Source: Candidatus Methylomirabilota bacterium (GTDB lineage: Bacteria; Methylomirabilota; Methylomirabilia; Rokubacteriales; CSP1-6). From it: DNA of 50,164 nucleotides. Under the pieces are notes generated by a model. It saw nothing but the letters and a program-made list of their open reading frames with translations. It ran no database searches and was not told the DNA's origin. The stretch spans positions 1 to 50,164 of the forward strand of contig DASZJM010000129.1 in assembly GCA_035948165.1 (NCBI GenBank). Direction: 5' to 3'. The translations under genes were made by a program, and so were the position numbers. Shown here one piece after another: positions 1 to 50,164 of this stretch; position 1 is the stretch's first letter, and each line of letters opens with the position of its first letter.

Positions 1-353
1 CGCTCGCGCACCTTGTTCAGCAAGCGCTCGACGGTGAAGGGCTTCGCCACGAATGCGTCGACCGGGATGAGGACGCCCGCGTCGCTGATCACCTCGGCGG
101 CCCGCCCGGACATGAAGATCATCTTGATGTCGGGCCGGAGGGAGACGAGCCGATCGGCCAGCTCCTTGCCGTTGATCCCGGGCATCATGATGTCGGTTAG
201 GAGCAGGTGGATCGTCCCCGGGTGCTCCTCGGCGAGCTTGAGCGCGGTGTCCCCGTCCTCGGCCTCGAGCACCCGATAGCCGGCGCCCACCAGGATGTCC
301 CGGGCCAGGGTTCGCACCTGGGCCTCGTCGTCCACCACCAGGATCGTCTCCAT
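1..353 (-). CDS. Response regulator receiver (CheY-like) protein, partial; C-terminal end lies outside the window
   Basis: Own reverse-strand translation from ATG 353-351: METILVVDDEAQVRTLARDILVGAGYRVLEAEDGDTALKLAEEHPGTIHLLLTDIMMPGINGKELADRL...FVAKPF. It has the DD pair, a phospho-acceptor D in LLLTDIMMP and the conserved K in AKPF. Absent from the ORF track because it runs off the edge. Confidence 0.8.
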   Translation of the reverse strand, partial: METILVVDDEAQVRTLARDILVGAGYRVLEAEDGDTALKLAEEHPGTIHLLLTDIMMPGINGKELADRLVSLRPDIKMIFMSGRAAEVISDAGVLIPVDAFVAKPFTVERLLNKVRE

Positions 354-450
354 TCGCGGCCTATTCTACCTCCCCGGGGCCCGCTTTCTCACACGTGCCG
401 TGTTCAACTTGCAGGCGGGCGCCGGGGTTCCGTGGCGGGCGCGCCTCGCC

Positions 451-480
451 TTGACAGGCCCGTGGCCCGCGCCCTACAGT
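451..480 (+). promoter_or_regulatory. Sigma-70-like promoter TTGACA-N18-TACAGT, 9 nt upstream of ATG 490 (leaderless geometry)
   Basis: cgccTTGACAggc (451-456) ... TACAGT (475-480), then catccgcac, then ATG. Near-identical architecture at 35520-35549. Confidence 0.4.
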
Positions 481-489
481 CATCCGCAC

Positions 490-819
490 ATGCGCAAATG
501 GATCGGCGCCCTCAGCCTGGTGTGGCTCCTCTGGTCTGATCTGTCCATCATCGACAAGGACAACCCCCTCGACACCATCATGCTGCGATGGCTCTCCCGC
601 GTGCCGCATCTCCAGACCGACCGGATCGTGGCCGGCACCTATCCGACCGCGGAGGAGTGCAAGGTCGCACTGGAGCGGCACATCGTCACCCTCAAGGCGA
701 TCAACGACAGCTGGTCCGCGGAGGAGTTCACGCGGGACGGCGACTCGGGCACGATCCACTACCACCCGAAGGGCATCGAGTACGCGCGCGCAGATCTCCG
801 CTGCGCGGAGCAGCCGTAG
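490..819 (+). CDS. Hypothetical small secreted or membrane-anchored protein (109 aa)
   Basis: Internal ATG of ORF 295..819. N-terminus MRKWIGALSLVWLLW is signal-peptide-like. Strong GC3 codon bias. No family recognised. Confidence 0.55.
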   Translation: MRKWIGALSLVWLLWSDLSIIDKDNPLDTIMLRWLSRVPHLQTDRIVAGTYPTAEECKVALERHIVTLKAINDSWSAEEFTRDGDSGTIHYHPKGIEYARADLRCAEQP

Positions 820-825
820 CACCCC

Positions 826-1608
826 TTAGCGGCTCACGGGTGGCGTCGGCGTTCCCGCCGGCGCCTCGGTGCGGACGGGTGGACGCGGCTCGCGTGATCC
901 CCCCTCGAAGAGATCCATCAGCCACGGCACCGTGACCACCACCACGATGGCCAGGACGATCAGCACCAGCGTCGCGCGGAACCAGCCGCTCACGAAGATG
1001 CTGGGCGGCCCGTCGTAGACCTCGGCCTCACCCCGCAGCACCGCCAGCTCGGCCCGCAGCTGCTCCTGCTCCGCCTCGAGGCCCTCGAGCCGCGAGCGGA
1101 GCTGCCGCACGGTGCCGGCCAGATCCCGGGGAGAGGGCGAGCGCGAGGCGCGGCTCCTCTCGGGGGCCGTGGTGGCGGTGGCCACCGCAGTGGCCAGCCG
1201 GCGCCGGCGCGTCCGCTCGGCCGGGACCGACTCCCCGGCTCCATCGCCGGTCAGCGCGAGCTGACGGCCGGTCGACGGCACCGCGATCTCCGAGCCGGGC
1301 GTCGCCTGGCCGGATCCGGGAGGCCGGCGTACTGGGGGCCCGCCGCCCTGCTGGGCGACCGCTTCCACCGGCCGGCCCATCGCATGGAGCTCGTCCCGCG
1401 AAAGATTCTGGATGCGGGCGAGCAGGCTCTTCACCGTCCGCTCGGAGACCTGGTGGGCCAGGACGAGGCGACCGTGCTCGTCGCCGTCCTCCACGTACGC
1501 GACCCAGTCCTTCAGGCTACGGGTACCGTGCCATGCGACGGTTAACCCACTGACCTGCATCCGCTTCCGGCCCTCGATCTTCGCGAGCGGCTTGCGCGTG
1601 ACCTCCAT
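826..1608 (-). CDS. Hypothetical coiled-coil protein with C-terminal transmembrane anchor
   Basis: ORF 826..1704; start taken at MEVTRKPLAK (ATG 1608). Has a coiled-coil stretch LRSRLEGLEAEQEQLRAELAVLRGE followed by the TM segment WFRATLVLIVLAIVVVVTVPWL. Divergent from mreB. Start uncertain. Confidence 0.5.
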   Translation of the reverse strand: MEVTRKPLAKIEGRKRMQVSGLTVAWHGTRSLKDWVAYVEDGDEHGRLVLAHQVSERTVKSLLARIQNLSRDELHAMGRPVEAVAQQGGGPPVRRPPGSGQATPGSEIAVPSTGRQLALTGDGAGESVPAERTRRRRLATAVATATTAPERSRASRSPSPRDLAGTVRQLRSRLEGLEAEQEQLRAELAVLRGEAEVYDGPPSIFVSGWFRATLVLIVLAIVVVVTVPWLMDLFEGGSREPRPPVRTEAPAGTPTPPVSR

Positions 1609-1716
1609 CCGGTGTCTTTGTCCTTTCCCTTCTCCCACGCCGCCCCGGCGCGCGGCCCAAGAGTACGCTGGGCTTTTCGACCTGACAAGGCCCTTCCTGG
1701 TCAAATCTGGAGTAGT

Positions 1717-1757
1717 TTTTACACGAGTGTCATGTAAAACCTACACGACGTGACACT
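1717..1757. promoter_or_regulatory. AT-rich nested inverted repeats (operator- or UAS-like) in the divergent region upstream of mreB
   Basis: TTTTACA (1717-1723) N9 TGTAAAA (1733-1739), interleaved with AGTGTCA (1726-1732) N18 TGACACT (1751-1757). It is a low-GC island in high-GC DNA, about 100-130 nt upstream of the -24 element at 1849. Confidence 0.35.
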
Positions 1758-1848
1758 TTCCATCGTCCGCGCCGATCGGTCACCCCCGCCTATTGTGGGA
1801 GTACGGTCCCCGGCAACCATTCCGCGTCGTCACTGCAGCCCACTTCCC

Positions 1849-1863
1849 TGGCACATCCGTTGC
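1849..1863 (+). promoter_or_regulatory. Sigma-54 type -24/-12 promoter element upstream of mreB
   Basis: Exact TGGCAC-atccg-TTGC (followed by GT). 28 nt to ATG 1892, with RBS AAGGAG at 1881-1886. Confidence 0.6.
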
Positions 1864-1891
1864 GTCCTGTCCCCCCGCGAAAGGAGTGGGC

Positions 1892-2917
1892 ATGCGTCTG
1901 ACATCTCTCATGGGCTTCCTCGCCGACGACCTCGCGGTCGACCTGGGCACCGCCAACACCCTCGTGTACGTCCGGGGGCAAGGCATCGTTCTGAACGAGC
2001 CCTCGATCGTGGCCATGAAGGATGGCGCAGTGCTCGCGGCGGGTCACGAGGCCAAGGCCATGCTGGGCCGCGCGCCCGGGACGATCTCGGTGGTGCGCCC
2101 GCTCCGTCACGGGGTCATCGCCGACTTCGACAGCACCGAGAAGATGCTCCACTACTTCATCGCCAAGACCCGCCAGCGACGGAGCATCGTCCACCCGCGC
2201 GTGGTGGTCACGGTGCCGTCCGGCATCACCCAGGTCGAGAAGCGCGCGGTGCGTCAGTCGGCCCGCCAGGCGGGTGCCCGCGAGGCCTTCCTCATCGAGG
2301 AGCCGATCGCGGCGGCGCTCGGCGCCGGTCTGCCGGTGGCCGAGCCGGGCGCCAACATGATCGTCGACATCGGCGGCGGCACCACCGAGGTCGCGGTGAT
2401 GTCGCTCTCCGGCATCGTCTACTGCAAGTCGGTGCGGATCGCGGGTGACGAGATGAACGCCTCGGTCATCCAGCACATCCGCAAGAGCTACAGCCTCCTC
2501 GTGGGCGAGCGTCACGCCGAGGAGATCAAGCTCAAGCTCGGCTCGGCCTACCCGATCCCGGGCGAGCACCTCACCATGGAGGTCAAGGGGCGCGACCTCA
2601 TCGTCGGCATCCCCAAGACCATCCTGGTCACCGGCGAGGAGATCCGCGAGGCGCTGCGCGAGCCGATCATGGCCATCGTGAGCGCGGTGCACACGTGCCT
2701 CGAGCAGATCCCGCCCGAGCTGGCCGCCGACATCGTGGACAAGGGCATCGTCGTCTCGGGCGGCGGCGCGCTCCTGCGCGGCCTCGGCCCGCTGCTCCAC
2801 GACCAGACCGGGCTGCCCATCCGGGTCAGCGAGGATCCGCTCACCTGCGTCGTGCGCGGCGCGGGATGCCTGCTGGACGACGTCAAGCTGCTCTCTCGCG
2901 TCGCCCTGCCTTCGTAG
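1892..2917 (+). CDS. mreB: Rod shape-determining actin homologue MreB
   Basis: MRLTSLMGFLADDLAVDLGTANTLVYVRGQGIVLNEPSIVA...DIGGGTTEVAV...GGGALLRGL. RBS AAGGAG lies 5 nt upstream of ATG 1892. No mreC/mreD/rodA downstream. Confidence 0.95.
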   Translation: MRLTSLMGFLADDLAVDLGTANTLVYVRGQGIVLNEPSIVAMKDGAVLAAGHEAKAMLGRAPGTISVVRPLRHGVIADFDSTEKMLHYFIAKTRQRRSIVHPRVVVTVPSGITQVEKRAVRQSARQAGAREAFLIEEPIAAALGAGLPVAEPGANMIVDIGGGTTEVAVMSLSGIVYCKSVRIAGDEMNASVIQHIRKSYSLLVGERHAEEIKLKLGSAYPIPGEHLTMEVKGRDLIVGIPKTILVTGEEIREALREPIMAIVSAVHTCLEQIPPELAADIVDKGIVVSGGGALLRGLGPLLHDQTGLPIRVSEDPLTCVVRGAGCLLDDVKLLSRVALPS

Positions 2918-2958
2918 TCGCCCGCCCGCCGTCCCTCGTCGTCCCCTCGTGACGACGC

Positions 2959-2964
2959 TATAAT
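2959..2964 (+). promoter_or_regulatory. Perfect TATAAT -10 hexamer between mreB and the alcohol dehydrogenase gene
   Basis: gacgacgcTATAATgtcgg. The -35 is poor (TCGTCG). It is immediately preceded by the hairpin GTCGTC-ccctcgt-GACGAC (2938-2956), which could terminate mreB. Confidence 0.3.
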
Positions 2965-3023
2965 GTCGGCCACGCCGGCCGCGGGGCCGGCCGCCGATCC
3001 CTCGTCACCCACTGGAGGCCGCG

Positions 3024-4316
3024 ATGAAGGGCGTGACCCTGCCGACCGAGACCGTCTTCGTGATGGAGAACTCGCCGATCAAGTTCGGGCTCGGGGCCAT
3101 GGACGAGATCGGCTTCGACGCGACCCGGCTCGGCATCCGGAAGGCGCTGATCTTCACCGATCGCCACGTCGCGGAGCTGGGCCTGCCCGAGCGGGTCCGC
3201 GCCCTCCTCGAGGAGCAGGGCGTGAAGGCCGACGTGTGGGACGGGGTCGAGGTGGAGCCCACCGACCGGTCGATGGAGGAGGCGGGCGAGTACGCGCGAT
3301 CCAAGGAGTTCGACGGGCTCATCGCGGTCGGCGGCGGCAGCACCATCGACACCTGCAAGGCCGCCAACCTCCTCACCTGCTATCCGGCCCCGCTGCTCGA
3401 CTACATCAACAAGCCGGTCGGCAAGGGCGTGCCGGTGCCGGGCCCGATGCGGCCCCTGATCGCGGTGCCCACCACCTCGGGAACCGGCAGCGAGACGACC
3501 GCGGTCGCGGTGACCCACGTGATCGATCAGAACGTGAAGGCGGGCGTGTCCCACCGCCTCCTGCGTCCCGCCCTCGGCGTGGTGGACCCGCTCAACACCC
3601 TGAGCGCGCCGCCCGAGGTCACCGCCGCGGCGGGCGCCGACATCCTCACCCACGCGATCGAGTCCTACACCACCCGGCCCTACGATGCGCGTGCCAAGCA
3701 CCATCCGCCGGACCGCCCCGCCTACATCGGCGCGAACCCGGCCAGCGACATCTGGTGCGAGAAGGCGATGGAGTACGCCGCGCGCTATCTCCGCCGCGCG
3801 GTCCTGAACGGCCTCGACGTGGAGGCGCGCCTGCACCTGGCGCTGGCCGCCAACTACGCGGGCATCGGCTTCGGCAACGCGGGGGTGCACATCCCCCACG
3901 CGGTGGCCTACCCGATCGCGGGCCTCGTGCGCGACTACGTCCCGAGCGGCTACCGCACCCGCCACGCCCTGGTGCCGCACGGCATGTCGGTGATCCTCAC
4001 CGCGCCCGCCGCGTTCCGCTTCACCTACGCGACGTCGCCCGAGCGTCACCTGCGCGCCGCCGAGCTGCTCGGGGTGCCGGTGGCGGACCTGAGCGAGGCG
4101 GAGCGGCGCGAGGCGCTGCCACGGGCGCTCCTGTCGATCATGCGCGACATCGGCATTCCCAACGGCCTCACCGCCATCGGCTACACCGAGCGCGACGTCC
4201 CCGCCCTCATCGAGGGCACCCTGCGCCAGCCGCGGCTGCTGTCGGGCGCGCCGCGGCCGGTGGGGCAGCCGGAGCTCGAGCTGATCCTGCGGGACTCGAT
4301 GCAGTACTGGGGCTAG
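3024..4316 (+). CDS. Iron-containing (group III) alcohol dehydrogenase family protein, hydroxyacid-oxoacid transhydrogenase-like
   Basis: 430 aa. Contains GLIAVGGGSTIDTCKAA, the PTTSGTGSETT nucleotide/metal region and histidine-rich HAIESY...GVHIPHA motifs. RBS GGAGG upstream. Confidence 0.85.
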   Translation: MKGVTLPTETVFVMENSPIKFGLGAMDEIGFDATRLGIRKALIFTDRHVAELGLPERVRALLEEQGVKADVWDGVEVEPTDRSMEEAGEYARSKEFDGLIAVGGGSTIDTCKAANLLTCYPAPLLDYINKPVGKGVPVPGPMRPLIAVPTTSGTGSETTAVAVTHVIDQNVKAGVSHRLLRPALGVVDPLNTLSAPPEVTAAAGADILTHAIESYTTRPYDARAKHHPPDRPAYIGANPASDIWCEKAMEYAARYLRRAVLNGLDVEARLHLALAANYAGIGFGNAGVHIPHAVAYPIAGLVRDYVPSGYRTRHALVPHGMSVILTAPAAFRFTYATSPERHLRAAELLGVPVADLSEAERREALPRALLSIMRDIGIPNGLTAIGYTERDVPALIEGTLRQPRLLSGAPRPVGQPELELILRDSMQYWG

Positions 4317-5689
4317 AGCTGCCCGGAGTCGCCCCAGTCGGGGAGGAGCGCGCGGTAGGCGGGGCTTTCGTACCGATCGAGGCGGAACGCGGGAGCGTAG
4401 CGGGGCAGCGGGCGCTCCGCGATGTAGTCGGCGAGGAGATCGGCGGCGCCGTTCGAGGACATCATCCCGTAGCCCGAGAGGCCGCCCAGGACGTAGGCCC
4501 CCTCCACCGGTAGCGGCCCGGACAGCAGGCGGTTCTCCTCGGTCTTGGTGTAGTAGCCGCCGTCGACGAAGTGCTTCGGCAGGCGCGGGACGTAAGCGCG
4601 CAGGCCGGGGATCAGGCGGGTCATCCCGCGGATCACGATCTCCGCGTAGGCCGGGTCGAACTCCACCGGGAAGCGCGGCTCCATCGGCTCCACGTCGTAG
4701 GTCCACACCCCGAGCATGATCGGGCTGTCGCCGCCGCCCTCCGGCCGACCGTGGACGCCGGCGGGCATCTCCTCCAGGAGATGACGCAGCGATTCGGCCT
4801 GACCGAGTTCCTCGCGCTCGTCGTCGGACCACGGCAGCCGCACCGGATCCGTCCAGATCATCATCGGGGCGTGACGGGGCACCACGCCCTGCGTGTCGTG
4901 GAACGCGACCTTGGCGTGCCGCTCGCAGAACACCGGGATCTCGACGTCCAGGAACCGCCCGACCTCCTTCACGTGCGGGCCCGCTGCGTTCACGAACCGG
5001 GGGGTGCCGATCGTGCGCCGCCCGCCACCGCCGCTCACCCGCGCGCCGGTCACGCGGCCTCCTGCGGTCTCCACCCCGTCCACCCGTCCCTCGATCAGCC
5101 GCACCCCGGCCTCGCGCGCGCGCTCGAGCATGTACATGCCGAGCTGCTGGCCGCTGAACCAGCCGCAGCGGCGGGCGTGCAGGAGCGCCACCGTGTCCTC
5201 CGCGAGGTACGGGAAGTGACGGCGGATCAGCTCGGGGTCGGTGACCACGTCGGTCCCGGTCGGCTGGCCCTCGTAGCCGGCGGCCGGCGACGGCCGATAG
5301 TCGCCGCCCGCCGAGCGGTGCAGGCGCAGGGGCCCCACGCCTCGCGCGGCCGCATCCTCGGCCGCCTTCACGTAGCCCGCGATCTGCTCCGGCTGGGCGG
5401 TGGCGAAGAGATAGCCGCGGCGATTCATCAGGAAGACGTTGTCGCTCTCGCGCGCGAGGTCCTCCATCAGGTCGATGCTGCGGTTCATGAGGGCGGCCAT
5501 GTCGTCGCCCGGCCCCGGCCACCAGTTGCGGTAGGACTCGGCCGACTTGTCGCTGGTCAGCGTGAGCGGCGGCCGCTCGTCGACGAGGACCACGGACCGG
5601 ACGCCCCGCCGGACCGCCAGGTGATAGGCCGCCGCGACCCCGGCGATGCCCGCCCCGCAGATCACGACCTCCGCCGTCTCCGCGCTCAT
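4313..5689 (-). CDS. FAD-dependent oxidoreductase (DAO family)
   Basis: N-terminal dinucleotide fold VVICGAGIAGVAAAYHLA...VVLVDE. 458 aa. 4-nt convergent overlap with the preceding gene. Confidence 0.85.
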   Translation of the reverse strand: MSAETAEVVICGAGIAGVAAAYHLAVRRGVRSVVLVDERPPLTLTSDKSAESYRNWWPGPGDDMAALMNRSIDLMEDLARESDNVFLMNRRGYLFATAQPEQIAGYVKAAEDAAARGVGPLRLHRSAGGDYRPSPAAGYEGQPTGTDVVTDPELIRRHFPYLAEDTVALLHARRCGWFSGQQLGMYMLERAREAGVRLIEGRVDGVETAGGRVTGARVSGGGGRRTIGTPRFVNAAGPHVKEVGRFLDVEIPVFCERHAKVAFHDTQGVVPRHAPMMIWTDPVRLPWSDDEREELGQAESLRHLLEEMPAGVHGRPEGGGDSPIMLGVWTYDVEPMEPRFPVEFDPAYAEIVIRGMTRLIPGLRAYVPRLPKHFVDGGYYTKTEENRLLSGPLPVEGAYVLGGLSGYGMMSSNGAADLLADYIAERPLPRYAPAFRLDRYESPAYRALLPDWGDSGQL

Positions 5690-5832
5690 TTCGCGACGAC
5701 TCTACACGCTTTGAGCGGGCAGGGAAACCGGGCGCCACCAGGTGGACACTGTCACCGTCACGATGGGGTCGTGACGCTCCGACAGCGACCTGACACGCCC
5801 GTAAGCGGTCGATACATTGGGCTTCTTCCCGC

Positions 5833-5847
5833 AGGCATGTCGGTTGC
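5833..5847 (+). promoter_or_regulatory. Sigma-54-like -24/-12 element (two mismatches) 13 nt upstream of the PilZ ATG
   Basis: AGGCAT-gtcgg-TTGCT. The GG and GC invariants have the correct 10-nt spacing. Only 13 nt precede ATG 5861. Confidence 0.35.
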
Positions 5848-5860
5848 TGCATGCCGGCAC

Positions 5861-6175
5861 ATGATGATCTCCCGACAGAACGATCGCCGCCGGCACCCCC
5901 GCTCGGACGTCTCCTGGCTCGTGGTCGTGGAGGCCGGGAAGCGCCGCTTCCTGCTCCAGACGGTGGACATCTCGGCCCGCGGCGCGAAGGTGCGGCCGCG
6001 GGAGCGCCTCGACATCGGCACGCCGGCGCAGCTTCGCTTCCGGCCGCCGGACGGGACCCCCTTCAACGTGCCGGCCCTGGTCTGGCGCACCGATTCCGAC
6101 GGGCTCGCCTTCCTCTTCATGGGGGACATCCAGGACCGCCTCCGCCGCTCCGGTCGCCTGCTCGCTACTTCTTGA
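5861..6175 (+). CDS. PilZ domain protein (putative c-di-GMP receptor), 104 aa
   Basis: Tail of ORF 4571..6175: MMISRQNDRRRHPRSDV (RxxxR) ... VDISARGAKV (DxSxxG). An alternative ATG at 5837 would lie inside the promoter-like element. Confidence 0.7.
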   Translation: MMISRQNDRRRHPRSDVSWLVVVEAGKRRFLLQTVDISARGAKVRPRERLDIGTPAQLRFRPPDGTPFNVPALVWRTDSDGLAFLFMGDIQDRLRRSGRLLATS

Positions 6176-8480
6176 ACCAGTCCCGGACGCGATCCCACCA
6201 GCGGCCGATCTGCTCCGTCACGCCGCCGTGCTCCTCGCACGGCGGCGGCTCCGTCCCGTTCAGGAAGACCTCGGTGACCACGACCGGGCAGTAGGCCGTC
6301 GCCTTGCGCCCGTTCGTCGCGTCGATCTTCGCGTAGGTGATGCCGGGCGGCTCCGGAAACTCGCCGCCCGGATAGACGTCGAGGGCCTGGCGCATGAACT
6401 CCGACCAGATCGGCAGCGCGCCTTCCGCTCCCGAGAGTCCGGCCGGCGTCCCGTCGTCGAAGCCCACCCACACCAGGGCCAGCAGGTTCGATGAGTAGCC
6501 CACGAACCACGCGTCGCGCCCGTCGTTGGTCGTCCCGGTCTTGCCCGCCACCGCTCCCGGCACGCCCAGCGCGCGCGCGGAGGCGCCGGTGCCCGAATTG
6601 ACGACGCCTTCGAGCAGCGAGGTCATCAAGAACGCCTCCGGCGCGCCGATCACCGGCCGGGTCTCGCGGCTCGCGCTCCAGATCGCGCGGCCGCCGTCGT
6701 CGCTGACCGTCTCGATCGCGCCGCCGCTCGGGGCGAGGCCCCCGTTGGCCAGCGGCACGTAGGCGCGCGCGAGATCGAGCGGAGTGGTCTCGAACACCCC
6801 GAGCGCGAGCGCCGGCACCGGCTTGAGATCGCCCTCCACTCCGAGGCTCCGCGCGGTCTGGACCACGGTGCCGAGGCCTACCGCCTGGGCGAGCCGCACG
6901 GTGGCGGTGTTGAGCGAGCCTTCGAGCGCGCGCCGCACCGTCACCGGTCCCTGATAGCGATCGTCGTAGTTCTTCGGGCTCCACGGCTTGCCGTCCACCA
7001 TCACGGTGATCGGGGCGTCCTCGATCATCGAGGCGGCGGTGAAGCGCGGCCCCTCCTGCCGGGGAGTGAGCGCGGCCAGGAACACGAAGGGCTTGAAGGC
7101 CGAGCCCGGCTGCCGCCGCGCGAGGACCGCGCGGTTGAACTGGCTGACCCGGTAGTCGCGGCCGCCCACCATCGCGCGCACCTGCCCGGTGGCGGGGTCG
7201 AGCACGATGAGCGCGGCCTGCAAGCGCTCCTCCGGATTCTGGCGACGCAGCCGTGGCCGCGCGGTCTCGAGCCGGTCCATCCCCTTGACCACCGCGGCCT
7301 CGGCGATGCGCTGCAGCACCGGGTCGAGCGTGGTGTACACGCGCACCCCGTGCTGATCGGCGAGGTCCACCTCGGTAGAACGCTCGAGCTCGGCGCGAAC
7401 GTAGTCGACGAAGTAGGGGGCGGTCAGGCCGCTGCCCGGGGCGGTACGCGTCTTGACCGGCTCGCGCCGGGCCCGGCGGTAGTCCGCCTCCGAGATCTTG
7501 CCGAGGTCGCGCAGGCGCGTCAGCACCACGTCCCGCCGATCGCGCGCGCGGTCGGGATTGGTGTTGGGCGAGTAGCTGTTCGGACCGCGGATCATGCCGG
7601 CCAGGAGCGCGGCCTCCGGCAGCGTGAGCTGGTGTACCTCCTTGCCGAAGTAGGCCCGCGAGGCGGCGCCGACCCCGCGCACCGCCGCGCCACCCGCCTG
7701 CCCGAGGTAGATCTCGTTGAGGTACGCCTCGAGGATCTGGTCCTTCGAGTACCGCCACTCGACCGCGGTGGAGAGGAACGCCTCGTTGAGCTTGCGCGAG
7801 AACGTGCGCTCCGGAGTGAGCAACCGGCTCTTCACGAGCTGCTGGGTGATCGTGCTGCCTCCCTCGACTACCCGCCCCTTGCGGACGTTGGCCCAGACGG
7901 CCCGGAGCACCCCGCGCGGGTCGAGCCCGCCGTGCTCGTAGAAGCGCTCGTCCTCGATGGCGAGGACCGCGGTGCGCAGCACCGGGGGCACGTCGGCCAG
8001 GCGTACCGGGCGGATGTTCTCGCCCATGCTGGCGCCCGCGCTCGCGAGCAGCTCGGGCGGCAGGGCCACGCTCTGGACCTCGGCCCCGTTCTGCCGCAGC
8101 CGGGTGATCCGCCCGCCCGACACGGTGAGACTCACCCGGCCCGCACCGCCGTTTCCGGAGCCGACCGCGATGTCCCACGCGCCGTCCGATCGAGAGAACT
8201 GGCCCGCGCCCGCCGCGCTCCGCGTCTCGCGATAGCCGAGCCGGCCCAGGAGACCGGCGAGATCGAGGGCGCCCACCGAGACCCCAGGTCGCAGCACCGG
8301 CGGCGCCGCGTAGAGGACGGTCGAGCGGCGGGCCTCGACCCGCTCGAACTTGGAGAGCGCCCGCGCCGAGTAGATCGCGAGCCCGCCCGCCACCAGGACC
8401 AGGACGCCGAACAGCGCCGCCGCGAAGAGGGTCAGGCGGCGCAGGACGCGGAAGCGGCCCTCCCACAACGCGACCATCAC
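6165..8480 (-). CDS. Class A penicillin-binding protein (glycosyltransferase GT51 + transpeptidase), PBP1B-like layout
   Basis: 771 aa. N-terminal TM, then about 100 aa inserted before GT51 motifs (EDERFYEHGGLD, GGSTITQQLVK). Transpeptidase motifs SAFKPF (SxxK) and KTGTTND (KTG). Confidence 0.95.
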   Translation of the reverse strand: MMVALWEGRFRVLRRLTLFAAALFGVLVLVAGGLAIYSARALSKFERVEARRSTVLYAAPPVLRPGVSVGALDLAGLLGRLGYRETRSAAGAGQFSRSDGAWDIAVGSGNGGAGRVSLTVSGGRITRLRQNGAEVQSVALPPELLASAGASMGENIRPVRLADVPPVLRTAVLAIEDERFYEHGGLDPRGVLRAVWANVRKGRVVEGGSTITQQLVKSRLLTPERTFSRKLNEAFLSTAVEWRYSKDQILEAYLNEIYLGQAGGAAVRGVGAASRAYFGKEVHQLTLPEAALLAGMIRGPNSYSPNTNPDRARDRRDVVLTRLRDLGKISEADYRRARREPVKTRTAPGSGLTAPYFVDYVRAELERSTEVDLADQHGVRVYTTLDPVLQRIAEAAVVKGMDRLETARPRLRRQNPEERLQAALIVLDPATGQVRAMVGGRDYRVSQFNRAVLARRQPGSAFKPFVFLAALTPRQEGPRFTAASMIEDAPITVMVDGKPWSPKNYDDRYQGPVTVRRALEGSLNTATVRLAQAVGLGTVVQTARSLGVEGDLKPVPALALGVFETTPLDLARAYVPLANGGLAPSGGAIETVSDDGGRAIWSASRETRPVIGAPEAFLMTSLLEGVVNSGTGASARALGVPGAVAGKTGTTNDGRDAWFVGYSSNLLALVWVGFDDGTPAGLSGAEGALPIWSEFMRQALDVYPGGEFPEPPGITYAKIDATNGRKATAYCPVVVTEVFLNGTEPPPCEEHGGVTEQIGRWWDRVRDWFKK

Positions 8481-8517
8481 GCGTCCGCGCGCACGCCCGG
8501 GGAGAGAGCCGAGAGGC

Positions 8518-8916
8518 TCAGGAGCCGGCGCCCCTCCGCAGGGTCACCATCACCAGCCGCGCCACCTCCGGATCGTCGGACAGCTCGACGACCACGAAGT
8601 CGCCGATGTGCACGTCGCCGAGGGTGATCGTGCGGTCCCGGAACGCGTCCTTGAAGTCCCGCCCGGTGTAGTTGCGTTCCGACGAGACGACGAGAGCGTC
8701 GCGGGGCACCTGGATCCGCAGCGCGCGGCGCTCGCCGCCCACCCCAAACTCGTCGACGGTAATGGTCCGGGCCTGAGGGTCCACCGCGAGCACCGTCCCC
8801 GCGTGGCGCTCGCCCGCGGGGGCCGCCGCCGGCATGACCGCCGCGCCGACCAGGAGCGCGAGCAGCGCCATCAGGCCGAAGCCGAGTCCGGCCCGTCGGC
8901 CCAGCCCGAGTCTCAC
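8518..8916 (-). CDS. Hypothetical small secreted protein
   Basis: Tail of ORF 8518..9483. A GTG at 8916 overlaps the upstream stop (GTGA) and gives the signal peptide VRLGLGRRAGLGFGLMALLALLVGAAVMPAAAPA. Alternative ATG at 8871. No family recognised. Confidence 0.55.
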   Translation of the reverse strand: MRLGLGRRAGLGFGLMALLALLVGAAVMPAAAPAGERHAGTVLAVDPQARTITVDEFGVGGERRALRIQVPRDALVVSSERNYTGRDFKDAFRDRTITLGDVHIGDFVVVELSDDPEVARLVMVTLRRGAGS

Positions 8917-9539
8917 GACCGGGGCGAGGCGGGCGCGCTGAATTCCGCCGCCTTCATCTTCCGAACCAGCTCGGCGTACGAGGAGGTCTGGATGATCTTG
9001 TCGAACTGGGTCCGGTAGTTGTTGATCAAGCTCACGCCCTCGACGGAGACATCGTACACGAGCCACCGCTCGCCCCGCTGCTGCATGCGGTAATCGATCG
9101 GCACCTCGGTTCCCTGCTTGGTGACGAAGCGGGTGCGCACGGTCGCGAGCGCTCCGTCGACCGCCTCGCCCGCGTAGGCGATGCGCTCCCCGCTGTAGCG
9201 CTCGATCTTCGAGATGTAGGCGCGCTCGATCAGATCGGCGAAGAGCCCGGTGAACTCCTGGCGGTCCTTCTCCGAGAGATTCTGCCAGTGCCGCCCGAGC
9301 GCGCGCTTGGCGGTCTCGCCGAAGTCGAAGACCCCTTCCGCCTCCTTGCGAATCGCGGCCCGGCGGTCCGCCGCGCGCGACTCGGCCTTGAGCGCCGGAT
9401 CTTCCAGGACCTTGATGATCTGCTCCACCGAGGACTTGAGCTGATCGGTGGGCGCCCCGGCGTCGGCCGACGCCGGGGCACACGCCACGAGTCCCGCGAG
9501 CGTCACCAGGACGATGCGCGCGACCCGATCCACGCGCAT
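8913..9539 (-). CDS. MlaC/Ttg2D-family phospholipid-binding protein with signal peptide (possible lipobox LVAC)
   Basis: MRVDRVARIVLVTLAGLVACAPASADA..., then FDFGETAKRALGRHWQNLSEKDRQEF...WLVYDVSVEGVSLINNYRTQFDKII, which is typical of the toluene-tolerance Ttg2D/MlaC family. Confidence 0.8.
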   Translation of the reverse strand: MRVDRVARIVLVTLAGLVACAPASADAGAPTDQLKSSVEQIIKVLEDPALKAESRAADRRAAIRKEAEGVFDFGETAKRALGRHWQNLSEKDRQEFTGLFADLIERAYISKIERYSGERIAYAGEAVDGALATVRTRFVTKQGTEVPIDYRMQQRGERWLVYDVSVEGVSLINNYRTQFDKIIQTSSYAELVRKMKAAEFSAPASPRS

Positions 9540-9541
9540 TC

Positions 9542-9898
9542 TCAGGCGGCCCGGCCCAGCAAGGCGGGGTCGACCTTGATGTGATCCTCGATACGGAAGT
9601 CGGACCGGCTCCGCGAGATCTCCCGCGTGGCGACGTCCATCGCGGCGGTGCGGAACTCCGCCTTCGGTACCGCGCCGCTGATCTCGACGACCAGCGGGGT
9701 CCCCTTCCACAGCGGCAAGTGCGCCGTCGGGGTCAGGGGCATGCCGGAGAGGGCAGCATCCATCAGCAGGGCATCCGAGACTCTCGCCTGGGCGGCTACC
9801 GCTTCCTCCTCCCGCTTGCGCTTGAGATCGTAGAGCTTCACCGCGATCCCGAGCAGCACGACCAGGGACAGCATCGCTGCGACGACGATGATTTCCAT
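9542..9898 (-). CDS. Membrane-anchored protein with weak BON-like C-terminal domain
   Basis: Start at MEIIVVAAMLSLVVLLGIAV (ATG 9898, RBS GGAGG). C-terminal PLVVEISGAVPKAEFRTAAMDVATREI...IEDHIKV resembles the BON pattern. Family call is tentative. Confidence 0.5.
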   Translation of the reverse strand: MEIIVVAAMLSLVVLLGIAVKLYDLKRKREEEAVAAQARVSDALLMDAALSGMPLTPTAHLPLWKGTPLVVEISGAVPKAEFRTAAMDVATREISRSRSDFRIEDHIKVDPALLGRAA

Positions 9899-9927
9899 GG
9901 TTGTCACCTCCCTGGGGCCGGGGAACT

Positions 9928-9942
9928 GCATCGCGCGTGCCA
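9928..9942 (-). promoter_or_regulatory. Sigma-54-like -24/-12 element upstream of the BON-like/MlaC-like/secreted/PBP gene string
   Basis: Reverse strand reads TGGCACG-cgcg-ATGCA (one mismatch in the -12 TTGC). 29 nt to ATG 9898 with RBS GGAGG. Confidence 0.5.
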
Positions 9943-10071
9943 CAGAATCCGCGGCCGGATCGACTCCAAGTTACCATCGCGTAAGCCGTCGATCATCACA
10001 ACTGGACGAAGTGTCTCGACCGAGTAGGAATTTCCCGGACGATCGTGTAAACCTTCCCGGCACGCGATGCG

Positions 10072-10686
10072 TCAACGGGCCCCCTGCGCCAGCGGGTCCC
10101 AGGCCCATTCGTCGGCGAGCACCGCCCGCGCCACGTCGCCCAGACGCTGCCGCGAGTCCATTGCCTGCTTGCGCAGCCAGCGGAAAGCCTCGGCCTCGCT
10201 CAGGTGCCGATCGCTCATGAGCTTGCCCTTGGCCTGGTCCACGAGCGGCCGCTCGGCGCGCGCCTGCTGCATGCGCCGGATGTCACGAAACCGCGCGAGG
10301 GCCAGATCGAGCGTCGGGGCGACCTCGGCCGCCCGGAGCGGCTTGAGCATGAAGCCCAACACCCCGGCCCGATTGGCCTGCTTCACCACCGCGGCGCCGG
10401 TGTCCCGCGTGAACAGCACGGCCGGACAGTCGCACGCTGCAGTGATCTGCGGCATCAGGGCCGGCTCCCGTCGCCCCGAGAGGCTGGGGGCGATGATCAG
10501 CACGTCGGGCCGCGTCTGCTGCATCAGCGCCACCGCGTCGAGACGCAGCGGCGCCTCCAGCGCCACCGTGCCCCCCGCGTCCTCCACGGCGGCGCGCAGC
10601 GAGGCGCGCGACGCGGCGTCGCCGTCGAGGACGGCGACCCGCCATCTCGGGGAACCACTTCTCCAGACCCTTCCGATCATTCGCAT
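10072..10686 (-). CDS. ANTAR-domain RNA-binding antiterminator with atypical (pseudo) receiver domain
   Basis: MRMIGRV...RVAVLDGDAAS...PDVLIIAPSLSG (Ala where the phospho-acceptor Asp is expected)...FMLKPL. C-terminal ANTAR helices LVDQAKGKLMSDRHLSEAEAFRWLRKQAMDSRQRLGDVARAVL. Confidence 0.85.
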   Translation of the reverse strand: MRMIGRVWRSGSPRWRVAVLDGDAASRASLRAAVEDAGGTVALEAPLRLDAVALMQQTRPDVLIIAPSLSGRREPALMPQITAACDCPAVLFTRDTGAAVVKQANRAGVLGFMLKPLRAAEVAPTLDLALARFRDIRRMQQARAERPLVDQAKGKLMSDRHLSEAEAFRWLRKQAMDSRQRLGDVARAVLADEWAWDPLAQGAR

Positions 10687-10712
10687 GGCACCTCCTGAGG
10701 CGTCGCCCCGTC

Positions 10713-10727
10713 GCAACCCTTGTGCCA
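10713..10727 (-). promoter_or_regulatory. Sigma-54 type -24/-12 promoter element upstream of the ANTAR regulator gene
   Basis: Reverse strand reads exactly TGGCAC-aaggg-TTGC. 26 nt to ATG 10686 with RBS AGGAGG. Confidence 0.6.
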
Positions 10728-10889
10728 ACGAAACGGGCTCCGGCGACGCGGGTCGGGCGCCCGACGGGCGAAGAAATTTCCGCTTCCCCCGAGAAGTTCT
10801 TCCCATGTTTCTGATGCTCCCTATGGGCGGTCGGCGCCGTCTCCGGGCCCACTCGCGGTTCGAAGCCGCGACTCGGCGCGGTCATCGGG

Positions 10890-10904
10890 TGGCACATCAC
10901 TTGC
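10890..10904 (+). promoter_or_regulatory. Sigma-54 type -24/-12 promoter element upstream of the SPOR-protein gene
   Basis: Exact TGGCAC-atcac-TTGC (followed by GT). Only 14 nt to ATG 10919. Confidence 0.55.
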
Positions 10905-10918
10905 GTGCAGTCGTCGTC

Positions 10919-11839
10919 ATGCTCAGGCTCAAGGGAGAACCGGACGCCGACGACGCTCTGCCAGAGGACGAGGGCCGGTCCCGGGCGGTTGACCGCGACG
11001 AGACGGACGAGCTCACCGGCAGGGACGTTTTTCCGAATGCCGGGCAGGATCCCGGCCGGAGAGCCGCGGCCGACGACGACGAGGATGAGCGCTACGACCC
11101 CTGGAGGCCCGAGCGGACCTTCCCGCTGCGGGGCCTCGTCATCGCGGGAGCGGCCTTCGCTCCCACATTCTTGCTGATCTTCTTCGGCCTGCCCTACCTA
11201 GTGGACTCCGCAGCGCCGACCCGGACGCCGAGCGCGCCCGTCGCCACCGTCGTGCCGGAGCCCGATTTGAAGAGCTTCCCGCCACTCTCGGAGGCGGCCC
11301 GTGGCGACGCCCGTGCCGGCGCTTCGAATTCGCGGGGCGCGCCGGGCAACCGCACGACGGGCGATCTCTTCCGCAACAACGCGCCGCCGGCGCCGGTCCC
11401 CCCGGCACCGGTCCCGACAGTGCCGATCACGCCAGCGCCGATCCCAGAGGAGCCGAAGGTCGAGGAGCGCGCCGCCGCGGTCGCGCCGGAGCCGCCTCCG
11501 TCCCTGCCGCCCGCACGCCCGACTCCGACTCCGGCGGAACGGCCGGCCGCCCGCGAGCCCCGGGCGCCCGAGACCCCACGCGCGGCGGCGCTGCCGCCGC
11601 CCTCGGCGCCCGCCCCTACTCCCGCGCCGCCGGTGGTGCCCGAACCGCGCCGCGCCGCCCGCGAGTCTCGCGAGTGGACGCCGGCGGCCGCCTTCACGGA
11701 TCGCGCGGCGGCCGGACGGCTGGCGAGCAGCATCGAGAAACAGGGCTATCCCGTCGAGATCCGACAGGATGCCTCGTCCTCGAGGCCGTGGGTGGTGTGG
11801 ATCGGCGCCCAGCCTAGCGGCGGCTCGCGCCGCCGCTAG
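10919..11839 (+). CDS. SPOR-domain (septal peptidoglycan-binding) protein with TM segment and long Pro/Ala-rich linker
   Basis: C-terminal part of ORF 10067..11839. TM LVIAGAAFAPTFLLIFFGLPYL, a proline-rich linker, and C-terminal AAFTDRAAAGRLASSIEKQGYPVEIRQD...WVVWIGAQP, which is SPOR-like. The earlier part of the ORF is antisense to the ANTAR gene. Confidence 0.7.
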   Translation: MLRLKGEPDADDALPEDEGRSRAVDRDETDELTGRDVFPNAGQDPGRRAAADDDEDERYDPWRPERTFPLRGLVIAGAAFAPTFLLIFFGLPYLVDSAAPTRTPSAPVATVVPEPDLKSFPPLSEAARGDARAGASNSRGAPGNRTTGDLFRNNAPPAPVPPAPVPTVPITPAPIPEEPKVEERAAAVAPEPPPSLPPARPTPTPAERPAAREPRAPETPRAAALPPPSAPAPTPAPPVVPEPRRAARESREWTPAAAFTDRAAAGRLASSIEKQGYPVEIRQDASSSRPWVVWIGAQPSGGSRRR

Positions 11840-11849
11840 GCGGCGCGGT

Positions 11850-13235
11850 CTAGGCGCGCTTCTCCGGCTGACGATCCAGCTGCAGCTCCCGCCAGCGGCG
11901 TGCCTTGTTGTGGAGGGTCTTCGGGGTGGTTCCCAGGATCTCGGCCGCGCGGGTCTTGTTGTTGTTCACCGACTGGAGCGTTCTCAGGATCAGCGCGCGC
12001 TCGCCATCGTCGAGGGTGGTCCCGAGCGGGAGGACCACCACGTTGGCCCGCTCCACCGGCGGGGTGCCGAGCGGCGACAGGGGCAGGCACTCGGGCGTGA
12101 TGAGCCCTTCCTCGCACGACACCACCGCGCGCTCGATCACGTTGCGGAGCTCGCGGACGTTGCCCGGCCAGTTGTGCTCGTTCAAGAGCTTGAGCGCGGC
12201 GCCGTCGACGCTGCGCACCTGACGGCTGTACTTCTCGTTGAACTCGGCGATGAACGCGTCGGCGAGCAGCGCGATGTCCTCCGGGCGCCGCCGCAGCGGC
12301 GGCAGCGGAATCGTCAGCACGTTGACCCGGTAGTAGAGGTCCTCGCGGAACACGCCCTCCTGCACCGCCTTGACCACGTCCTTGTTGGTCGCGGCCACCA
12401 CGCGCACGTCGACGCCGATCTCGTCGTGCCCGCCCACCCGGCGCACCTGGCTGTCCTGGAGCACGCGGAGGTACTTCGCCTGCAGGTTCGAGCTCATCTC
12501 CGCGATCTCGTCGAGGAAGATCGTGCCGCCGTCGGCCAGCTCGAAGTAGCCGGGCCGCCGGGCCATCGCGCCGGTGAACGCCCCCTTCTCGTGCCCGAAC
12601 AGCTCGCTCTCGAGGAGGGTCTCGGGGATCGCCGAGCAGTTGACCGCCACGAACGGCCCCTTCGCCCGCTGGGACATCTGGTGGATCGTACGGGCCACCA
12701 GCTCCTTGCCGGTCCCCGTCTCGCCCAGGATCAGCACCGGGGCCGGGCTCGGGGCCGCCATCTCGATCAGGCGATAGACCTCCTGCATCGCCGCGCTCAC
12801 GCCGAGGAGCGGGCCGAGCCCGCGGCTCTCCTTGAGCTGGCGGCGGAGCACGGTGACCTCGCGGTTCACCTGCACCTTCTCGACCGCCTTCTCGACCAGC
12901 ACGCGCAGCCGGCGCGGGTCCACCGGCTTGGTCATGTAGTCGTAGGCGCCCTCCCGCATGGCCGACACCGCGGTCTCGATCGAGCCATGAGCGGTCAGCA
13001 GGATCACCGCCGCCTCCGGCACCGCGGCGGCCAGGGGCTTCAGCAGCCCGATGCCGTCGATCACGGGCATGATCATGTCGGCGATCACCACCGAGGGCCG
13101 GAACGCGGGCGCGCGCTCGAGCGCATCCTTGCCGTCCACGGCCTCCTGCACCTCGTACCCCCACATGCTCAGGAGCGCCGCCAGCCCACTGCGGCCGGAC
13201 TCGTCGTCGTCAGCGATCAGGATGCGGTGCTTCAT
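11850..13235 (-). CDS. NtrC-family sigma-54-dependent response regulator (receiver + AAA+ + HTH)
   Basis: MKHRILIADDDESG...VVIADMIMP...TKPV receiver. AAA+ motifs GETGTGKE and GAFTGA (HEKGAFTGA), then WPGNVRELRNVIERA. C-terminal HTH NKTRAAEILGTTPKTLHNK. No adjacent kinase. Confidence 0.95.
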   Translation of the reverse strand: MKHRILIADDDESGRSGLAALLSMWGYEVQEAVDGKDALERAPAFRPSVVIADMIMPVIDGIGLLKPLAAAVPEAAVILLTAHGSIETAVSAMREGAYDYMTKPVDPRRLRVLVEKAVEKVQVNREVTVLRRQLKESRGLGPLLGVSAAMQEVYRLIEMAAPSPAPVLILGETGTGKELVARTIHQMSQRAKGPFVAVNCSAIPETLLESELFGHEKGAFTGAMARRPGYFELADGGTIFLDEIAEMSSNLQAKYLRVLQDSQVRRVGGHDEIGVDVRVVAATNKDVVKAVQEGVFREDLYYRVNVLTIPLPPLRRRPEDIALLADAFIAEFNEKYSRQVRSVDGAALKLLNEHNWPGNVRELRNVIERAVVSCEEGLITPECLPLSPLGTPPVERANVVVLPLGTTLDDGERALILRTLQSVNNNKTRAAEILGTTPKTLHNKARRWRELQLDRQPEKRA

Positions 13236-13303
13236 TGTTCGTCCCCTTTCGGGTGAGGGATGTGCGTCGCTGGCAAGCTCGATTGACACTCCGCGTCCGG
13301 ACT

Positions 13304-13318
13304 GCAATCGATGTGCCT
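13304..13318 (-). promoter_or_regulatory. Sigma-54-like -24/-12 element upstream of the NtrC-family activator gene
   Basis: Reverse strand reads AGGCAC-atcga-TTGCA (one mismatch, first base). 68 nt to ATG 13235. Confidence 0.45.
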
Positions 13319-13398
13319 CGAAATTTCCCGGTAAAAAAAGGTTCCGGCTCTGAGGCCACAAGTCCATTTCAAACTGCCGCTTTGCACCACGACCTGAA

Positions 13399-13444
13399 GG
13401 CTGGATCTGAGCCCCGGGATCCAGCCCTGCCGCCCGGGCGGCAG
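13399..13444. terminator. Tandem GC-rich hairpins downstream of the PPC-domain gene; T-tract present only on the + strand
   Basis: GGCTGGATC-tgagccccgg-GATCCAGCC (13399-13426), immediately followed by the perfect 18-bp palindrome CTGCCGCCCGGGCGGCAG (13427-13444), then gaagATTTTA. Confidence 0.5.
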
Positions 13445-13462
13445 GAAGATTTTACCGTGTAG

Positions 13463-13927
13463 TTACCACCCGGTGGCTGCGGTATCCCCCCAATCGAGGT
13501 CGATAAGGGCGAGACCGGTGACCGGGTCCGTCTTCCTCTGGAGCGTGGCCTGCTCCTCCACGAGGGTGACCTCGAGGGTCGGGTCCACGCTCCCCCCGAG
13601 CAGGTGCCCACCGAGCGCCCCTCCGTCCGACCGCCCGACGACCACGTGGGCGTGCACGCGAGGGCTCCCCTGGTCCAGGGCGATGTTGCCGATCAGCGAG
13701 ACGACCTCGACCTGCTCCCGGATGACCCGACGCCGGTAATCCCGACGGGCGTGGTCGAAGAAGCCCAGGGTCACCGCCGCGAACGCGCCGATGCCGGTCA
13801 GCGAGGCGGCACGGAGGTCGAAGCGCTTGGCCACGTCGGTCAGGGCCTCCACCGGATCGTCGCCCCGGTCGCAGACCAGGACGAAGGTGCGCCGGCCCCC
13901 CGTATCGCCCAGCTGCCGGATCTTCAC
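13463..13927 (-). CDS. PPC (DUF296) domain protein
   Basis: 154 aa. FVLVCDRGDDPVEALTDVAKRFDLRAASLTGIGAF...VEVVSLIGNIA...HAHVVVGRSDGGALGGHLLGGSV.PTLEV matches the PPC/DUF296 pattern. Confidence 0.75.
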   Translation of the reverse strand: MKIRQLGDTGGRRTFVLVCDRGDDPVEALTDVAKRFDLRAASLTGIGAFAAVTLGFFDHARRDYRRRVIREQVEVVSLIGNIALDQGSPRVHAHVVVGRSDGGALGGHLLGGSVDPTLEVTLVEEQATLQRKTDPVTGLALIDLDWGDTAATGW

Positions 13928-13941
13928 GGTGCGCGCTCCTC

Positions 13942-14427
13942 TCAGGCCCGCTCGGCCACCGCTTCCTTGTCGCGCTTCCGCAGCCCCACCAGACAGGTCA
14001 CCAGCACGCCGGTCATGACGGTGAGCAGGCCGAGCTCGATCATCGCGTAGCGGAAGGCGGACTCGCCCTGGTCCGCGAGAGTCCCGAACTCCGCGGTGAT
14101 GACCAGGATGCGCCGCACCCCCGCGATGAGGGCCACCAGCACGAACGGCTCGGGCACCAGCACGTGCTCCCGGAACGAGACCTGCACGGTGTAGAGGATC
14201 TCGATGATCATGAGGATCAGGAGCAGCTGGTCCAGCACCGCCACCACGCTCGGCGCGACCGCACCGCCCAAGAGGCCCCGGCCGAAGTGGACCCCCGCGT
14301 TCACGAGCAGGGCCGCGCCCCCCGCCGCGAGCACCACCCCGAGGCCCACGTAGAGCACGTCCTCGACCTTGGTGAACGCCTGCGCGATCCGCTCGCGCGC
14401 GGGCGCGCTCTGGCTCGTGCGGCTCAT
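13942..14427 (-). CDS. PsiE-like (phosphate-starvation-inducible E family) membrane protein
   Basis: Start at MSRTSQSAP (ATG 14427) within ORF 13942..14646. Four TM segments and LLLILMIIEILYTVQVSF...LVALIAGVRRILVIT, typical of the PsiE family. Confidence 0.6.
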   Translation of the reverse strand: MSRTSQSAPARERIAQAFTKVEDVLYVGLGVVLAAGGAALLVNAGVHFGRGLLGGAVAPSVVAVLDQLLLILMIIEILYTVQVSFREHVLVPEPFVLVALIAGVRRILVITAEFGTLADQGESAFRYAMIELGLLTVMTGVLVTCLVGLRKRDKEAVAERA

Positions 14428-14461
14428 CGCCCGACGCCCCGGAGCCCCCGCCGCCACCGGG

Positions 14462-14614
14462 TCACAGCCGCCCGGTGAGCACGAGGGCCAGCAGGATGAG
14501 GAGCGCCACCGTGAGCGCGCTGCTCGGGTAGTAGCCCCAGTCCCGGCTGTACGGCCACGCCGGAATCGCGCCGAGCGCCAGCACGACCAGGACCACGATG
14601 AGCACGAGCGGCAT
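14462..14614 (-). CDS. DUF3309-family small membrane protein (50 aa)
   Basis: MPLVLIVVLVVLALGAIPAWPYSRDWGYYPSSALTVALLILLALVLTGRL. The PxWPYSRxWGYYPS core is characteristic. RBS GGAGG upstream. Confidence 0.75.
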   Translation of the reverse strand: MPLVLIVVLVVLALGAIPAWPYSRDWGYYPSSALTVALLILLALVLTGRL

Positions 14615-14642
14615 GTCGAGATCGCCTCCGGCCCGGTACGGG

Positions 14643-14657
14643 GCAATCGCTGTGCCA
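14643..14657 (-). promoter_or_regulatory. Sigma-54 type -24/-12 promoter element upstream of the DUF3309/PsiE-like/PPC gene string
   Basis: Reverse strand reads exactly TGGCAC-agcga-TTGC. 28 nt to ATG 14614 with RBS GGAGG. Confidence 0.6.
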
Positions 14658-14752
14658 GCCGATGGGCACGCGCCGCCCGTCGCTAAGCGCTCGGAATTCG
14701 ACACGGCGGCGGAGTCCTCGACCCCGCGCCCGCGCCGGCCACGCGCGCGGCG

Positions 14753-14782
14753 CCGGTAAACGTTACCGGAGCGGCCCGGTAA
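14753..14782. promoter_or_regulatory. Perfect palindrome CCGGTAA-acg-TTACCGG plus a third CCGGTAA half-site (candidate activator or operator site)
   Basis: 14753-14769 is a 17-bp perfect inverted repeat, with a third half-site at 14776-14782. It lies 96-125 nt upstream of the -24 element at 14657 (minus strand) and about 40-55 nt upstream of the weak + strand element at 14808. Confidence 0.4.
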
Positions 14783-14807
14783 CGCCGACCGGACCGTCGC
14801 GTCTTTC

Positions 14808-14822
14808 TGGCGCGTGGCCCGC
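14808..14822 (+). promoter_or_regulatory. Weak sigma-54-like element (GG-N10-GC only) upstream of the TM-helix/treY/treZ string
   Basis: TGGCGC-gtggc-CCGC. The GG/GC invariants are correctly spaced but the -12 TT is missing. 57 nt to ATG 14880 with RBS GGAGG. Could easily be chance. Confidence 0.2.
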
Positions 14823-14879
14823 GTGGTACCGTGTGAACGACTTGCTGGCGTCGACCCTGCTCTTCTGGAGGCGCGGATC

Positions 14880-15584
14880 ATGACCGATATGTGGGGCGAT
14901 CTGGTGTGGGCCGCTCTCGGCGATCTCAAGACGAGGCTGATGCTCGTCCTCCCGGGAATCCTGGCGATGTTGACCCTGGCCGCGGTCGGGCTCGCCGGCG
15001 CGTGGATCAGCGCCCGCGTCGCGCGCCGGCTCGCGCAGGCGGTGGCCTTCGACCGCCGCGCGGAGGCGTGGGGCATCGTGGCCGCGCTCAACCGCGCGGG
15101 CGTGCGCAAGGCGCCCTCGCAGGTGCTGGGGCTCGTCGTCTTCTGGAGCGTGCTCGTGCTGTTCCTGCCGGTGGCCATCGACGCCCTCGCGATTCCCGGG
15201 ACCGGGCGCCTCACCGAGTTCGTCTTCTCGTGGGTCCCGCGCGTCATGGGCGCCGCCCTCATCCTGCTGGTGGGCTGGCTGGTCGCGAACTTCCTCGGCG
15301 AGGGCGCGCTCATCGCGGCGGTCAACGCCCGCCTGCCCGAGGCGCGGCTCCTGGCCCGCGCCATCCGCTGGGGCGTGCTGCTCTTCGCGAGCGCGACCGC
15401 GATCACTCACCTGGGCATCGGCAAGGAGATGGTGCTGGTCGCGTTCGGGATCACGTTCGGCGGGCTCATCTTCGCCCTCGCGCTGGCCTTCGGCCTCGGC
15501 GGGCGCGGCCTGGCCCGCCAGATCCTCGAGCGGCACATCCGCAGTCGCGAGCCGCACCCGCGCGAGACCCTGACCCACCTCTAG
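14880..15584 (+). CDS. Multi-pass membrane protein with conserved TM-helix repeats (resembles the N-terminal region of MscS-type channels)
   Basis: Start at MTDMWGDL within ORF 14814..15584. Repeated TM modules (LPGILAMLTLAAVGLAGAWISARVA; MGAALILLVGWLVANFLGEG; WGVLLFASATAITHLGIG). Only 4 nt before treY. Confidence 0.55.
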   Translation: MTDMWGDLVWAALGDLKTRLMLVLPGILAMLTLAAVGLAGAWISARVARRLAQAVAFDRRAEAWGIVAALNRAGVRKAPSQVLGLVVFWSVLVLFLPVAIDALAIPGTGRLTEFVFSWVPRVMGAALILLVGWLVANFLGEGALIAAVNARLPEARLLARAIRWGVLLFASATAITHLGIGKEMVLVAFGITFGGLIFALALAFGLGGRGLARQILERHIRSREPHPRETLTHL

Positions 15585-15588
15585 GCGC

Positions 15589-18500
15589 ATGATCGACGCC
15601 GGCGTGCTCCTCCAGCAAGCGGCGGCCGCGCTGCGCCACGAGCGCCGCGCGAGCTACCGCCTCCAGCTCGGGAGCGCGCTGGGCTTCGACGACGTGGCCG
15701 CCCTCGCGCCCTACCTGGACGCGCTCGGGGTCAGCGACGTCTACCTCTCGCCCTGCTTCCGGTGCGGCCCCGGCAGCTCCCACGGCTACGACGTCACCGA
15801 CCACAACGCGTTCAATCCCGAGCTCGGCAGCCCGGCCACCTTCGACCGGATGGCCGCCACCCTGTCCGCGCGCGGCCTCGGCCTCATCCTGGACGTGGTG
15901 CCGAACCACATGGGCATCGCGGGTGACGCCAACCCCTGGTGGCTCGACGTGCTCGAGAACGGCCCCGCCTCCCCGCGCGCCGAGTTCTTCGACATCGATT
16001 GGGCCCCGGCCAAGGCCGAGCTGCGCAATCGCGTGCTGCTGCCGATCCTGCCCGATCAGTACGGCCGCGTGCTCGAATCGCAGCAGCTCGCGCTCGAGTT
16101 CGTGGACGGCGCCTTCCACCTGCGGTACGCGGGCGCGCGCCTGCCGATCACCCCGCGCACCTACCCGCAGATCCTCACCGACGGGCTCGAGCCCCTGGCC
16201 GAGCGCCTCGGGCCGGAGGACCCCGGGCTCCAGGAGCTGCGCAGCATCCTGACCGCGATCGAGCATCTCCCCGGGCGCACCGAGACCGATCCGCGCCGGG
16301 TGGAGGAGCGCATGCGCGAGAAGGAGATCGTCAAGCGCCGCCTGCTCGCCCTCGTGAAGGAGTCGTCCGACATCCGGGAGCACATCGAGGAGACGGTGCG
16401 ACGGTTCAACGGGGTTCCCGGCGATCCGGCCTCCTTCGACGCGCTCGATCGGGTGCTCTCCGCGCAGACCTACCGCCTGGCCGACTGGCGCGTCGCGGGC
16501 GACGAGGTGAACTACCGCCGCTTCTTCGACGTGAGCCACCTCGCCGCGATCCGCATGGAGCGCCGCACCGTGTTCGACGCGACCCACCAGCTCGTCCTGC
16601 GCCTGGTCGGCGAGGGCAAGGTCACCGGGCTGCGCATCGATCACCCGGACGGCCTCTACGCGCCCGGCGAGTACTTCCGCCGCGTGCAGGAGGGCGCGCT
16701 GGTGGCCACCGCGCGGCGGCTGGTGCCCGAGCTGACCGGGCCGGAGGCGGAGGCGCTGGCCGCGCTCTACCGCACCCACGCGGCCGATCAAGCGGCCAGC
16801 CTGGAGGCCCGGCCGCTCTGGATCGCGGCCGAGAAGATCCTGGGCACGGACGAGCCCCTTCCGGGGTGGTGGGTGGTCGCCGGCACCACCGGCTACGATT
16901 TCCTCGCCAGCGTGAACGGGCTCTTCGTCGACCGCGGGACCTCGCGGCAGATGACCGCGCTCTACGCGCGGGTGGCCGGCGACGGCGCCCGCATGGCCGA
17001 TCTCACCTACGAGGCGAAGCGGCTCATCATGCAGGTCTCGATGGCGAGCGAGATCAATCAGCTCGGCTACCACCTCGACCGCATGTCCGAGCGTGACCGC
17101 CTCGCCCGCGACTTCACCCTGCCGAGCCTCGGGCGCGCGATCCGCGAGGTGGTGGCCGCCTTCGCGGTCTATCGCACCTACGTGGGCGACGACGGAAGCG
17201 ACGGCCCCGGTCCGCGCGATCGCGGCTACATCGAGTCCGCGGTCGCGGAGGCCAAGCGCCGCAACCCCACCGTGAACGTGTCGATCTTCGACTTCGTGCG
17301 CGACGTGCTGCTGCTGCGCCACCCGGAGCGGAGCGGATCCGACGAGCGCGCCGCGCGCCGCCACTTCGCGATGCGCTTCCAGCAGACCACCGGGCCGGTC
17401 ACCGCCAAGGGGGTGGAGGACACCGCCTTCTACCGCTACAACCGCCTGGTCTCGCTCAACGAGGTGGGCGGCGACCCCGCGCGCTACGGGGAGTCCGTCG
17501 CGGTGTTCCACGCGCGCAACCAGCAGCGGCTCGAGCGCTGGCCGGAGTCCATGCTCGCCACCTCGACCCACGACACCAAGCGCGGCGAGGACGTGCGCGC
17601 CCGCATCGACGTCCTCTCCGAGGTGCCCGACGCGTGGGCCGCCGAGGTTCGCCGCTGGCGCGGGATCGCCCGGCGCCTCAAGCGGCAAGTCGATGGCGAG
17701 GCCGCGCCCGACCGCAACGACGAGTACCTGCTCTACCAGACCCTGATGGGCGCCTGGCCCGCGCGCGACGAGGACGAGCCGCTCGCGACCGTCACCGATC
17801 GGCTGGTCGCCTACATGGAGAAGGCCACCAAGGAGGCGAAACGGCGCACGAGCTGGGTCAACCCGAGCGAGGGCTACGACGAGGCGATGCGCGGCTTCGT
17901 GCGGGCCCTGCTCGCCCCGGACGGCCCGTTCCTCGCCGCCTTCCGCCCCTTCCAGCGGCGCGTGGCCGCCCACGGGGCGGTCAACTCGCTCGCCCAGACG
18001 CTGCTCAAGCTCAGCGTCCCCGGCATGCCCGATCTCTACCAGGGCACCGAGCTGTGGGACCTCTCGCTGGTCGATCCGGACAACCGTCGCCCGGTGGACT
18101 TCGCGACGCGAGGGGCGCGCCTCGAGGCTCTGCGGGCCCGCATCGCGGCCCTCGAGGCCGCGGGCGGCGACGCCACCGGGCTCTGCGCCGAGCTGCTCAC
18201 CCAGTGGCCGGACGCCGGGGTGAAGCTCTACCTCACCCACCGAGCGCTCACCCTCCGGCGCGAGCGGGCCGCGCTCTTCGCCTCGGGCGCCTACCGCCCG
18301 CTCGAGACGAGCGGCACGCGCGCCGATCACCTGGTGGCGCTGGCCCGGACCGCCGGGGCGGACGCGGTGGTCACCGTGGTACCGCGCCTCACCGCGCGGC
18401 TCGGCGGGCTCACCGGCCGCATCCAGCTGGACGCGGCCACCTGGGAGCGGACCGCGGTCGTCCTCCCCGAGGAGCTCGCGGGCGCCTATCGCGACCGTCT

Positions 18501-18624
18501 CACCGGCCTCGGCGTGACGAGCGAGCGCCGCGACGGGGTCGCGGTGCTGCCCGCCGCGGCCCTCCTCGCCCGCTTCCCGGTCGCGCTCCTCGAGCGCGTC
18601 ACCGCCCCCGGTCCCGCCCGATGA
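15589..18624 (+). CDS. treY: Malto-oligosyltrehalose synthase
   Basis: 1011 aa. N-terminus SYRLQLGSALGFDDVAALAPYLDALGVSDVYLSPCF...SSHGYDVTDHN...ILDVVPNHMG plus the long TreY-specific middle and C-terminal regions. Confidence 0.9.
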   Translation: MIDAGVLLQQAAAALRHERRASYRLQLGSALGFDDVAALAPYLDALGVSDVYLSPCFRCGPGSSHGYDVTDHNAFNPELGSPATFDRMAATLSARGLGLILDVVPNHMGIAGDANPWWLDVLENGPASPRAEFFDIDWAPAKAELRNRVLLPILPDQYGRVLESQQLALEFVDGAFHLRYAGARLPITPRTYPQILTDGLEPLAERLGPEDPGLQELRSILTAIEHLPGRTETDPRRVEERMREKEIVKRRLLALVKESSDIREHIEETVRRFNGVPGDPASFDALDRVLSAQTYRLADWRVAGDEVNYRRFFDVSHLAAIRMERRTVFDATHQLVLRLVGEGKVTGLRIDHPDGLYAPGEYFRRVQEGALVATARRLVPELTGPEAEALAALYRTHAADQAASLEARPLWIAAEKILGTDEPLPGWWVVAGTTGYDFLASVNGLFVDRGTSRQMTALYARVAGDGARMADLTYEAKRLIMQVSMASEINQLGYHLDRMSERDRLARDFTLPSLGRAIREVVAAFAVYRTYVGDDGSDGPGPRDRGYIESAVAEAKRRNPTVNVSIFDFVRDVLLLRHPERSGSDERAARRHFAMRFQQTTGPVTAKGVEDTAFYRYNRLVSLNEVGGDPARYGESVAVFHARNQQRLERWPESMLATSTHDTKRGEDVRARIDVLSEVPDAWAAEVRRWRGIARRLKRQVDGEAAPDRNDEYLLYQTLMGAWPARDEDEPLATVTDRLVAYMEKATKEAKRRTSWVNPSEGYDEAMRGFVRALLAPDGPFLAAFRPFQRRVAAHGAVNSLAQTLLKLSVPGMPDLYQGTELWDLSLVDPDNRRPVDFATRGARLEALRARIAALEAAGGDATGLCAELLTQWPDAGVKLYLTHRALTLRRERAALFASGAYRPLETSGTRADHLVALARTAGADAVVTVVPRLTARLGGLTGRIQLDAATWERTAVVLPEELAGAYRDRLTGLGVTSERRDGVAVLPAAALLARFPVALLERVTAPGPAR

Positions 18625-20462
18625 CCGCGACCCCCACCGTCCGGCGCGCGCACCGCATGCCCTTTGGGGCTCTCCCGCAGGGCGACGGCGGCACCATGTT
18701 CCGGCTGTGGTCGCCGGGCGCGGACCGCGTCGAGCTCTGGCTGGAGGAGCCGAAGCGCGCGGTGCCGATGCCGCGCGACGCGGGCGGCTGGGCCGAGTAC
18801 GTGAGCCGCGAGGCGCCGCCCGGCACGCGCTATCGCTACCGCATCGACGGCGAGATGCTGGTGCCCGATCCGGCCGCCCGCTATCAGCCCGGCGACGTGC
18901 ACGGGGCGAGCGAGGTCGTCGATCCGCTCGCCTACGGCTGGCGCGACGGCGCGTGGGCCGGCCTGCCCCCCGAGCGGCTCGTCTTCTACGAGCTGCACGT
19001 GGGCACGTTCACGCCCGACGGCACCTTCCGCGGCGTGGCGGACCGGCTCGACCACCTGGCCTCGCTCGGGGTCACCGCGATCGAGCTGATGCCCGTCGCC
19101 GACTTCCCCGGCCGCTGGGGCTGGGGCTACGACGGCGTGCTCCTCTTCGCCCCCGAGGCGAGCTACGGGCACCCGGACGATCTCAAGGCCCTGGTGGACG
19201 GCTGCCACGCGCGCGGTCTCGCGGTCTTCCTCGACGTGGTGTACAACCACTTCGGCCCGGAGGGGAACTACCTCCACCGCTACGCCCCGGGCTTCTTCAC
19301 CCCACGCCACCGCTCGCTCTGGGGCGACGGCATCAACTACGACGGCCCGGGGGCCGAGATCGTCCGCTCCTTCATGATCCACAACGCGCTCTACTGGCTC
19401 GAGGAGTTCCACCTCGACGGTCTGCGCCTGGACGCGGTCAACGCGATCGTGGACGACTCGGCCGCGCATCTCCTGGTAGAGCTCGGGCGCGCGGTGGCCG
19501 ATGGACCCGGCCGCGAGCGCCCGGTGCACCTGGTCCTCGAGAACGGCGCCAACGAGGCGCGCTACCTCGAGCGCGCGGCGGATCGCCGCCCGCTCTACCA
19601 GGCCCAGTGGAACGACGACGCGCACCACGCGCTCCACGTGCTCCTCACCGGCGAGTCCGGCGGCTACTACGAGGACTACCAGCCTCCGCTGCCCCATCTC
19701 GGACGCTGCCTCACCGAGGGGTTCGCGTTCCAGGGCGAGCGCTCCGGGTACCGCGACGGTCTGCGCGGCGAGCCGAGCGGGCACCTGCCGCCGACCTCGT
19801 TCGTTGGCTTCCTGCAGAATCACGACCAGGTCGGCAACCGCGCGATGGGGGAGCGCATCACCGCGCTCGCCCAGGCGGACGCGGTCCGCGCGGCCACCGC
19901 GGTCCTCCTGCTCGCCCCCGCCCTGCCCCTGCTCTTCATGGGCGAGGAGTGGGCCGCCCCCGAGCCCTTCCTCTTCTTCAGCGACCTGGGATCCGACCTG
20001 GGGCCGTCGGTGGCGGAAGGCCGGCGCCGCGAGTTCGCGCGCTTCCCCGAGTTCGCGAGCCCCGCGATGCAGGAGCGCATCCCCGATCCCCAGGCCGCCA
20101 CCACGCGCGCGCGCTCCGTCCTCGACTGGGGCCGGCTCGCCGGGCCCGAGCACCAGGCCTGGCTCGCGCTCCACCGGACCCTCCTCCGGGTCCGCGCGGA
20201 GGCCATCGTGCCGCTGCTCGCGGCCGAGCCGACCCCGGCCGCTTCGTGGAAGGCGCTGGGCGAGACCGCGATCGAGATCGCGTGGAAGTTCCCGGCCGGC
20301 ACGCTGCGCCTGGTGGCGAACCTCGGGGCCGCTCCCATCGCCCATCCCGGCCCCGGTCCCGACTGGGGCCGGCGGCTCCACGCGCTGCTCCTGCCCGAGG
20401 GCGGCTGGCTGGAGCTGCCGCCGTGGAGCGCGGCGTTCTACCTCGCGGAGCCGGCGCGGTGA
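18621..20462 (+). CDS. treZ: Malto-oligosyltrehalose trehalohydrolase
   Basis: ATG 18621 overlaps the treY stop (ATGA). FRLWSPGADRVELWL...YRYRIDG...FYELHVGTFT...LGVTAIELMPV...GYDGV...FLDVVYNHFGPEGNYL...LDGLRLDAV (GH13). Confidence 0.9.
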   Translation: MTATPTVRRAHRMPFGALPQGDGGTMFRLWSPGADRVELWLEEPKRAVPMPRDAGGWAEYVSREAPPGTRYRYRIDGEMLVPDPAARYQPGDVHGASEVVDPLAYGWRDGAWAGLPPERLVFYELHVGTFTPDGTFRGVADRLDHLASLGVTAIELMPVADFPGRWGWGYDGVLLFAPEASYGHPDDLKALVDGCHARGLAVFLDVVYNHFGPEGNYLHRYAPGFFTPRHRSLWGDGINYDGPGAEIVRSFMIHNALYWLEEFHLDGLRLDAVNAIVDDSAAHLLVELGRAVADGPGRERPVHLVLENGANEARYLERAADRRPLYQAQWNDDAHHALHVLLTGESGGYYEDYQPPLPHLGRCLTEGFAFQGERSGYRDGLRGEPSGHLPPTSFVGFLQNHDQVGNRAMGERITALAQADAVRAATAVLLLAPALPLLFMGEEWAAPEPFLFFSDLGSDLGPSVAEGRRREFARFPEFASPAMQERIPDPQAATTRARSVLDWGRLAGPEHQAWLALHRTLLRVRAEAIVPLLAAEPTPAASWKALGETAIEIAWKFPAGTLRLVANLGAAPIAHPGPGPDWGRRLHALLLPEGGWLELPPWSAAFYLAEPAR

Positions 20463-21643
20463 TCACCCCCGGGGGGCTCACCGCGGGCGGCGGCCTTGGC
20501 CGCGATCGCGTCCCGGTACACCGCGAGCGTGCGCTCCGCGATGCGGTCCCAGGAGAAGTGCGCCTCGACGCGCCGGCGGCCGGCCTCGCCCATCCGGCGC
20601 GCGCGGGCCGGATCGGCGAGCGCGACGCGGAGCGCCTCCGCGAGCGCGGTCGGATCGCCCGGCGGGACGAGCCAGCCGGTCTCGCCGTCCACCACGACCT
20701 CGGGGATACCCCCGACGCGGCTCGCCACCACCGGGGTGCCGCACGCCATCGCCTCGAGGTTGATGAGGCCGAACGGCTCGTAGATCGACGGGCACACGAA
20801 CACGGACGCGTGGCTGTAGAGCTGCACGACCTCCGCGACCGGCAGCATCGCGTTGATCCAGCGCACGCGGGAGCGGCCGGCCACCGCGGCCTCGAGCCGG
20901 GCGGCCAGCTCCGGGGTATCGGGGCTGCTCGCGCAGAGCACCAGCGAGACGGCGTCGGGCAGCGCGCGGGCCGCCTCGAGCAGCGGGAAGATGCCCTTCT
21001 GCTCGCTGATGCGGCCGACGAAGAGCACGTACGGCTCGCGCACCCCGTGCCGCGCGAGGGCCTCCCGCTGCTCGGTCCGGCGGAACGCCTCCGCGTCGAC
21101 GCCGTTGTGGATCACCACCACCCGGTCCGGCTCCACCCGGAAGTGAACCAGGATGTCCTCCCGCATCTGGGCCGACACCGCGATCACGCGCTCCGCCCGC
21201 TCGACCGCGAGGCGCTCCGCCCAGGTCGACACCGCGTAGCCGGTGCCGAGCTGATCGGCCTTCCACGGCCGCAGCGGCTCCATGCTGTGGAGCGTGACCA
21301 CGAGCGGGAGGTCGTGGATCGCCTGCACCAGCATGCCTCCGAATCCCACGTACCACGTGTGGGTGTGGACGAGGTCGGCCGCGACCGGGTCGCGCGCCAT
21401 CGCGAGCCCGACCGAGAGCGCTTCCAGCGCGGGCGCGTACGCGACCTCCGGGCCGCCGTGGAGCCGCTCCCACGGGGCGTAGCCGCGCACGCTCAGGCGG
21501 GCCCCCGCGAGCGCCTGGTCGCCGAAGCAGCGCACCTCGACGGTGGCGCGGCGGGCGAGCGCGCGGCTCAGGTGGTCCACCACCACGCCGGCGCCGCCGT
21601 AGACGTGCGGCGGGTACTCGCGGCTCAGGAGCAGGATTCGCAT
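20438..21643 (-). CDS. glgM: GT4 glycosyltransferase of the actinobacterial-type GlgA/GlgM family (candidate maltose-1-phosphate synthase)
   Basis: MRILLLSREYPPHVYGGAGVVVDHLSRAL... with an intact EX7E motif in YEPFGLINLEAMACGTPVVAS. The GlgM call rests on genomic context with glgE. Convergent 25-nt overlap with treZ. Confidence 0.7.
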   Translation of the reverse strand: MRILLLSREYPPHVYGGAGVVVDHLSRALARRATVEVRCFGDQALAGARLSVRGYAPWERLHGGPEVAYAPALEALSVGLAMARDPVAADLVHTHTWYVGFGGMLVQAIHDLPLVVTLHSMEPLRPWKADQLGTGYAVSTWAERLAVERAERVIAVSAQMREDILVHFRVEPDRVVVIHNGVDAEAFRRTEQREALARHGVREPYVLFVGRISEQKGIFPLLEAARALPDAVSLVLCASSPDTPELAARLEAAVAGRSRVRWINAMLPVAEVVQLYSHASVFVCPSIYEPFGLINLEAMACGTPVVASRVGGIPEVVVDGETGWLVPPGDPTALAEALRVALADPARARRMGEAGRRRVEAHFSWDRIAERTLAVYRDAIAAKAAARGEPPGGDHRAGSAR

Positions 21644-21672
21644 CGACCTCGTCCTTGGGGAGAGCTTACCGC

Positions 21673-22335
21673 ATGAGCGAGACCCAGCCCTTCGTCTTCC
21701 TCGGCTGCCTCGACCTGAACGAGCTGCTGCCCCACGAGGCCCACGACGCCCGGGAGCTCGTCCAGCAGCTCGAGAAGGTGCCGGTCGAGTCGATCTTCTG
21801 CCACACGTCGGCGGCCCTCCTCCATCGCCCGGTGCTCGCGGAGGCGTACCCGAACGACTTCTCGCTGTGGGTGGGCACCGAGGTCCGCGACGTCCGCCTC
21901 GCGGAGCGGCTCGCCGCGGTGGACGCCTTCCACGCCGGCTCGATGGAGCGCGTGCGCGAGGAGCTCATCGCCACCATCTCCGATCACCTCCAGCACCTCG
22001 GCACCGCTCCGCCGCGCACCCAGGGCAAGCGCTTCCGCTTCTACCAGGTGCACCTGGTACCGGTGCCGACCGGGCACCAGGCCCGCACCCTCACCGAGTT
22101 CCGCGACGCGCTCGCGGAGGTCGACGTGAGCGCGCTCTTCTACCACACCATCGAGGCGCGCTATCGCGCGGGCCGCGGCCGGGGCGACTTCGCGGAGTGG
22201 GTCGGCGGGGTCCTCGCCCGTCCCGACCTGGCCGATCGGCTCGCCCACATCGATCCGCACGCGGGCAGCCTCGAGCGCATCCGCGATCGGCACCTGAGCG
22301 TGCTCAGCGACGCCATCGCCGGCGAGGCCGCCTGA
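21673..22335 (+). CDS. Uncharacterised protein, DUF5752-like by recollection
   Basis: MSETQPFVFLGCLDLNELLPHEAHDARELVQQLEKVPVESIFCHT... (220 aa). An alternative TTG start exists at 21655. The stop overlaps the next start (TGATG). Family name needs HMM confirmation. Confidence 0.6.
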   Translation: MSETQPFVFLGCLDLNELLPHEAHDARELVQQLEKVPVESIFCHTSAALLHRPVLAEAYPNDFSLWVGTEVRDVRLAERLAAVDAFHAGSMERVREELIATISDHLQHLGTAPPRTQGKRFRFYQVHLVPVPTGHQARTLTEFRDALAEVDVSALFYHTIEARYRAGRGRGDFAEWVGGVLARPDLADRLAHIDPHAGSLERIRDRHLSVLSDAIAGEAA

Positions 22336-23534
22336 TGGCCCCCGGCGCGCTGGTCAAGCTCGACGACTACCGCCAGGTCGCCCCCCGCGGCACGGTCGAC
22401 TTCCTCATGCGCATCGGCGAGCGCCTGCGCGGCAAGCGCCTCCTCCACGTGAGCGCGTCGCGCTACGGCGCGCTCGCCGAGAGCCTCGGCCGGGTGGTGG
22501 CGATCCTGAACGACCTGGGCGTCGAGACCACCTGGGAGATCACCATCGGCACCGCCGACTTCGACCAGGTGAGCCGCGCGGTGACCAAGGCGCTCGGGGG
22601 CACCGAGCAGGTCATCACCGAGGGCATGCTCGCGCGCCTGCGCGAGACCGGCATCGACAACGCCCGGCGCCTCCGCCTCGACGCCGACCTGGTGATGGTG
22701 CACGACGCGGCCCCGGTGGGCCTGGTGGAGCCGCGCGGGGAGACCGGCCGGTGGGTGTGGCGGTGCCACCAGGACCTCTCCTCGGCCCAGCCCCAGCTCT
22801 GGAACGCGCTGCGCCCGCTGGTCCAGCGCTACGACGCGGCGGTGTTCTCGCTCGCCCGCTTCGCGGCGCCGCTCTCCATCCCGCGCTTCATCGTCTATCC
22901 CGCGATCGATCCGCTCTCCGAGCGCAACCGGGAGATGAGCCGCAGCGAGCAGGCGCAGCAGATGGATCGGCTGCGGGTGCCGCGCGACAAGCCGATCCTC
23001 CTCCAGGTCGGGCCGTTCGAGCGCCAGCACGATCCGGCCGGGGTGATCAACGCCTACCGGCTCGTGAAGCGCCACCACGACGTCCGCCTCGTGCTGGCCG
23101 GGCCGCCCCCCGCCCCCGGCGGCGACGCCCTCGGCGACCTGCAGGAGGCGGCCTCCCACGACCCCGACATCTCGGTCATCCTGCTGCCGCCGGATCCCCA
23201 GACCGAGCTGAACGCGCTCGAGCGCGCCGCCACCATCGCGATCCAGAAGCCGCTGAAGGCCGATTTCACCCTGGAGGTGGCGACCGCGATGTGGAAGGGC
23301 AAGCCGGTCATCGGTACCATCGCGGGCGGCATCCCATTTCAGATGGTCGTCAACGTCACCGGGTATACCGTGGAGACCGTGGAGGGCGCCGCGTTCCGCA
23401 TCCGTCAGCTGTTGTCGAACCCCGAGCTCATCGGCCGGATGGGCGCGGCGGGGCGCGAGCACGTGCGCCGGAACTTCCTGGTGACCCGCCACCTGAGCGA
23501 CTACCTGGCGCTGCTCGCCCACCTGACCGGGTGA
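22335..23534 (+). CDS. TreT-like GT4 glycosyltransferase homologue lacking both EX7E glutamates (possible pseudo-enzyme)
   Basis: 399 aa. The C-terminal block ELNALERAATIAIQKPLKADFTLEVATAMWKGKPVIGTIAGGIPFQ closely resembles the trehalose glycosyltransferring synthase block ...REGFGLTVTEAMWKGKPVIG..., but with A309 and T317 at the E positions. The N-terminal HVSASRYGALAES stands in place of the Gly-rich HVNST..GGGVAE loop. Confidence 0.75.
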   Translation: MAPGALVKLDDYRQVAPRGTVDFLMRIGERLRGKRLLHVSASRYGALAESLGRVVAILNDLGVETTWEITIGTADFDQVSRAVTKALGGTEQVITEGMLARLRETGIDNARRLRLDADLVMVHDAAPVGLVEPRGETGRWVWRCHQDLSSAQPQLWNALRPLVQRYDAAVFSLARFAAPLSIPRFIVYPAIDPLSERNREMSRSEQAQQMDRLRVPRDKPILLQVGPFERQHDPAGVINAYRLVKRHHDVRLVLAGPPPAPGGDALGDLQEAASHDPDISVILLPPDPQTELNALERAATIAIQKPLKADFTLEVATAMWKGKPVIGTIAGGIPFQMVVNVTGYTVETVEGAAFRIRQLLSNPELIGRMGAAGREHVRRNFLVTRHLSDYLALLAHLTG

Positions 23535-24772
23535 TGGACACCGCGACCCTGCCCGACGAGGTCCAGGCGACGGTCGAGCGGCTCGGCAGCGCCGACGTCG
23601 TGATCGGCCTCGCCACCGCCGGCCCGATCCCCGCCCTCGCCGCGGTGGCGGCCGCGGTGCGCACCGGGCTCGACGCCCACTTCGCGGGCCAGGCCGCCGC
23701 GGTGGTCCACGTCGACCAGGCGCCGTCGGAGGCCACCGCCGCCGCGGTGACCGCGGCCCTCGGCGACCTGCGGGCGGTCTCGGTGCCCGCCCCGGGCGGT
23801 CACGGCGACGACGGGCTCGACTGGGCCTCCGCGGTGCGCGCGGTCCTCACGGTGGGCCGACGGCTCGAGGCGCGCGCGATCGTGATGCTCAACGCCGACC
23901 TGAGCAGCATGACCAGCGAGTGGCTCCGTGGCCTCGCCGTGCCGGTGCTCAAGGACGACTACGGCCTCATGCTGCCGCTCTACCGGCGCTACCGCTACGA
24001 CGGTACGCTCACCCAGGCCCTCGTGGTCCCGCTGATGCGGAGCCTCTTCGGTCGCCAGCTCGCGCACCCGCTCGCCGAGGAGTTCGCCTGCTCGGCCGCG
24101 GCGGCCGACTTCTTCCTCCAGCAGCCGATCTGGGAGAGCGAGCTCGGGCACCAGGGTCTCGAGTTCTGGATGCCCGCCGCCGCCATCGAGCAGGGGCTCA
24201 CGATCGGCCAGTCGGTGCTCGGGCCGCGCACGGTGGCCGCGGCGGCGCATCCGTCCGCGCCGCTCGGCCGCACGGTGGGCCGCGTGGCCGGCGCGCTCTT
24301 CGCCCTGGCCGACCGCGCGGAGAGCTTCTGGCTGGACATTCGCGGCTCCGAGCCGGTGGTGAGCTTCGGGGTGCCCCCCGAGCCCCTGCCCGGCGGCCCG
24401 CCGGTCGATCCCTCGCTGATGCAGGTGGGCTTCGTGCAAGGCGTGCGCGACCTGCTCCCGGTGTGGGAGCGCATCCTCGCGCCCGAGAACCTGGGCGAGG
24501 TGCTCGAGCTGAGCGATCGGCCGCTGGAGCGCTTCCGCTTTTCGGATCGCCTGTGGACCCGCGTGGTCTACGACTTCGTCCTCGCCTACCGCACCCGCGT
24601 GGTCTATCGCAGCCACGCGGCGCAGTCGCTGGCTCCTCTCTACCTCGGCCGCGCCGCCTCGGTGGTGCTGGAGACGCAGGGCCGGCCGCCGCTCGCCATG
24701 CTGCAGAGCGCGGCGCGGCTGGGCGGGATGTTCGAGGAGGAGAAGCCCTACCTGGTGGACCGGTGGCGATGA
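23534..24772 (+). CDS. GT-A-like glycosyltransferase-fold protein with degenerate motifs (family uncertain)
   Basis: 412 aa. ADVVIGLATAG...VVHVDQAPSEAT...IVMLNADLSS (NAD instead of DxD)...YGLMLPLYRRYRYDGTLTQ...LFGRQLAHPLAEEF. The start overlaps the previous stop (TGATG) and the stop overlaps the glgE start (ATGA). Confidence 0.55.
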   Translation: MDTATLPDEVQATVERLGSADVVIGLATAGPIPALAAVAAAVRTGLDAHFAGQAAAVVHVDQAPSEATAAAVTAALGDLRAVSVPAPGGHGDDGLDWASAVRAVLTVGRRLEARAIVMLNADLSSMTSEWLRGLAVPVLKDDYGLMLPLYRRYRYDGTLTQALVVPLMRSLFGRQLAHPLAEEFACSAAAADFFLQQPIWESELGHQGLEFWMPAAAIEQGLTIGQSVLGPRTVAAAAHPSAPLGRTVGRVAGALFALADRAESFWLDIRGSEPVVSFGVPPEPLPGGPPVDPSLMQVGFVQGVRDLLPVWERILAPENLGEVLELSDRPLERFRFSDRLWTRVVYDFVLAYRTRVVYRSHAAQSLAPLYLGRAASVVLETQGRPPLAMLQSAARLGGMFEEEKPYLVDRWR

Positions 24773-26751
24773 AGCCCGAGCGCCGCCCCATCGTCATCGA
24801 GCACGTCCGCCCCGCGGTGGACGACGGCCGGTATCCGGCCAAGCGCGTGGTGGGCGATACCCTCGCGGTCTCGGCGGACATCTTCAAGGAGGGGCACGAC
24901 CTGCTGGCCGCGCGCGTCTGCTACCGGCGGCGCGACGAGTCGGGCTGGCACGAGGCCCCGCTCCGCCTCGTCGACAACGACGGCTGGGGCGGCGCCTTCC
25001 GGCTCGAGGCCAACGCCCGCTACCTCTACACCGTGGAGGCCTGGACCGACGCCTTCGGCTCGTGGGGCGAGGAGATGCGGAGGCGCATCAAGGGCGGCCA
25101 GGCCGACCTCACGAGCGAGCTGCTCGAGGGCGCCGAGATGGTGCGGCGCGCGCGCGCCACCGTCTCCGGCGCCGACCAGGCCGCGCTCGCCCGCGCCCTC
25201 GAGCGTGTGGCGGGGGCGTCGTCGCAGGACGCGCGCCTCGACGCGCTGCTCGACGGCGATCTCCGCCAGCTCATGGCCCGCGTGGCGCCGCGGCCCGATC
25301 TCACCCGCTACGACCGCGAGCTGGAGGTGGTGGTCGACCGGCCGGAGGCCGGCTTCGCGGCGTGGTACGAGATGTTCCCGCGCTCGCAGGGCCGGCTGCC
25401 CGGGCGCCACGGCACCTTCGACGACTGCATCGAGCGGCTGCCGGACATCCGGCGGATGGGCTTCGACGTCGTCTACCTGCCGCCGATCCACCCGATCGGC
25501 CGCACCGCCCGCAAGGGGCCCGACAACGCGCTCGACGCCGGGCCCAGCGACCCGGGCAGCCCGTGGGCCATCGGCGGTCCCGAGGGCGGCCACACCGCGG
25601 TGCACCCCGAGCTCGGCGACCTCGAGACCTTTCGCCGCCTCGTGAAGAGCGCGCGGGGCCTGGGGCTCGAGATCGCGCTCGACTTCGCGATCCAGTGCTC
25701 GCCCGACCACCCGTGGGTGCGCGAGCATCCCGAGTGGTTCCACCGGCGCCCGGATGGGACGATCAAGTACGCGGAGAACCCGCCCAAGAAGTACCAGGAC
25801 ATCTACCCGATCAACTTCGCCACCGAGGCGTGGCCCGCCCTGTGGGACGCGCTGCTCGGGGTGGTGCGCTTCTGGATCGAGCAGGGGGTGCGGACGTTCC
25901 GGGTCGACAATCCCCACACCAAGCCGCTCGACTTCTGGGCGTGGCTCATCCGGCAAGTGCAGGACCGTGATCCGGACGTGATCTTTCTCTCCGAGGCCTT
26001 CACCCGCCCCAAGGTCATGCGGGCGCTCGCCAAGGCCGGCTTCACCCAGTCCTACACCTACTTCACGTGGCGGAACTTCAAGGAGGAGCTGACCGAGTAC
26101 CTGGAGGAGCTCACCCGGTCGGAGATGGTCGAGTACTTCCGCGGCAACTTCTTCGTGAACACCCCCGACATCCTCCCCGAGGTGCTCCAGCGCGGGGGCA
26201 CGCCCGCCTTCCGCATGCGGGCGACGCTCGCGGCCACGCTGTCCACCGTGTGGGGCATCTACAGCGGGTTCGAGCTGGGGGAGTCGGCGGCCCTGCCCGG
26301 CAGCGAGGAGTACCAGGGCTCGGAGAAGTACGAGATCCGGGTCCGCGACTGGGACGCGCCGGGCCACCTGAAGGACCACATCGCGCGGCTCAACGTCATC
26401 CGGCGCGAGAACCGTGCCCTGCACGCGATGCGCGGCCTCCGCTTCTACCCCTCGAGCAGCCCGCACGTGCTCTTCTACAGCAAGATGACCCCGGAGCGCG
26501 ACAACGTGATCCTGGTCGCGGTGAACCTCGATCCGTTCGCCACCCACGAGAGCACGCTCGAGATCCCGCTCGAGGAGATCGGCATCGCGGCCGACGAGAC
26601 CTACGAGCTGCACGAGCTGCTCGCCGACCAGCGGCGCCTCATCCGCGGCGGCCGGCACACCGTGAGCCTCGACCCGCGCACCGCCTCCGCCCACGTCTAC
26701 CGCCTCGGCCGCTGGCGCCGCCGCGAGCGGGACTTCGACTACTACGCGTGA
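24769..26751 (+). CDS. glgE: Alpha-1,4-glucan:maltose-1-phosphate maltosyltransferase
   Basis: 660 aa. MKPERRPIVIEHVRPAVDDGRYPAKRVVGDTLAVSADIFKEGHD...AWYEMFPRS...FDVVYLPPIHPIG...FRVDNPHTKP, typical of GlgE. Confidence 0.9.
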   Translation: MKPERRPIVIEHVRPAVDDGRYPAKRVVGDTLAVSADIFKEGHDLLAARVCYRRRDESGWHEAPLRLVDNDGWGGAFRLEANARYLYTVEAWTDAFGSWGEEMRRRIKGGQADLTSELLEGAEMVRRARATVSGADQAALARALERVAGASSQDARLDALLDGDLRQLMARVAPRPDLTRYDRELEVVVDRPEAGFAAWYEMFPRSQGRLPGRHGTFDDCIERLPDIRRMGFDVVYLPPIHPIGRTARKGPDNALDAGPSDPGSPWAIGGPEGGHTAVHPELGDLETFRRLVKSARGLGLEIALDFAIQCSPDHPWVREHPEWFHRRPDGTIKYAENPPKKYQDIYPINFATEAWPALWDALLGVVRFWIEQGVRTFRVDNPHTKPLDFWAWLIRQVQDRDPDVIFLSEAFTRPKVMRALAKAGFTQSYTYFTWRNFKEELTEYLEELTRSEMVEYFRGNFFVNTPDILPEVLQRGGTPAFRMRATLAATLSTVWGIYSGFELGESAALPGSEEYQGSEKYEIRVRDWDAPGHLKDHIARLNVIRRENRALHAMRGLRFYPSSSPHVLFYSKMTPERDNVILVAVNLDPFATHESTLEIPLEEIGIAADETYELHELLADQRRLIRGGRHTVSLDPRTASAHVYRLGRWRRRERDFDYYA

Positions 26752-26882
26752 GATGAGATGCTTTCTCGCTTACCCGCCCACCCACGAGCGTCCGGGGCAG
26801 TGGCTTGGCGAGGTGCAGCCGAAGGCGAGCCGAGCGGATACATAATGAAGCTTCCGGTGTCAGCCCACTAAGCGAGGCCCAG

Positions 26883-29974
<3,092 letters not shown>

Positions 29975-29994
<20 letters not shown>

Positions 29995-30184
29995 CGCCGC
30001 GCTCGTCCAGCCACTCCGCCACCTTCCGCCAGAGCCTCGGCTCTCGCTCCCGCCAGGCCTCGACGCCCGCGGCGGACACGACCTTGTAGGGACCTTCCTC
30101 TCGCAGCACCGCCTCCACGACCGCGGCCAGGCCGCTGTCGGCGGCCCGGCATTCTCCCAGCAGATCCTCGGCTCGACCGATCAT
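29975..30184 (-). CDS. Hypothetical 69-aa protein
   Basis: ORF with good GC3 bias. An exact sigma-54 element sits 15 nt upstream of its ATG. No family recognised. Overlaps the mak 3' end by 20 nt. Confidence 0.45.
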
Positions 30185-30199
30185 GGGCGGCGTGGCAGC

Positions 30200-30214
30200 G
30201 CAAGCGCCGTGCCA
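30200..30214 (-). promoter_or_regulatory. Sigma-54 type -24/-12 promoter element upstream of the 69-aa ORF
   Basis: Reverse strand reads exactly TGGCAC-ggcgc-TTGC. 15 nt to ATG 30184. Confidence 0.5.
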
Positions 30215-30378
30215 CTGAAGCGTCGCCGTGCGATCCGAAGTATTCCGCCTTCCGACGGCCGAATCGAGGCGCTTCTACCGGGTAGTCCTGACCTGATCCC
30301 GATCGCTCCCGCGTCCGCTGACGCGGAATCCGCTGACATGTGCCGGGGATTCAGGCAGTTTGCCCACTCCGCGCTCAC

Positions 30379-30393
30379 TGGCACGTCACGTGC
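30379..30393 (+). promoter_or_regulatory. Sigma-54-like -24/-12 element upstream of the lmo0937-like/SOD operon
   Basis: TGGCACG-tcac-GTGC (followed by GT), one mismatch. 15 of 17 positions are identical to the element at 10890. It also forms the palindrome GCACGT-c-ACGTGC. 60 nt to ATG 30454. Confidence 0.45.
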
Positions 30394-30453
30394 GTCTACA
30401 CCCGGCCGACGCACGGGCAAGAGACTCGAACTCAATACTCGGAGGACGACGAC

Positions 30454-30603
30454 ATGCTGTGGACGATCTTCGTGATCCTACTGGTGCTGTGGGCGGTCGG
30501 GATGGTCAGCTCGTACACCCTGGGCGGCTTCATCCATCTGCTGCTGCTCATCGCGATCGCGGTGGTCCTGATCCGCATCATCCAGGGACGTCGCCCCGTC
30601 TAG
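30454..30603 (+). CDS. lmo0937-family small membrane protein (49 aa)
   Basis: MLWTIFVILLVLWAVGMVSSYTLGGFIHLLLLIAIAVVLIRIIQGRRPV. RBS GGAGGA upstream. Confidence 0.7.
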   Translation: MLWTIFVILLVLWAVGMVSSYTLGGFIHLLLLIAIAVVLIRIIQGRRPV

Positions 30604-30616
30604 GAGCTCGCTCGAC

Positions 30617-31219
30617 ATGAACTACAAGGTCCAGGAGCATCTGAAGCCCAAGGCGCTGGCCGGCATCTCGGACGACCAGATCACGCAGCACTGGGCGCTC
30701 TACGAGGGCTACGTGAAAAACGCCAACGGCCTGCTCGAGGCCACCGCCAAGGCGGAAGTCGGCTCGCCCGCGTGGGCCGAGACGCGGCGGCGGCTCGGCT
30801 TCGAGATGAACGGGCTGGTGCTCCACGAGTACTACTTCGCCAACCTCGCGTCGGGGTCGAAGCTCTCGCCGGGCAGCGACCTGGCCTCCGACGTGGGCGC
30901 GGCGTGGGGCTCGGCGGGCGCGTGGCGGGAGGACTTCGCCAAGACCGGGGCCATGCGCGGCGTGGGCTGGGCGATTCTCTATCACGACCCGGCCACCGGC
31001 GCGCTACTCAACTGCTGGATCTCGAGTCACGAGCAGGGGCATCCGGCCGGGTTCCATCCGATCCTCGTCCTCGACGTCTTCGAGCACGCGTTCATGGTGG
31101 ACTACGGGGCGAGCGGGCGAGCGGAGTACATCACCGCCTTCCTCGAGAACGTCAACTGGGAAGTGGTCGAGCAGCGGCACAAGGACAGCAAGGCCGGGCG
31201 CTACACCGCCCGCTTCTGA
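30617..31219 (+). CDS. Fe/Mn-family superoxide dismutase
   Basis: 200 aa. The four metal-ligand positions are recognisable (QHW, VLHEYYF, LDVFEHAF). Confidence 0.85.
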   Translation: MNYKVQEHLKPKALAGISDDQITQHWALYEGYVKNANGLLEATAKAEVGSPAWAETRRRLGFEMNGLVLHEYYFANLASGSKLSPGSDLASDVGAAWGSAGAWREDFAKTGAMRGVGWAILYHDPATGALLNCWISSHEQGHPAGFHPILVLDVFEHAFMVDYGASGRAEYITAFLENVNWEVVEQRHKDSKAGRYTARF

Positions 31220-31228
31220 GAGGGGCCC

Positions 31229-31450
31229 ATGAAAAGCGGAGTCCTCGTCATCGCCATCGTCCTGATCGCCATCGGCGTGGTGTCCCTGGCCTACCAGGGC
31301 ATCACCTACACGACCCGGGAGAAGGTGCTCGAGGTCGGGCCCATCAAGGCCACGAAAGACAAAGAACACACCGTCCCGCTGCCGCCGATCCTGGGCGGGC
31401 TGGCCCTCGCCGGCGGCGTGGTGCTGCTGGTGGTGGGGGCGCGCCGGTAG
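31229..31450 (+). CDS. Small two-TM membrane protein (DUF3185-like by recollection)
   Basis: MKSGVLVIAIVLIAIGVVSLAYQGITYTTREKVLEVGPIKATKDKEHTVPLPPILGGLALAGGVVLLVVGARR. Confidence 0.6.
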   Translation: MKSGVLVIAIVLIAIGVVSLAYQGITYTTREKVLEVGPIKATKDKEHTVPLPPILGGLALAGGVVLLVVGARR

Positions 31451-31503
31451 CGCCCCTTCACCGCTCCGTCACCGGAGCCGGCGCGCCTGGCCGTCCGGTG
31501 GAG

Positions 31504-31538
31504 CCGCGGGCGCGGTCCCTTCTCGGCCGCGCCCGCGG
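31504..31538 (+). terminator. Strong GC hairpin after the SOD operon (no U-tract)
   Basis: CCGCGGGCGCGG-tcccttctcgg-CCGCGCCCGCGG, a perfect 12-bp stem. Confidence 0.5.
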
Positions 31539-31579
31539 TGTTTCTCCGCGGGCCGCCTTTCGTGGCACACTGGCGGGCC

Positions 31580-32233
31580 GTGACCTCCCCCGATCCGAAG
31601 CTGCCGCGCGCGTTCTACGCGAATCCCGATGTCGTCACGGTGGCCCGCCGTCTTCTCGGCCAGCTGCTGGTGGTGCCCACCCGCGCGGGTCGGGTCTCGG
31701 GCCTCATCGTGGAGACCGAGGCGTACCGCGGTCCCGAGGACCGCGCCTCCCACGCGTGGGGCGGCCGCCGCACTCTCCGCACCGAGACGATGTACGCCCG
31801 CGGGGGCACCGCGTACGTGTACTTCGTCTACGGGATGTACTTCCAGTTCAACGTGGTGACCGGCGTCGCCGAGGTCCCGCACGCGGTGCTGGTGCGCGCG
31901 CTCGAGCCGGTCGAGGGCGTGGGGCTGATGCGGCGGCGCCGCGGCGCCGGTGCGCTCCACGGCCTCACCAGCGGCCCGGGCAAGCTCTGCATCGCGCTGG
32001 GGATCGATCGTCGCTTCGACCGGGCCGACCTGCTCGGCGACCGGATCTGGATCGAGCGACGCCCCGCGGTGCCGGCGCGGCGCATCGCCGCCGGGCCGCG
32101 CGTGGGCATCGACTACGCGGAGGCGTGGGTGGATCGGCCCTGGCGCTTCTGGCTCCGCGATAGCCCCTTCGTGAGCCGGGCTCCCGCCCTCACACGCGCA
32201 GGCGCACGCCGGTCCGCGAGAGGGCCCACATGA
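31580..32233 (+). CDS. mpg: DNA-3-methyladenine glycosylase (Mpg/AAG family)
   Basis: LPRAFYANPDVVTVARRLLGQLLV...GLIVETEAYRGPEDRASHA...YVYFVYGMYFQFNVV...GPGKLCIALGI. The GTG at 31580 is preferred because the GTG at 31538 lies inside the terminator stem. Confidence 0.8.
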   Translation: MTSPDPKLPRAFYANPDVVTVARRLLGQLLVVPTRAGRVSGLIVETEAYRGPEDRASHAWGGRRTLRTETMYARGGTAYVYFVYGMYFQFNVVTGVAEVPHAVLVRALEPVEGVGLMRRRRGAGALHGLTSGPGKLCIALGIDRRFDRADLLGDRIWIERRPAVPARRIAAGPRVGIDYAEAWVDRPWRFWLRDSPFVSRAPALTRAGARRSARGPT

Positions 32234-33347
32234 GGCCCCACCAGAGCAGGACGTAGGCGAGCGCATAGGCCAGCGACGCGTCGATGGGCGGCAGCCACGA
32301 CGCGAAGAGGCGGTCGAAGAGCCAGGCCTGCAGGCGCACCTGCTCGGAGCCGACCCGGATCAGCAGCAGCAGGCGCGCCATCAGGCTCGAGAGGAAGAAG
32401 AGCGGCAGGGCGGTGATCCCCAGCACCACGAACGGCCCCGCGAGCCTCCGCCACCGCCGCCCCTCGATCAGCCAGTAGCAGGCGGCGAGCGCGAGCGCGG
32501 CCAGGCCCGCCATGAAGAGCGCGTACGAGCTGGTCCACAGCGACTTGTTGATCGGGAACGATTGCCCCCAGAGCCAGCCGACCGCGGTCGCGGCGAGGCC
32601 ACCCAGCACGAGCCCGCCGGTCACGCGTCGGGCCGTCCCGGCCCCGCGGAGCCAGTGCCCGGCCAGCACCCCGAGGAGTGTGGTCGCCACCGCGGGCAGG
32701 CTGCTCAACAGTCCCTCCGGGTCGTAGAACTTCGACACCGTCCACACGTGCGGCCCCAGCACCAGGCGGTCGACGTAGCCGGCCAGGTTGCCCGCCGGGC
32801 TCAGGTCGCCCGCGACGCCGCCGGGCACCGGCACGCGCGTCATGAGCAGCCAGTAGCCGACGAGCAGCGCGCCCGCGGCCAGGGCCTGGAGGCGCCACCC
32901 CGCGATGCCGCGGCTCCAGATCACCAGGAGCGCGGCCAGCAGGTAGCAGACCGCGATCCGCTGGAGGACGCCCGGGACGCGCAGGGTGGCCAGGTGAAAC
33001 CACGGCAGGGCGTGCAGGAGCAGCCCGAGCGCGAAGATCGCGAGCGATCGCCGCAGCACGCGCCCGACCAGCCCGGGCGCGTCGCGCTCGAGTCGTGCGC
33101 CCAGCGCGAGCGGGATCGCGACCCCGACGATGAAGAGGAAGAACGGAAAGATCATGTCGGTGGGGGTGAAGCCGTTCCACTCGGCGTGCCGGAGCGGCCA
33201 GTAGATCGCGCTCCACGAGCCGGGATTGTTGACCAGCACCATCGCGGCCACCGTGAGGCCGCGAAGGACGTCGACTGAGATGACCCGGGGCTCGACGGCC
33301 CGGAGCTCGCCGCCTCGGCGCGAGACGGTCCGAGGCGGGTCGGTCAC
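32190..33347 (-). CDS. Heparan-alpha-glucosaminide N-acetyltransferase-like membrane acyltransferase (DUF1624/DUF5009 type)
   Basis: RVISVDVLRGLTVAAMVLVNNPGSWSAIYWPLRHAEWNGFTPTDMIFPFFLFIVGV. The GTG at 33347 overlaps the upstream stop (GTGA). Confidence 0.75.
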   Translation of the reverse strand: MTDPPRTVSRRGGELRAVEPRVISVDVLRGLTVAAMVLVNNPGSWSAIYWPLRHAEWNGFTPTDMIFPFFLFIVGVAIPLALGARLERDAPGLVGRVLRRSLAIFALGLLLHALPWFHLATLRVPGVLQRIAVCYLLAALLVIWSRGIAGWRLQALAAGALLVGYWLLMTRVPVPGGVAGDLSPAGNLAGYVDRLVLGPHVWTVSKFYDPEGLLSSLPAVATTLLGVLAGHWLRGAGTARRVTGGLVLGGLAATAVGWLWGQSFPINKSLWTSSYALFMAGLAALALAACYWLIEGRRWRRLAGPFVVLGITALPLFFLSSLMARLLLLIRVGSEQVRLQAWLFDRLFASWLPPIDASLAYALAYVLLWWGLMWALSRTGVRLRV

Positions 33348-34120
33348 AGGATCGATCGGCCCGCGTCCACCATCAGGGTGGCGCCGGTCACGAACGAGCC
33401 CTCGTCGCAGGCCAGGAACAGGATCGGGAACGCGACCTCGCGCGGCTCCGCCCAGCGGCCCAGCAGGTTGTCGCGGGTGCGCTCGCCGCGCAGCTCGGTC
33501 TCCGACACGCCGCGCGCGGCGGCCCGCCGGATGTGGTACGGGGTGATGGTGCCGCCCGGGCACACCGCGTTGACCCGCACCCGGTGCGGCGCCTCCTCCA
33601 CCGCGAGCGCCCGCGTGAAGCCGAGCACCGCTGCCTTGGTGGTGTCGTACTGCCCCATGCCGGCGCGACCCATGAGCCCGTACACGGAGGAGACGTTGAC
33701 GATGCTGCCTCGCCCGCTCTGTCGCAGCCGCGGCAGCGCCGCCTTGCAGCAGTGGGCGGTGCCGAGCACGTTGACCCCGATGATGCGCTCCCAGTCCGCC
33801 CCGGTCGCCTCCGCGAGCGGCACGTAGACGCGCACGCCGGCCACGTTCACGAGGGTGTCGAGGCCGCCCAGGCGGGTGGACGCCTCCTCGATCAGGTGGC
33901 GCGCGTCGTCCTCGCGGGTGACGTCGCCGACGAGCGCGAGCGGGGCGGCCCCGGGCACCGCGGCGCGGATGCGCTCGGCCGCGGCGGCCACCCCGTCCCC
34001 GTCGGCGTCGAGCAGGGCCACCGCCGCGCCCTCCTCCGCGAAGAGCTGGCCCGTCGCTAGGCCGATGCCGCCACCGCCGCCGGTGACGAGCGCGACGCGG
34101 CCGGCCATGCGCCCGGGCAT
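33344..34120 (-). CDS. Short-chain dehydrogenase/reductase
   Basis: VALVTGGGGGIG...NVAG...SSVYG...YDTTKAA (TGxxxGxG, NAG, YxxxK). Confidence 0.9.
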   Translation of the reverse strand: MPGRMAGRVALVTGGGGGIGLATGQLFAEEGAAVALLDADGDGVAAAAERIRAAVPGAAPLALVGDVTREDDARHLIEEASTRLGGLDTLVNVAGVRVYVPLAEATGADWERIIGVNVLGTAHCCKAALPRLRQSGRGSIVNVSSVYGLMGRAGMGQYDTTKAAVLGFTRALAVEEAPHRVRVNAVCPGGTITPYHIRRAAARGVSETELRGERTRDNLLGRWAEPREVAFPILFLACDEGSFVTGATLMVDAGRSIL

Positions 34121-34128
34121 GGGGCGGA

Positions 34129-35454
34129 TCAGACGAGCGTCAGCTGGTCCCCCGCCCGCACCAGCACCCGCGCGCGGGCGCCGTCCACCCAGCTCTCGCC
34201 CGGGTTCAGCACCACCGAGGTGGAGCGCACCAGGAAGGAGCGCGGGTTGGCGCCGGGGGCGGGCGTGCCGTGGTCGCGGAGGGCGCGGGCCGCGGTCATC
34301 ATGCGGCGGCGCACCTGGATGATCGCGGTGTCGCTCGAGCCCAGCCGCTCCTGGCTGCGGTCCACGATGTCCCCCTGGCTCTCCTGCACCGCCTGGTCCT
34401 GCACCCCGAAGCCCGGGATCCCGCAGTACATCCGGGTGCGATGGACCTCCCAGTCCATGAAGTAGTCGTTCTCACGATTGGCCGCGGTACGCACGTCGCC
34501 GTAGGGCTCAGAGGTGGCGGGGGCGTAGTCGCACACGTGCGCGCCCTTGCCCTCGACGTGGAGCTGGATCTCCTCGGGGGTGAGCTTGCGGTCCGGGTGC
34601 CAGGTCACCATCCAGTTCACCACGTGGGTGTCGTCCATCGGGACCCAGATGTGCGACTGGACCACGCGCTCGTCGAGGTCGGTGGGCGGCATCGTGTAGA
34701 ACGGGAGCAGGAACTGGGTGACGCGCCAGTACCAGCGGCCGTCGGGACTGCCGCGCCGGGCCCCGATCAGCACCCCGTAGTCGGTGTCGACCACCTCGAA
34801 GCGGGGCGCCCGGTCGCCGGTGGAGACCGCCGCCCCGACCCCGAAGCTCACCCGGTCCATGTCCTGGGTGACCTCGCTGTTGCGGTGATCGATCGGCGCG
34901 TGCAGGAACGAGATGTGGCTCGAGTCGATGCCGCCCTCGAGGGCCTGGAACCAGTTGCAGTCCTGCACCCGCCGCGACGTGAACGTGTGCCCCTCGGGCA
35001 GCAACGTCCACTCGAGCTCCGGCAGGGCCGGCGGCGTGCTCTCCGGGCCCATGTAGGCGAAGACGACGCCGCCCGCCTCCACGCACGGATAGGCGGCGGT
35101 CTTCACCTTGGACGCGAAGCCCGACTCCGGCGGCTCGCTCGGCATCTCCTCGCATTGGCCGTCGAGGCCGAACTTCCAGCCGTGGTAGGCGCAGCGCATC
35201 CCCGCGTCCTCCACGCGCCCGTAGAAGAGCGAGGCGGAGCGATGCGGGCAGAACTCGCCGATGAGCCCGGCCCGGCCGCTCTTGCCGCGGAACGCGATCA
35301 GCCGCTCGCCCAGGAGCTGCACGCGCTTCACGCGCCCGCCCGGCGCCAGCTCCTTCGACTCGACCACGGGGATCCAGTAGCGGCGAACGAGATCGCCCAT
35401 GGGCGTGCCCGGTCCGGTGCGGGTCAGGAGCTCGTTGTCCTCGCGGCTCAGCAT
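34129..35454 (-). CDS. Rieske [2Fe-2S] non-heme iron oxygenase, alpha-subunit type
   Basis: CPHRSASLFYGRVEDAGMRCAYHGWKF (CxH...CxxH) and the mononuclear iron motif DSSHISFLH. 441 aa. No beta subunit or reductase adjacent. Confidence 0.9.
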   Translation of the reverse strand: MLSREDNELLTRTGPGTPMGDLVRRYWIPVVESKELAPGGRVKRVQLLGERLIAFRGKSGRAGLIGEFCPHRSASLFYGRVEDAGMRCAYHGWKFGLDGQCEEMPSEPPESGFASKVKTAAYPCVEAGGVVFAYMGPESTPPALPELEWTLLPEGHTFTSRRVQDCNWFQALEGGIDSSHISFLHAPIDHRNSEVTQDMDRVSFGVGAAVSTGDRAPRFEVVDTDYGVLIGARRGSPDGRWYWRVTQFLLPFYTMPPTDLDERVVQSHIWVPMDDTHVVNWMVTWHPDRKLTPEEIQLHVEGKGAHVCDYAPATSEPYGDVRTAANRENDYFMDWEVHRTRMYCGIPGFGVQDQAVQESQGDIVDRSQERLGSSDTAIIQVRRRMMTAARALRDHGTPAPGANPRSFLVRSTSVVLNPGESWVDGARARVLVRAGDQLTLV

Positions 35455-35519
35455 GCCTCGGTCCTCCTCGCAGAAAGCCTAGCACGCGGCCCCACGAGGA
35501 GCCAGCATCGGCGGGCGCC

Positions 35520-35549
35520 TTGACAGGCGCGACCGCGCCCACGTACGCT
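35520..35549 (+). promoter_or_regulatory. Sigma-70-like promoter TTGACA-N18-TACGCT, 9 nt upstream of ATG 35559 (leaderless geometry)
   Basis: cgccTTGACAggc ... gcgccc..TACGCT, then ccgcgagcg, then ATG. Same flanks and spacing as 451-480. Confidence 0.4.
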
Positions 35550-35558
35550 CCGCGAGCG

Positions 35559-36344
35559 ATGTCCGCCTCTGCGGTCACTCTCGCGCTCGACGGGCCGGTG
35601 GCCAGGATCACGCTGAACCGGCCCGAGGTGCTCAACGCGGGCGATCCGGGCTGGGTCGCGGAGCTGAACGCGGTGGTCGAGGCAGTCGCGGCGGAGGCCG
35701 CCCGCGGCGCGCTGCGCGTCGCGGTGATCGGCGGCGCCGGCCGCGCCTTCTGCACCGGGGTCGATCTGAAGGCCCTGGCCCACGGCGCGATGACCCTGCC
35801 GCACTTCGTGGCGTGGGAGGACGCGATGACCGCGATCGAGCGCCTGCCCGTTCCGTTCATCGCGGCGATCAACGGCCACTGCCTGGGCGGCGGCCTCCAG
35901 CTCGCTCTCGTCTGCGACTACCGCCTGGCCGCCGCCTCCGCCACCATCGGGCTCCCCGCGGTGAAGGAGTGCCTGATCCCGTCGATGGCCCTCTATCGCC
36001 TGCCCCGGCTGATCGGGGCCGCGCGGGCCTCCGAGCTGATCCTCACCGGCGAGCCGATCACCGCGGCCCGCGCCGAGGCGCTCGGCCTCGTGCACCGCGT
36101 GGTGCCGGCGGTCGACTTCTCTCGGAGAGTCGAGGAGACCATCGCGCGCTTCCTGGCCCTGCCCGCCACCGCGGTGGCCTGGAGCAAGCGGCTGATGGCG
36201 CGGGCGTTCGATCTCGACTTCGACACATTCCGGCGCGAGATGGAGGCGGGCTTCCGCGAGTGCCTCGACTCGGCCGAGCATCGCGCCGCGATGGACGAGA
36301 TCCGCGCCGGCCTGGCCCGGCGGCCCGCCAAACGATCCAAATGA
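35559..36344 (+). CDS. Enoyl-CoA hydratase/isomerase (crotonase) family protein
   Basis: VARITLNRPEVLNA...VIGGAGRAFCTGVDLK...FIAAINGHCLGGGLQLALVCD. Confidence 0.9.
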   Translation: MSASAVTLALDGPVARITLNRPEVLNAGDPGWVAELNAVVEAVAAEAARGALRVAVIGGAGRAFCTGVDLKALAHGAMTLPHFVAWEDAMTAIERLPVPFIAAINGHCLGGGLQLALVCDYRLAAASATIGLPAVKECLIPSMALYRLPRLIGAARASELILTGEPITAARAEALGLVHRVVPAVDFSRRVEETIARFLALPATAVAWSKRLMARAFDLDFDTFRREMEAGFRECLDSAEHRAAMDEIRAGLARRPAKRSK

Positions 36345-37366
36345 CGGCCGAGCGACTGCTCCTCCCCACCTCGGTCATCGGCAGCCACGGGCTGCCGGGA
36401 TGGGTCTGGCTCGCCCGCGAGGCGATCCAGGCCGGCCGACTCGGGGCCACCGACCTGGCCGAGCTGATGGAGGACGCGACCCAGGCCGCGCTGCTGGACC
36501 AGGAGCGGGCCGGCGTCGACGTGCTCACCACCGGCGAGATGGGCCGGGTGCGCTTCATCATCGGCTTCTACGACCATCTGCAGGGCATCCGCGCGCTCCC
36601 CGAGCCGCGCCAGCTCGGCCAGCCGCACTGGGACACCAACACGCCCTTCCAGGTCGTCGAGAAGATCACCGCGCCCGCCGGGCTCGGCATCGTGGAGGAG
36701 TGGAGGCTCGCCCGGTCGCTCACCACCCGGCCGCTCAAGGCCACCGTGCCCGGGCCCTACACCCTCATGTTCCCGCTGCGCCCGGGCGGGCCGTACCGCG
36801 ACCGCGACACGCTGCTCGCCGACCTGGTCGAGATCGTCAACGCGGAGTGCCGCGCGCTGGTGGACGCGGGCGTCGACTTCATCCAGATCGACGAGCCCCA
36901 CAGCGGCATGTACGCGGGGCACGCGCCGCAGTTCGCCCTCGGGGTCAACCGCGCGGTGGACGGAGTGCGGGCCAAGATCGCGGTGCACGTCTGCTTCGGG
37001 AACCTGTACGGTCGCCCGTTCCAGCCGGTGCGCAGCTATCGCAACGTCTACCCCGCGCTCCACGAGCTGACCGCGTCGCAGATCGTGCTCGAGTACGCCA
37101 ACCGGGGGATGGACGACCTGCCCCTCTGGCGCGAGTTCCCCACCGACAAGGAGCTCGGCGCCGGGGTCATCGACGTGAAGGCGTTCAAGGCCGAGACCGC
37201 GGCCGAGGTCGCGGAGCGGATCCGCGCGATCCTCCGCTACGTGGCCCCCGACAAGCTGTGGCTCAACCCCGACTGCGGCTTCTGGGAGACCCCGCGCTGG
37301 GCCACCCGCCTCAAGCTCGCCGCCCTCGTCGAGGGCGCCCGCCTGGTCCGCCGCGAGCTTCAGTAG
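36341..37366 (+). CDS. Cobalamin-independent methionine synthase (MetE C-terminal domain)-like protein
   Basis: ATG 36341 overlaps the crotonase stop (ATGA). 341 aa. Contains IQIDEP, VHVCFGN and NPDCGF, which are Zn-ligand-type motifs. Confidence 0.8.
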   Translation: MTAERLLLPTSVIGSHGLPGWVWLAREAIQAGRLGATDLAELMEDATQAALLDQERAGVDVLTTGEMGRVRFIIGFYDHLQGIRALPEPRQLGQPHWDTNTPFQVVEKITAPAGLGIVEEWRLARSLTTRPLKATVPGPYTLMFPLRPGGPYRDRDTLLADLVEIVNAECRALVDAGVDFIQIDEPHSGMYAGHAPQFALGVNRAVDGVRAKIAVHVCFGNLYGRPFQPVRSYRNVYPALHELTASQIVLEYANRGMDDLPLWREFPTDKELGAGVIDVKAFKAETAAEVAERIRAILRYVAPDKLWLNPDCGFWETPRWATRLKLAALVEGARLVRRELQ

Positions 37367-37386
37367 GAGGTCAGAAGGAGGTCAGA
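37365..37386. repeat. Perfect tandem duplication of an 11-bp unit (AGGAGGTCAGA x2) at a convergent gene junction
   Basis: 37365-37375 and 37376-37386 are identical. It spans the MetE-like stop (TAG 37364-37366) and the LLM gene stop (37382-37384). Confidence 0.8.
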
Positions 37387-38161
37387 GGGCGCGGAGGAGG
37401 GTGAGGTGGTCGTCCACCGTATCGTGGGCGACGATGGCCCGCAGGACGATCTCGTCGACCGCGCCCTGCCAGGCGGCCAGCCCGCTCTGGATGCCCGCGG
37501 GCGACGTCGCCGCGATCGCGGTGTCCACCGGCTTCACGCCCATGCGCTCGAAGTGGGCGCCGTAGGCGGGAATCGCCGCGTAGCGCCCACCCTCGTCGTG
37601 GAGCCGCTCGACGGCGCCCGGCCCCAGCGCCACCCGCACGTAGGCGTAGGTCCGCGGCATCGGGCGCCCGGTCGCCTTGGCGCCGGCGCGCACCAGTTCC
37701 GCGGAGCGACGCGCGTACTCCGGGGTCAGCCAGTTGAAGAGCACGCCGTCGGCGACCTGGCCGGCCAGCGCGCACATCTTCGGGCCCAGCGCGGCCACGA
37801 TCACCCGCGTGGTCATGCCCTTGCGGATCGCGGCCACGCTCTCGCGCACGCGCTTCAGGGCCTGCGGGTTCGGGCTGCCCACCCCGAGCAGGAGCCGCGC
37901 GGGCGCGAGGCCGTGCTGCCGCACGCCGGCGACGATGGCCTCGGGGCCGCGCGTGTGCAGCGGCACCACCCCGACGCCCAGATCGATCCGCTGCGTCTCC
38001 GCGGCGGCCTGCGCGAGTGAGCCCAGGCCGTCGACCGGGCCCGGGTGATTCACCCAGAACGAGCCGAATCCTCTGGTCTCCGCCTCGTGCGCGGAAGCAC
38101 GAATGATCTCGGGTGCGACGCCCGCGAAGACCGCGAAGCCCTTTGCCGTGCCTGCCGCCAT
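37382..38161 (-). CDS. Luciferase-like monooxygenase (LLM) class oxidoreductase, possibly F420-dependent
   Basis: 259 aa. FGSFWVNHP...IDLGVGVVPL...LLLGVGSP...VIVAALGPKMCALAGQVADGVLFNW. Confidence 0.8.
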   Translation of the reverse strand: MAAGTAKGFAVFAGVAPEIIRASAHEAETRGFGSFWVNHPGPVDGLGSLAQAAAETQRIDLGVGVVPLHTRGPEAIVAGVRQHGLAPARLLLGVGSPNPQALKRVRESVAAIRKGMTTRVIVAALGPKMCALAGQVADGVLFNWLTPEYARRSAELVRAGAKATGRPMPRTYAYVRVALGPGAVERLHDEGGRYAAIPAYGAHFERMGVKPVDTAIAATSPAGIQSGLAAWQGAVDEIVLRAIVAHDTVDDHLTLLRAL

Positions 38162-38247
38162 GACCGCCTCCTGTGCGTGAGATGCGCCCGATCATACGCC
38201 CGGCCAGGCTTGCGCTCCATCGCATTACGGGATACACCCGAACGGTC

Positions 38248-39447
38248 ATGCGAGAGCCCGCGGGGACACGCATCCTGACGTGGATGTGCGTGCTCATCGC
38301 GGTGAACCAGCTCGGCTTCGGCAGCATCGTGCCCGCGCTGGCCCTCTACGCGCGCTCCTTCGGCGTCACCCAGTCCGCCATCGGGCTCGCCATCGCGGCG
38401 TACGGCCTCGCGCGATTCCTGATCGCGGTGCCGGCGGGCCGCCTCGCCGACGCGCTCGGGCGCCGCGCCACCCTCGCGGTGGGCGGCGTGGTGTCCGCGC
38501 TCGGCAACCTGCTCTGCGCGCTCGCTCCCACCTATCCCGCCTTCGTCGGCGCGCGCTTCGTGGCCGGGGCGGGCGCCGCGCTGGTGCTCACCACCGGCCT
38601 CATCGTCCTCGCCGACATCTCCACCCCGTCCAATCGCGGCCGCATGATGTCGGTCTATCAGGGCGTGTTCATCTTCGCGGTCGGCATCGGCCCATTCCCG
38701 GGCGGGCTTCTCGCCACCCACTGGGGCCTCGCCGCGCCGTTCCTCGCGTACGCGGTCACCTCGCTCCTTGCCTCCATCGTCGCGTGGCTCGCGATCCCGG
38801 AGACGCGGCCCGCGCGCCCCGGGGGCCTACTCGAGACCGCGGAGGTGTCCTTCCGGGGTCAGCTCCGCCTGCTGACCGTGCATCCGGGGTTCCTGCTGGT
38901 GAGCCTCATCGCCTTCGTGAACGCGGTGGCCCGCACCGGCGCGCTCTTCAACATCATCCCGATCCTGGCCCGCGACCGGCTCGCCCTCGATCCGGATCGC
39001 ATCGGGTTCGGCCTCGCCCTGGCCAGCGTGGTCGGCCTCGCCCTCGCCTATCCCGCCGGCGTGCTCGTCGACCGCTACGGGCGGAAGATCATCATCGTGC
39101 CCTCGACGATCCTGTCCGGGGTCTCGCTCGTGCTCTTCCTCACCGCACCGACCTACGCGTGGTTCCTCGTCGCGTGCGCGGCGTGGAGCGTGGCGATGGG
39201 GATCAGCGGCGCGGCCCCCGCCGCCTACGCGGCGGACACCGCCCCCGGCGGCATGAACGCGGCCGCGCTCAGCACCTACCGTATGCTCGCCGATCTCGGC
39301 TACGTGATCGGGCCCATCGCGCTGGGCCTCGCCGCCGATCTGGCCGGCGCGAGCGCCGCGCTCGCCTCCGCCGCGGTCATGCTCACCGCGGTCGCGCTGC
39401 TCTTCGCGCGCTTCGCGCCCGAGACCTATCGCGCGGTCCGCTTCTAG
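38248..39447 (+). CDS. MFS transporter
   Basis: Start at MREPAGTR. 12-TM pattern with GRLADALGRR in loop 2-3. Confidence 0.85.
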   Translation: MREPAGTRILTWMCVLIAVNQLGFGSIVPALALYARSFGVTQSAIGLAIAAYGLARFLIAVPAGRLADALGRRATLAVGGVVSALGNLLCALAPTYPAFVGARFVAGAGAALVLTTGLIVLADISTPSNRGRMMSVYQGVFIFAVGIGPFPGGLLATHWGLAAPFLAYAVTSLLASIVAWLAIPETRPARPGGLLETAEVSFRGQLRLLTVHPGFLLVSLIAFVNAVARTGALFNIIPILARDRLALDPDRIGFGLALASVVGLALAYPAGVLVDRYGRKIIIVPSTILSGVSLVLFLTAPTYAWFLVACAAWSVAMGISGAAPAAYAADTAPGGMNAAALSTYRMLADLGYVIGPIALGLAADLAGASAALASAAVMLTAVALLFARFAPETYRAVRF

Positions 39448-39465
39448 GCGCGGGCGCGCGCCACC

Positions 39466-40557
39466 TCACGCCCGCGATCGGCTCCGGCGGAACGGGAGGA
39501 CGAGCTGGGCCCAGTAGCCGTCCGGCACCGGCGCCCCCGCGAGACCGTAGGCGGGCGGCCAGCGATCGGCGGGCAGGTGCAGGGTGCCGAACACCGCGTC
39601 GATGACCGGCAGGTGCACCGCGAAGTTCACGTCCACCGGCTCCACCGCGTGGTGCCAGTGGTGGTACTGGGGCGTGGCCAGCACCCAGCGCAGCGGCCCG
39701 AAGCGCCAGCGCACGTTGGCGTGGATCAGCACCGCCTGGAACGACACGAAGAGCACGTAGGCAAAGACCGGCGCCTGCGCGAAGCCCAGCACGTAGAGCG
39801 GCACGAAGCTCAGCCCCCGCGTGACCACGATGTCGAGCAGGTGCAGGCGCGAGCCGGCCAGCCAGTCCATGGTCCGGCTCGAGTGGTGGATCTCGTGGAA
39901 GCGCCAGAGCCACGGGACGGTGTGGAAGAGCCGGTGCACGGTGTACTGCGAGAGATCCGCGACCAGGAGCACCTCCACGAACTGCAGCGCGTAGGGCTGG
40001 GCCGCCACCGCGGCTTGTAGCTCGGGGGCCACCGCCCAGCGGAAGAAGATGGCGGCGGGCGCCATGGTCAGGAACACGGTGAGCTGCACCAGCAGGTGGC
40101 TGATCCCGAAGTGCCACAGGTCGGTGCGCCACTCCCGCCGGAAGACCGGCTGCGGCAGGCGGGCCCAGAGGAGCTCGATGGGCACGAAGATCGCGGAGAG
40201 CAGGAACAGGTCGAGCAGGAACCAGTCGAGGCCCACGTGGTTCGAACGCGCCACCGGCGTCGCCACCGCCACCTCCGAGCCGCCCATCAGGGTGGCCAGC
40301 AGCGCGAGCCCGGCGCCGGTGAGCCCGAGCGCCTTGCGCCGCTTGAGCAGCACGCTCAGGAGGCCCAGAACGAACGCGACGCCCAGGGCCATCTTGATCG
40401 TGGTGCGCACGATCTCCATCGGGTAGACGTCGCGCAGGGCGGGCGTGGTGAGCACCGCGGGGAACCAGAGGCAAAGCACCGCCCCGAAGGCGAGCGCGCC
40501 CAGCACCGCCGAGAGCACGCCGGTGACCCAGCCCAGCACCCCGACCCGGCTCGCCAT
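39466..40557 (-). CDS. Fatty acid hydroxylase / sterol desaturase superfamily membrane protein
   Basis: Histidine boxes HRLFH, HEIHH and HHWHH. Multi-TM N-terminal extension. Confidence 0.85.
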   Translation of the reverse strand: MASRVGVLGWVTGVLSAVLGALAFGAVLCLWFPAVLTTPALRDVYPMEIVRTTIKMALGVAFVLGLLSVLLKRRKALGLTGAGLALLATLMGGSEVAVATPVARSNHVGLDWFLLDLFLLSAIFVPIELLWARLPQPVFRREWRTDLWHFGISHLLVQLTVFLTMAPAAIFFRWAVAPELQAAVAAQPYALQFVEVLLVADLSQYTVHRLFHTVPWLWRFHEIHHSSRTMDWLAGSRLHLLDIVVTRGLSFVPLYVLGFAQAPVFAYVLFVSFQAVLIHANVRWRFGPLRWVLATPQYHHWHHAVEPVDVNFAVHLPVIDAVFGTLHLPADRWPPAYGLAGAPVPDGYWAQLVLPFRRSRSRA

Positions 40558-40624
40558 CCTCCCTCGATCCTAGCGCCCGGGTCCCTCCCTCACCAAGCGA
40601 CGCGGGATGCTATGGTGTGGGGCC

Positions 40625-41590
40625 ATGACGACCCTCCTGATGCTCCCGCCTCAGACCGAGACGACGCGCCAGTGGGCCGCGCAGGTCGGCGCGGCCCTGC
40701 CCGCGCTCCGGGTGATGGTCGCGGAGGACGAGGCCCAGGCGGCCCGCGAGATCGCCCAGGCGGAGGCCGCGTTCGGCACGCTCTCCCCCGCCCTCCTGCG
40801 CCAGGCGCGCGCGCTCCGGTGGCTGCAGGCCCCGCAGGCCGCGCCGCCCGCGGGCTACTACTTCGGCGAGCTGGTGGCGCACCCGGTGGTGGTCACGAAC
40901 TTCCGCGAGATCTACAACGACCACATCGGCGCCCACATCATGGCCTTCGTGCTCGCGTTCGCGCGCGGCCTGCACCACTACGTGCCGCTCCAGCTCCGCC
41001 GCGAGTGGAGGCCGGCGCCGCTCGACACCGGGGTGGTCCATCTCCCCGAGGCCACCGCGCTGGTGGTGGGCGTCGGCGGGATCGGTAGCGAGACCGCCCG
41101 CCTCGCCGAGGCCTTCGGGCTGCGGGTGATCGGCATCGACGCGCGACGCCGCGAGGCCCCGCCCGGCGTCTTCAAGCTCGAGGGCCCCGACGCGCTCGAC
41201 GCGCTGCTGCCGGAGGCCGACTTCGTGATCCTCACCGTCCCCCACACCCCGGAGACGGAAGGCTTCATGCACCGCGCGCGCTTCCAGCGCATGAAGCGGA
41301 CCGCGTTCTTCATCAACATAGGCCGCGGCATGACCACGCGCCTCGATGACCTGGTGGCCGCGCTGCGGGCCGGCGAGATCGCGGGCGCCGGGCTCGACGT
41401 CTTCGAGCAGGAGCCGCTGCCCTCGGATCACCCGCTCTGGACCACACCCAACGTGCTGATCACCCCGCACACCGCGGGCTACGGCCCGTACCTCGACGAC
41501 CGGCGCGGCGAGATCCTGCTGGACAACTGCCGCCGGTTCCTCGCGGGCCAGCCGCTCCGGAACGTGGTCGACAAGGCCCACTGGTTCTAG
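40625..41590 (+). CDS. D-isomer-specific 2-hydroxyacid dehydrogenase, NAD-binding
   Basis: VVGVGGIGSETARLA...FINIGRG...GAGLDVFEQEPLP...ITPHTAG. Start at MTTLLML. Confidence 0.9.
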   Translation: MTTLLMLPPQTETTRQWAAQVGAALPALRVMVAEDEAQAAREIAQAEAAFGTLSPALLRQARALRWLQAPQAAPPAGYYFGELVAHPVVVTNFREIYNDHIGAHIMAFVLAFARGLHHYVPLQLRREWRPAPLDTGVVHLPEATALVVGVGGIGSETARLAEAFGLRVIGIDARRREAPPGVFKLEGPDALDALLPEADFVILTVPHTPETEGFMHRARFQRMKRTAFFINIGRGMTTRLDDLVAALRAGEIAGAGLDVFEQEPLPSDHPLWTTPNVLITPHTAGYGPYLDDRRGEILLDNCRRFLAGQPLRNVVDKAHWF

Positions 41591-41624
41591 CCGGGCCCCG
41601 CCGGCGCGGGGGGGGGCGACGCGA

Positions 41625-42851
41625 CTAGGAAGTGGCGGGGGTGACGGCCGCGGGCGCGGGCTGGGCGCGGCGCCGGACCTGCACGACGGTGCCGATGGTA
41701 CAGAGCAGCAGCACGCCGACCGCGACGAACAGCATGCGGGGATCGCGGTGGTCGAGCATCCAGCCGAAGGCCACCGGCACCAGGCACGAGCCGAGGTCGA
41801 GCCCGGAGTAGACGAAGCCGAAGACTTTGCCGGAGGCGCCCGGCGGCGTGGCCGCGCGCACCAGCATGTCGCGCGAGGGCGCGGTGACGCCCTGGCAGAA
41901 GCCGGCGACGGCCAGGACCAGCGGCAGCCGCGAGGGCCCCACGCCCCCGGTGGCGACCAACAGGATCAGGGCCGCCGCGCCGATCAGCCCGCTCACCGCC
42001 ACCACGTCGTGGCGGCTCGTGCGATCGGCCAGGAAGCCGCCGCCCAGGATGCCGGCGGCGCCGCCCAGCAGGAACGCGGTGAGCGCCGCGGTGGCGAGCG
42101 CCATCGGCGTCTCGTAGACCCGCATGAGGCCGGTCACCCCGAAGGTCTGCATCCCGACGAGCGCGGTCGCGATCAGGGCGAAGTAGGCGAACGCGGCGAG
42201 CACCGGCGCGGACAGCAGCACGCGCACGTCGGTCACCCCGACGGCGCGCCGCGCGCCCGCGTGAGCGCCCCTGAAGGCGCCGCCCTGGGTGGCCAGCACC
42301 ATCACCATCGCGAGGCCGAGCCCGCCCACCGTCACCAGGGCCGCGCGCCAGCCGAAGTGCGCGGTCAGGGCGAAGACCACCGTCGGCGCCACCGCCCACC
42401 CGAGGTTGCCGGAGATCGCGTGCACGCTGTAGCCGCGCCCGATCCGCCGCGGGTCGACCGACGCGTTCAGGATCGAGTAGTCGGCGGGATGGAACACGCT
42501 GTTGCCGAGGCCGGCCAGCAGCGCCACCGGCAGCAGGAACCAGTACGAGGGCACGAGGCCGGCCAGCGCGATGGAGCCGGCCAGGAGCCCCATCCCGGCC
42601 ATCAGCACCCGCAGCGCGCCCACCCGGTCGACCAGGAATCCGGACAGGGTCTGCCCGATGCCCGAGCCCCCGTAGAAGACGCTCACCGCCAGGCCCAGCG
42701 CCACGTACGGCACGCCGAAGACGTCCTTCAGCAGCGGGAACAGCGGCGGCAGCGTGAGCTGGAAGAAGTGGCTGAAGAAGTGCGCCGTCCCGATGAGGCC
42801 GATGATGCGGACGTCGCGGCGGAGGCTGGGGGGAGCGATCGAGTCGGGCAC
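41625..42851 (-). CDS. MFS transporter
   Basis: 408 aa, 12-TM pattern, GFLVDRVGALR loop motif. Confidence 0.85.
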   Translation of the reverse strand: MPDSIAPPSLRRDVRIIGLIGTAHFFSHFFQLTLPPLFPLLKDVFGVPYVALGLAVSVFYGGSGIGQTLSGFLVDRVGALRVLMAGMGLLAGSIALAGLVPSYWFLLPVALLAGLGNSVFHPADYSILNASVDPRRIGRGYSVHAISGNLGWAVAPTVVFALTAHFGWRAALVTVGGLGLAMVMVLATQGGAFRGAHAGARRAVGVTDVRVLLSAPVLAAFAYFALIATALVGMQTFGVTGLMRVYETPMALATAALTAFLLGGAAGILGGGFLADRTSRHDVVAVSGLIGAAALILLVATGGVGPSRLPLVLAVAGFCQGVTAPSRDMLVRAATPPGASGKVFGFVYSGLDLGSCLVPVAFGWMLDHRDPRMLFVAVGVLLLCTIGTVVQVRRRAQPAPAAVTPATS

Positions 42852-42872
42852 GGACCCTCAGTCTACACCACG

Positions 42873-43471
42873 CTAGCTCTTCTTCTCGATCGCCTCGACC
42901 TCGAGGTTGATCTTCACTTCGTCGCCCACCACCACGCCCCCGGCCTCGATGGTCCGGTTCCACATGATGCCGAAGTCCTTCCGGTTGATCGTGGTGCTCG
43001 CGGTCGCGCCCACCCGGCGGTTGCCCTGGGGATCCTTGATCGGCGCGGTCGGCCCGTCCACCTTGAGCACCACCTCGCGGGTCACGTCGCGGATGGTCAG
43101 GTCACCCACCAGGTCGAAGCCCTCCGCCCGCACGTTCTGGACCCGCTTGGACCTGAACGCCAGGGTGGGAAACCGGCGCTGAAGAAGTTGTCGCTGCGCA
43201 GATCGTCGTCACGCCGGCCGATGCGGGTGTTGACGCTCTTGGCCTCGATCGTGATGTCCGCCTTGACCGAGCCCGGGTCGCCCGGCCGGTACTCGATGGT
43301 GCCCCGGGTCAGCTCGAAGACGCCGGTGACGTTGGCGATCATCAGGTGCTTGACCGTGAAGCCGGAGACGGTGTGGGCCGGATCGATGACCCACGTCTCG
43401 GCCCGCGCGGACACCGGCAGGACCAGGGCCAGGGCGAGCACGCCGACGGCGGAGCGAAGGACGTTCCTCAT
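42873..43471 (-). pseudogene. YceI-family periplasmic protein gene interrupted by an apparent 1-nt deletion (or sequencing error)
   Basis: ORF 43097..43471 carries the signal peptide and N-terminal half (...RIGRRDDDLRSDNFFSA). ORF 42873..43133 carries the C-terminal half (GDLTIRDVTREVVLKV...). Reading the other frame across 43173-43180 restores ...FFSA-RFPTLAFRSKRVQNVRAEGFDLVGDLTI. Confidence 0.7.
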
Positions 43472-43532
43472 GGGCTTTCCTCTCGTTCGGTCAGAGGTGT
43501 AAAATCTTCCCGCTCAGAAAAGGAGACTCCCC

Positions 43533-44087
43533 ATGGAAACGACGTATTCGCTCGATCAGTTCCTGGCCGACACCCGCGCCACCATCAAGACCAGGGGCAT
43601 CCCGGCCGGCCTCGCCGAGATCCGCGATCACCTGGAGAAGCTCCTCCACAACCCGGAGCTCCTGAAGAAGCACCTGGGCGACCCGGTGCCGCACGTGGAG
43701 CGGACCACCATCGGCCACGATCCGGAGACCGACGTGCACGTGCTCGTGCACGGCCGCGCCAAGGGGGCCGCGTCCTCCGTGCACGATCACGGCCCGTGCT
43801 GGGTCGTCTACGGCAACTACCAGAACGCCACCCGCATGCGCCGCTGGCGCCGGCTGGACGACGGCAGCAAGCCCGGCTACGCCGACCTCACCCTGCAGCG
43901 CGAGTTCATGAACGAGCCCGGGCACGCGGCCGCCTTCGCGGTGGGCGACATCCACTCCATCGAGTTCGGCGACGACACCTTCTTCATCCGGGTCACCGGC
44001 GGGGACGTGGAGAGCAAGGAGACCCACCGCTTCGACGTGGAGAAGAAGACGGTGCAGGTCGCCAACCGCGCCCTCGGCCAGCGCTAG
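43533..44087 (+). CDS. Cupin-fold metalloprotein, cysteine dioxygenase type I-like
   Basis: 184 aa. VLVHGRAKGAASSVHDHGPCWVVYG...GDIHSIEF. RBS AAGGAG. Family call tentative. Confidence 0.55.
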   Translation: METTYSLDQFLADTRATIKTRGIPAGLAEIRDHLEKLLHNPELLKKHLGDPVPHVERTTIGHDPETDVHVLVHGRAKGAASSVHDHGPCWVVYGNYQNATRMRRWRRLDDGSKPGYADLTLQREFMNEPGHAAAFAVGDIHSIEFGDDTFFIRVTGGDVESKETHRFDVEKKTVQVANRALGQR

Positions 44088-44110
44088 TCACTGCTCAATC
44101 AGCGCCCCGC

Positions 44111-44428
44111 CTAGACCTTCCCCCAGTAGGGGCGGGCCGCCGGGAAGATCGTCTGGCAGCGGGTGGGCTCGGTCGGCCCGTCCAGCACGTCGGCCACCCC
44201 GCGCCAGACCGCGTAGTGCGGGGTGTTGCGGTGGGCCTCCAGCGCGGCCTGGTCCTTGTAGATCTCGTAGAAGTAGTAGAGGTTCGCGTCCTTCTCGTCC
44301 TGCAGCACGTTGAAGCGCAGGCAGCCGGGCTCGTCGCGCTCCGAGCCGAGCGCGTCGACCTCGATGGCCTTGAGGAACTTCTCCCGCATCTCCGGCTTGA
44401 TCCGCACCTTCACCCACATCGCGATCAT
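44111..44428 (-). CDS. Antibiotic biosynthesis monooxygenase (ABM) domain protein
   Basis: MIAMWVKVRIKPEMREKFLKAIEVDALGSERDEPGCLRFNVLQDEKDANLYYFYEIYKDQAALEAHRNTPHY. RBS GGAGGAG. Confidence 0.8.
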   Translation of the reverse strand: MIAMWVKVRIKPEMREKFLKAIEVDALGSERDEPGCLRFNVLQDEKDANLYYFYEIYKDQAALEAHRNTPHYAVWRGVADVLDGPTEPTRCQTIFPAARPYWGKV

Positions 44429-44547
44429 CGGTCTCCTCCGTCCCCTGAAGTGGTCGCTGCGCCGCCGCGGCCGACAGTACCACGGTCCGCCCGCGGCTTG
44501 CCTTCCCCGTGCCCGCCGTCGTAGCATTCGCGGCAGGAGCCCATCCC

Positions 44548-45264
44548 ATGGACCCCGCCTCGATCAGCGCCCTCACCTTCGACGTCTTCGGCACCGTGGT
44601 GGACTGGCGGAGCAGCATCATCCGCGAGGGCCAGGCCTTCGGCCAGCACCGCGGCCTCTCGGTGGACTGGCCGAAATTCGCCGACGCCTGGCGCGGGCTC
44701 TACCAGCCCGCGATGGAGGAGGTCCGCAGCGGCCGGCGGCCGTGGGTCCGGCTCGACGACCTCCACCGCGAGAGCCTGCTCCGCCTCCTGCGCGACTTCG
44801 GGGTCGAGGGCCTCTCCCCCGCCGAGATCGAGGACCTGAACCACGCGTGGCACCGGCTCGACCCGTGGCCCGACGTGGTGGCCGGCCTCACCCGTCTCAA
44901 GCGCCGCTACGTCCTGGCCACGCTCTCCAACGGCAACATCGCGCTGATGGTGAACATGGCCAAGCGCGCCGGCCTGCCGTGGGACACCATCCTGGGCGCG
45001 GAGGTCGCGCACGCCTACAAGCCCACCCCCGAGGCCTACCTCCGCTCGGCGGAGGCGCTCGGCCTCCAGCCCGAGCGGTGCCTGATGGTTGCGGCGCATC
45101 CGGGCGATCTCAAGGCGGCGGCCCGCTGCGGCCTGCGCACCGCCTACGTGCCCCGCCCGCTCGAGCACGGGCCCGGCCGCGGCGCCGACGAGCCCGACAC
45201 CGCGCAGCCCTTCGACGTGGTGGTCGGCGACTTCGTGGAGCTGGCCGAGCGGCTCGGATGCTGA
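44548..45264 (+). CDS. Haloacid dehalogenase type II (HAD superfamily)
   Basis: LTFDVFGTVVDW...LSNGN...KPTPEAY...VAAHPGDL. Confidence 0.85.
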   Translation: MDPASISALTFDVFGTVVDWRSSIIREGQAFGQHRGLSVDWPKFADAWRGLYQPAMEEVRSGRRPWVRLDDLHRESLLRLLRDFGVEGLSPAEIEDLNHAWHRLDPWPDVVAGLTRLKRRYVLATLSNGNIALMVNMAKRAGLPWDTILGAEVAHAYKPTPEAYLRSAEALGLQPERCLMVAAHPGDLKAAARCGLRTAYVPRPLEHGPGRGADEPDTAQPFDVVVGDFVELAERLGC

Positions 45265-46016
45265 GCCGCCTCTTCGACCTCACCGGCAAGGTTGCCCTCG
45301 TGACCGGCGGCAGCCGGGGCCTCGGCCGCGCCATGGTGCTGGCCTTCGCGGAGGCGGGCGCCGACGTGGTCATCGCGAGCCGCAAGCTCGCCTCCTGCGA
45401 GGCCACCGCGGAGGAGGTGCGCAAGACGACCGGGCGCCGCGCCCTGCCGGTGGCCTGCCACGTGGGCCGGTGGGGCCAGGTCGAGGCCCTCGCCGAGCGG
45501 GCCTACGCCGAGTTCGGCCGCGTCGACGTGCTGGTGAACAATGCGGGGATGTCTCCCCTCTACGACCGCATCGAGAACGTCACCGAGGAGCTCTGGGACA
45601 AGGTCATCGACGTGAACCTGAAGGGCCCCTTCCGTCTCACCGCCCTCGTGGGCGCGCGCATGGCCGCGGGCGCGGGCGGCTCGATCATCATGGTGTCGAG
45701 CACCGCGGCGGTGCGCCCGTCCGCCGGGGTGATCCCCTACGCGGCGGCCAAGGCCGCGGTCAACGCGATCACCGAGGGCTTCGCGCGCGCCTTCGGGCCG
45801 ACGGTCCGGGTGAACTGCATCATGCCCGGTCCCTTCCTCACCGACATCTCGAAGGCGTGGGACCTCGAAGCCTTCCGCGCCCGCGCCAAGGAAACGATGC
45901 CGCTCGGCCGCGGGGGCGAGCCCGACGAGATCGTGGGCGCCGCGCTCTACTTCGCCTCGGGCGCGTCGAGCTTCACCACCGGCGCGGTACTCGGCGTGCA
46001 CGGAGGCGCGGCCTGA
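45258..46016 (+). CDS. Short-chain dehydrogenase/reductase
   Basis: VALVTGGSRGLG...NNAG...SSTAA...YAAAKAA. The start overlaps the HAD stop by 7 nt. Confidence 0.9.
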   Translation: MLSRLFDLTGKVALVTGGSRGLGRAMVLAFAEAGADVVIASRKLASCEATAEEVRKTTGRRALPVACHVGRWGQVEALAERAYAEFGRVDVLVNNAGMSPLYDRIENVTEELWDKVIDVNLKGPFRLTALVGARMAAGAGGSIIMVSSTAAVRPSAGVIPYAAAKAAVNAITEGFARAFGPTVRVNCIMPGPFLTDISKAWDLEAFRARAKETMPLGRGGEPDEIVGAALYFASGASSFTTGAVLGVHGGAA

Positions 46017-47134
46017 CCATCCGCTCCGCGCCGTCCCCGGCGGCGGCCGGGAGCCCGGAGGCGCCCGCCGAGGTCGCCCCCGTCCGCGACGGCGAGGCCC
46101 TCGACTGGGCCACGCTCGAGGCGTGGCTGCGGCCGCGCCTGGCCGAGGTGCTCCCCGAGGCCCGCGGAGCGATCGAGGTGCTGCAGTTCCCCAACGGCTC
46201 GGCCAACCTCACGTACCTCCTGCGGGTCGGCGCCCACGAGCTGGTCCTCCGCCGGCCGCCCTTCGGGCAGATCGCCCCGGGCGCCCACGACATGAAGCGC
46301 GAGTTCAAGGTGCTCTCCCGGCTCTGGCGCCACTTCGACCGCGCCCCACGCGCGTATCTCTTCGGCGACGACCCCGCCGTCCTCGGCGCCGACTTCTTCG
46401 TGATGGAGCGCCGTCGCGGCGAGGTCATCCGCGACAGCGTGCCGCCCGGCCTCGCGGCCCATCCCGCCGTCGGGCGGCGCGTCGCCTTCGCCCTCGTGGA
46501 GGCGATGGCCGCGCTCCACGCCCTCGATCCCGCCGGGTGCGGGCTCGACGATCTGGGCCGGCCGGACGGCTTCGTCGACCGCCAGCTCGACGGATGGGCC
46601 AAGCGCTGGGCCTTGGCCCGCCCCGACGACGCGGACCGTGACATGGAGCGCGTCCACGAGCGCCTGGCGCGCGCCCGCCCCGCGCCCCGCCGCGCGTCGA
46701 TCGTGCACAACGACCTCAAGCTCGACAACTGCCAGTTCGCGCCGGACGACCCGGACCGCGTGACCGCGATCTTCGACTGGGACATGACCACCCTCGGCGA
46801 TCCGCTGGTGGACCTCGGCACGCTCCTCAACTACTGGCCCGACCCGAGCGACACCGAGGCCACCCAGCGCGGCACCCGCCCCGGCCTCGCCCACATGGGG
46901 CTGCCCACGCGGGCGGAGATCACCGCGCGCTACGTCGCCCTCACCGGCGCCGACCCCGCCGCGGTCTCCTGGTGGGAGGCGTTCGCGCTCTGGAAGACGG
47001 TGGTGGTCGTGGTCCAGCTCCACCGCCGCTGGGTGCGCGGCGAGTCCACCGACCCGCGCATGGCCCACATCGCGGACCGGGCCCCGTGCCTGGTGCGGGC
47101 CGCCCAGGTCGTCCTCGAGCAGGCGGGGATCTGA
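46013..47134 (+). CDS. Phosphotransferase (APH/choline-kinase-like) family protein; start codon unresolved
   Basis: LQFPNGSANLTYLL...IVHNDLKLDNCQF...IFDWDMTTLGDPLVDL. There is no ATG/GTG/TTG between about 45860 and 46148 in this frame. CTG 46013 overlaps the SDR stop (CTGA). Confidence 0.75.
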   Translation: MTIRSAPSPAAAGSPEAPAEVAPVRDGEALDWATLEAWLRPRLAEVLPEARGAIEVLQFPNGSANLTYLLRVGAHELVLRRPPFGQIAPGAHDMKREFKVLSRLWRHFDRAPRAYLFGDDPAVLGADFFVMERRRGEVIRDSVPPGLAAHPAVGRRVAFALVEAMAALHALDPAGCGLDDLGRPDGFVDRQLDGWAKRWALARPDDADRDMERVHERLARARPAPRRASIVHNDLKLDNCQFAPDDPDRVTAIFDWDMTTLGDPLVDLGTLLNYWPDPSDTEATQRGTRPGLAHMGLPTRAEITARYVALTGADPAAVSWWEAFALWKTVVVVVQLHRRWVRGESTDPRMAHIADRAPCLVRAAQVVLEQAGI

Positions 47135-47139
47135 GCCGC

Positions 47140-49179
47140 ATGTACATCGTGGGCATCGACGTGGGCGGCACCTTCACCGACCTCACCGCGGTCGACGCGG
47201 CCACCGGCCGGGTGGTCGTGACCAAGGTCCCGTCGCGCCCGCGCCACGAGGCGGCCGCGGTCCTGGCCGGGCTCGAGGCACTCGGCATCGCCAGCGCGGA
47301 CGTCCGCCGCCTGGTCCACGGCACCACCGTCGGCACCAACGCGGTGCTCGAGCGGCGCGGGGCCCGGGTGGCGCTCCTGACCACCGCCGGCTTCCGCGAC
47401 CTGATCGAGATCGGCCGCACCAAGCGCAACATCCCCGCGCTCTTCATCCCCACCTTCGTGCGCCCGAAGCCGGTGGTGCAGCGGCAGGACCGCTTCGAGG
47501 TCACCGAGCGCCTCGGCCCCGACGGCGCGGTGCTGGTCCCGCTCGATCCCGCCTCGATCGAGCGCGCGCTCGACGCGGCCCTCGCCGCGCCCGCGGAGGC
47601 GATCGCGGTCTGCCTGCTCCACGCCTATCTGAATCCCGCGCACGAGCACGCGGTGGCCGACGCGGTGAAGGGCCGCGCCCCCGGCCTCCCGGTCTCCTGC
47701 TCCGCCGACGTCGTGGCCGAGTACCGCGAGTTCGAGCGCTTCTCCACTACCGTGCTCAACGCCTACCTCCAGCCCCTCATGGAGGGCTACCTCACCTCGC
47801 TGGAGGAGCGCCTGCTCGCCACCGGCTACGTCCACGGCGTGCTCACGGTGGCCTCGAGCGGCGGCATGATGACCACCGACACCGCGCGCCGCCTGCCGAT
47901 CAAGACGATCTTCTCCGGTCCGGCGGGCGGGGTGAGCCAGGCCTGCTTCGTGGGGGCCGCCGCGGGCGTGCGCGACTTCATCACCTACGACATGGGCGGC
48001 ACCTCGACCGACGTCTGTCTCGTCCGCGACCTCCAGCCCCATATGACCGCCGACGCCATGGTGGGCGCCTTCCCGGTCAAGGTCTCGCAGATCGACATGC
48101 ACACCGTCGGCGCGGGCGGTGGCTCCATCGCCTGGCTCGACGTGGACGGCAGCCTCGCGGTCGGCCCGCGCAGCGCCGGCGCCGCGCCCGGCCCCGCCGC
48201 CTACGGGATCGGCGGCACCGAGCCCACCGTGACCGACGCCAACGTGGTGCTGGGCCGCATCGGCACCCGCCGCCCGCTCGGCGGCAGCATCGCGATCGAC
48301 GCGGCGCGGGCGCGCGTGGCGGTGGCTGCGCTCGGCGCGCGGATGGCGCGCCCGCTGGGAATGGAGGCGCTCGCCGAGGGCATCGTGCGGATCGCGGTCG
48401 CGCGCATGACCTCGGCCATCCGCGAGATCTCGATCCAGCGCGGGCACGACCCGCGCGACTTCACCCTGATCGCCTTCGGCGGGGCGGGACCGATGCACGC
48501 GCTCGCCATGGCCGAGGAGATCGGGATCCCGCGCGTGCTGGTGCCGCGCCATCCCGGCAACTTCTCCGCGCTCGGCCTCCTCGCCGCCGACATCAAGCAC
48601 GACGACGTGCGCACCCGCGTCGGCCTCCTGAGGGAGCGCGGGCCCGCCCTGCGCGCCGCCTTCAGCGAGATGGAGGCGGCGGCCCGCGGCCAGCTCGAGC
48701 GCGAGGGCTTCGGGCCCGAGCAGCAGCGGCTGCTCCGCTCGCTCGACCTGCGCTACCGCGGCCAGGCCTTCGAGCTGAGCGTGTCGGTGGGTGAGGTCGG
48801 CGCCGATCCCGCCGTCATCGAGGCCGACTTCCACCGCCTCCACCGGGAGGTCTACGGACACGCGAACCCCGGGGCGGCGATCGAGCTCGTCAACGCGCGC
48901 CTCACCGCCTATGGGCTCGTGCCGAAGCCGGCGGCGGAGCGTCACGCCGGGACGGGCGCCCCCCTCGACACCGCGCAGCTGGAGCGGCGGCCGGTGTGGT
49001 TCGACGGCCGGGCCCACGACTGCCCGGTGTGGGAGCGCGACCGCTTGCCCGCCGGCGCGGACTTCGCCGGCCCCGCGATCGTGGAGGAGTTCGGCGCGAC
49101 CACCGTGGTCCCGCCCGGCTGGCGCGGCACCGTCGACCTGCACGGCAGCCTGCGCTTCGAGCGGGAGGCGACCGCGTGA
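47140..49179 (+). CDS. hyuA: Hydantoinase/oxoprolinase A-type subunit
   Basis: MYIVGIDVGGTFTDL...VHGTTVGTNAVLERRG...TYDMGGTSTDV. 679 aa. Confidence 0.9.
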   Translation: MYIVGIDVGGTFTDLTAVDAATGRVVVTKVPSRPRHEAAAVLAGLEALGIASADVRRLVHGTTVGTNAVLERRGARVALLTTAGFRDLIEIGRTKRNIPALFIPTFVRPKPVVQRQDRFEVTERLGPDGAVLVPLDPASIERALDAALAAPAEAIAVCLLHAYLNPAHEHAVADAVKGRAPGLPVSCSADVVAEYREFERFSTTVLNAYLQPLMEGYLTSLEERLLATGYVHGVLTVASSGGMMTTDTARRLPIKTIFSGPAGGVSQACFVGAAAGVRDFITYDMGGTSTDVCLVRDLQPHMTADAMVGAFPVKVSQIDMHTVGAGGGSIAWLDVDGSLAVGPRSAGAAPGPAAYGIGGTEPTVTDANVVLGRIGTRRPLGGSIAIDAARARVAVAALGARMARPLGMEALAEGIVRIAVARMTSAIREISIQRGHDPRDFTLIAFGGAGPMHALAMAEEIGIPRVLVPRHPGNFSALGLLAADIKHDDVRTRVGLLRERGPALRAAFSEMEAAARGQLEREGFGPEQQRLLRSLDLRYRGQAFELSVSVGEVGADPAVIEADFHRLHREVYGHANPGAAIELVNARLTAYGLVPKPAAERHAGTGAPLDTAQLERRPVWFDGRAHDCPVWERDRLPAGADFAGPAIVEEFGATTVVPPGWRGTVDLHGSLRFEREATA

Positions 49180-50164
49180 GCCCCGCGATCGATCCGATCA
49201 CCCTCGAGGTCCTGCGCGAGAGCTTCGCCTCCATCGTGCGCGAGATGCGGGTCACCCTGGTGCGCACCGCGTACTCCTCGGTGCTCTACGAGGGCGAGGA
49301 CTTCTCGTGCGTGCTCATGGACGGCGACGCCCAGATCGTCTCGATGTCCAAGGGACAGGACCACCCGCTCCACATCGTGCCGATCGGCTGGTCGATGAAG
49401 GCGGTGCGCGAGAAGTTCGGCGACGACATCCACCCGGGCGACATCTTCCTCCACAACGACCCCTACACCGGCGGCACGCATCTCAACGACGTGGCGATGA
49501 TCTATCCCCTCTTCGCCGACGGCCGGCTCTTCGTGTTCCCGGTGGTGCGGGCCCACTGGGGCGACGTGGGCGGGATGAGCCCGGGCAGCCTCTCCGGCGG
49601 CGCCACCGAGATCTTCCAGGAAGGCGTGCGCATCCCGCCCATCCGCATCGTGGACCGGGGCACGCCGAACCAGGCCGCGCTCGACCTCATCTTCCACAAC
49701 ATGCGCGGGCCGCGGGAGCGCAAGGGCGACTTCGACGCCATGATCGGCACGTGCCGGAAGGCGGCCGAGCGGGTGGAGGCCCTGGCCGGGCGCTACGGGG
49801 CTCCGGTGGTGCGCGCCGCGGTGGTCGAGCTGATGGACCGGGCCGAGCAGCGCATGCGGCGCGCCATCGCGGCCCTGCCCGACGGCGACTACGCCTACGA
49901 GGCCCACCTCGAGAGCGGGACCGAGCGCCTCGAGCCGCTCAGCATCCGGGCCCGCGTCACCGTCGCGGGCGAGACGATCACGGTGGACCTCACCGGCACC
50001 TCGCCCCAGACCGCCGCGCCCACCAACGTGGGCCCGGCCATGGCCCCGACCGGCGCCTTCACGATGATCAAGGCCTTCCTCGACCCCGGCACCGACGTGA
50101 ACTCCGGCGCGTTCCGCCCGCTCACCGTCATCACCCCGCCGGGCACCGTGGTCAACGCGGATCC
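49176..50164 (+). CDS. hyuB: Hydantoinase B/oxoprolinase B-type subunit, partial (continues beyond the window)
   Basis: Own translation from GTG 49176 (GTGA overlap with hyuA): VSPAIDPITLEVLRESFASIVREMRVTLVRTAYSSVLYEGEDFSCVLMD...FLHNDPYTGGTHLND. Open to the window end. Confidence 0.85.
   Translation, partial: MSPAIDPITLEVLRESFASIVREMRVTLVRTAYSSVLYEGEDFSCVLMDGDAQIVSMSKGQDHPLHIVPIGWSMKAVREKFGDDIHPGDIFLHNDPYTGGTHLNDVAMIYPLFADGRLFVFPVVRAHWGDVGGMSPGSLSGGATEIFQEGVRIPPIRIVDRGTPNQAALDLIFHNMRGPRERKGDFDAMIGTCRKAAERVEALAGRYGAPVVRAAVVELMDRAEQRMRRAIAALPDGDYAYEAHLESGTERLEPLSIRARVTVAGETITVDLTGTSPQTAAPTNVGPAMAPTGAFTMIKAFLDPGTDVNSGAFRPLTVITPPGTVVNAD

Follow-up and report, generated by a model that had tools for sequence, protein, structure and literature searches.

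A lineage-specific, degenerate OrfY, TreT-like and MGS/GpgS-fold gene trio joined to glgE in Methylomirabilota

Why are three tightly coupled genes, one of the DUF5752 family and two resembling glycosyltransferases with damaged catalytic motifs, lodged in front of glgE in a soil-bacterium lineage of the Methylomirabilota (Rokubacteria)? The window analyzed here, a stretch of 50,164 nucleotides, carries a complete trehalose/alpha-glucan cluster in the order MscS-like gene, treY, treZ, glgM, trio, glgE, treS and mak (Table 1), and glgE stands in it together with treS, mak and, for the supply of maltose-1-phosphate, glgM, the gene set that marks a GlgE-pathway cluster. We find that the trio (g1, g2 and g3) represents a degenerate form, specific to its lineage, of a conserved three-gene module made up of an OrfY/DUF5752 protein, a TreT-clade GT4 and a GT-A protein of the MGS/GpgS fold, and that the conserved module belongs to the trehalose/alpha-glucan (GlgE pathway) neighborhood of Nitrospirota and Methylomirabilota.

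Table 1. Features of the trehalose/alpha-glucan cluster, with positions in the window.
Feature	Positions	Strand	Supporting matches
MscS-like membrane protein, upstream of treY, overlaps treY start	14760..15584	+	PF05552 MS_channel_1st_1, 32.1 bits; coding frame
treY, malto-oligosyltrehalose synthase	15589..18624	+	TIGR02401, 943.5 bits
treZ, malto-oligosyltrehalose trehalohydrolase	18621..20462	+	TIGR02402, 684.8 bits
glgM-like GT4, maltose-1-phosphate synthase type	20438..21643	-	TIGR02149 glgA_Coryne, 501 bits (cut-off 302)
g1, DUF5752/OrfY family, 220 aa	21673..22335	+	PF19027, PDB 4CSO
g2, TreT-clade GT4 homologue, eroded NDP-sugar site, 399 aa	22335..23534	+	PDB 6zj4, PF21269
g3, MGS/GpgS-like GT-A fold (predicted) with C-terminal helical domain, 412 aa	23534..24772	+	AlphaFold2 model, Foldseek
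glgE, maltose-1-phosphate:alpha-1,4-glucan maltosyltransferase	24769..26751	+	GlgE_dom_N_S, 182.8 bits; GLGE_C; Alpha-amylase
treS, trehalose synthase/maltose alpha-D-glucosyltransferase	26805..28556; start TTG 26805 or ATG 26846	+	TIGR02456, 931 bits, above cut-off
mak/pep2, maltokinase, overlaps treS end	28531..29994	+	TIGR02457, 333.5 bits (cut-off 375); Mak_N_cap

The predicted TGATG, TGATG and ATGA overlaps were confirmed by reading the junction sequences directly: the g1 frame, opened by the ATG at 21673, closes with TGA at 22333-22335, where it is overlapped by the ATG of g2 (22335; TGATG); the g2 stop (TGA, 23532-23534) is overlapped by the ATG of g3 (23534; TGATG), and the g3 stop (TGA, 24770-24772) by the ATG of glgE (24769; ATGA). 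In-frame GC3 is 0.92-1.0, and the frame switches exactly at the proposed boundaries of the three genes. The ATGA junction between g3 and glgE is kept in most related loci; short overlaps are frequent in GC-rich operons, so the overlaps alone prove little. Pfam and NCBIfam matches bore out the identities given to glgE, treS and mak, and treS and mak do overlap, but these genes do not form the fused string that had been described, as 53-94 nt lie between the glgE stop (26751) and the start of treS. Directly upstream of g1, across a 29-nt spacer, lies the divergent glgM-like gene. Signals resembling promoters or operators were not detected near the trio, and neither glgB nor glgC was found among the confident coding regions scanned in the window, though glgB may lie elsewhere in the genome.

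The g1 protein matches the Pfam family PF19027 (DUF5752) with 177.7 bits (cut-off 23), over positions 2-207 of the 208 in the model, and Thermoproteus OrfY (PDB 4CSO) at an E-value of 3.5e-22 as a single sequence and 5.2e-38 with a profile, the latter over residues 6-213 of 216, i.e. the full length. It consists of two tandem repeats of about 100 residues, its N-terminal and C-terminal halves being 37% identical (E 9e-13). The gene adjoins a TreT-type gene in the window, in 126 distinct loci and in Thermoproteus, a pairing that was reportedly already published by Kouril et al. in 2008. The original prediction had described g1 as a protein without known function, which holds only in part: g1 belongs to the OrfY family, whose structure has been solved and whose genes are widely paired with treT. 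Our literature search found no publication on what OrfY does. The depositors of 4CSO titled the entry 'OrfY protein, transcription factor', a label that suggests another role for g1, in gene regulation; no helix-turn-helix or other DNA-binding Pfam domain was matched in g1.

The second gene is a full-length homologue of the trehalose-synthesizing TreT enzymes (trehalose glycosyltransferring synthase, GT4, EC 2.4.1.245), with 40-45% identity to characterized members and matches to PDB 6zj4 (E 2.7e-85) and 2xa2 (E 3.5e-68). It matches the Pfam model PF21269 TreT_GT1 (109 bits, cut-off 27) as well as Glycos_transf_1, possesses the TreT-specific N-terminal domain and is nested inside the TreT tree. 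Its score of 237.7 bits falls below the 775-bit equivalog cut-off of NCBIfam NF041139 (TreT_Thcocales), which is weak evidence by itself because that model was built for Thermococcales. The differences from catalytic TreTs cluster in the donor site. The residues by which a GT4 donor site was judged, namely the diphosphate-binding Arg and Lys, both Glu of the EX7E motif and the N-terminal glycine loop, are all replaced in g2 (R221P, K226H, E307A and E315T in the numbering of T. uzoniensis TreT, and GGG to YGA in the loop), and the Arg, Lys and Glu of this site are documented as important (PMC11046441). The GlgM protein of the window, a GT4 that served as an internal control, retains R, K, E and E within the motifs VGRISEQKG and YEPFGLINLEA. 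Elsewhere g2 is well preserved: about 80% of the columns conserved among TreTs are still conserved, H117, D118, R128, W133, W135, R136 and D140 are present, and R224 is retained beside the His that occupies the position of K226.

Searches with the g3 sequence gave no match in Pfam, NCBIfam or PDB. Structure prediction, one of the checks proposed with the original prediction, yielded an AlphaFold2 model with a pLDDT of 95.8 from an alignment of 117 sequences, for which the best Foldseek matches were the mannosylglycerate synthase structures 2y4j and 2bo4 (TM 0.69/0.75, about 410 columns, E 7e-13), followed by glucosyl-3-phosphoglycerate synthase (GpgS). The model predicts a Rossmann-like GT-A domain and a C-terminal helical domain, as in MGS, and the g3 family profile aligns with GpgS motif by motif (E 7.5e-9). 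Canonical relatives of g3 possess all of the nucleotide- and metal-binding motifs. In the window protein the Asn of PxxN has become Gly, DGSD has become DQAPSE (D-A-P-E), GKG has become DWA, DxD has become NAD and the metal-binding His has become Val, whereas the second DxD Asp (Asp122) is retained and the acceptor-side residues Y150, R152, G157, T160 and E183 (YxR, G-x-T and the Glu of GGE) are kept and are invariant in the clade. Window g3 matches neither PF21969 MGS_GT nor PF00535 GT2, models that are matched by its relatives P0326 (103 bits), P0299, P0257, P0280 and L042; some close homologues are named 'glucosylglycerate synthase' in JGI records.

Is this arrangement peculiar to one locus? 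Among loci selected for their resemblance to g1 (the best 80 of 460 matches and the best 80 of 432, phylogenetically non-independent and mostly from metagenome bins), 126 distinct TreT-like genes adjoin a DUF5752 gene. A g3 gene lies immediately downstream of the TreT-like gene in 73 of the 126, and 62 of these 73 have glgE within about 7 kb, whereas only 4 of the 53 without an adjacent g3 have glgE in the locus. Pairs of OrfY and TreT genes are spread over many bacterial phyla and archaea, the order orfY then treT being confirmed in four Thermoproteus loci, and the trio with g3 makes up a single clade within Nitrospirota and Methylomirabilota. Three different gene orders of the trio exist, one of them in the complete genome of Nitrospira moscoviensis. 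In a neighbor-joining tree without support values the trio-associated TreTs form one clade, inside which the window type is monophyletic. The trio is an old module relocated next to glgE in one sub-clade, not the locus-specific insertion that had been proposed; as a conserved unit syntenic with glgE, treS and mak elsewhere it stands, in two phyla and three gene orders, and because it is syntenic with glgE in other genomes the original prediction is not refuted on that ground.

The erosion of the two transferases goes together. Loss of donor-site residues in both is limited to the sub-clade in which g3 abuts glgE. Both Glu of the EX7E motif plus R/K are lost in 18 of the 19 loci in which, by a distance rule, glgE comes directly after g3, and the same genomes show the losses of N, GS, GKG, the first DxD Asp and His in g3, with the acceptor-side R/T/E remaining. 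All complete TreTs without an adjacent g3 have RKEE, apart from three sequences of the trio type that lie at the ends of contigs. The Nitrospira trio has an intact TreT active site, so that a non-catalytic reading is limited to the lineage of the window and does not extend to the whole module; the view that both transferase homologues are eroded and possibly non-catalytic therefore survives for the residues but not module-wide. The replacements at the R/K/E/E positions vary (PHAT, PHAS, RHTA, PQTA, DQAC and others), pointing to relaxed constraint at just these sites. Purifying selection nevertheless acts on all three trio genes. Against close loci, dN/dS is 0.07-0.29 for g1, g2 and g3 (0.07-0.21 for g1), no higher than for treZ and glgE; dS is probably underestimated at a GC3 of about 0.95, so that the absolute values are rough and the comparison between genes is the safe one. 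Almost all of the roughly 40 related loci (52-96% identity) have unbroken reading frames; split matches were seen at L008, L016 and L038. In the sub-clade of the window, where the trio stands immediately before glgE and is translationally coupled to it, the residues for binding the nucleotide diphosphate and the metal are gone from g2 and g3, which keep their fold, the acceptor- and sugar-side residues and purifying selection. The marks of a pseudoenzyme, loss of essential residues under purifying selection, are present in both, with an intact fold in the g3 model.

Since the donor-site residues are lost and the genes are under selection, g2 and g3 are most likely non-catalytic helpers of trehalose/glycogen metabolism. 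Judging from the sequences, we give about an even chance to the trio being, in its degenerate form, an accessory module of the GlgE pathway, built of OrfY and pseudo-glycosyltransferases and maintained by selection. Its ancestor would have been an OrfY-TreT pair for trehalose synthesis that probably gained a glucosylglycerate-synthase-like partner. In the present lineage g2 and g3 would no longer transfer sugar from NDP-glucose and, produced together with OrfY and GlgE, may serve as non-catalytic, ligand-binding or scaffolding subunits that tune the cycle from trehalose to alpha-glucan (TreS-Mak-GlgE and TreY-TreZ), for example by sensing trehalose, glucose or a glycerate-type solute or by organizing the enzymes of maltose-1-phosphate production and consumption. 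The component families are known and the OrfY-TreT pair had apparently been published, so the novelty first claimed for the module is narrower: it lies in the trio arrangement and the paired erosion, for which no description was found in the searchable literature.

The loss of canonical residues is not proof of lost catalysis. As g3 keeps the second DxD Asp and R/T/E, and g2 keeps R224 with a His at K226, use of a smaller phosphorylated donor is conceivable. It is possible, though somewhat unlikely, that g2, g3 or both are still enzymes that work without nucleotide sugars, on a sugar-1-phosphate such as maltose-1-phosphate or glucose-1-phosphate or by trehalose transglycosylation, with trehalose- or glycerate-capped GlgE primers or a new glycoside as possible products. 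The losses are confined to the nucleotide/metal side, the residues just named persist, purifying selection on both genes is strong, and the trio is fused to a gene whose product uses maltose-1-phosphate as its donor, all of which would fit such a change of chemistry. The variation at the former catalytic positions among close relatives, however, resembles relaxation rather than a newly optimized site. The known retaining GT-B enzymes that use sugar-1-phosphates, such as fungal trehalose phosphorylase, still require the Arg/Lys pair that g2 has lost, and no GT-A of the MGS/GpgS type that works without nucleotides is known to us; both points count against this alternative.

Another proposal, that g2 and g3 are an ordinary compatible-solute operon lying by chance beside glgE, is improbable. 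It draws on the full-length TreT similarity of g2, the JGI names, the occurrence of canonical-motif relatives in solute-type clusters with OtsA (L042), and the MscS-like gene and treY/treZ of the window, which point to an osmotic-stress locus. It is opposed by the disappearance of all four hallmark GT4 donor-site residues and the glycine loop from g2, the loss from g3 of its GKG lysine, first Asp of DxD and metal-binding His, the sub-threshold equivalog score of g2 and the failure of window g3 to match the models that its canonical relatives match. Equally doubtful is transcriptional control, with g1 as a DNA-binding regulator and the dead transferases as sugar-sensing co-regulators of the expression of glgE-treS-mak rather than of enzyme activity; the 4CSO title and the place of g1 as first gene of the operon, always paired with a TreT-type gene, speak for it, and against it stand the results for DNA-binding domains, published OrfY function and promoter- or operator-like signals given above, together with the stoichiometric translational coupling to an enzyme gene, which is more typical of complex subunits. 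That g2 and g3 are functionless remnants becoming pseudogenes, as the loss of catalytic motifs in both might suggest, is extremely unlikely, being contradicted by dN/dS at the level of treZ and glgE, the intact frames, the in-frame GC3, the preserved TreT columns of g2 and the confidently predicted fold of g3.

How does the proposed accessory module compare with known systems? Among the closest is the Thermoproteus orfY-treT pair (4CSO; TreT 6ZJ4, 2X6Q), with which the window shares full-length homologues in the same adjacent order; that pair, like most bacterial ones, has a TreT with RKEE intact but lacks g3, and GlgE genes are absent from its surroundings. The window adds g3, the fusion to glgE and a destroyed TreT donor site. 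With MGS (GT78) of Rhodothermus marinus (2BO4/2Y4J) g3 shares, in the model, the two-domain architecture and fold (TM 0.69-0.75), but the two are only 12-13% identical, and g3 has no GKG lysine, no first Asp in DxD and no metal-binding His; its family profile can be aligned to GpgS (GT81) motif by motif, and JGI names suggest a putative kinship to the characterized glucosylglycerate synthase GgS of Persephonella marina. In the TPSP-GT complex of T. tenax, whose operon also includes a mechanosensitive channel gene, a GT homologue activates its partner through complex formation (PMC3634074). This complex, yeast Tsl1/Tps3 and plant class II TPS are all non-catalytic GT homologues of trehalose pathways that activate or regulate a partner enzyme by forming a complex, and the window, like the T. 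tenax operon, has a mechanosensitive-type (MscS-like) gene in the cluster. The T. tenax activator, however, is a PimA-like GT4 and no homologue of TreT or MGS, and it partners an OtsA/OtsB fusion rather than GlgE, so the likeness of the trio to these systems would be one of functional analogy only. GlgE operons have been described in actinomycetes and Pseudomonas (glgE-treS-pep2-glgB, with a TreS:Pep2 complex). The window likewise has a cluster of glgE, treS and mak, here joined by glgM, treY and treZ; it differs from those operons in that no glgB or glgC was found among its scanned coding regions and in carrying GlgM outside Actinobacteria. To our knowledge, none of the trio genes occurs in the described operons of those groups.

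A more specific possibility, which we consider rather unlikely, is that OrfY, the dead TreT and the dead GgS form an unrecognized complex that docks on GlgE, and perhaps on TreS-Mak, with a gating or transferase role. If so, the complex may respond to trehalose or glycerate-type solutes by gating alpha-glucan synthesis and thereby control toxic maltose-1-phosphate, or it may be a nucleotide-independent transferase system that draws on maltose-1-phosphate to build trehalose- or glycerate-capped primers. Such primers would explain how the glucans of the GlgE pathway are initiated in Nitrospirota and Methylomirabilota.

Gene calls in this window, whose GC content is ~72%, were made from third-position GC, which is 0.92–1.0 in the true frame, and the frame change in this signal falls exactly at the proposed junctions of the trio, that is, of g1 (a DUF5752/OrfY-family gene), g2 (a TreT-clade GT4 homologue) and g3 (an MGS/GpgS-fold GT-A homologue). 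The original prediction had placed TGATG overlaps between g1 and g2 and between g2 and g3, and an ATGA overlap between g3 and glgE, and all were found when the junctions were read directly. Its claim that the trio is fused into a glgE-treS-mak string holds as far as glgE and ends there, glgE and treS being separated by a gap of 53–94 nt depending on the treS start. The cluster begins with genes for a sigma-54 response regulator and a PsiE-like protein (both on the minus strand), an MscS-like gene, treY, treZ and glgM (minus strand), and continues through g1, g2, g3, glgE, treS and mak to a superoxide dismutase gene; neither glgB nor glgC was found among the scanned genes of the window. The direct upstream neighbor of g1 is the divergent glgM-like GT4 gene, and the two start codons are only 29 nt apart (window 21644–21672), so that the two promoters must lie within the adjoining coding sequences unless transcription of the trio starts farther upstream.

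Coordinates and properties of features in the GlgE-pathway cluster of the window
Feature	Coordinates	Strand	Remarks
Sigma-54-dependent response regulator	11850–13451	-	
PsiE-like gene	13942–14682	-	exact sigma-54 site at its start
MscS-like membrane protein	14760–15584	+	PF05552 TM-helix match, 32.1 bits; overlaps treY start
GlgM-type GT4	20438–21643	-	TIGR02149 at 501 bits; catalytic residues intact
g1	21673–22335	+	junctions read
g2	22335–23534	+	junctions read
g3	23534–24772	+	junctions read
glgE	24769–26751	+	junctions read

Close homologues, up to 99% identical, are found in metagenome bins of Methylomirabilota/Rokubacteria; the order from treY to mak is identical in ~30 related loci, and the overlap of the g3 stop with the glgE start persists in most. 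Recent horizontal insertion of the trio was considered and is unsupported, as its GC content (0.73–0.75) and skew resemble those of the flanks and the gene order is shared by these loci. A wider survey, with DUF5752 alignments as the query, one genome per species, and loci annotated with HMMs of g1, g2 and g3 and with the GlgE-pathway proteins of the window, yielded 126 distinct TreT-like genes adjoining a DUF5752 gene, in loci picked by similarity to g1 (the best 80 of 460 and the best 80 of 432 matches). The synteny of the trio with glgE in other genomes, on which the original prediction hung, is strong: in these loci, which are phylogenetically non-independent and include many metagenome bins, some evidently mis-binned, glgE lies within the ~7-kb flank of 62 of the 73 that have g3 immediately downstream, versus 4 of the 53 that have the pair and no adjacent g3. 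Nine further trio loci, often on truncated contigs, have treS, mak, glgM or treY/Z only. Loci with the pair alone were recovered from Deltaproteobacteria, Acidobacteriota, Zixibacteria, Margulisiibacteriota, Hydrogenedentota, Thermoplasmata and others, and in Thermoproteus, where orfY adjoins treT, there is no g3 within 6 kb. The partner that tracks with glgE is g3, not the OrfY-TreT pair.

The order of the trio loci is g1-g2-g3-glgE in the window and its relatives (type A), glgE-treS-glgM-mak-g1-g2-g3 in other Methylomirabilota/NC10 (type B), and glgC-treY-g1-treS-g2-g3, one more ORF and then glgE in Nitrospira, including the complete N. moscoviensis genome (type C). GlgM is described as mostly restricted to Actinobacteria (2024 Chem Rev review); here a GlgM-type GT4 occurs in a Methylomirabilota genome, and the majority of loci of types A and B also have glgM.

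The g1 protein scores 177.7 bits against the DUF5752 model, is a full-length homologue of Thermoproteus OrfY (PDB 4CSO; E 3.5e-22 with a single sequence, 5e-38 with a profile) and consists of two tandem repeats of ~100 aa each (37% identity, E 9e-13). In the searchable literature there were no papers on DUF5752 and there was nothing relevant on OrfY. The g2 protein matches the crystallised TreT trehalose synthases over its full length (6zj4, E 2.7e-85; 2xa2, E 3.5e-68) and has the TreT-specific N-terminal domain PF21269, and its score of 237.7 bits is below the TreT equivalog cut-off of 775 bits.

TreT-like proteins were aligned to T. uzoniensis TreT, and the GT4 donor-site residues R221, K226, E307 and E315 (RKEE, the two glutamates forming the EX7E motif) were tabulated by motif anchoring; PMC11046441 reviews what the Arg, Lys and Glu do in GT-B enzymes of this kind. 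Every complete TreT without an adjacent g3 reads RKEE, bar three trio-type ones at contig ends; in Nitrospira most trio TreTs are RKEE and some PKEE or HTEE, and those of type B are PKEE or ATEE. Where glgE directly follows g3 by a distance rule, 18 of 19 loci lack the hallmark residues (both EX7E glutamates and the R/K), in the variants PHAT (the window), PHAS, PHST, RHTA, PHTA, PQTA, PQAS, DQAC and DQTC; the nineteenth, from Nitrospirota, reads RKEE, and its glgE lies ~850 nt downstream of g3. The variety of the replacements indicates a release of constraint at exactly these four positions. Column by column, nearly all departures of the window-clade g2 proteins from catalytic TreTs fall in the donor site, at the glycine loop, R221, K226, E259, Q294, E307, G308, G310 and E315, and the conserved N-domain residues H117, D118, R128, W133, W135, R136, D140, W149 and R153 are kept. 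GlgM, encoded 29 nt from g1, serves as an internal control and retains the Arg, the Lys and both Glu. In a neighbor-joining tree computed without support values, the trio TreTs form one clade, in which type A makes up a monophyletic group whose sister is type B.

Direct searches of Pfam, NCBIfam and PDB with the g3 sequence gave no match, and its family membership is a prediction from profiles and modelled fold. An exhaustive HMMER search recovered 1477 representative clusters of relatives, and an AlphaFold2 model reached a pLDDT of 95.8 with a 117-relative alignment (36.7 with the single sequence). By Foldseek, this model is closest to the mannosylglycerate synthase of Rhodothermus, which it matches along its entire length (TM 0.69/0.75), and next to GpgS, which it matches in the GT-A domain only; the g3 family profile matches the GpgS sequence at E 7.5e-9, and canonical members match PF21969 MGS_GT. 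Some members of the wider family (P0283, of 1061 aa, P0257, of 622 aa, P0299 and P0326) are fusions with Usp, TrkA_N or extra GT2/MGS_GT domains, which hints at stress- or ion-linked regulation. Once the g3 proteins were placed on the GpgS motifs via the family HMM, the erosion predicted for both transferases was evident in g3 as it was in g2.

State of GpgS-type motifs in g3 proteins, grouped by the adjoining TreT
Group	n	PxxN Asn; DGSD	GKG lysine	DxD	Metal-binding His
Near, not adjacent to, intact TreT	9	kept	K or R	mostly kept	mostly kept
Adjoining intact TreT (Nitrospira)	23	kept	R in 22	D-x-N in 23/23	kept or Gln in most
Adjoining R/K-changed TreT	26	mostly kept	R in 24	second Asp lost in 23	mostly Leu/Val
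Window clade	21	N to G; D-[AT]-[PAG]..E	W (D-W-A)	N-A-D	Val/Ile

The acceptor-type residues Y150, R152, G157, T160 and E183 are invariant in the window-clade g3. The nucleotide side has therefore been lost from both g2 and g3 within the same genomes, and it is in these genomes that the trio has come into direct coupling with glgE. Donor-site loss in the lineage of the window is progressive and parallel in the two transferases, and the fold and the acceptor-side residues of both are retained. Pairwise Nei-Gojobori dN/dS against nine close loci, in which the extreme GC3 inflates the absolute values for every gene, was 0.07–0.21 for g1, 0.13–0.22 for g2 and 0.10–0.29 for g3, next to 0.17–0.27 for treZ and 0.18–0.23 for glgE, and this comparison between genes shows that the trio is constrained as strongly as the flanking enzymes. 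A conserved trio of OrfY, TreT-type and MGS-fold proteins, of a single clade of origin, is thus embedded in GlgE-pathway clusters, under purifying selection and translationally coupled to glgE.

Of the earlier interpretation, a regulatory, scaffolding or priming module, the conservation of the trio, its synteny with glgE and the eroded motifs stand, and overall it is supported in part. We suggest, with about an even chance of being right, that the trio provides non-catalytic subunits that bind sugars or partners and modulate the alpha-glucan/trehalose cycle. In that cycle TreY and TreZ would turn glucan into trehalose, TreS, Mak and GlgE would run the reverse, and GlgM would feed in from ADP-glucose; g2 and g3 would have stopped using NDP-glucose and persisted as non-catalytic subunits which, with OrfY, may bind sugars and/or partner enzymes and thereby modulate the cycle. 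Precedents for such subunits in trehalose pathways are the T. tenax GT4 protein, which by itself shows no trehalose-6-phosphate synthase activity, activates TPSP by complex formation and shares an operon with a mechanosensitive channel, and the catalytically inactive regulatory TPS/TPP homologues of yeast and plants (PMC3634074).

The main rival, rather unlikely in our judgment, is that g2 and g3 have come to use a donor without a nucleotide, for example maltose-1-phosphate or glucose-1-phosphate; the acceptor residues are retained, and R224/H226 of g2 and Asp122 of g3 are compatible with such a donor. Ordinary TreT and GgS activity is less probable still. Close g3 homologues are named 'glucosylglycerate synthase' in some JGI records, and cluster members of the canonical relatives bear generic names only ('glycosyltransferase', with one 'glucosylglycerate synthase'). 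TreT, MGS and GpgS are well characterised. Because g2 lacks the TreT catalytic residues and g3 the MGS/GpgS motifs, we file them as degenerate relatives and not as functional members. It seems similarly improbable that OrfY is a transcription factor with g2 and g3 as its sugar-sensing partners. That g2 and g3 are decaying is very improbable, and pseudogene decay of the trio is rejected in view of dN/dS and conservation.

Several related loci bear on the history of the trio. In the type B loci L080 (8111–9999), L097, L144 and L152 (~7000–8900), the PKEE trio is directly followed by another OrfY-TreT pair, which is more divergent and has RKEE intact; this suggests duplication and then functional divergence. 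Locus L042 (Methylomirabilota, 953–14643) encodes a histidine kinase, a sigma-54 response regulator, OrfY, an intact TreT, OtsA (GT20), two unknown ORFs and a canonical g3-family protein in which every GpgS-like motif is present. It resembles a locus for compatible solutes and is a possible ancestral setting of the trio. The two ORFs of L042 between OtsA and g3 (10655–12896; 339 and 403 aa), like the ORF between g3 and glgE in N. moscoviensis (L075, 11925–12806; 251 aa scanned), have no Pfam match, and these conserved ORFs may be further uncharacterised members of the clusters. Seven contigs (L005, L006, L009, L010, L011, L030 and L032) labelled Nitrosotalea (an archaeon), Verrucomicrobiia, Dormiibacterota, Acidoferrum, Deferrimicrobiaceae or Limnocylindria have clusters 76–92% identical to the Rokubacteria one and are most likely mis-binned in SMAG metagenome bins. 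In three long-read bins (L008, L016 and L038), treY, treZ, glgM, g3 or glgE match as several shorter tblastn pieces, suggesting frameshifts, assembly errors or real disruptions.

Across 14–31 kb, a scan for promoters and terminators detected neither sigma-70-like sites nor terminators above chance. The sigma-54 consensus TGGCAC-N5-TTGC occurs in the window at eight sites with at most one mismatch, against 2.25 expected (0 of 100 shuffles reached eight); those at 1849, 10713, 10890, 14643 and 30200 are exact, those at 9928, 13304 and 30379 have one mismatch, and none lies upstream of the trio. The MscS-like gene before treY is reminiscent of the T. tenax msc-gt-tpsp operon, an analogy that points to a part in osmotic stress for the cluster as a whole.

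An OrfY-TreT pair was reportedly described for T. tenax by Kouril et al. in 2008, and the orfY-treT pair is confirmed genomically in Thermoproteus. In the searchable literature on Rokubacteria, Nitrospira and TreT there was nothing on the trio or its link to glgE, and a Nitrospira marina paper does not mention it; the families are known, and their configuration here is undescribed, selected and apparently non-catalytic. Maltose-1-phosphate, the intermediate of the GlgE pathway, is toxic, which makes this pathway a drug target in mycobacteria; its flux regulation and priming are incompletely understood (PMC11046441). A conserved, selected three-protein module now joins this pathway in two abundant environmental phyla, represented by nitrite-oxidising Nitrospira and soil Rokubacteria. 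Automatic annotation of genes such as g2 and g3 as 'trehalose synthase' or 'glucosylglycerate synthase' would give a false compatible-solute capacity in metagenome studies. The natural series, from the intact TreT of most Nitrospira loci through the partly altered one of a Methylomirabilota group to the fully eroded g2 and g3 of the window clade, offers testable material on the route from glycosyltransferase to pseudoenzyme and on the function of OrfY/DUF5752, and bears on whether bacterial trehalose/alpha-glucan cycling has dedicated non-catalytic subunits, as in yeast and Thermoproteus. The proposal, drawn from sequence comparison and predicted structure, is directly testable and should be relevant to specialists in alpha-glucan/trehalose metabolism and pseudoenzymes.

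What the first reader, a model, noticed from the sequence alone, without database searches (positions are those of the whole stretch)
23259..23285. TreT-like protein has lost both glutamates of the GT4 EX7E motif
Compare the C-terminal Rossmann block with the intact GT4 enzyme in this same window. GlgM-like reads S-I-Y-E-P-F-G-L-I-N-L-E-A-M-A-C-G-T-P-V. TreT-like reads P-L-K-A-D-F-T-L-E-V-A-T-A-M-W-K-G-K-P-V. The positions are therefore Ala309 (codon 23259-23261) and Thr317 (23283-23285). The surrounding AMWKGKPVIG..GGIPFQ is otherwise very TreT-like, as far as I recall the archaeal enzyme sequences. The N-terminal Gly-rich loop is also replaced (SASRYGALAES). In retaining GT-B enzymes these residues contact the donor sugar nucleotide, so canonical activity is doubtful.
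Basis: partly seen in the sequence, partly recalled or inferred. Interest (0 to 1): 0.65.

Follow-up and report, generated by a model that had tools for sequence, protein, structure and literature searches.

The report
TreT paralogue with gutted donor site
A trehalose-synthase-like gene of an uncultured soil bacterium has lost almost every residue that holds the sugar-nucleotide donor, yet it is conserved, transcribed and tightly joined to a trehalose/alpha-glucan operon. It most likely survives as a non-catalytic partner protein rather than as an enzyme.

Summary
The gene at 22335-23534 (+) encodes a full-length TreT homologue (E=2.7e-85 to a solved TreT). In a gap-free alignment, Ala309 and Thr317 sit where TreT has the two glutamates of EX7E.

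The loss is wider than reported. The Arg/Lys diphosphate pair (P227, H232), Ser226, Lys197, the GGGVAE loop and the PQ of HDPQ are also replaced.

It is not strain-specific. None of 112 clade members has Glu at 309 and one has it at 317, whereas all 68 canonical TreTs have both.

The gene is under purifying selection (dN/dS 0.14-0.22, like GlgE and GlgM next door). It also appears in soil metatranscriptome contigs. Within the clade the former catalytic positions are the most variable ones, which fits a disused site better than new chemistry.

The gene lies in a translationally coupled run: OrfY-like DUF5752, TreT-like, a GT-A protein with the mannosylglycerate-synthase/GpgS fold, then GlgE. 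The GT-A partner has eroded nucleotide motifs in the same clade.

Best reading: a pseudo-glycosyltransferase kept as a non-catalytic subunit. This rests on sequence evidence only and has not been tested biochemically.

The parts
22335..23534 (+). TreT-like GT-B protein, 399 aa, the subject of the finding
   Evidence: PF21269 TreT_GT1 (109 bits) plus PF00534. NF041139 TreT scores 237.7 bits against a cut-off of 775. 6zj4 TreT E=2.7e-85 over residues 13-398.
23259..23285 (+). Remnant of the EX7E motif: A309-D-F-T-L-E-V-A-T317
   Evidence: Aligned to E-G-F-G-L-T-V-S-E of solved TreTs. In 112 clade members Glu occurs 0 times at 309 and once at 317.
23010..23033 (+). Remnant of the GT4 Arg/Lys diphosphate-binding motif: G226-P-F-E-R-Q-H-D233 (canonical S-R-F-D-R-F-K-D)
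   Evidence: R and K are 100% conserved in canonical TreTs. The clade has P (88%) and H (79%).
22452..22484 (+). Degenerate Gly-rich loop: S40-ASRYGALAE-S50 (canonical STxxGGGVAEI)
   Evidence: Positions 45-48 are hypervariable in the clade (1.5-2.7 bits).
22701..22712 (+). H123-D-A-A126 (canonical HDPQ): H and D kept, PQ lost
21674..22335 (+). DUF5752 / OrfY-like protein. Its stop codon overlaps the TreT-like start (TGATG).
   Evidence: PF19027, 177.5 bits. PDB 4cso 'ORFY protein, transcription factor', E=3.1e-22. Junction sequence. Lies upstream of the TreT genes in the related loci.
23534..24772 (+). GT-A-fold protein ('X412', 412 aa) with the mannosylglycerate-synthase/GpgS fold and eroded nucleotide and metal motifs. 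Its start overlaps the TreT-like stop (TGATG).
   Evidence: No Pfam or NCBIfam hit. AF2 pLDDT 86.4. Foldseek 2y4j/2bo4, TM 0.68-0.74. Family profile against GpgS, E=2.5e-7. Motif table. Junction.
24769..26751 (+). GlgE maltosyltransferase. Its start overlaps the X412 stop (ATGA).
   Evidence: PF11896 and PF21702. Junction.
26805..28556 (+). TreS (maltose alpha-D-glucosyltransferase)
   Evidence: TIGR02456, 931 bits.
28531..29994 (+). Maltokinase-like protein (Mak/Pep2)
   Evidence: TIGR02457, 333.5 bits, below the cut-off of 375; PF18085.
20438..21643 (-). Intact GT4 GlgM/GlgA-Coryne-type enzyme, divergent neighbour, used as the internal EX7E control
   Evidence: TIGR02149, 501 bits against a cut-off of 302. 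EPFGLINLE is present.
15589..20462 (+). TreY (15589-18624) and TreZ (18630-20462)
   Evidence: TIGR02401 and TIGR02402 above cut-off.

Best explanation
The gene encodes a catalytically dead paralogue of the NDP-glucose:glucose trehalose synthase TreT, that is, a pseudo-glycosyltransferase. It keeps the GT-B scaffold and much of the N-domain (H123, D124, the WRCHxD block, AMWKGKP). It has lost the elements that hold the nucleotide-sugar donor. It is kept because it serves as a non-catalytic subunit of a conserved module: OrfY-like DUF5752, the TreT-like protein and a GT-A protein of the mannosylglycerate-synthase/GpgS fold. This module is made together with GlgE and probably regulates or scaffolds the trehalose/alpha-glucan cycle, possibly by binding a sugar in the retained acceptor-side pocket.

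Shown: homology, loss of the residues, clade-wide conservation, purifying selection, relaxed constraint at the former catalytic positions, operon coupling, and presence in metatranscriptome contigs.

Inferred: lack of activity, complex formation, and a regulatory role.
For: (1) The protein is a full-length TreT homologue.

(2) A 2026 TreT study placed eight conserved residues within 5 A of the predicted ADP site: K205, S268, R269, K274, G311, E377, L381 and E385, plus the GGGVAE motif (PMC13166879). By motif correspondence (my own mapping), six of the eight are replaced here: K197R, S226G, R227P, K232H, E309A and E317T. The Gly loop is also degenerate. In GT4 enzymes the first Glu binds the donor sugar, the second binds the ribose hydroxyls, and the Arg/Lys pair binds the pyrophosphate. 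Glu-to-Ala changes inactivated TviE (PMC8760489).

(3) The changes are shared by all 112 clade proteins and by loci L001-L012.

(4) dN/dS is 0.14-0.22 against close orthologues. That is equal to or below GlgE, GlgM, TreZ and TreY in the same genome pairs.

(5) Within the clade, positions that changed from the canonical state have mean entropy 1.28 bits. Retained conserved positions have 0.15 bits and all other positions 0.70 bits. The old site is therefore unconstrained rather than re-specified.

(6) TGATG, TGATG and ATGA overlaps join DUF5752, TreT-like, X412 and GlgE. An RNA-derived contig spans the TreT-like/X412 junction.

(7) Erosion occurs only in the X412-linked lineage. All 38 eroded TreT-likes with room downstream have X412, against 18 of 41 intact ones. 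The erosion is graded across lineages: RKEE, then PKEE, then PxxE, then PHAT.

(8) There is a precedent. A T. tenax GT4 protein activates the trehalose synthase TPSP by complex formation (PMC3634074).
Against: No biochemical data exist. Some GT4 enzymes tolerate loss of one Glu (PMC8760489).

The clade gained acidic residues nearby: D310 in 88 of 112 and E/D314 in 98 of 112. It also keeps R230 and usually H232. These could form an altered site.

The partner X412 is itself eroded in this clade, so it is unclear what catalytic subunit would be regulated, unless it is GlgE, TreS or another enzyme.

Complex formation is inferred only from synteny and overlapping start and stop codons. The AF2 model of the protein was of low confidence, so no pocket geometry could be examined.
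Confidence: 0.6

Rival explanations
1. Neofunctionalised enzyme. The GT-B scaffold now works on a non-nucleotide substrate, for example glucose-1-phosphate, maltose-1-phosphate, trehalose or maltose, as a phosphorylase or transglycosylase. It would use migrated acids (D310, E/D314) and H232/R230 in place of EX7E and the Arg/Lys pair.
For: D310 is present in 88 of 112 and E/D314 in 98 of 112 clade members, against G and T/V in canonical TreTs. R230 is invariant and H232 is present in 79%. Clade-specific near-invariant residues exist: R197, E296, P306, G226 and others. The operon handles maltose-1-phosphate through GlgE and Mak. From my own knowledge, GT4 also contains the fungal trehalose phosphorylases, which use glucose-1-phosphate.
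Against: 13 of 112 orthologues have no acid at either 310 or 314, and 11 have none in the whole 307-318 block. The replaced positions are the most variable in the protein, which is the opposite of what a new active site predicts. From my own knowledge, GT4 trehalose phosphorylase is reported to use the same Arg/Lys pair for phosphate, and that pair is lost here.
Confidence: 0.22
2. It is still a working TreT that binds NDP-glucose in an unusual way.
For: The overall TreT similarity is high. 46 of 69 family-conserved positions are kept. The importance of individual EX7E glutamates varies among GT4 enzymes.
Against: Both Glu, the Arg, the Lys, Ser226 and the GGG loop are lost together. The loop is hypervariable in the clade. 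The score is far below the curated TreT cut-off. A TreT deposited in PDB carries Ala at the first Glu position; from my own knowledge this is the E326A mutant, presumably made to hold UDP-glucose without turnover.
Confidence: 0.08
3. It is a decaying relic with no function, on its way to becoming a pseudogene.
For: The catalytic motifs are eroded, and so are those of the neighbouring X412.
Against: The reading frame is intact in every locus. dN/dS is 0.14-0.22, and dN is lower than for GlgE, GlgM, TreZ and TreY. More than 100 positions are invariant across 40 sequences. The gene appears in soil and groundwater metatranscriptome contigs. The overlapping start and stop codons are kept.
Confidence: 0.03

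Closest known systems
TreT, trehalose glycosyltransferring synthase (EC 2.4.1.245, GT4); solved structures 6zj4 and 2x6q
   Same: Same two-domain GT-B architecture with the TreT-specific N-domain (PF21269). Full-length alignment, E=2.7e-85. HD, WRCHxD, IDPLSExN and AMWKGKPVIG..GGI blocks are kept. An OrfY/DUF5752 gene lies next to it.
   Different: The GGGVAE loop, S226, R227, K232, E309, E317, K197 and the PQ of HDPQ are replaced. It scores 237.7 bits against the curated cut-off of 775. It is linked to a GT-A gene and to GlgE.
P. horikoshii TreT with Ala at the first EX7E Glu (PDB 2xa2/2xa9/2xmp)
   Same: Carries Ala at exactly the position of A309: IRAGFGL in 2xa2 against IREGFGL in 2x6q.
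   Different: That is one change in an otherwise intact enzyme. Here it is natural and comes with at least five further donor-site losses.
T. tenax GT4 'GT' (TTX_1305), which activates the trehalose synthase/phosphatase TPSP
   Same: A GT4 protein in a trehalose operon whose demonstrated role is activation through complex formation, not its own catalysis (PMC3634074).
   Different: It is a different GT4 subfamily, closest to PimA. Its partner is a GT20 TPSP. Whether its own catalytic motifs are intact was not examined here.
Non-catalytic paralogues in trehalose synthesis: yeast Tsl1/Tps3 (cited in PMC3634074) and plant class II TPS (own knowledge)
   Same: Enzyme-derived subunits retained for regulation of trehalose metabolism.
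   Different: They derive from GT20/TPP, not GT4/TreT, and are eukaryotic.
GtfB/Gtf2, the non-catalytic GT-B partner of the GT4 enzyme GtfA in streptococcal adhesin glycosylation (own knowledge, not checked here)
   Same: A GT-B fold protein without a working donor site that acts as an obligatory partner of another glycosyltransferase encoded next to it.
   Different: Its partner is a catalytically intact GT-B enzyme. Here the adjacent GT-A partner also looks eroded.
Pseudo-glycosyltransferases VldE/ValL (OtsA-like, GT20)
   Same: Relatives of a trehalose-synthesising enzyme that no longer make a glycosidic bond (PMC3441724 and PMC12041759, listed).
   Different: From my own knowledge they are active enzymes that use an NDP-activated donor and so need the nucleotide site. 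The protein here has lost that site.

Membership tests
TreT (EC 2.4.1.245; NCBIfam NF041139) | GT-B fold with the TreT-type N-terminal domain and full-length homology to solved TreTs | tested here: met
   PF21269 at 109 bits against a cut-off of 27. 6zj4 E=2.7e-85 and 2x6q E=1.7e-67, covering residues 8-398.
TreT (EC 2.4.1.245; NCBIfam NF041139) | Score above the curated equivalog cut-off | tested here: not met
   237.7 bits against 775. The model is built for Thermococcales, so this alone is a weak test.
TreT (EC 2.4.1.245; NCBIfam NF041139) | GGGVAE nucleotide-recognition loop | tested here: not met
   The loop is YG-ALAES, with a one-residue deletion. It is variable in the clade. The motif is cited as nucleotide-binding in PMC13166879.
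TreT (EC 2.4.1.245; NCBIfam NF041139) | Arg/Lys pair (SRFDxxKD) that binds the diphosphate | tested here: not met
   The motif is GPFERQHD. R is replaced by P (88% of the clade) and K by H (79%).
TreT (EC 2.4.1.245; NCBIfam NF041139) | Both glutamates of EX7E | tested here: not met
   A309 and T317. In 112 clade members Glu occurs 0 and 1 times at these positions, against 68 of 68 canonical TreTs.
TreT (EC 2.4.1.245; NCBIfam NF041139) | HDPQ and WRCHxD motifs of the N-domain | tested here: inconclusive
   H123 and D124 are near-invariant and WRCHQD is kept. P125 and Q126 are lost.
TreT (EC 2.4.1.245; NCBIfam NF041139) | [quoted passage not shown] | not testable with these tools
   Needs an enzyme assay.
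CAZy GT4 (by sequence) | Glycos_transf_1 C-terminal domain | tested here: met
   PF00534 at 54.8 bits against a cut-off of 26.4.
Pseudoenzyme (non-catalytic enzyme paralogue) | Clear homology to an enzyme family together with loss of its catalytic or substrate-binding residues | tested here: met
Pseudoenzyme (non-catalytic enzyme paralogue) | Maintained by purifying selection and expressed | tested here: met
   dN/dS 0.14-0.22. Metatranscriptome contigs cover the gene with no variant at 23259-23285. Such libraries can contain DNA.
Pseudoenzyme (non-catalytic enzyme paralogue) | Demonstrated lack of catalytic activity and a demonstrated non-catalytic role | not testable with these tools
   Needs biochemistry and genetics.

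The most novel reading that the evidence does not exclude
In this Rokubacteria-type clade a GT-B protein (TreT-like) and a GT-A protein (mannosylglycerate-synthase/GpgS-like) have both lost nucleotide-sugar binding. Together with the OrfY-like DUF5752 protein they would form a purely non-catalytic, sugar-sensing regulatory complex. It would be co-translated with GlgE and would control flux, for example of toxic maltose-1-phosphate, through the trehalose/alpha-glucan cycle. This would be a two-pseudoenzyme module with no described counterpart.
Probability: 0.22. Interest if true: 0.75.

Novelty: new variant of a known kind. Interest (0 to 1): 0.55.

Why it matters
These proteins are annotated as 'trehalose synthase' in public data (JGI names). 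For this clade that label is probably wrong, and metabolic reconstructions of abundant uncultured soil Rokubacteria and Methylomirabilota would wrongly credit them with a TreT pathway.

The family also offers a natural series of stepwise active-site loss (RKEE, then PKEE, then PxxE, then PHAT), tied to the acquisition of a GT-A partner gene. That is useful material for studying how pseudoenzymes arise.

If the module regulates GlgE, it would be a new control layer on a pathway whose intermediate, maltose-1-phosphate, is toxic.

It also gives the uncharacterised DUF5752/OrfY family a clear genomic partner: the TreT family.

Tried and rejected
1. AF2 model of the TreT-like protein, built from a 40-sequence alignment at 69-93% identity. 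It gave pLDDT 43.8 and pTM 0.26, too poor to use. No fold search was run on it, and I draw no conclusion from it about folding.

2. phmmer of X412 against PDB found nothing. Its kinship came only from the AF2 model plus Foldseek and from a family profile.

3. Literature searches for DUF5752, for OrfY with Thermoproteus, for TreT-like paralogues and for Rokubacteria with trehalose found no prior description of this clade. The T. uzoniensis TreT structure paper could not be fetched.

4. Long TreT-containing proteins were checked as possible informative fusions (P0010, P0121, P0151, P0177, P0212, P0215). There were no DUF5752 or X412 fusions. P0121 is a chimera with a molybdopterin domain, and P0010 has an unmatched N-terminal extension.

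5. E314 or D310 as displaced catalytic acids: rejected as a general feature of the clade because they are not universally conserved. Kept as a rival explanation.

6. Assembly or sequencing artefact: rejected. The same sequence occurs in about 20 independent soil metagenome runs and in RNA-derived contigs.

7. No second TreT gene was found among the larger ORFs of the 50-kb window that I scanned. The rest of the genome could not be examined.

Full report
**Observation.** The ORF list and translation place a 399-aa protein at 22335-23534 (+). The divergent neighbour at 20438-21643 (-) is an intact GT4 enzyme: TIGR02149 scores 501 bits against a cut-off of 302, and the motif EPFGLINLE is present.

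The protein has the TreT-specific N-domain (PF21269) and a GT4 C-domain (PF00534). It reaches only 237.7 bits on the curated TreT model, whose cut-off is 775. phmmer against PDB finds TreT structures over the full length: 6zj4 at E=2.7e-85 and 2x6q at E=1.7e-67. The block QKPLKADFTLEVATAMWKGKPVIG aligns without gaps, at top posterior probability, to QKSIKEGFGLTVSEALWKRKPVIG. A309 and T317 therefore occupy the two EX7E glutamate positions. E314 pairs with a Thr of TreT. One deposited P. horikoshii TreT sequence (2xa2) has Ala at the first Glu position, like this protein.

**The loss is broader than reported.** The same alignments, a 68-sequence canonical TreT set and 112 clade members were compared. 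They show these changes:
- GGGVAE to G-ALAE
- HDPQ to HDAA
- SEKN to SERN (K197R)
- SRFDRFKD to GPFERQHD (S226G, R227P, K232H)
- Q296E and S306P
- E309A, G310D and E317T

A 2026 TreT study lists K205, S268, R269, K274, G311, E377, L381 and E385, plus GGGVAE, as the conserved residues around the nucleotide (PMC13166879). By motif correspondence, six of those eight are replaced here. In GT4 enzymes the first Glu contacts the donor sugar, the second contacts the ribose hydroxyls, and the Arg/Lys pair contacts the pyrophosphate (PMC8760489).

**It is not strain-specific.** 120 database proteins at 70-98% identity all carry the substitutions, except one that keeps Glu at 317. So do genome loci L001-L012 at 62-91% identity. 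These come mostly from MAGs labelled Methylomirabilota, Methylomirabilia or Rokubacteria. The window sequence itself recurs in about 20 soil metagenome runs.

Nei-Gojobori dN/dS against close orthologues is 0.14-0.22. In the same genome pairs that is equal to or lower than GlgE, GlgM, TreZ and TreY. Forty sequences share more than 100 invariant positions. Metatranscriptome contigs from four runs cover the gene with no variant at 23259-23285, and one contig spans the junction with the next gene. Such libraries can contain DNA.

**A disused site, not a re-specified one.** Of 69 positions that are at least 90% conserved in canonical TreTs, 46 are kept in the clade and 23 are changed. Within the clade the changed positions have mean entropy 1.28 bits. 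The kept positions have 0.15 bits and all other positions 0.70 bits. The former donor-binding positions are thus the least constrained part of the protein.

D310 (88 of 112) and E/D314 (98 of 112) are common gains. However, 13 orthologues have neither, and 11 have no acidic residue in the whole 307-318 block. This favours loss of the site over a migrated catalytic acid, without excluding the latter for the sub-lineage that contains the window.

**Context.** The order in the window is TreY, TreZ, GlgM-like (-), DUF5752, TreT-like, a 412-aa ORF (X412), GlgE, TreS, Mak. Stop and start codons overlap at three successive junctions:

| Junction | Overlap | Coordinates |
|---|---|---|
| DUF5752 / TreT-like | TGATG | 22333-22337 |
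| TreT-like / X412 | TGATG | 23532-23536 |
| X412 / GlgE | ATGA | 24769-24772 |

DUF5752 is homologous to PDB 4cso, 'ORFY protein, transcription factor' (E=3.1e-22). It is an internal duplication, with its two halves 37% identical (E=1e-12).

X412 has no Pfam, NCBIfam or PDB sequence hit. Its AF2 model (pLDDT 86.4) matches mannosylglycerate synthase over its full length (TM 0.68-0.74) and then GpgS. A family profile hits GpgS at E=2.5e-7. Some JGI records name it glucosylglycerate synthase.

**Comparative picture.** There are 82 TreT-family genes in the 80 genome loci. A DUF5752 gene was detected within 2.6 kb upstream in 74 of the 77 that have room upstream. Two of the remaining three overlap the TreT start and one is cut off by the contig end, so DUF5752 accompanies canonical TreTs as well.

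X412 follows only one lineage. In a rough NJ tree without bootstrap support, that lineage is monophyletic and nested among canonical bacterial TreTs. The donor site erodes stepwise within it:

| Lineage | State at R227 / K232 / E309 / E317 |
|---|---|
| Nitrospira type | R K E E |
| NC10 type | P K E E |
| A second Rokubacteria group | P x (E/A/G/T) E |
| The window's clade | P H A T |

All 38 eroded genes with room downstream are followed by X412, against 18 of 41 intact ones. These counts are not phylogenetically independent.

In the window's clade X412 has also lost typical GT-A motifs, whereas its relatives keep them:
- YNNAxT to AGPIPA
- DxGSxD to DQAPSE
- D/ExD to NAD
- GGE to AEE

Its C-terminal helical half stays highly conserved. 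DUF5752 keeps 48 of 58 family-conserved positions.

**Mechanism.** The evidence best fits a pseudo-glycosyltransferase. The scaffold is kept under selection, cannot hold NDP-glucose, and works as a non-catalytic subunit of the DUF5752, TreT-like and X412 module made together with GlgE. A regulatory or scaffolding role in the trehalose/alpha-glucan cycle is inferred, perhaps through sugar binding by the retained acceptor-side residues.

Precedents exist. A T. tenax GT4 protein activates the trehalose synthase TPSP by complex formation, and yeast Tsl1 and Tps3 are regulatory subunits of the trehalose synthase complex (PMC3634074).

Three rivals remain:
- An enzyme re-tooled for a non-nucleotide donor. 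D310, E314, H232 and R230 leave this open (confidence 0.22).
- An unusual but working TreT (0.08).
- A functionless relic, which the selection and expression data contradict (0.03).

**Novelty and limits.** Non-catalytic glycosyltransferase paralogues are a known kind. I found no description of a TreT-derived one, of the graded series, or of co-erosion with a GT-A partner. Everything about activity and interaction is inference from sequence. The AF2 model of the protein itself failed for lack of alignment depth. Only the 50-kb window, not the whole genome, could be checked for a second TreT.

Noticed in passing
window 23534-24772 (+): A 412-aa ORF with no Pfam, NCBIfam or PDB sequence hit has the mannosylglycerate-synthase/GpgS GT-A fold. 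In this clade its own nucleotide and metal motifs are eroded (YNNAxT to AGPIPA, DxGSxD to DQAPSE, DxD to NAD, GGE to AEE), while Nitrospira, NC10 and other Rokubacteria homologues keep them. It may be a second pseudo-glycosyltransferase in the same operon.
   Followed up: yes
window 21674-22335 (+): DUF5752 is homologous to PDB 4cso, 'ORFY protein, transcription factor' (E=3e-22). It is an internal tandem duplication (halves 37% identical, E=1e-12). It accompanies the TreT-family genes, canonical or eroded, in the 80 related loci. No paper on the family was found.
   Followed up: partly
window 22333-22337, 23532-23536, 24769-24772: Three successive stop/start overlaps (TGATG, TGATG, ATGA) join DUF5752, TreT-like, X412 and GlgE. 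This suggests translational coupling of all four.
   Followed up: partly
window 21643-21674: About 30 bases separate the divergent start codons of the GlgM-like gene (-) and DUF5752 (+). That is too short for two ordinary promoters, so the promoters or an operator must lie inside coding sequence, or one start is mis-set (a TTG at 21655 is an alternative).
   Followed up: no
L016 4161-9951, L027 4544-10338, L044 5351-11072: NC10/Methylomirabilis-type loci carry two DUF5752-TreT pairs a few kb apart. One is partly eroded (R to P) and followed by X412. The other is canonical (RKEE, about 41% identical). So the paralogues coexist.
   Followed up: partly
window 28531-29994 (+): The maltokinase-like gene scores below its NCBIfam cut-off (333.5 against 375). 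It has the highest dN/dS of the cluster (0.35-0.44 against close orthologues).
   Followed up: no
L003, L005, L012; P0301: Near-identical operons sit in MAGs labelled Acidoferrum, Limnocylindria, Verrucomicrobiia or Nitrosotalea. This points to mis-binning or recent transfer, so the taxonomic labels of these MAGs should not be trusted for this locus.
   Followed up: no
representatives P0261, P0187, P0236, P0269, P0270, P0141, P0170 and others: Several other distant TreT-family lineages also lack one or both EX7E glutamates or the Arg/Lys pair. Active-site erosion seems to have happened repeatedly in this family.
   Followed up: no
window 6165-8480 (-), 11850-13367 (-), 34129-35454 (-), 46972-49179 (+): Ordinary flanking genes unrelated to the finding: a class A penicillin-binding protein, a sigma-54-dependent response regulator, a Rieske/LigXa-like oxygenase and a hydantoinase/oxoprolinase. 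No GlgB was found among the ORFs scanned downstream of Mak.
   Followed up: no
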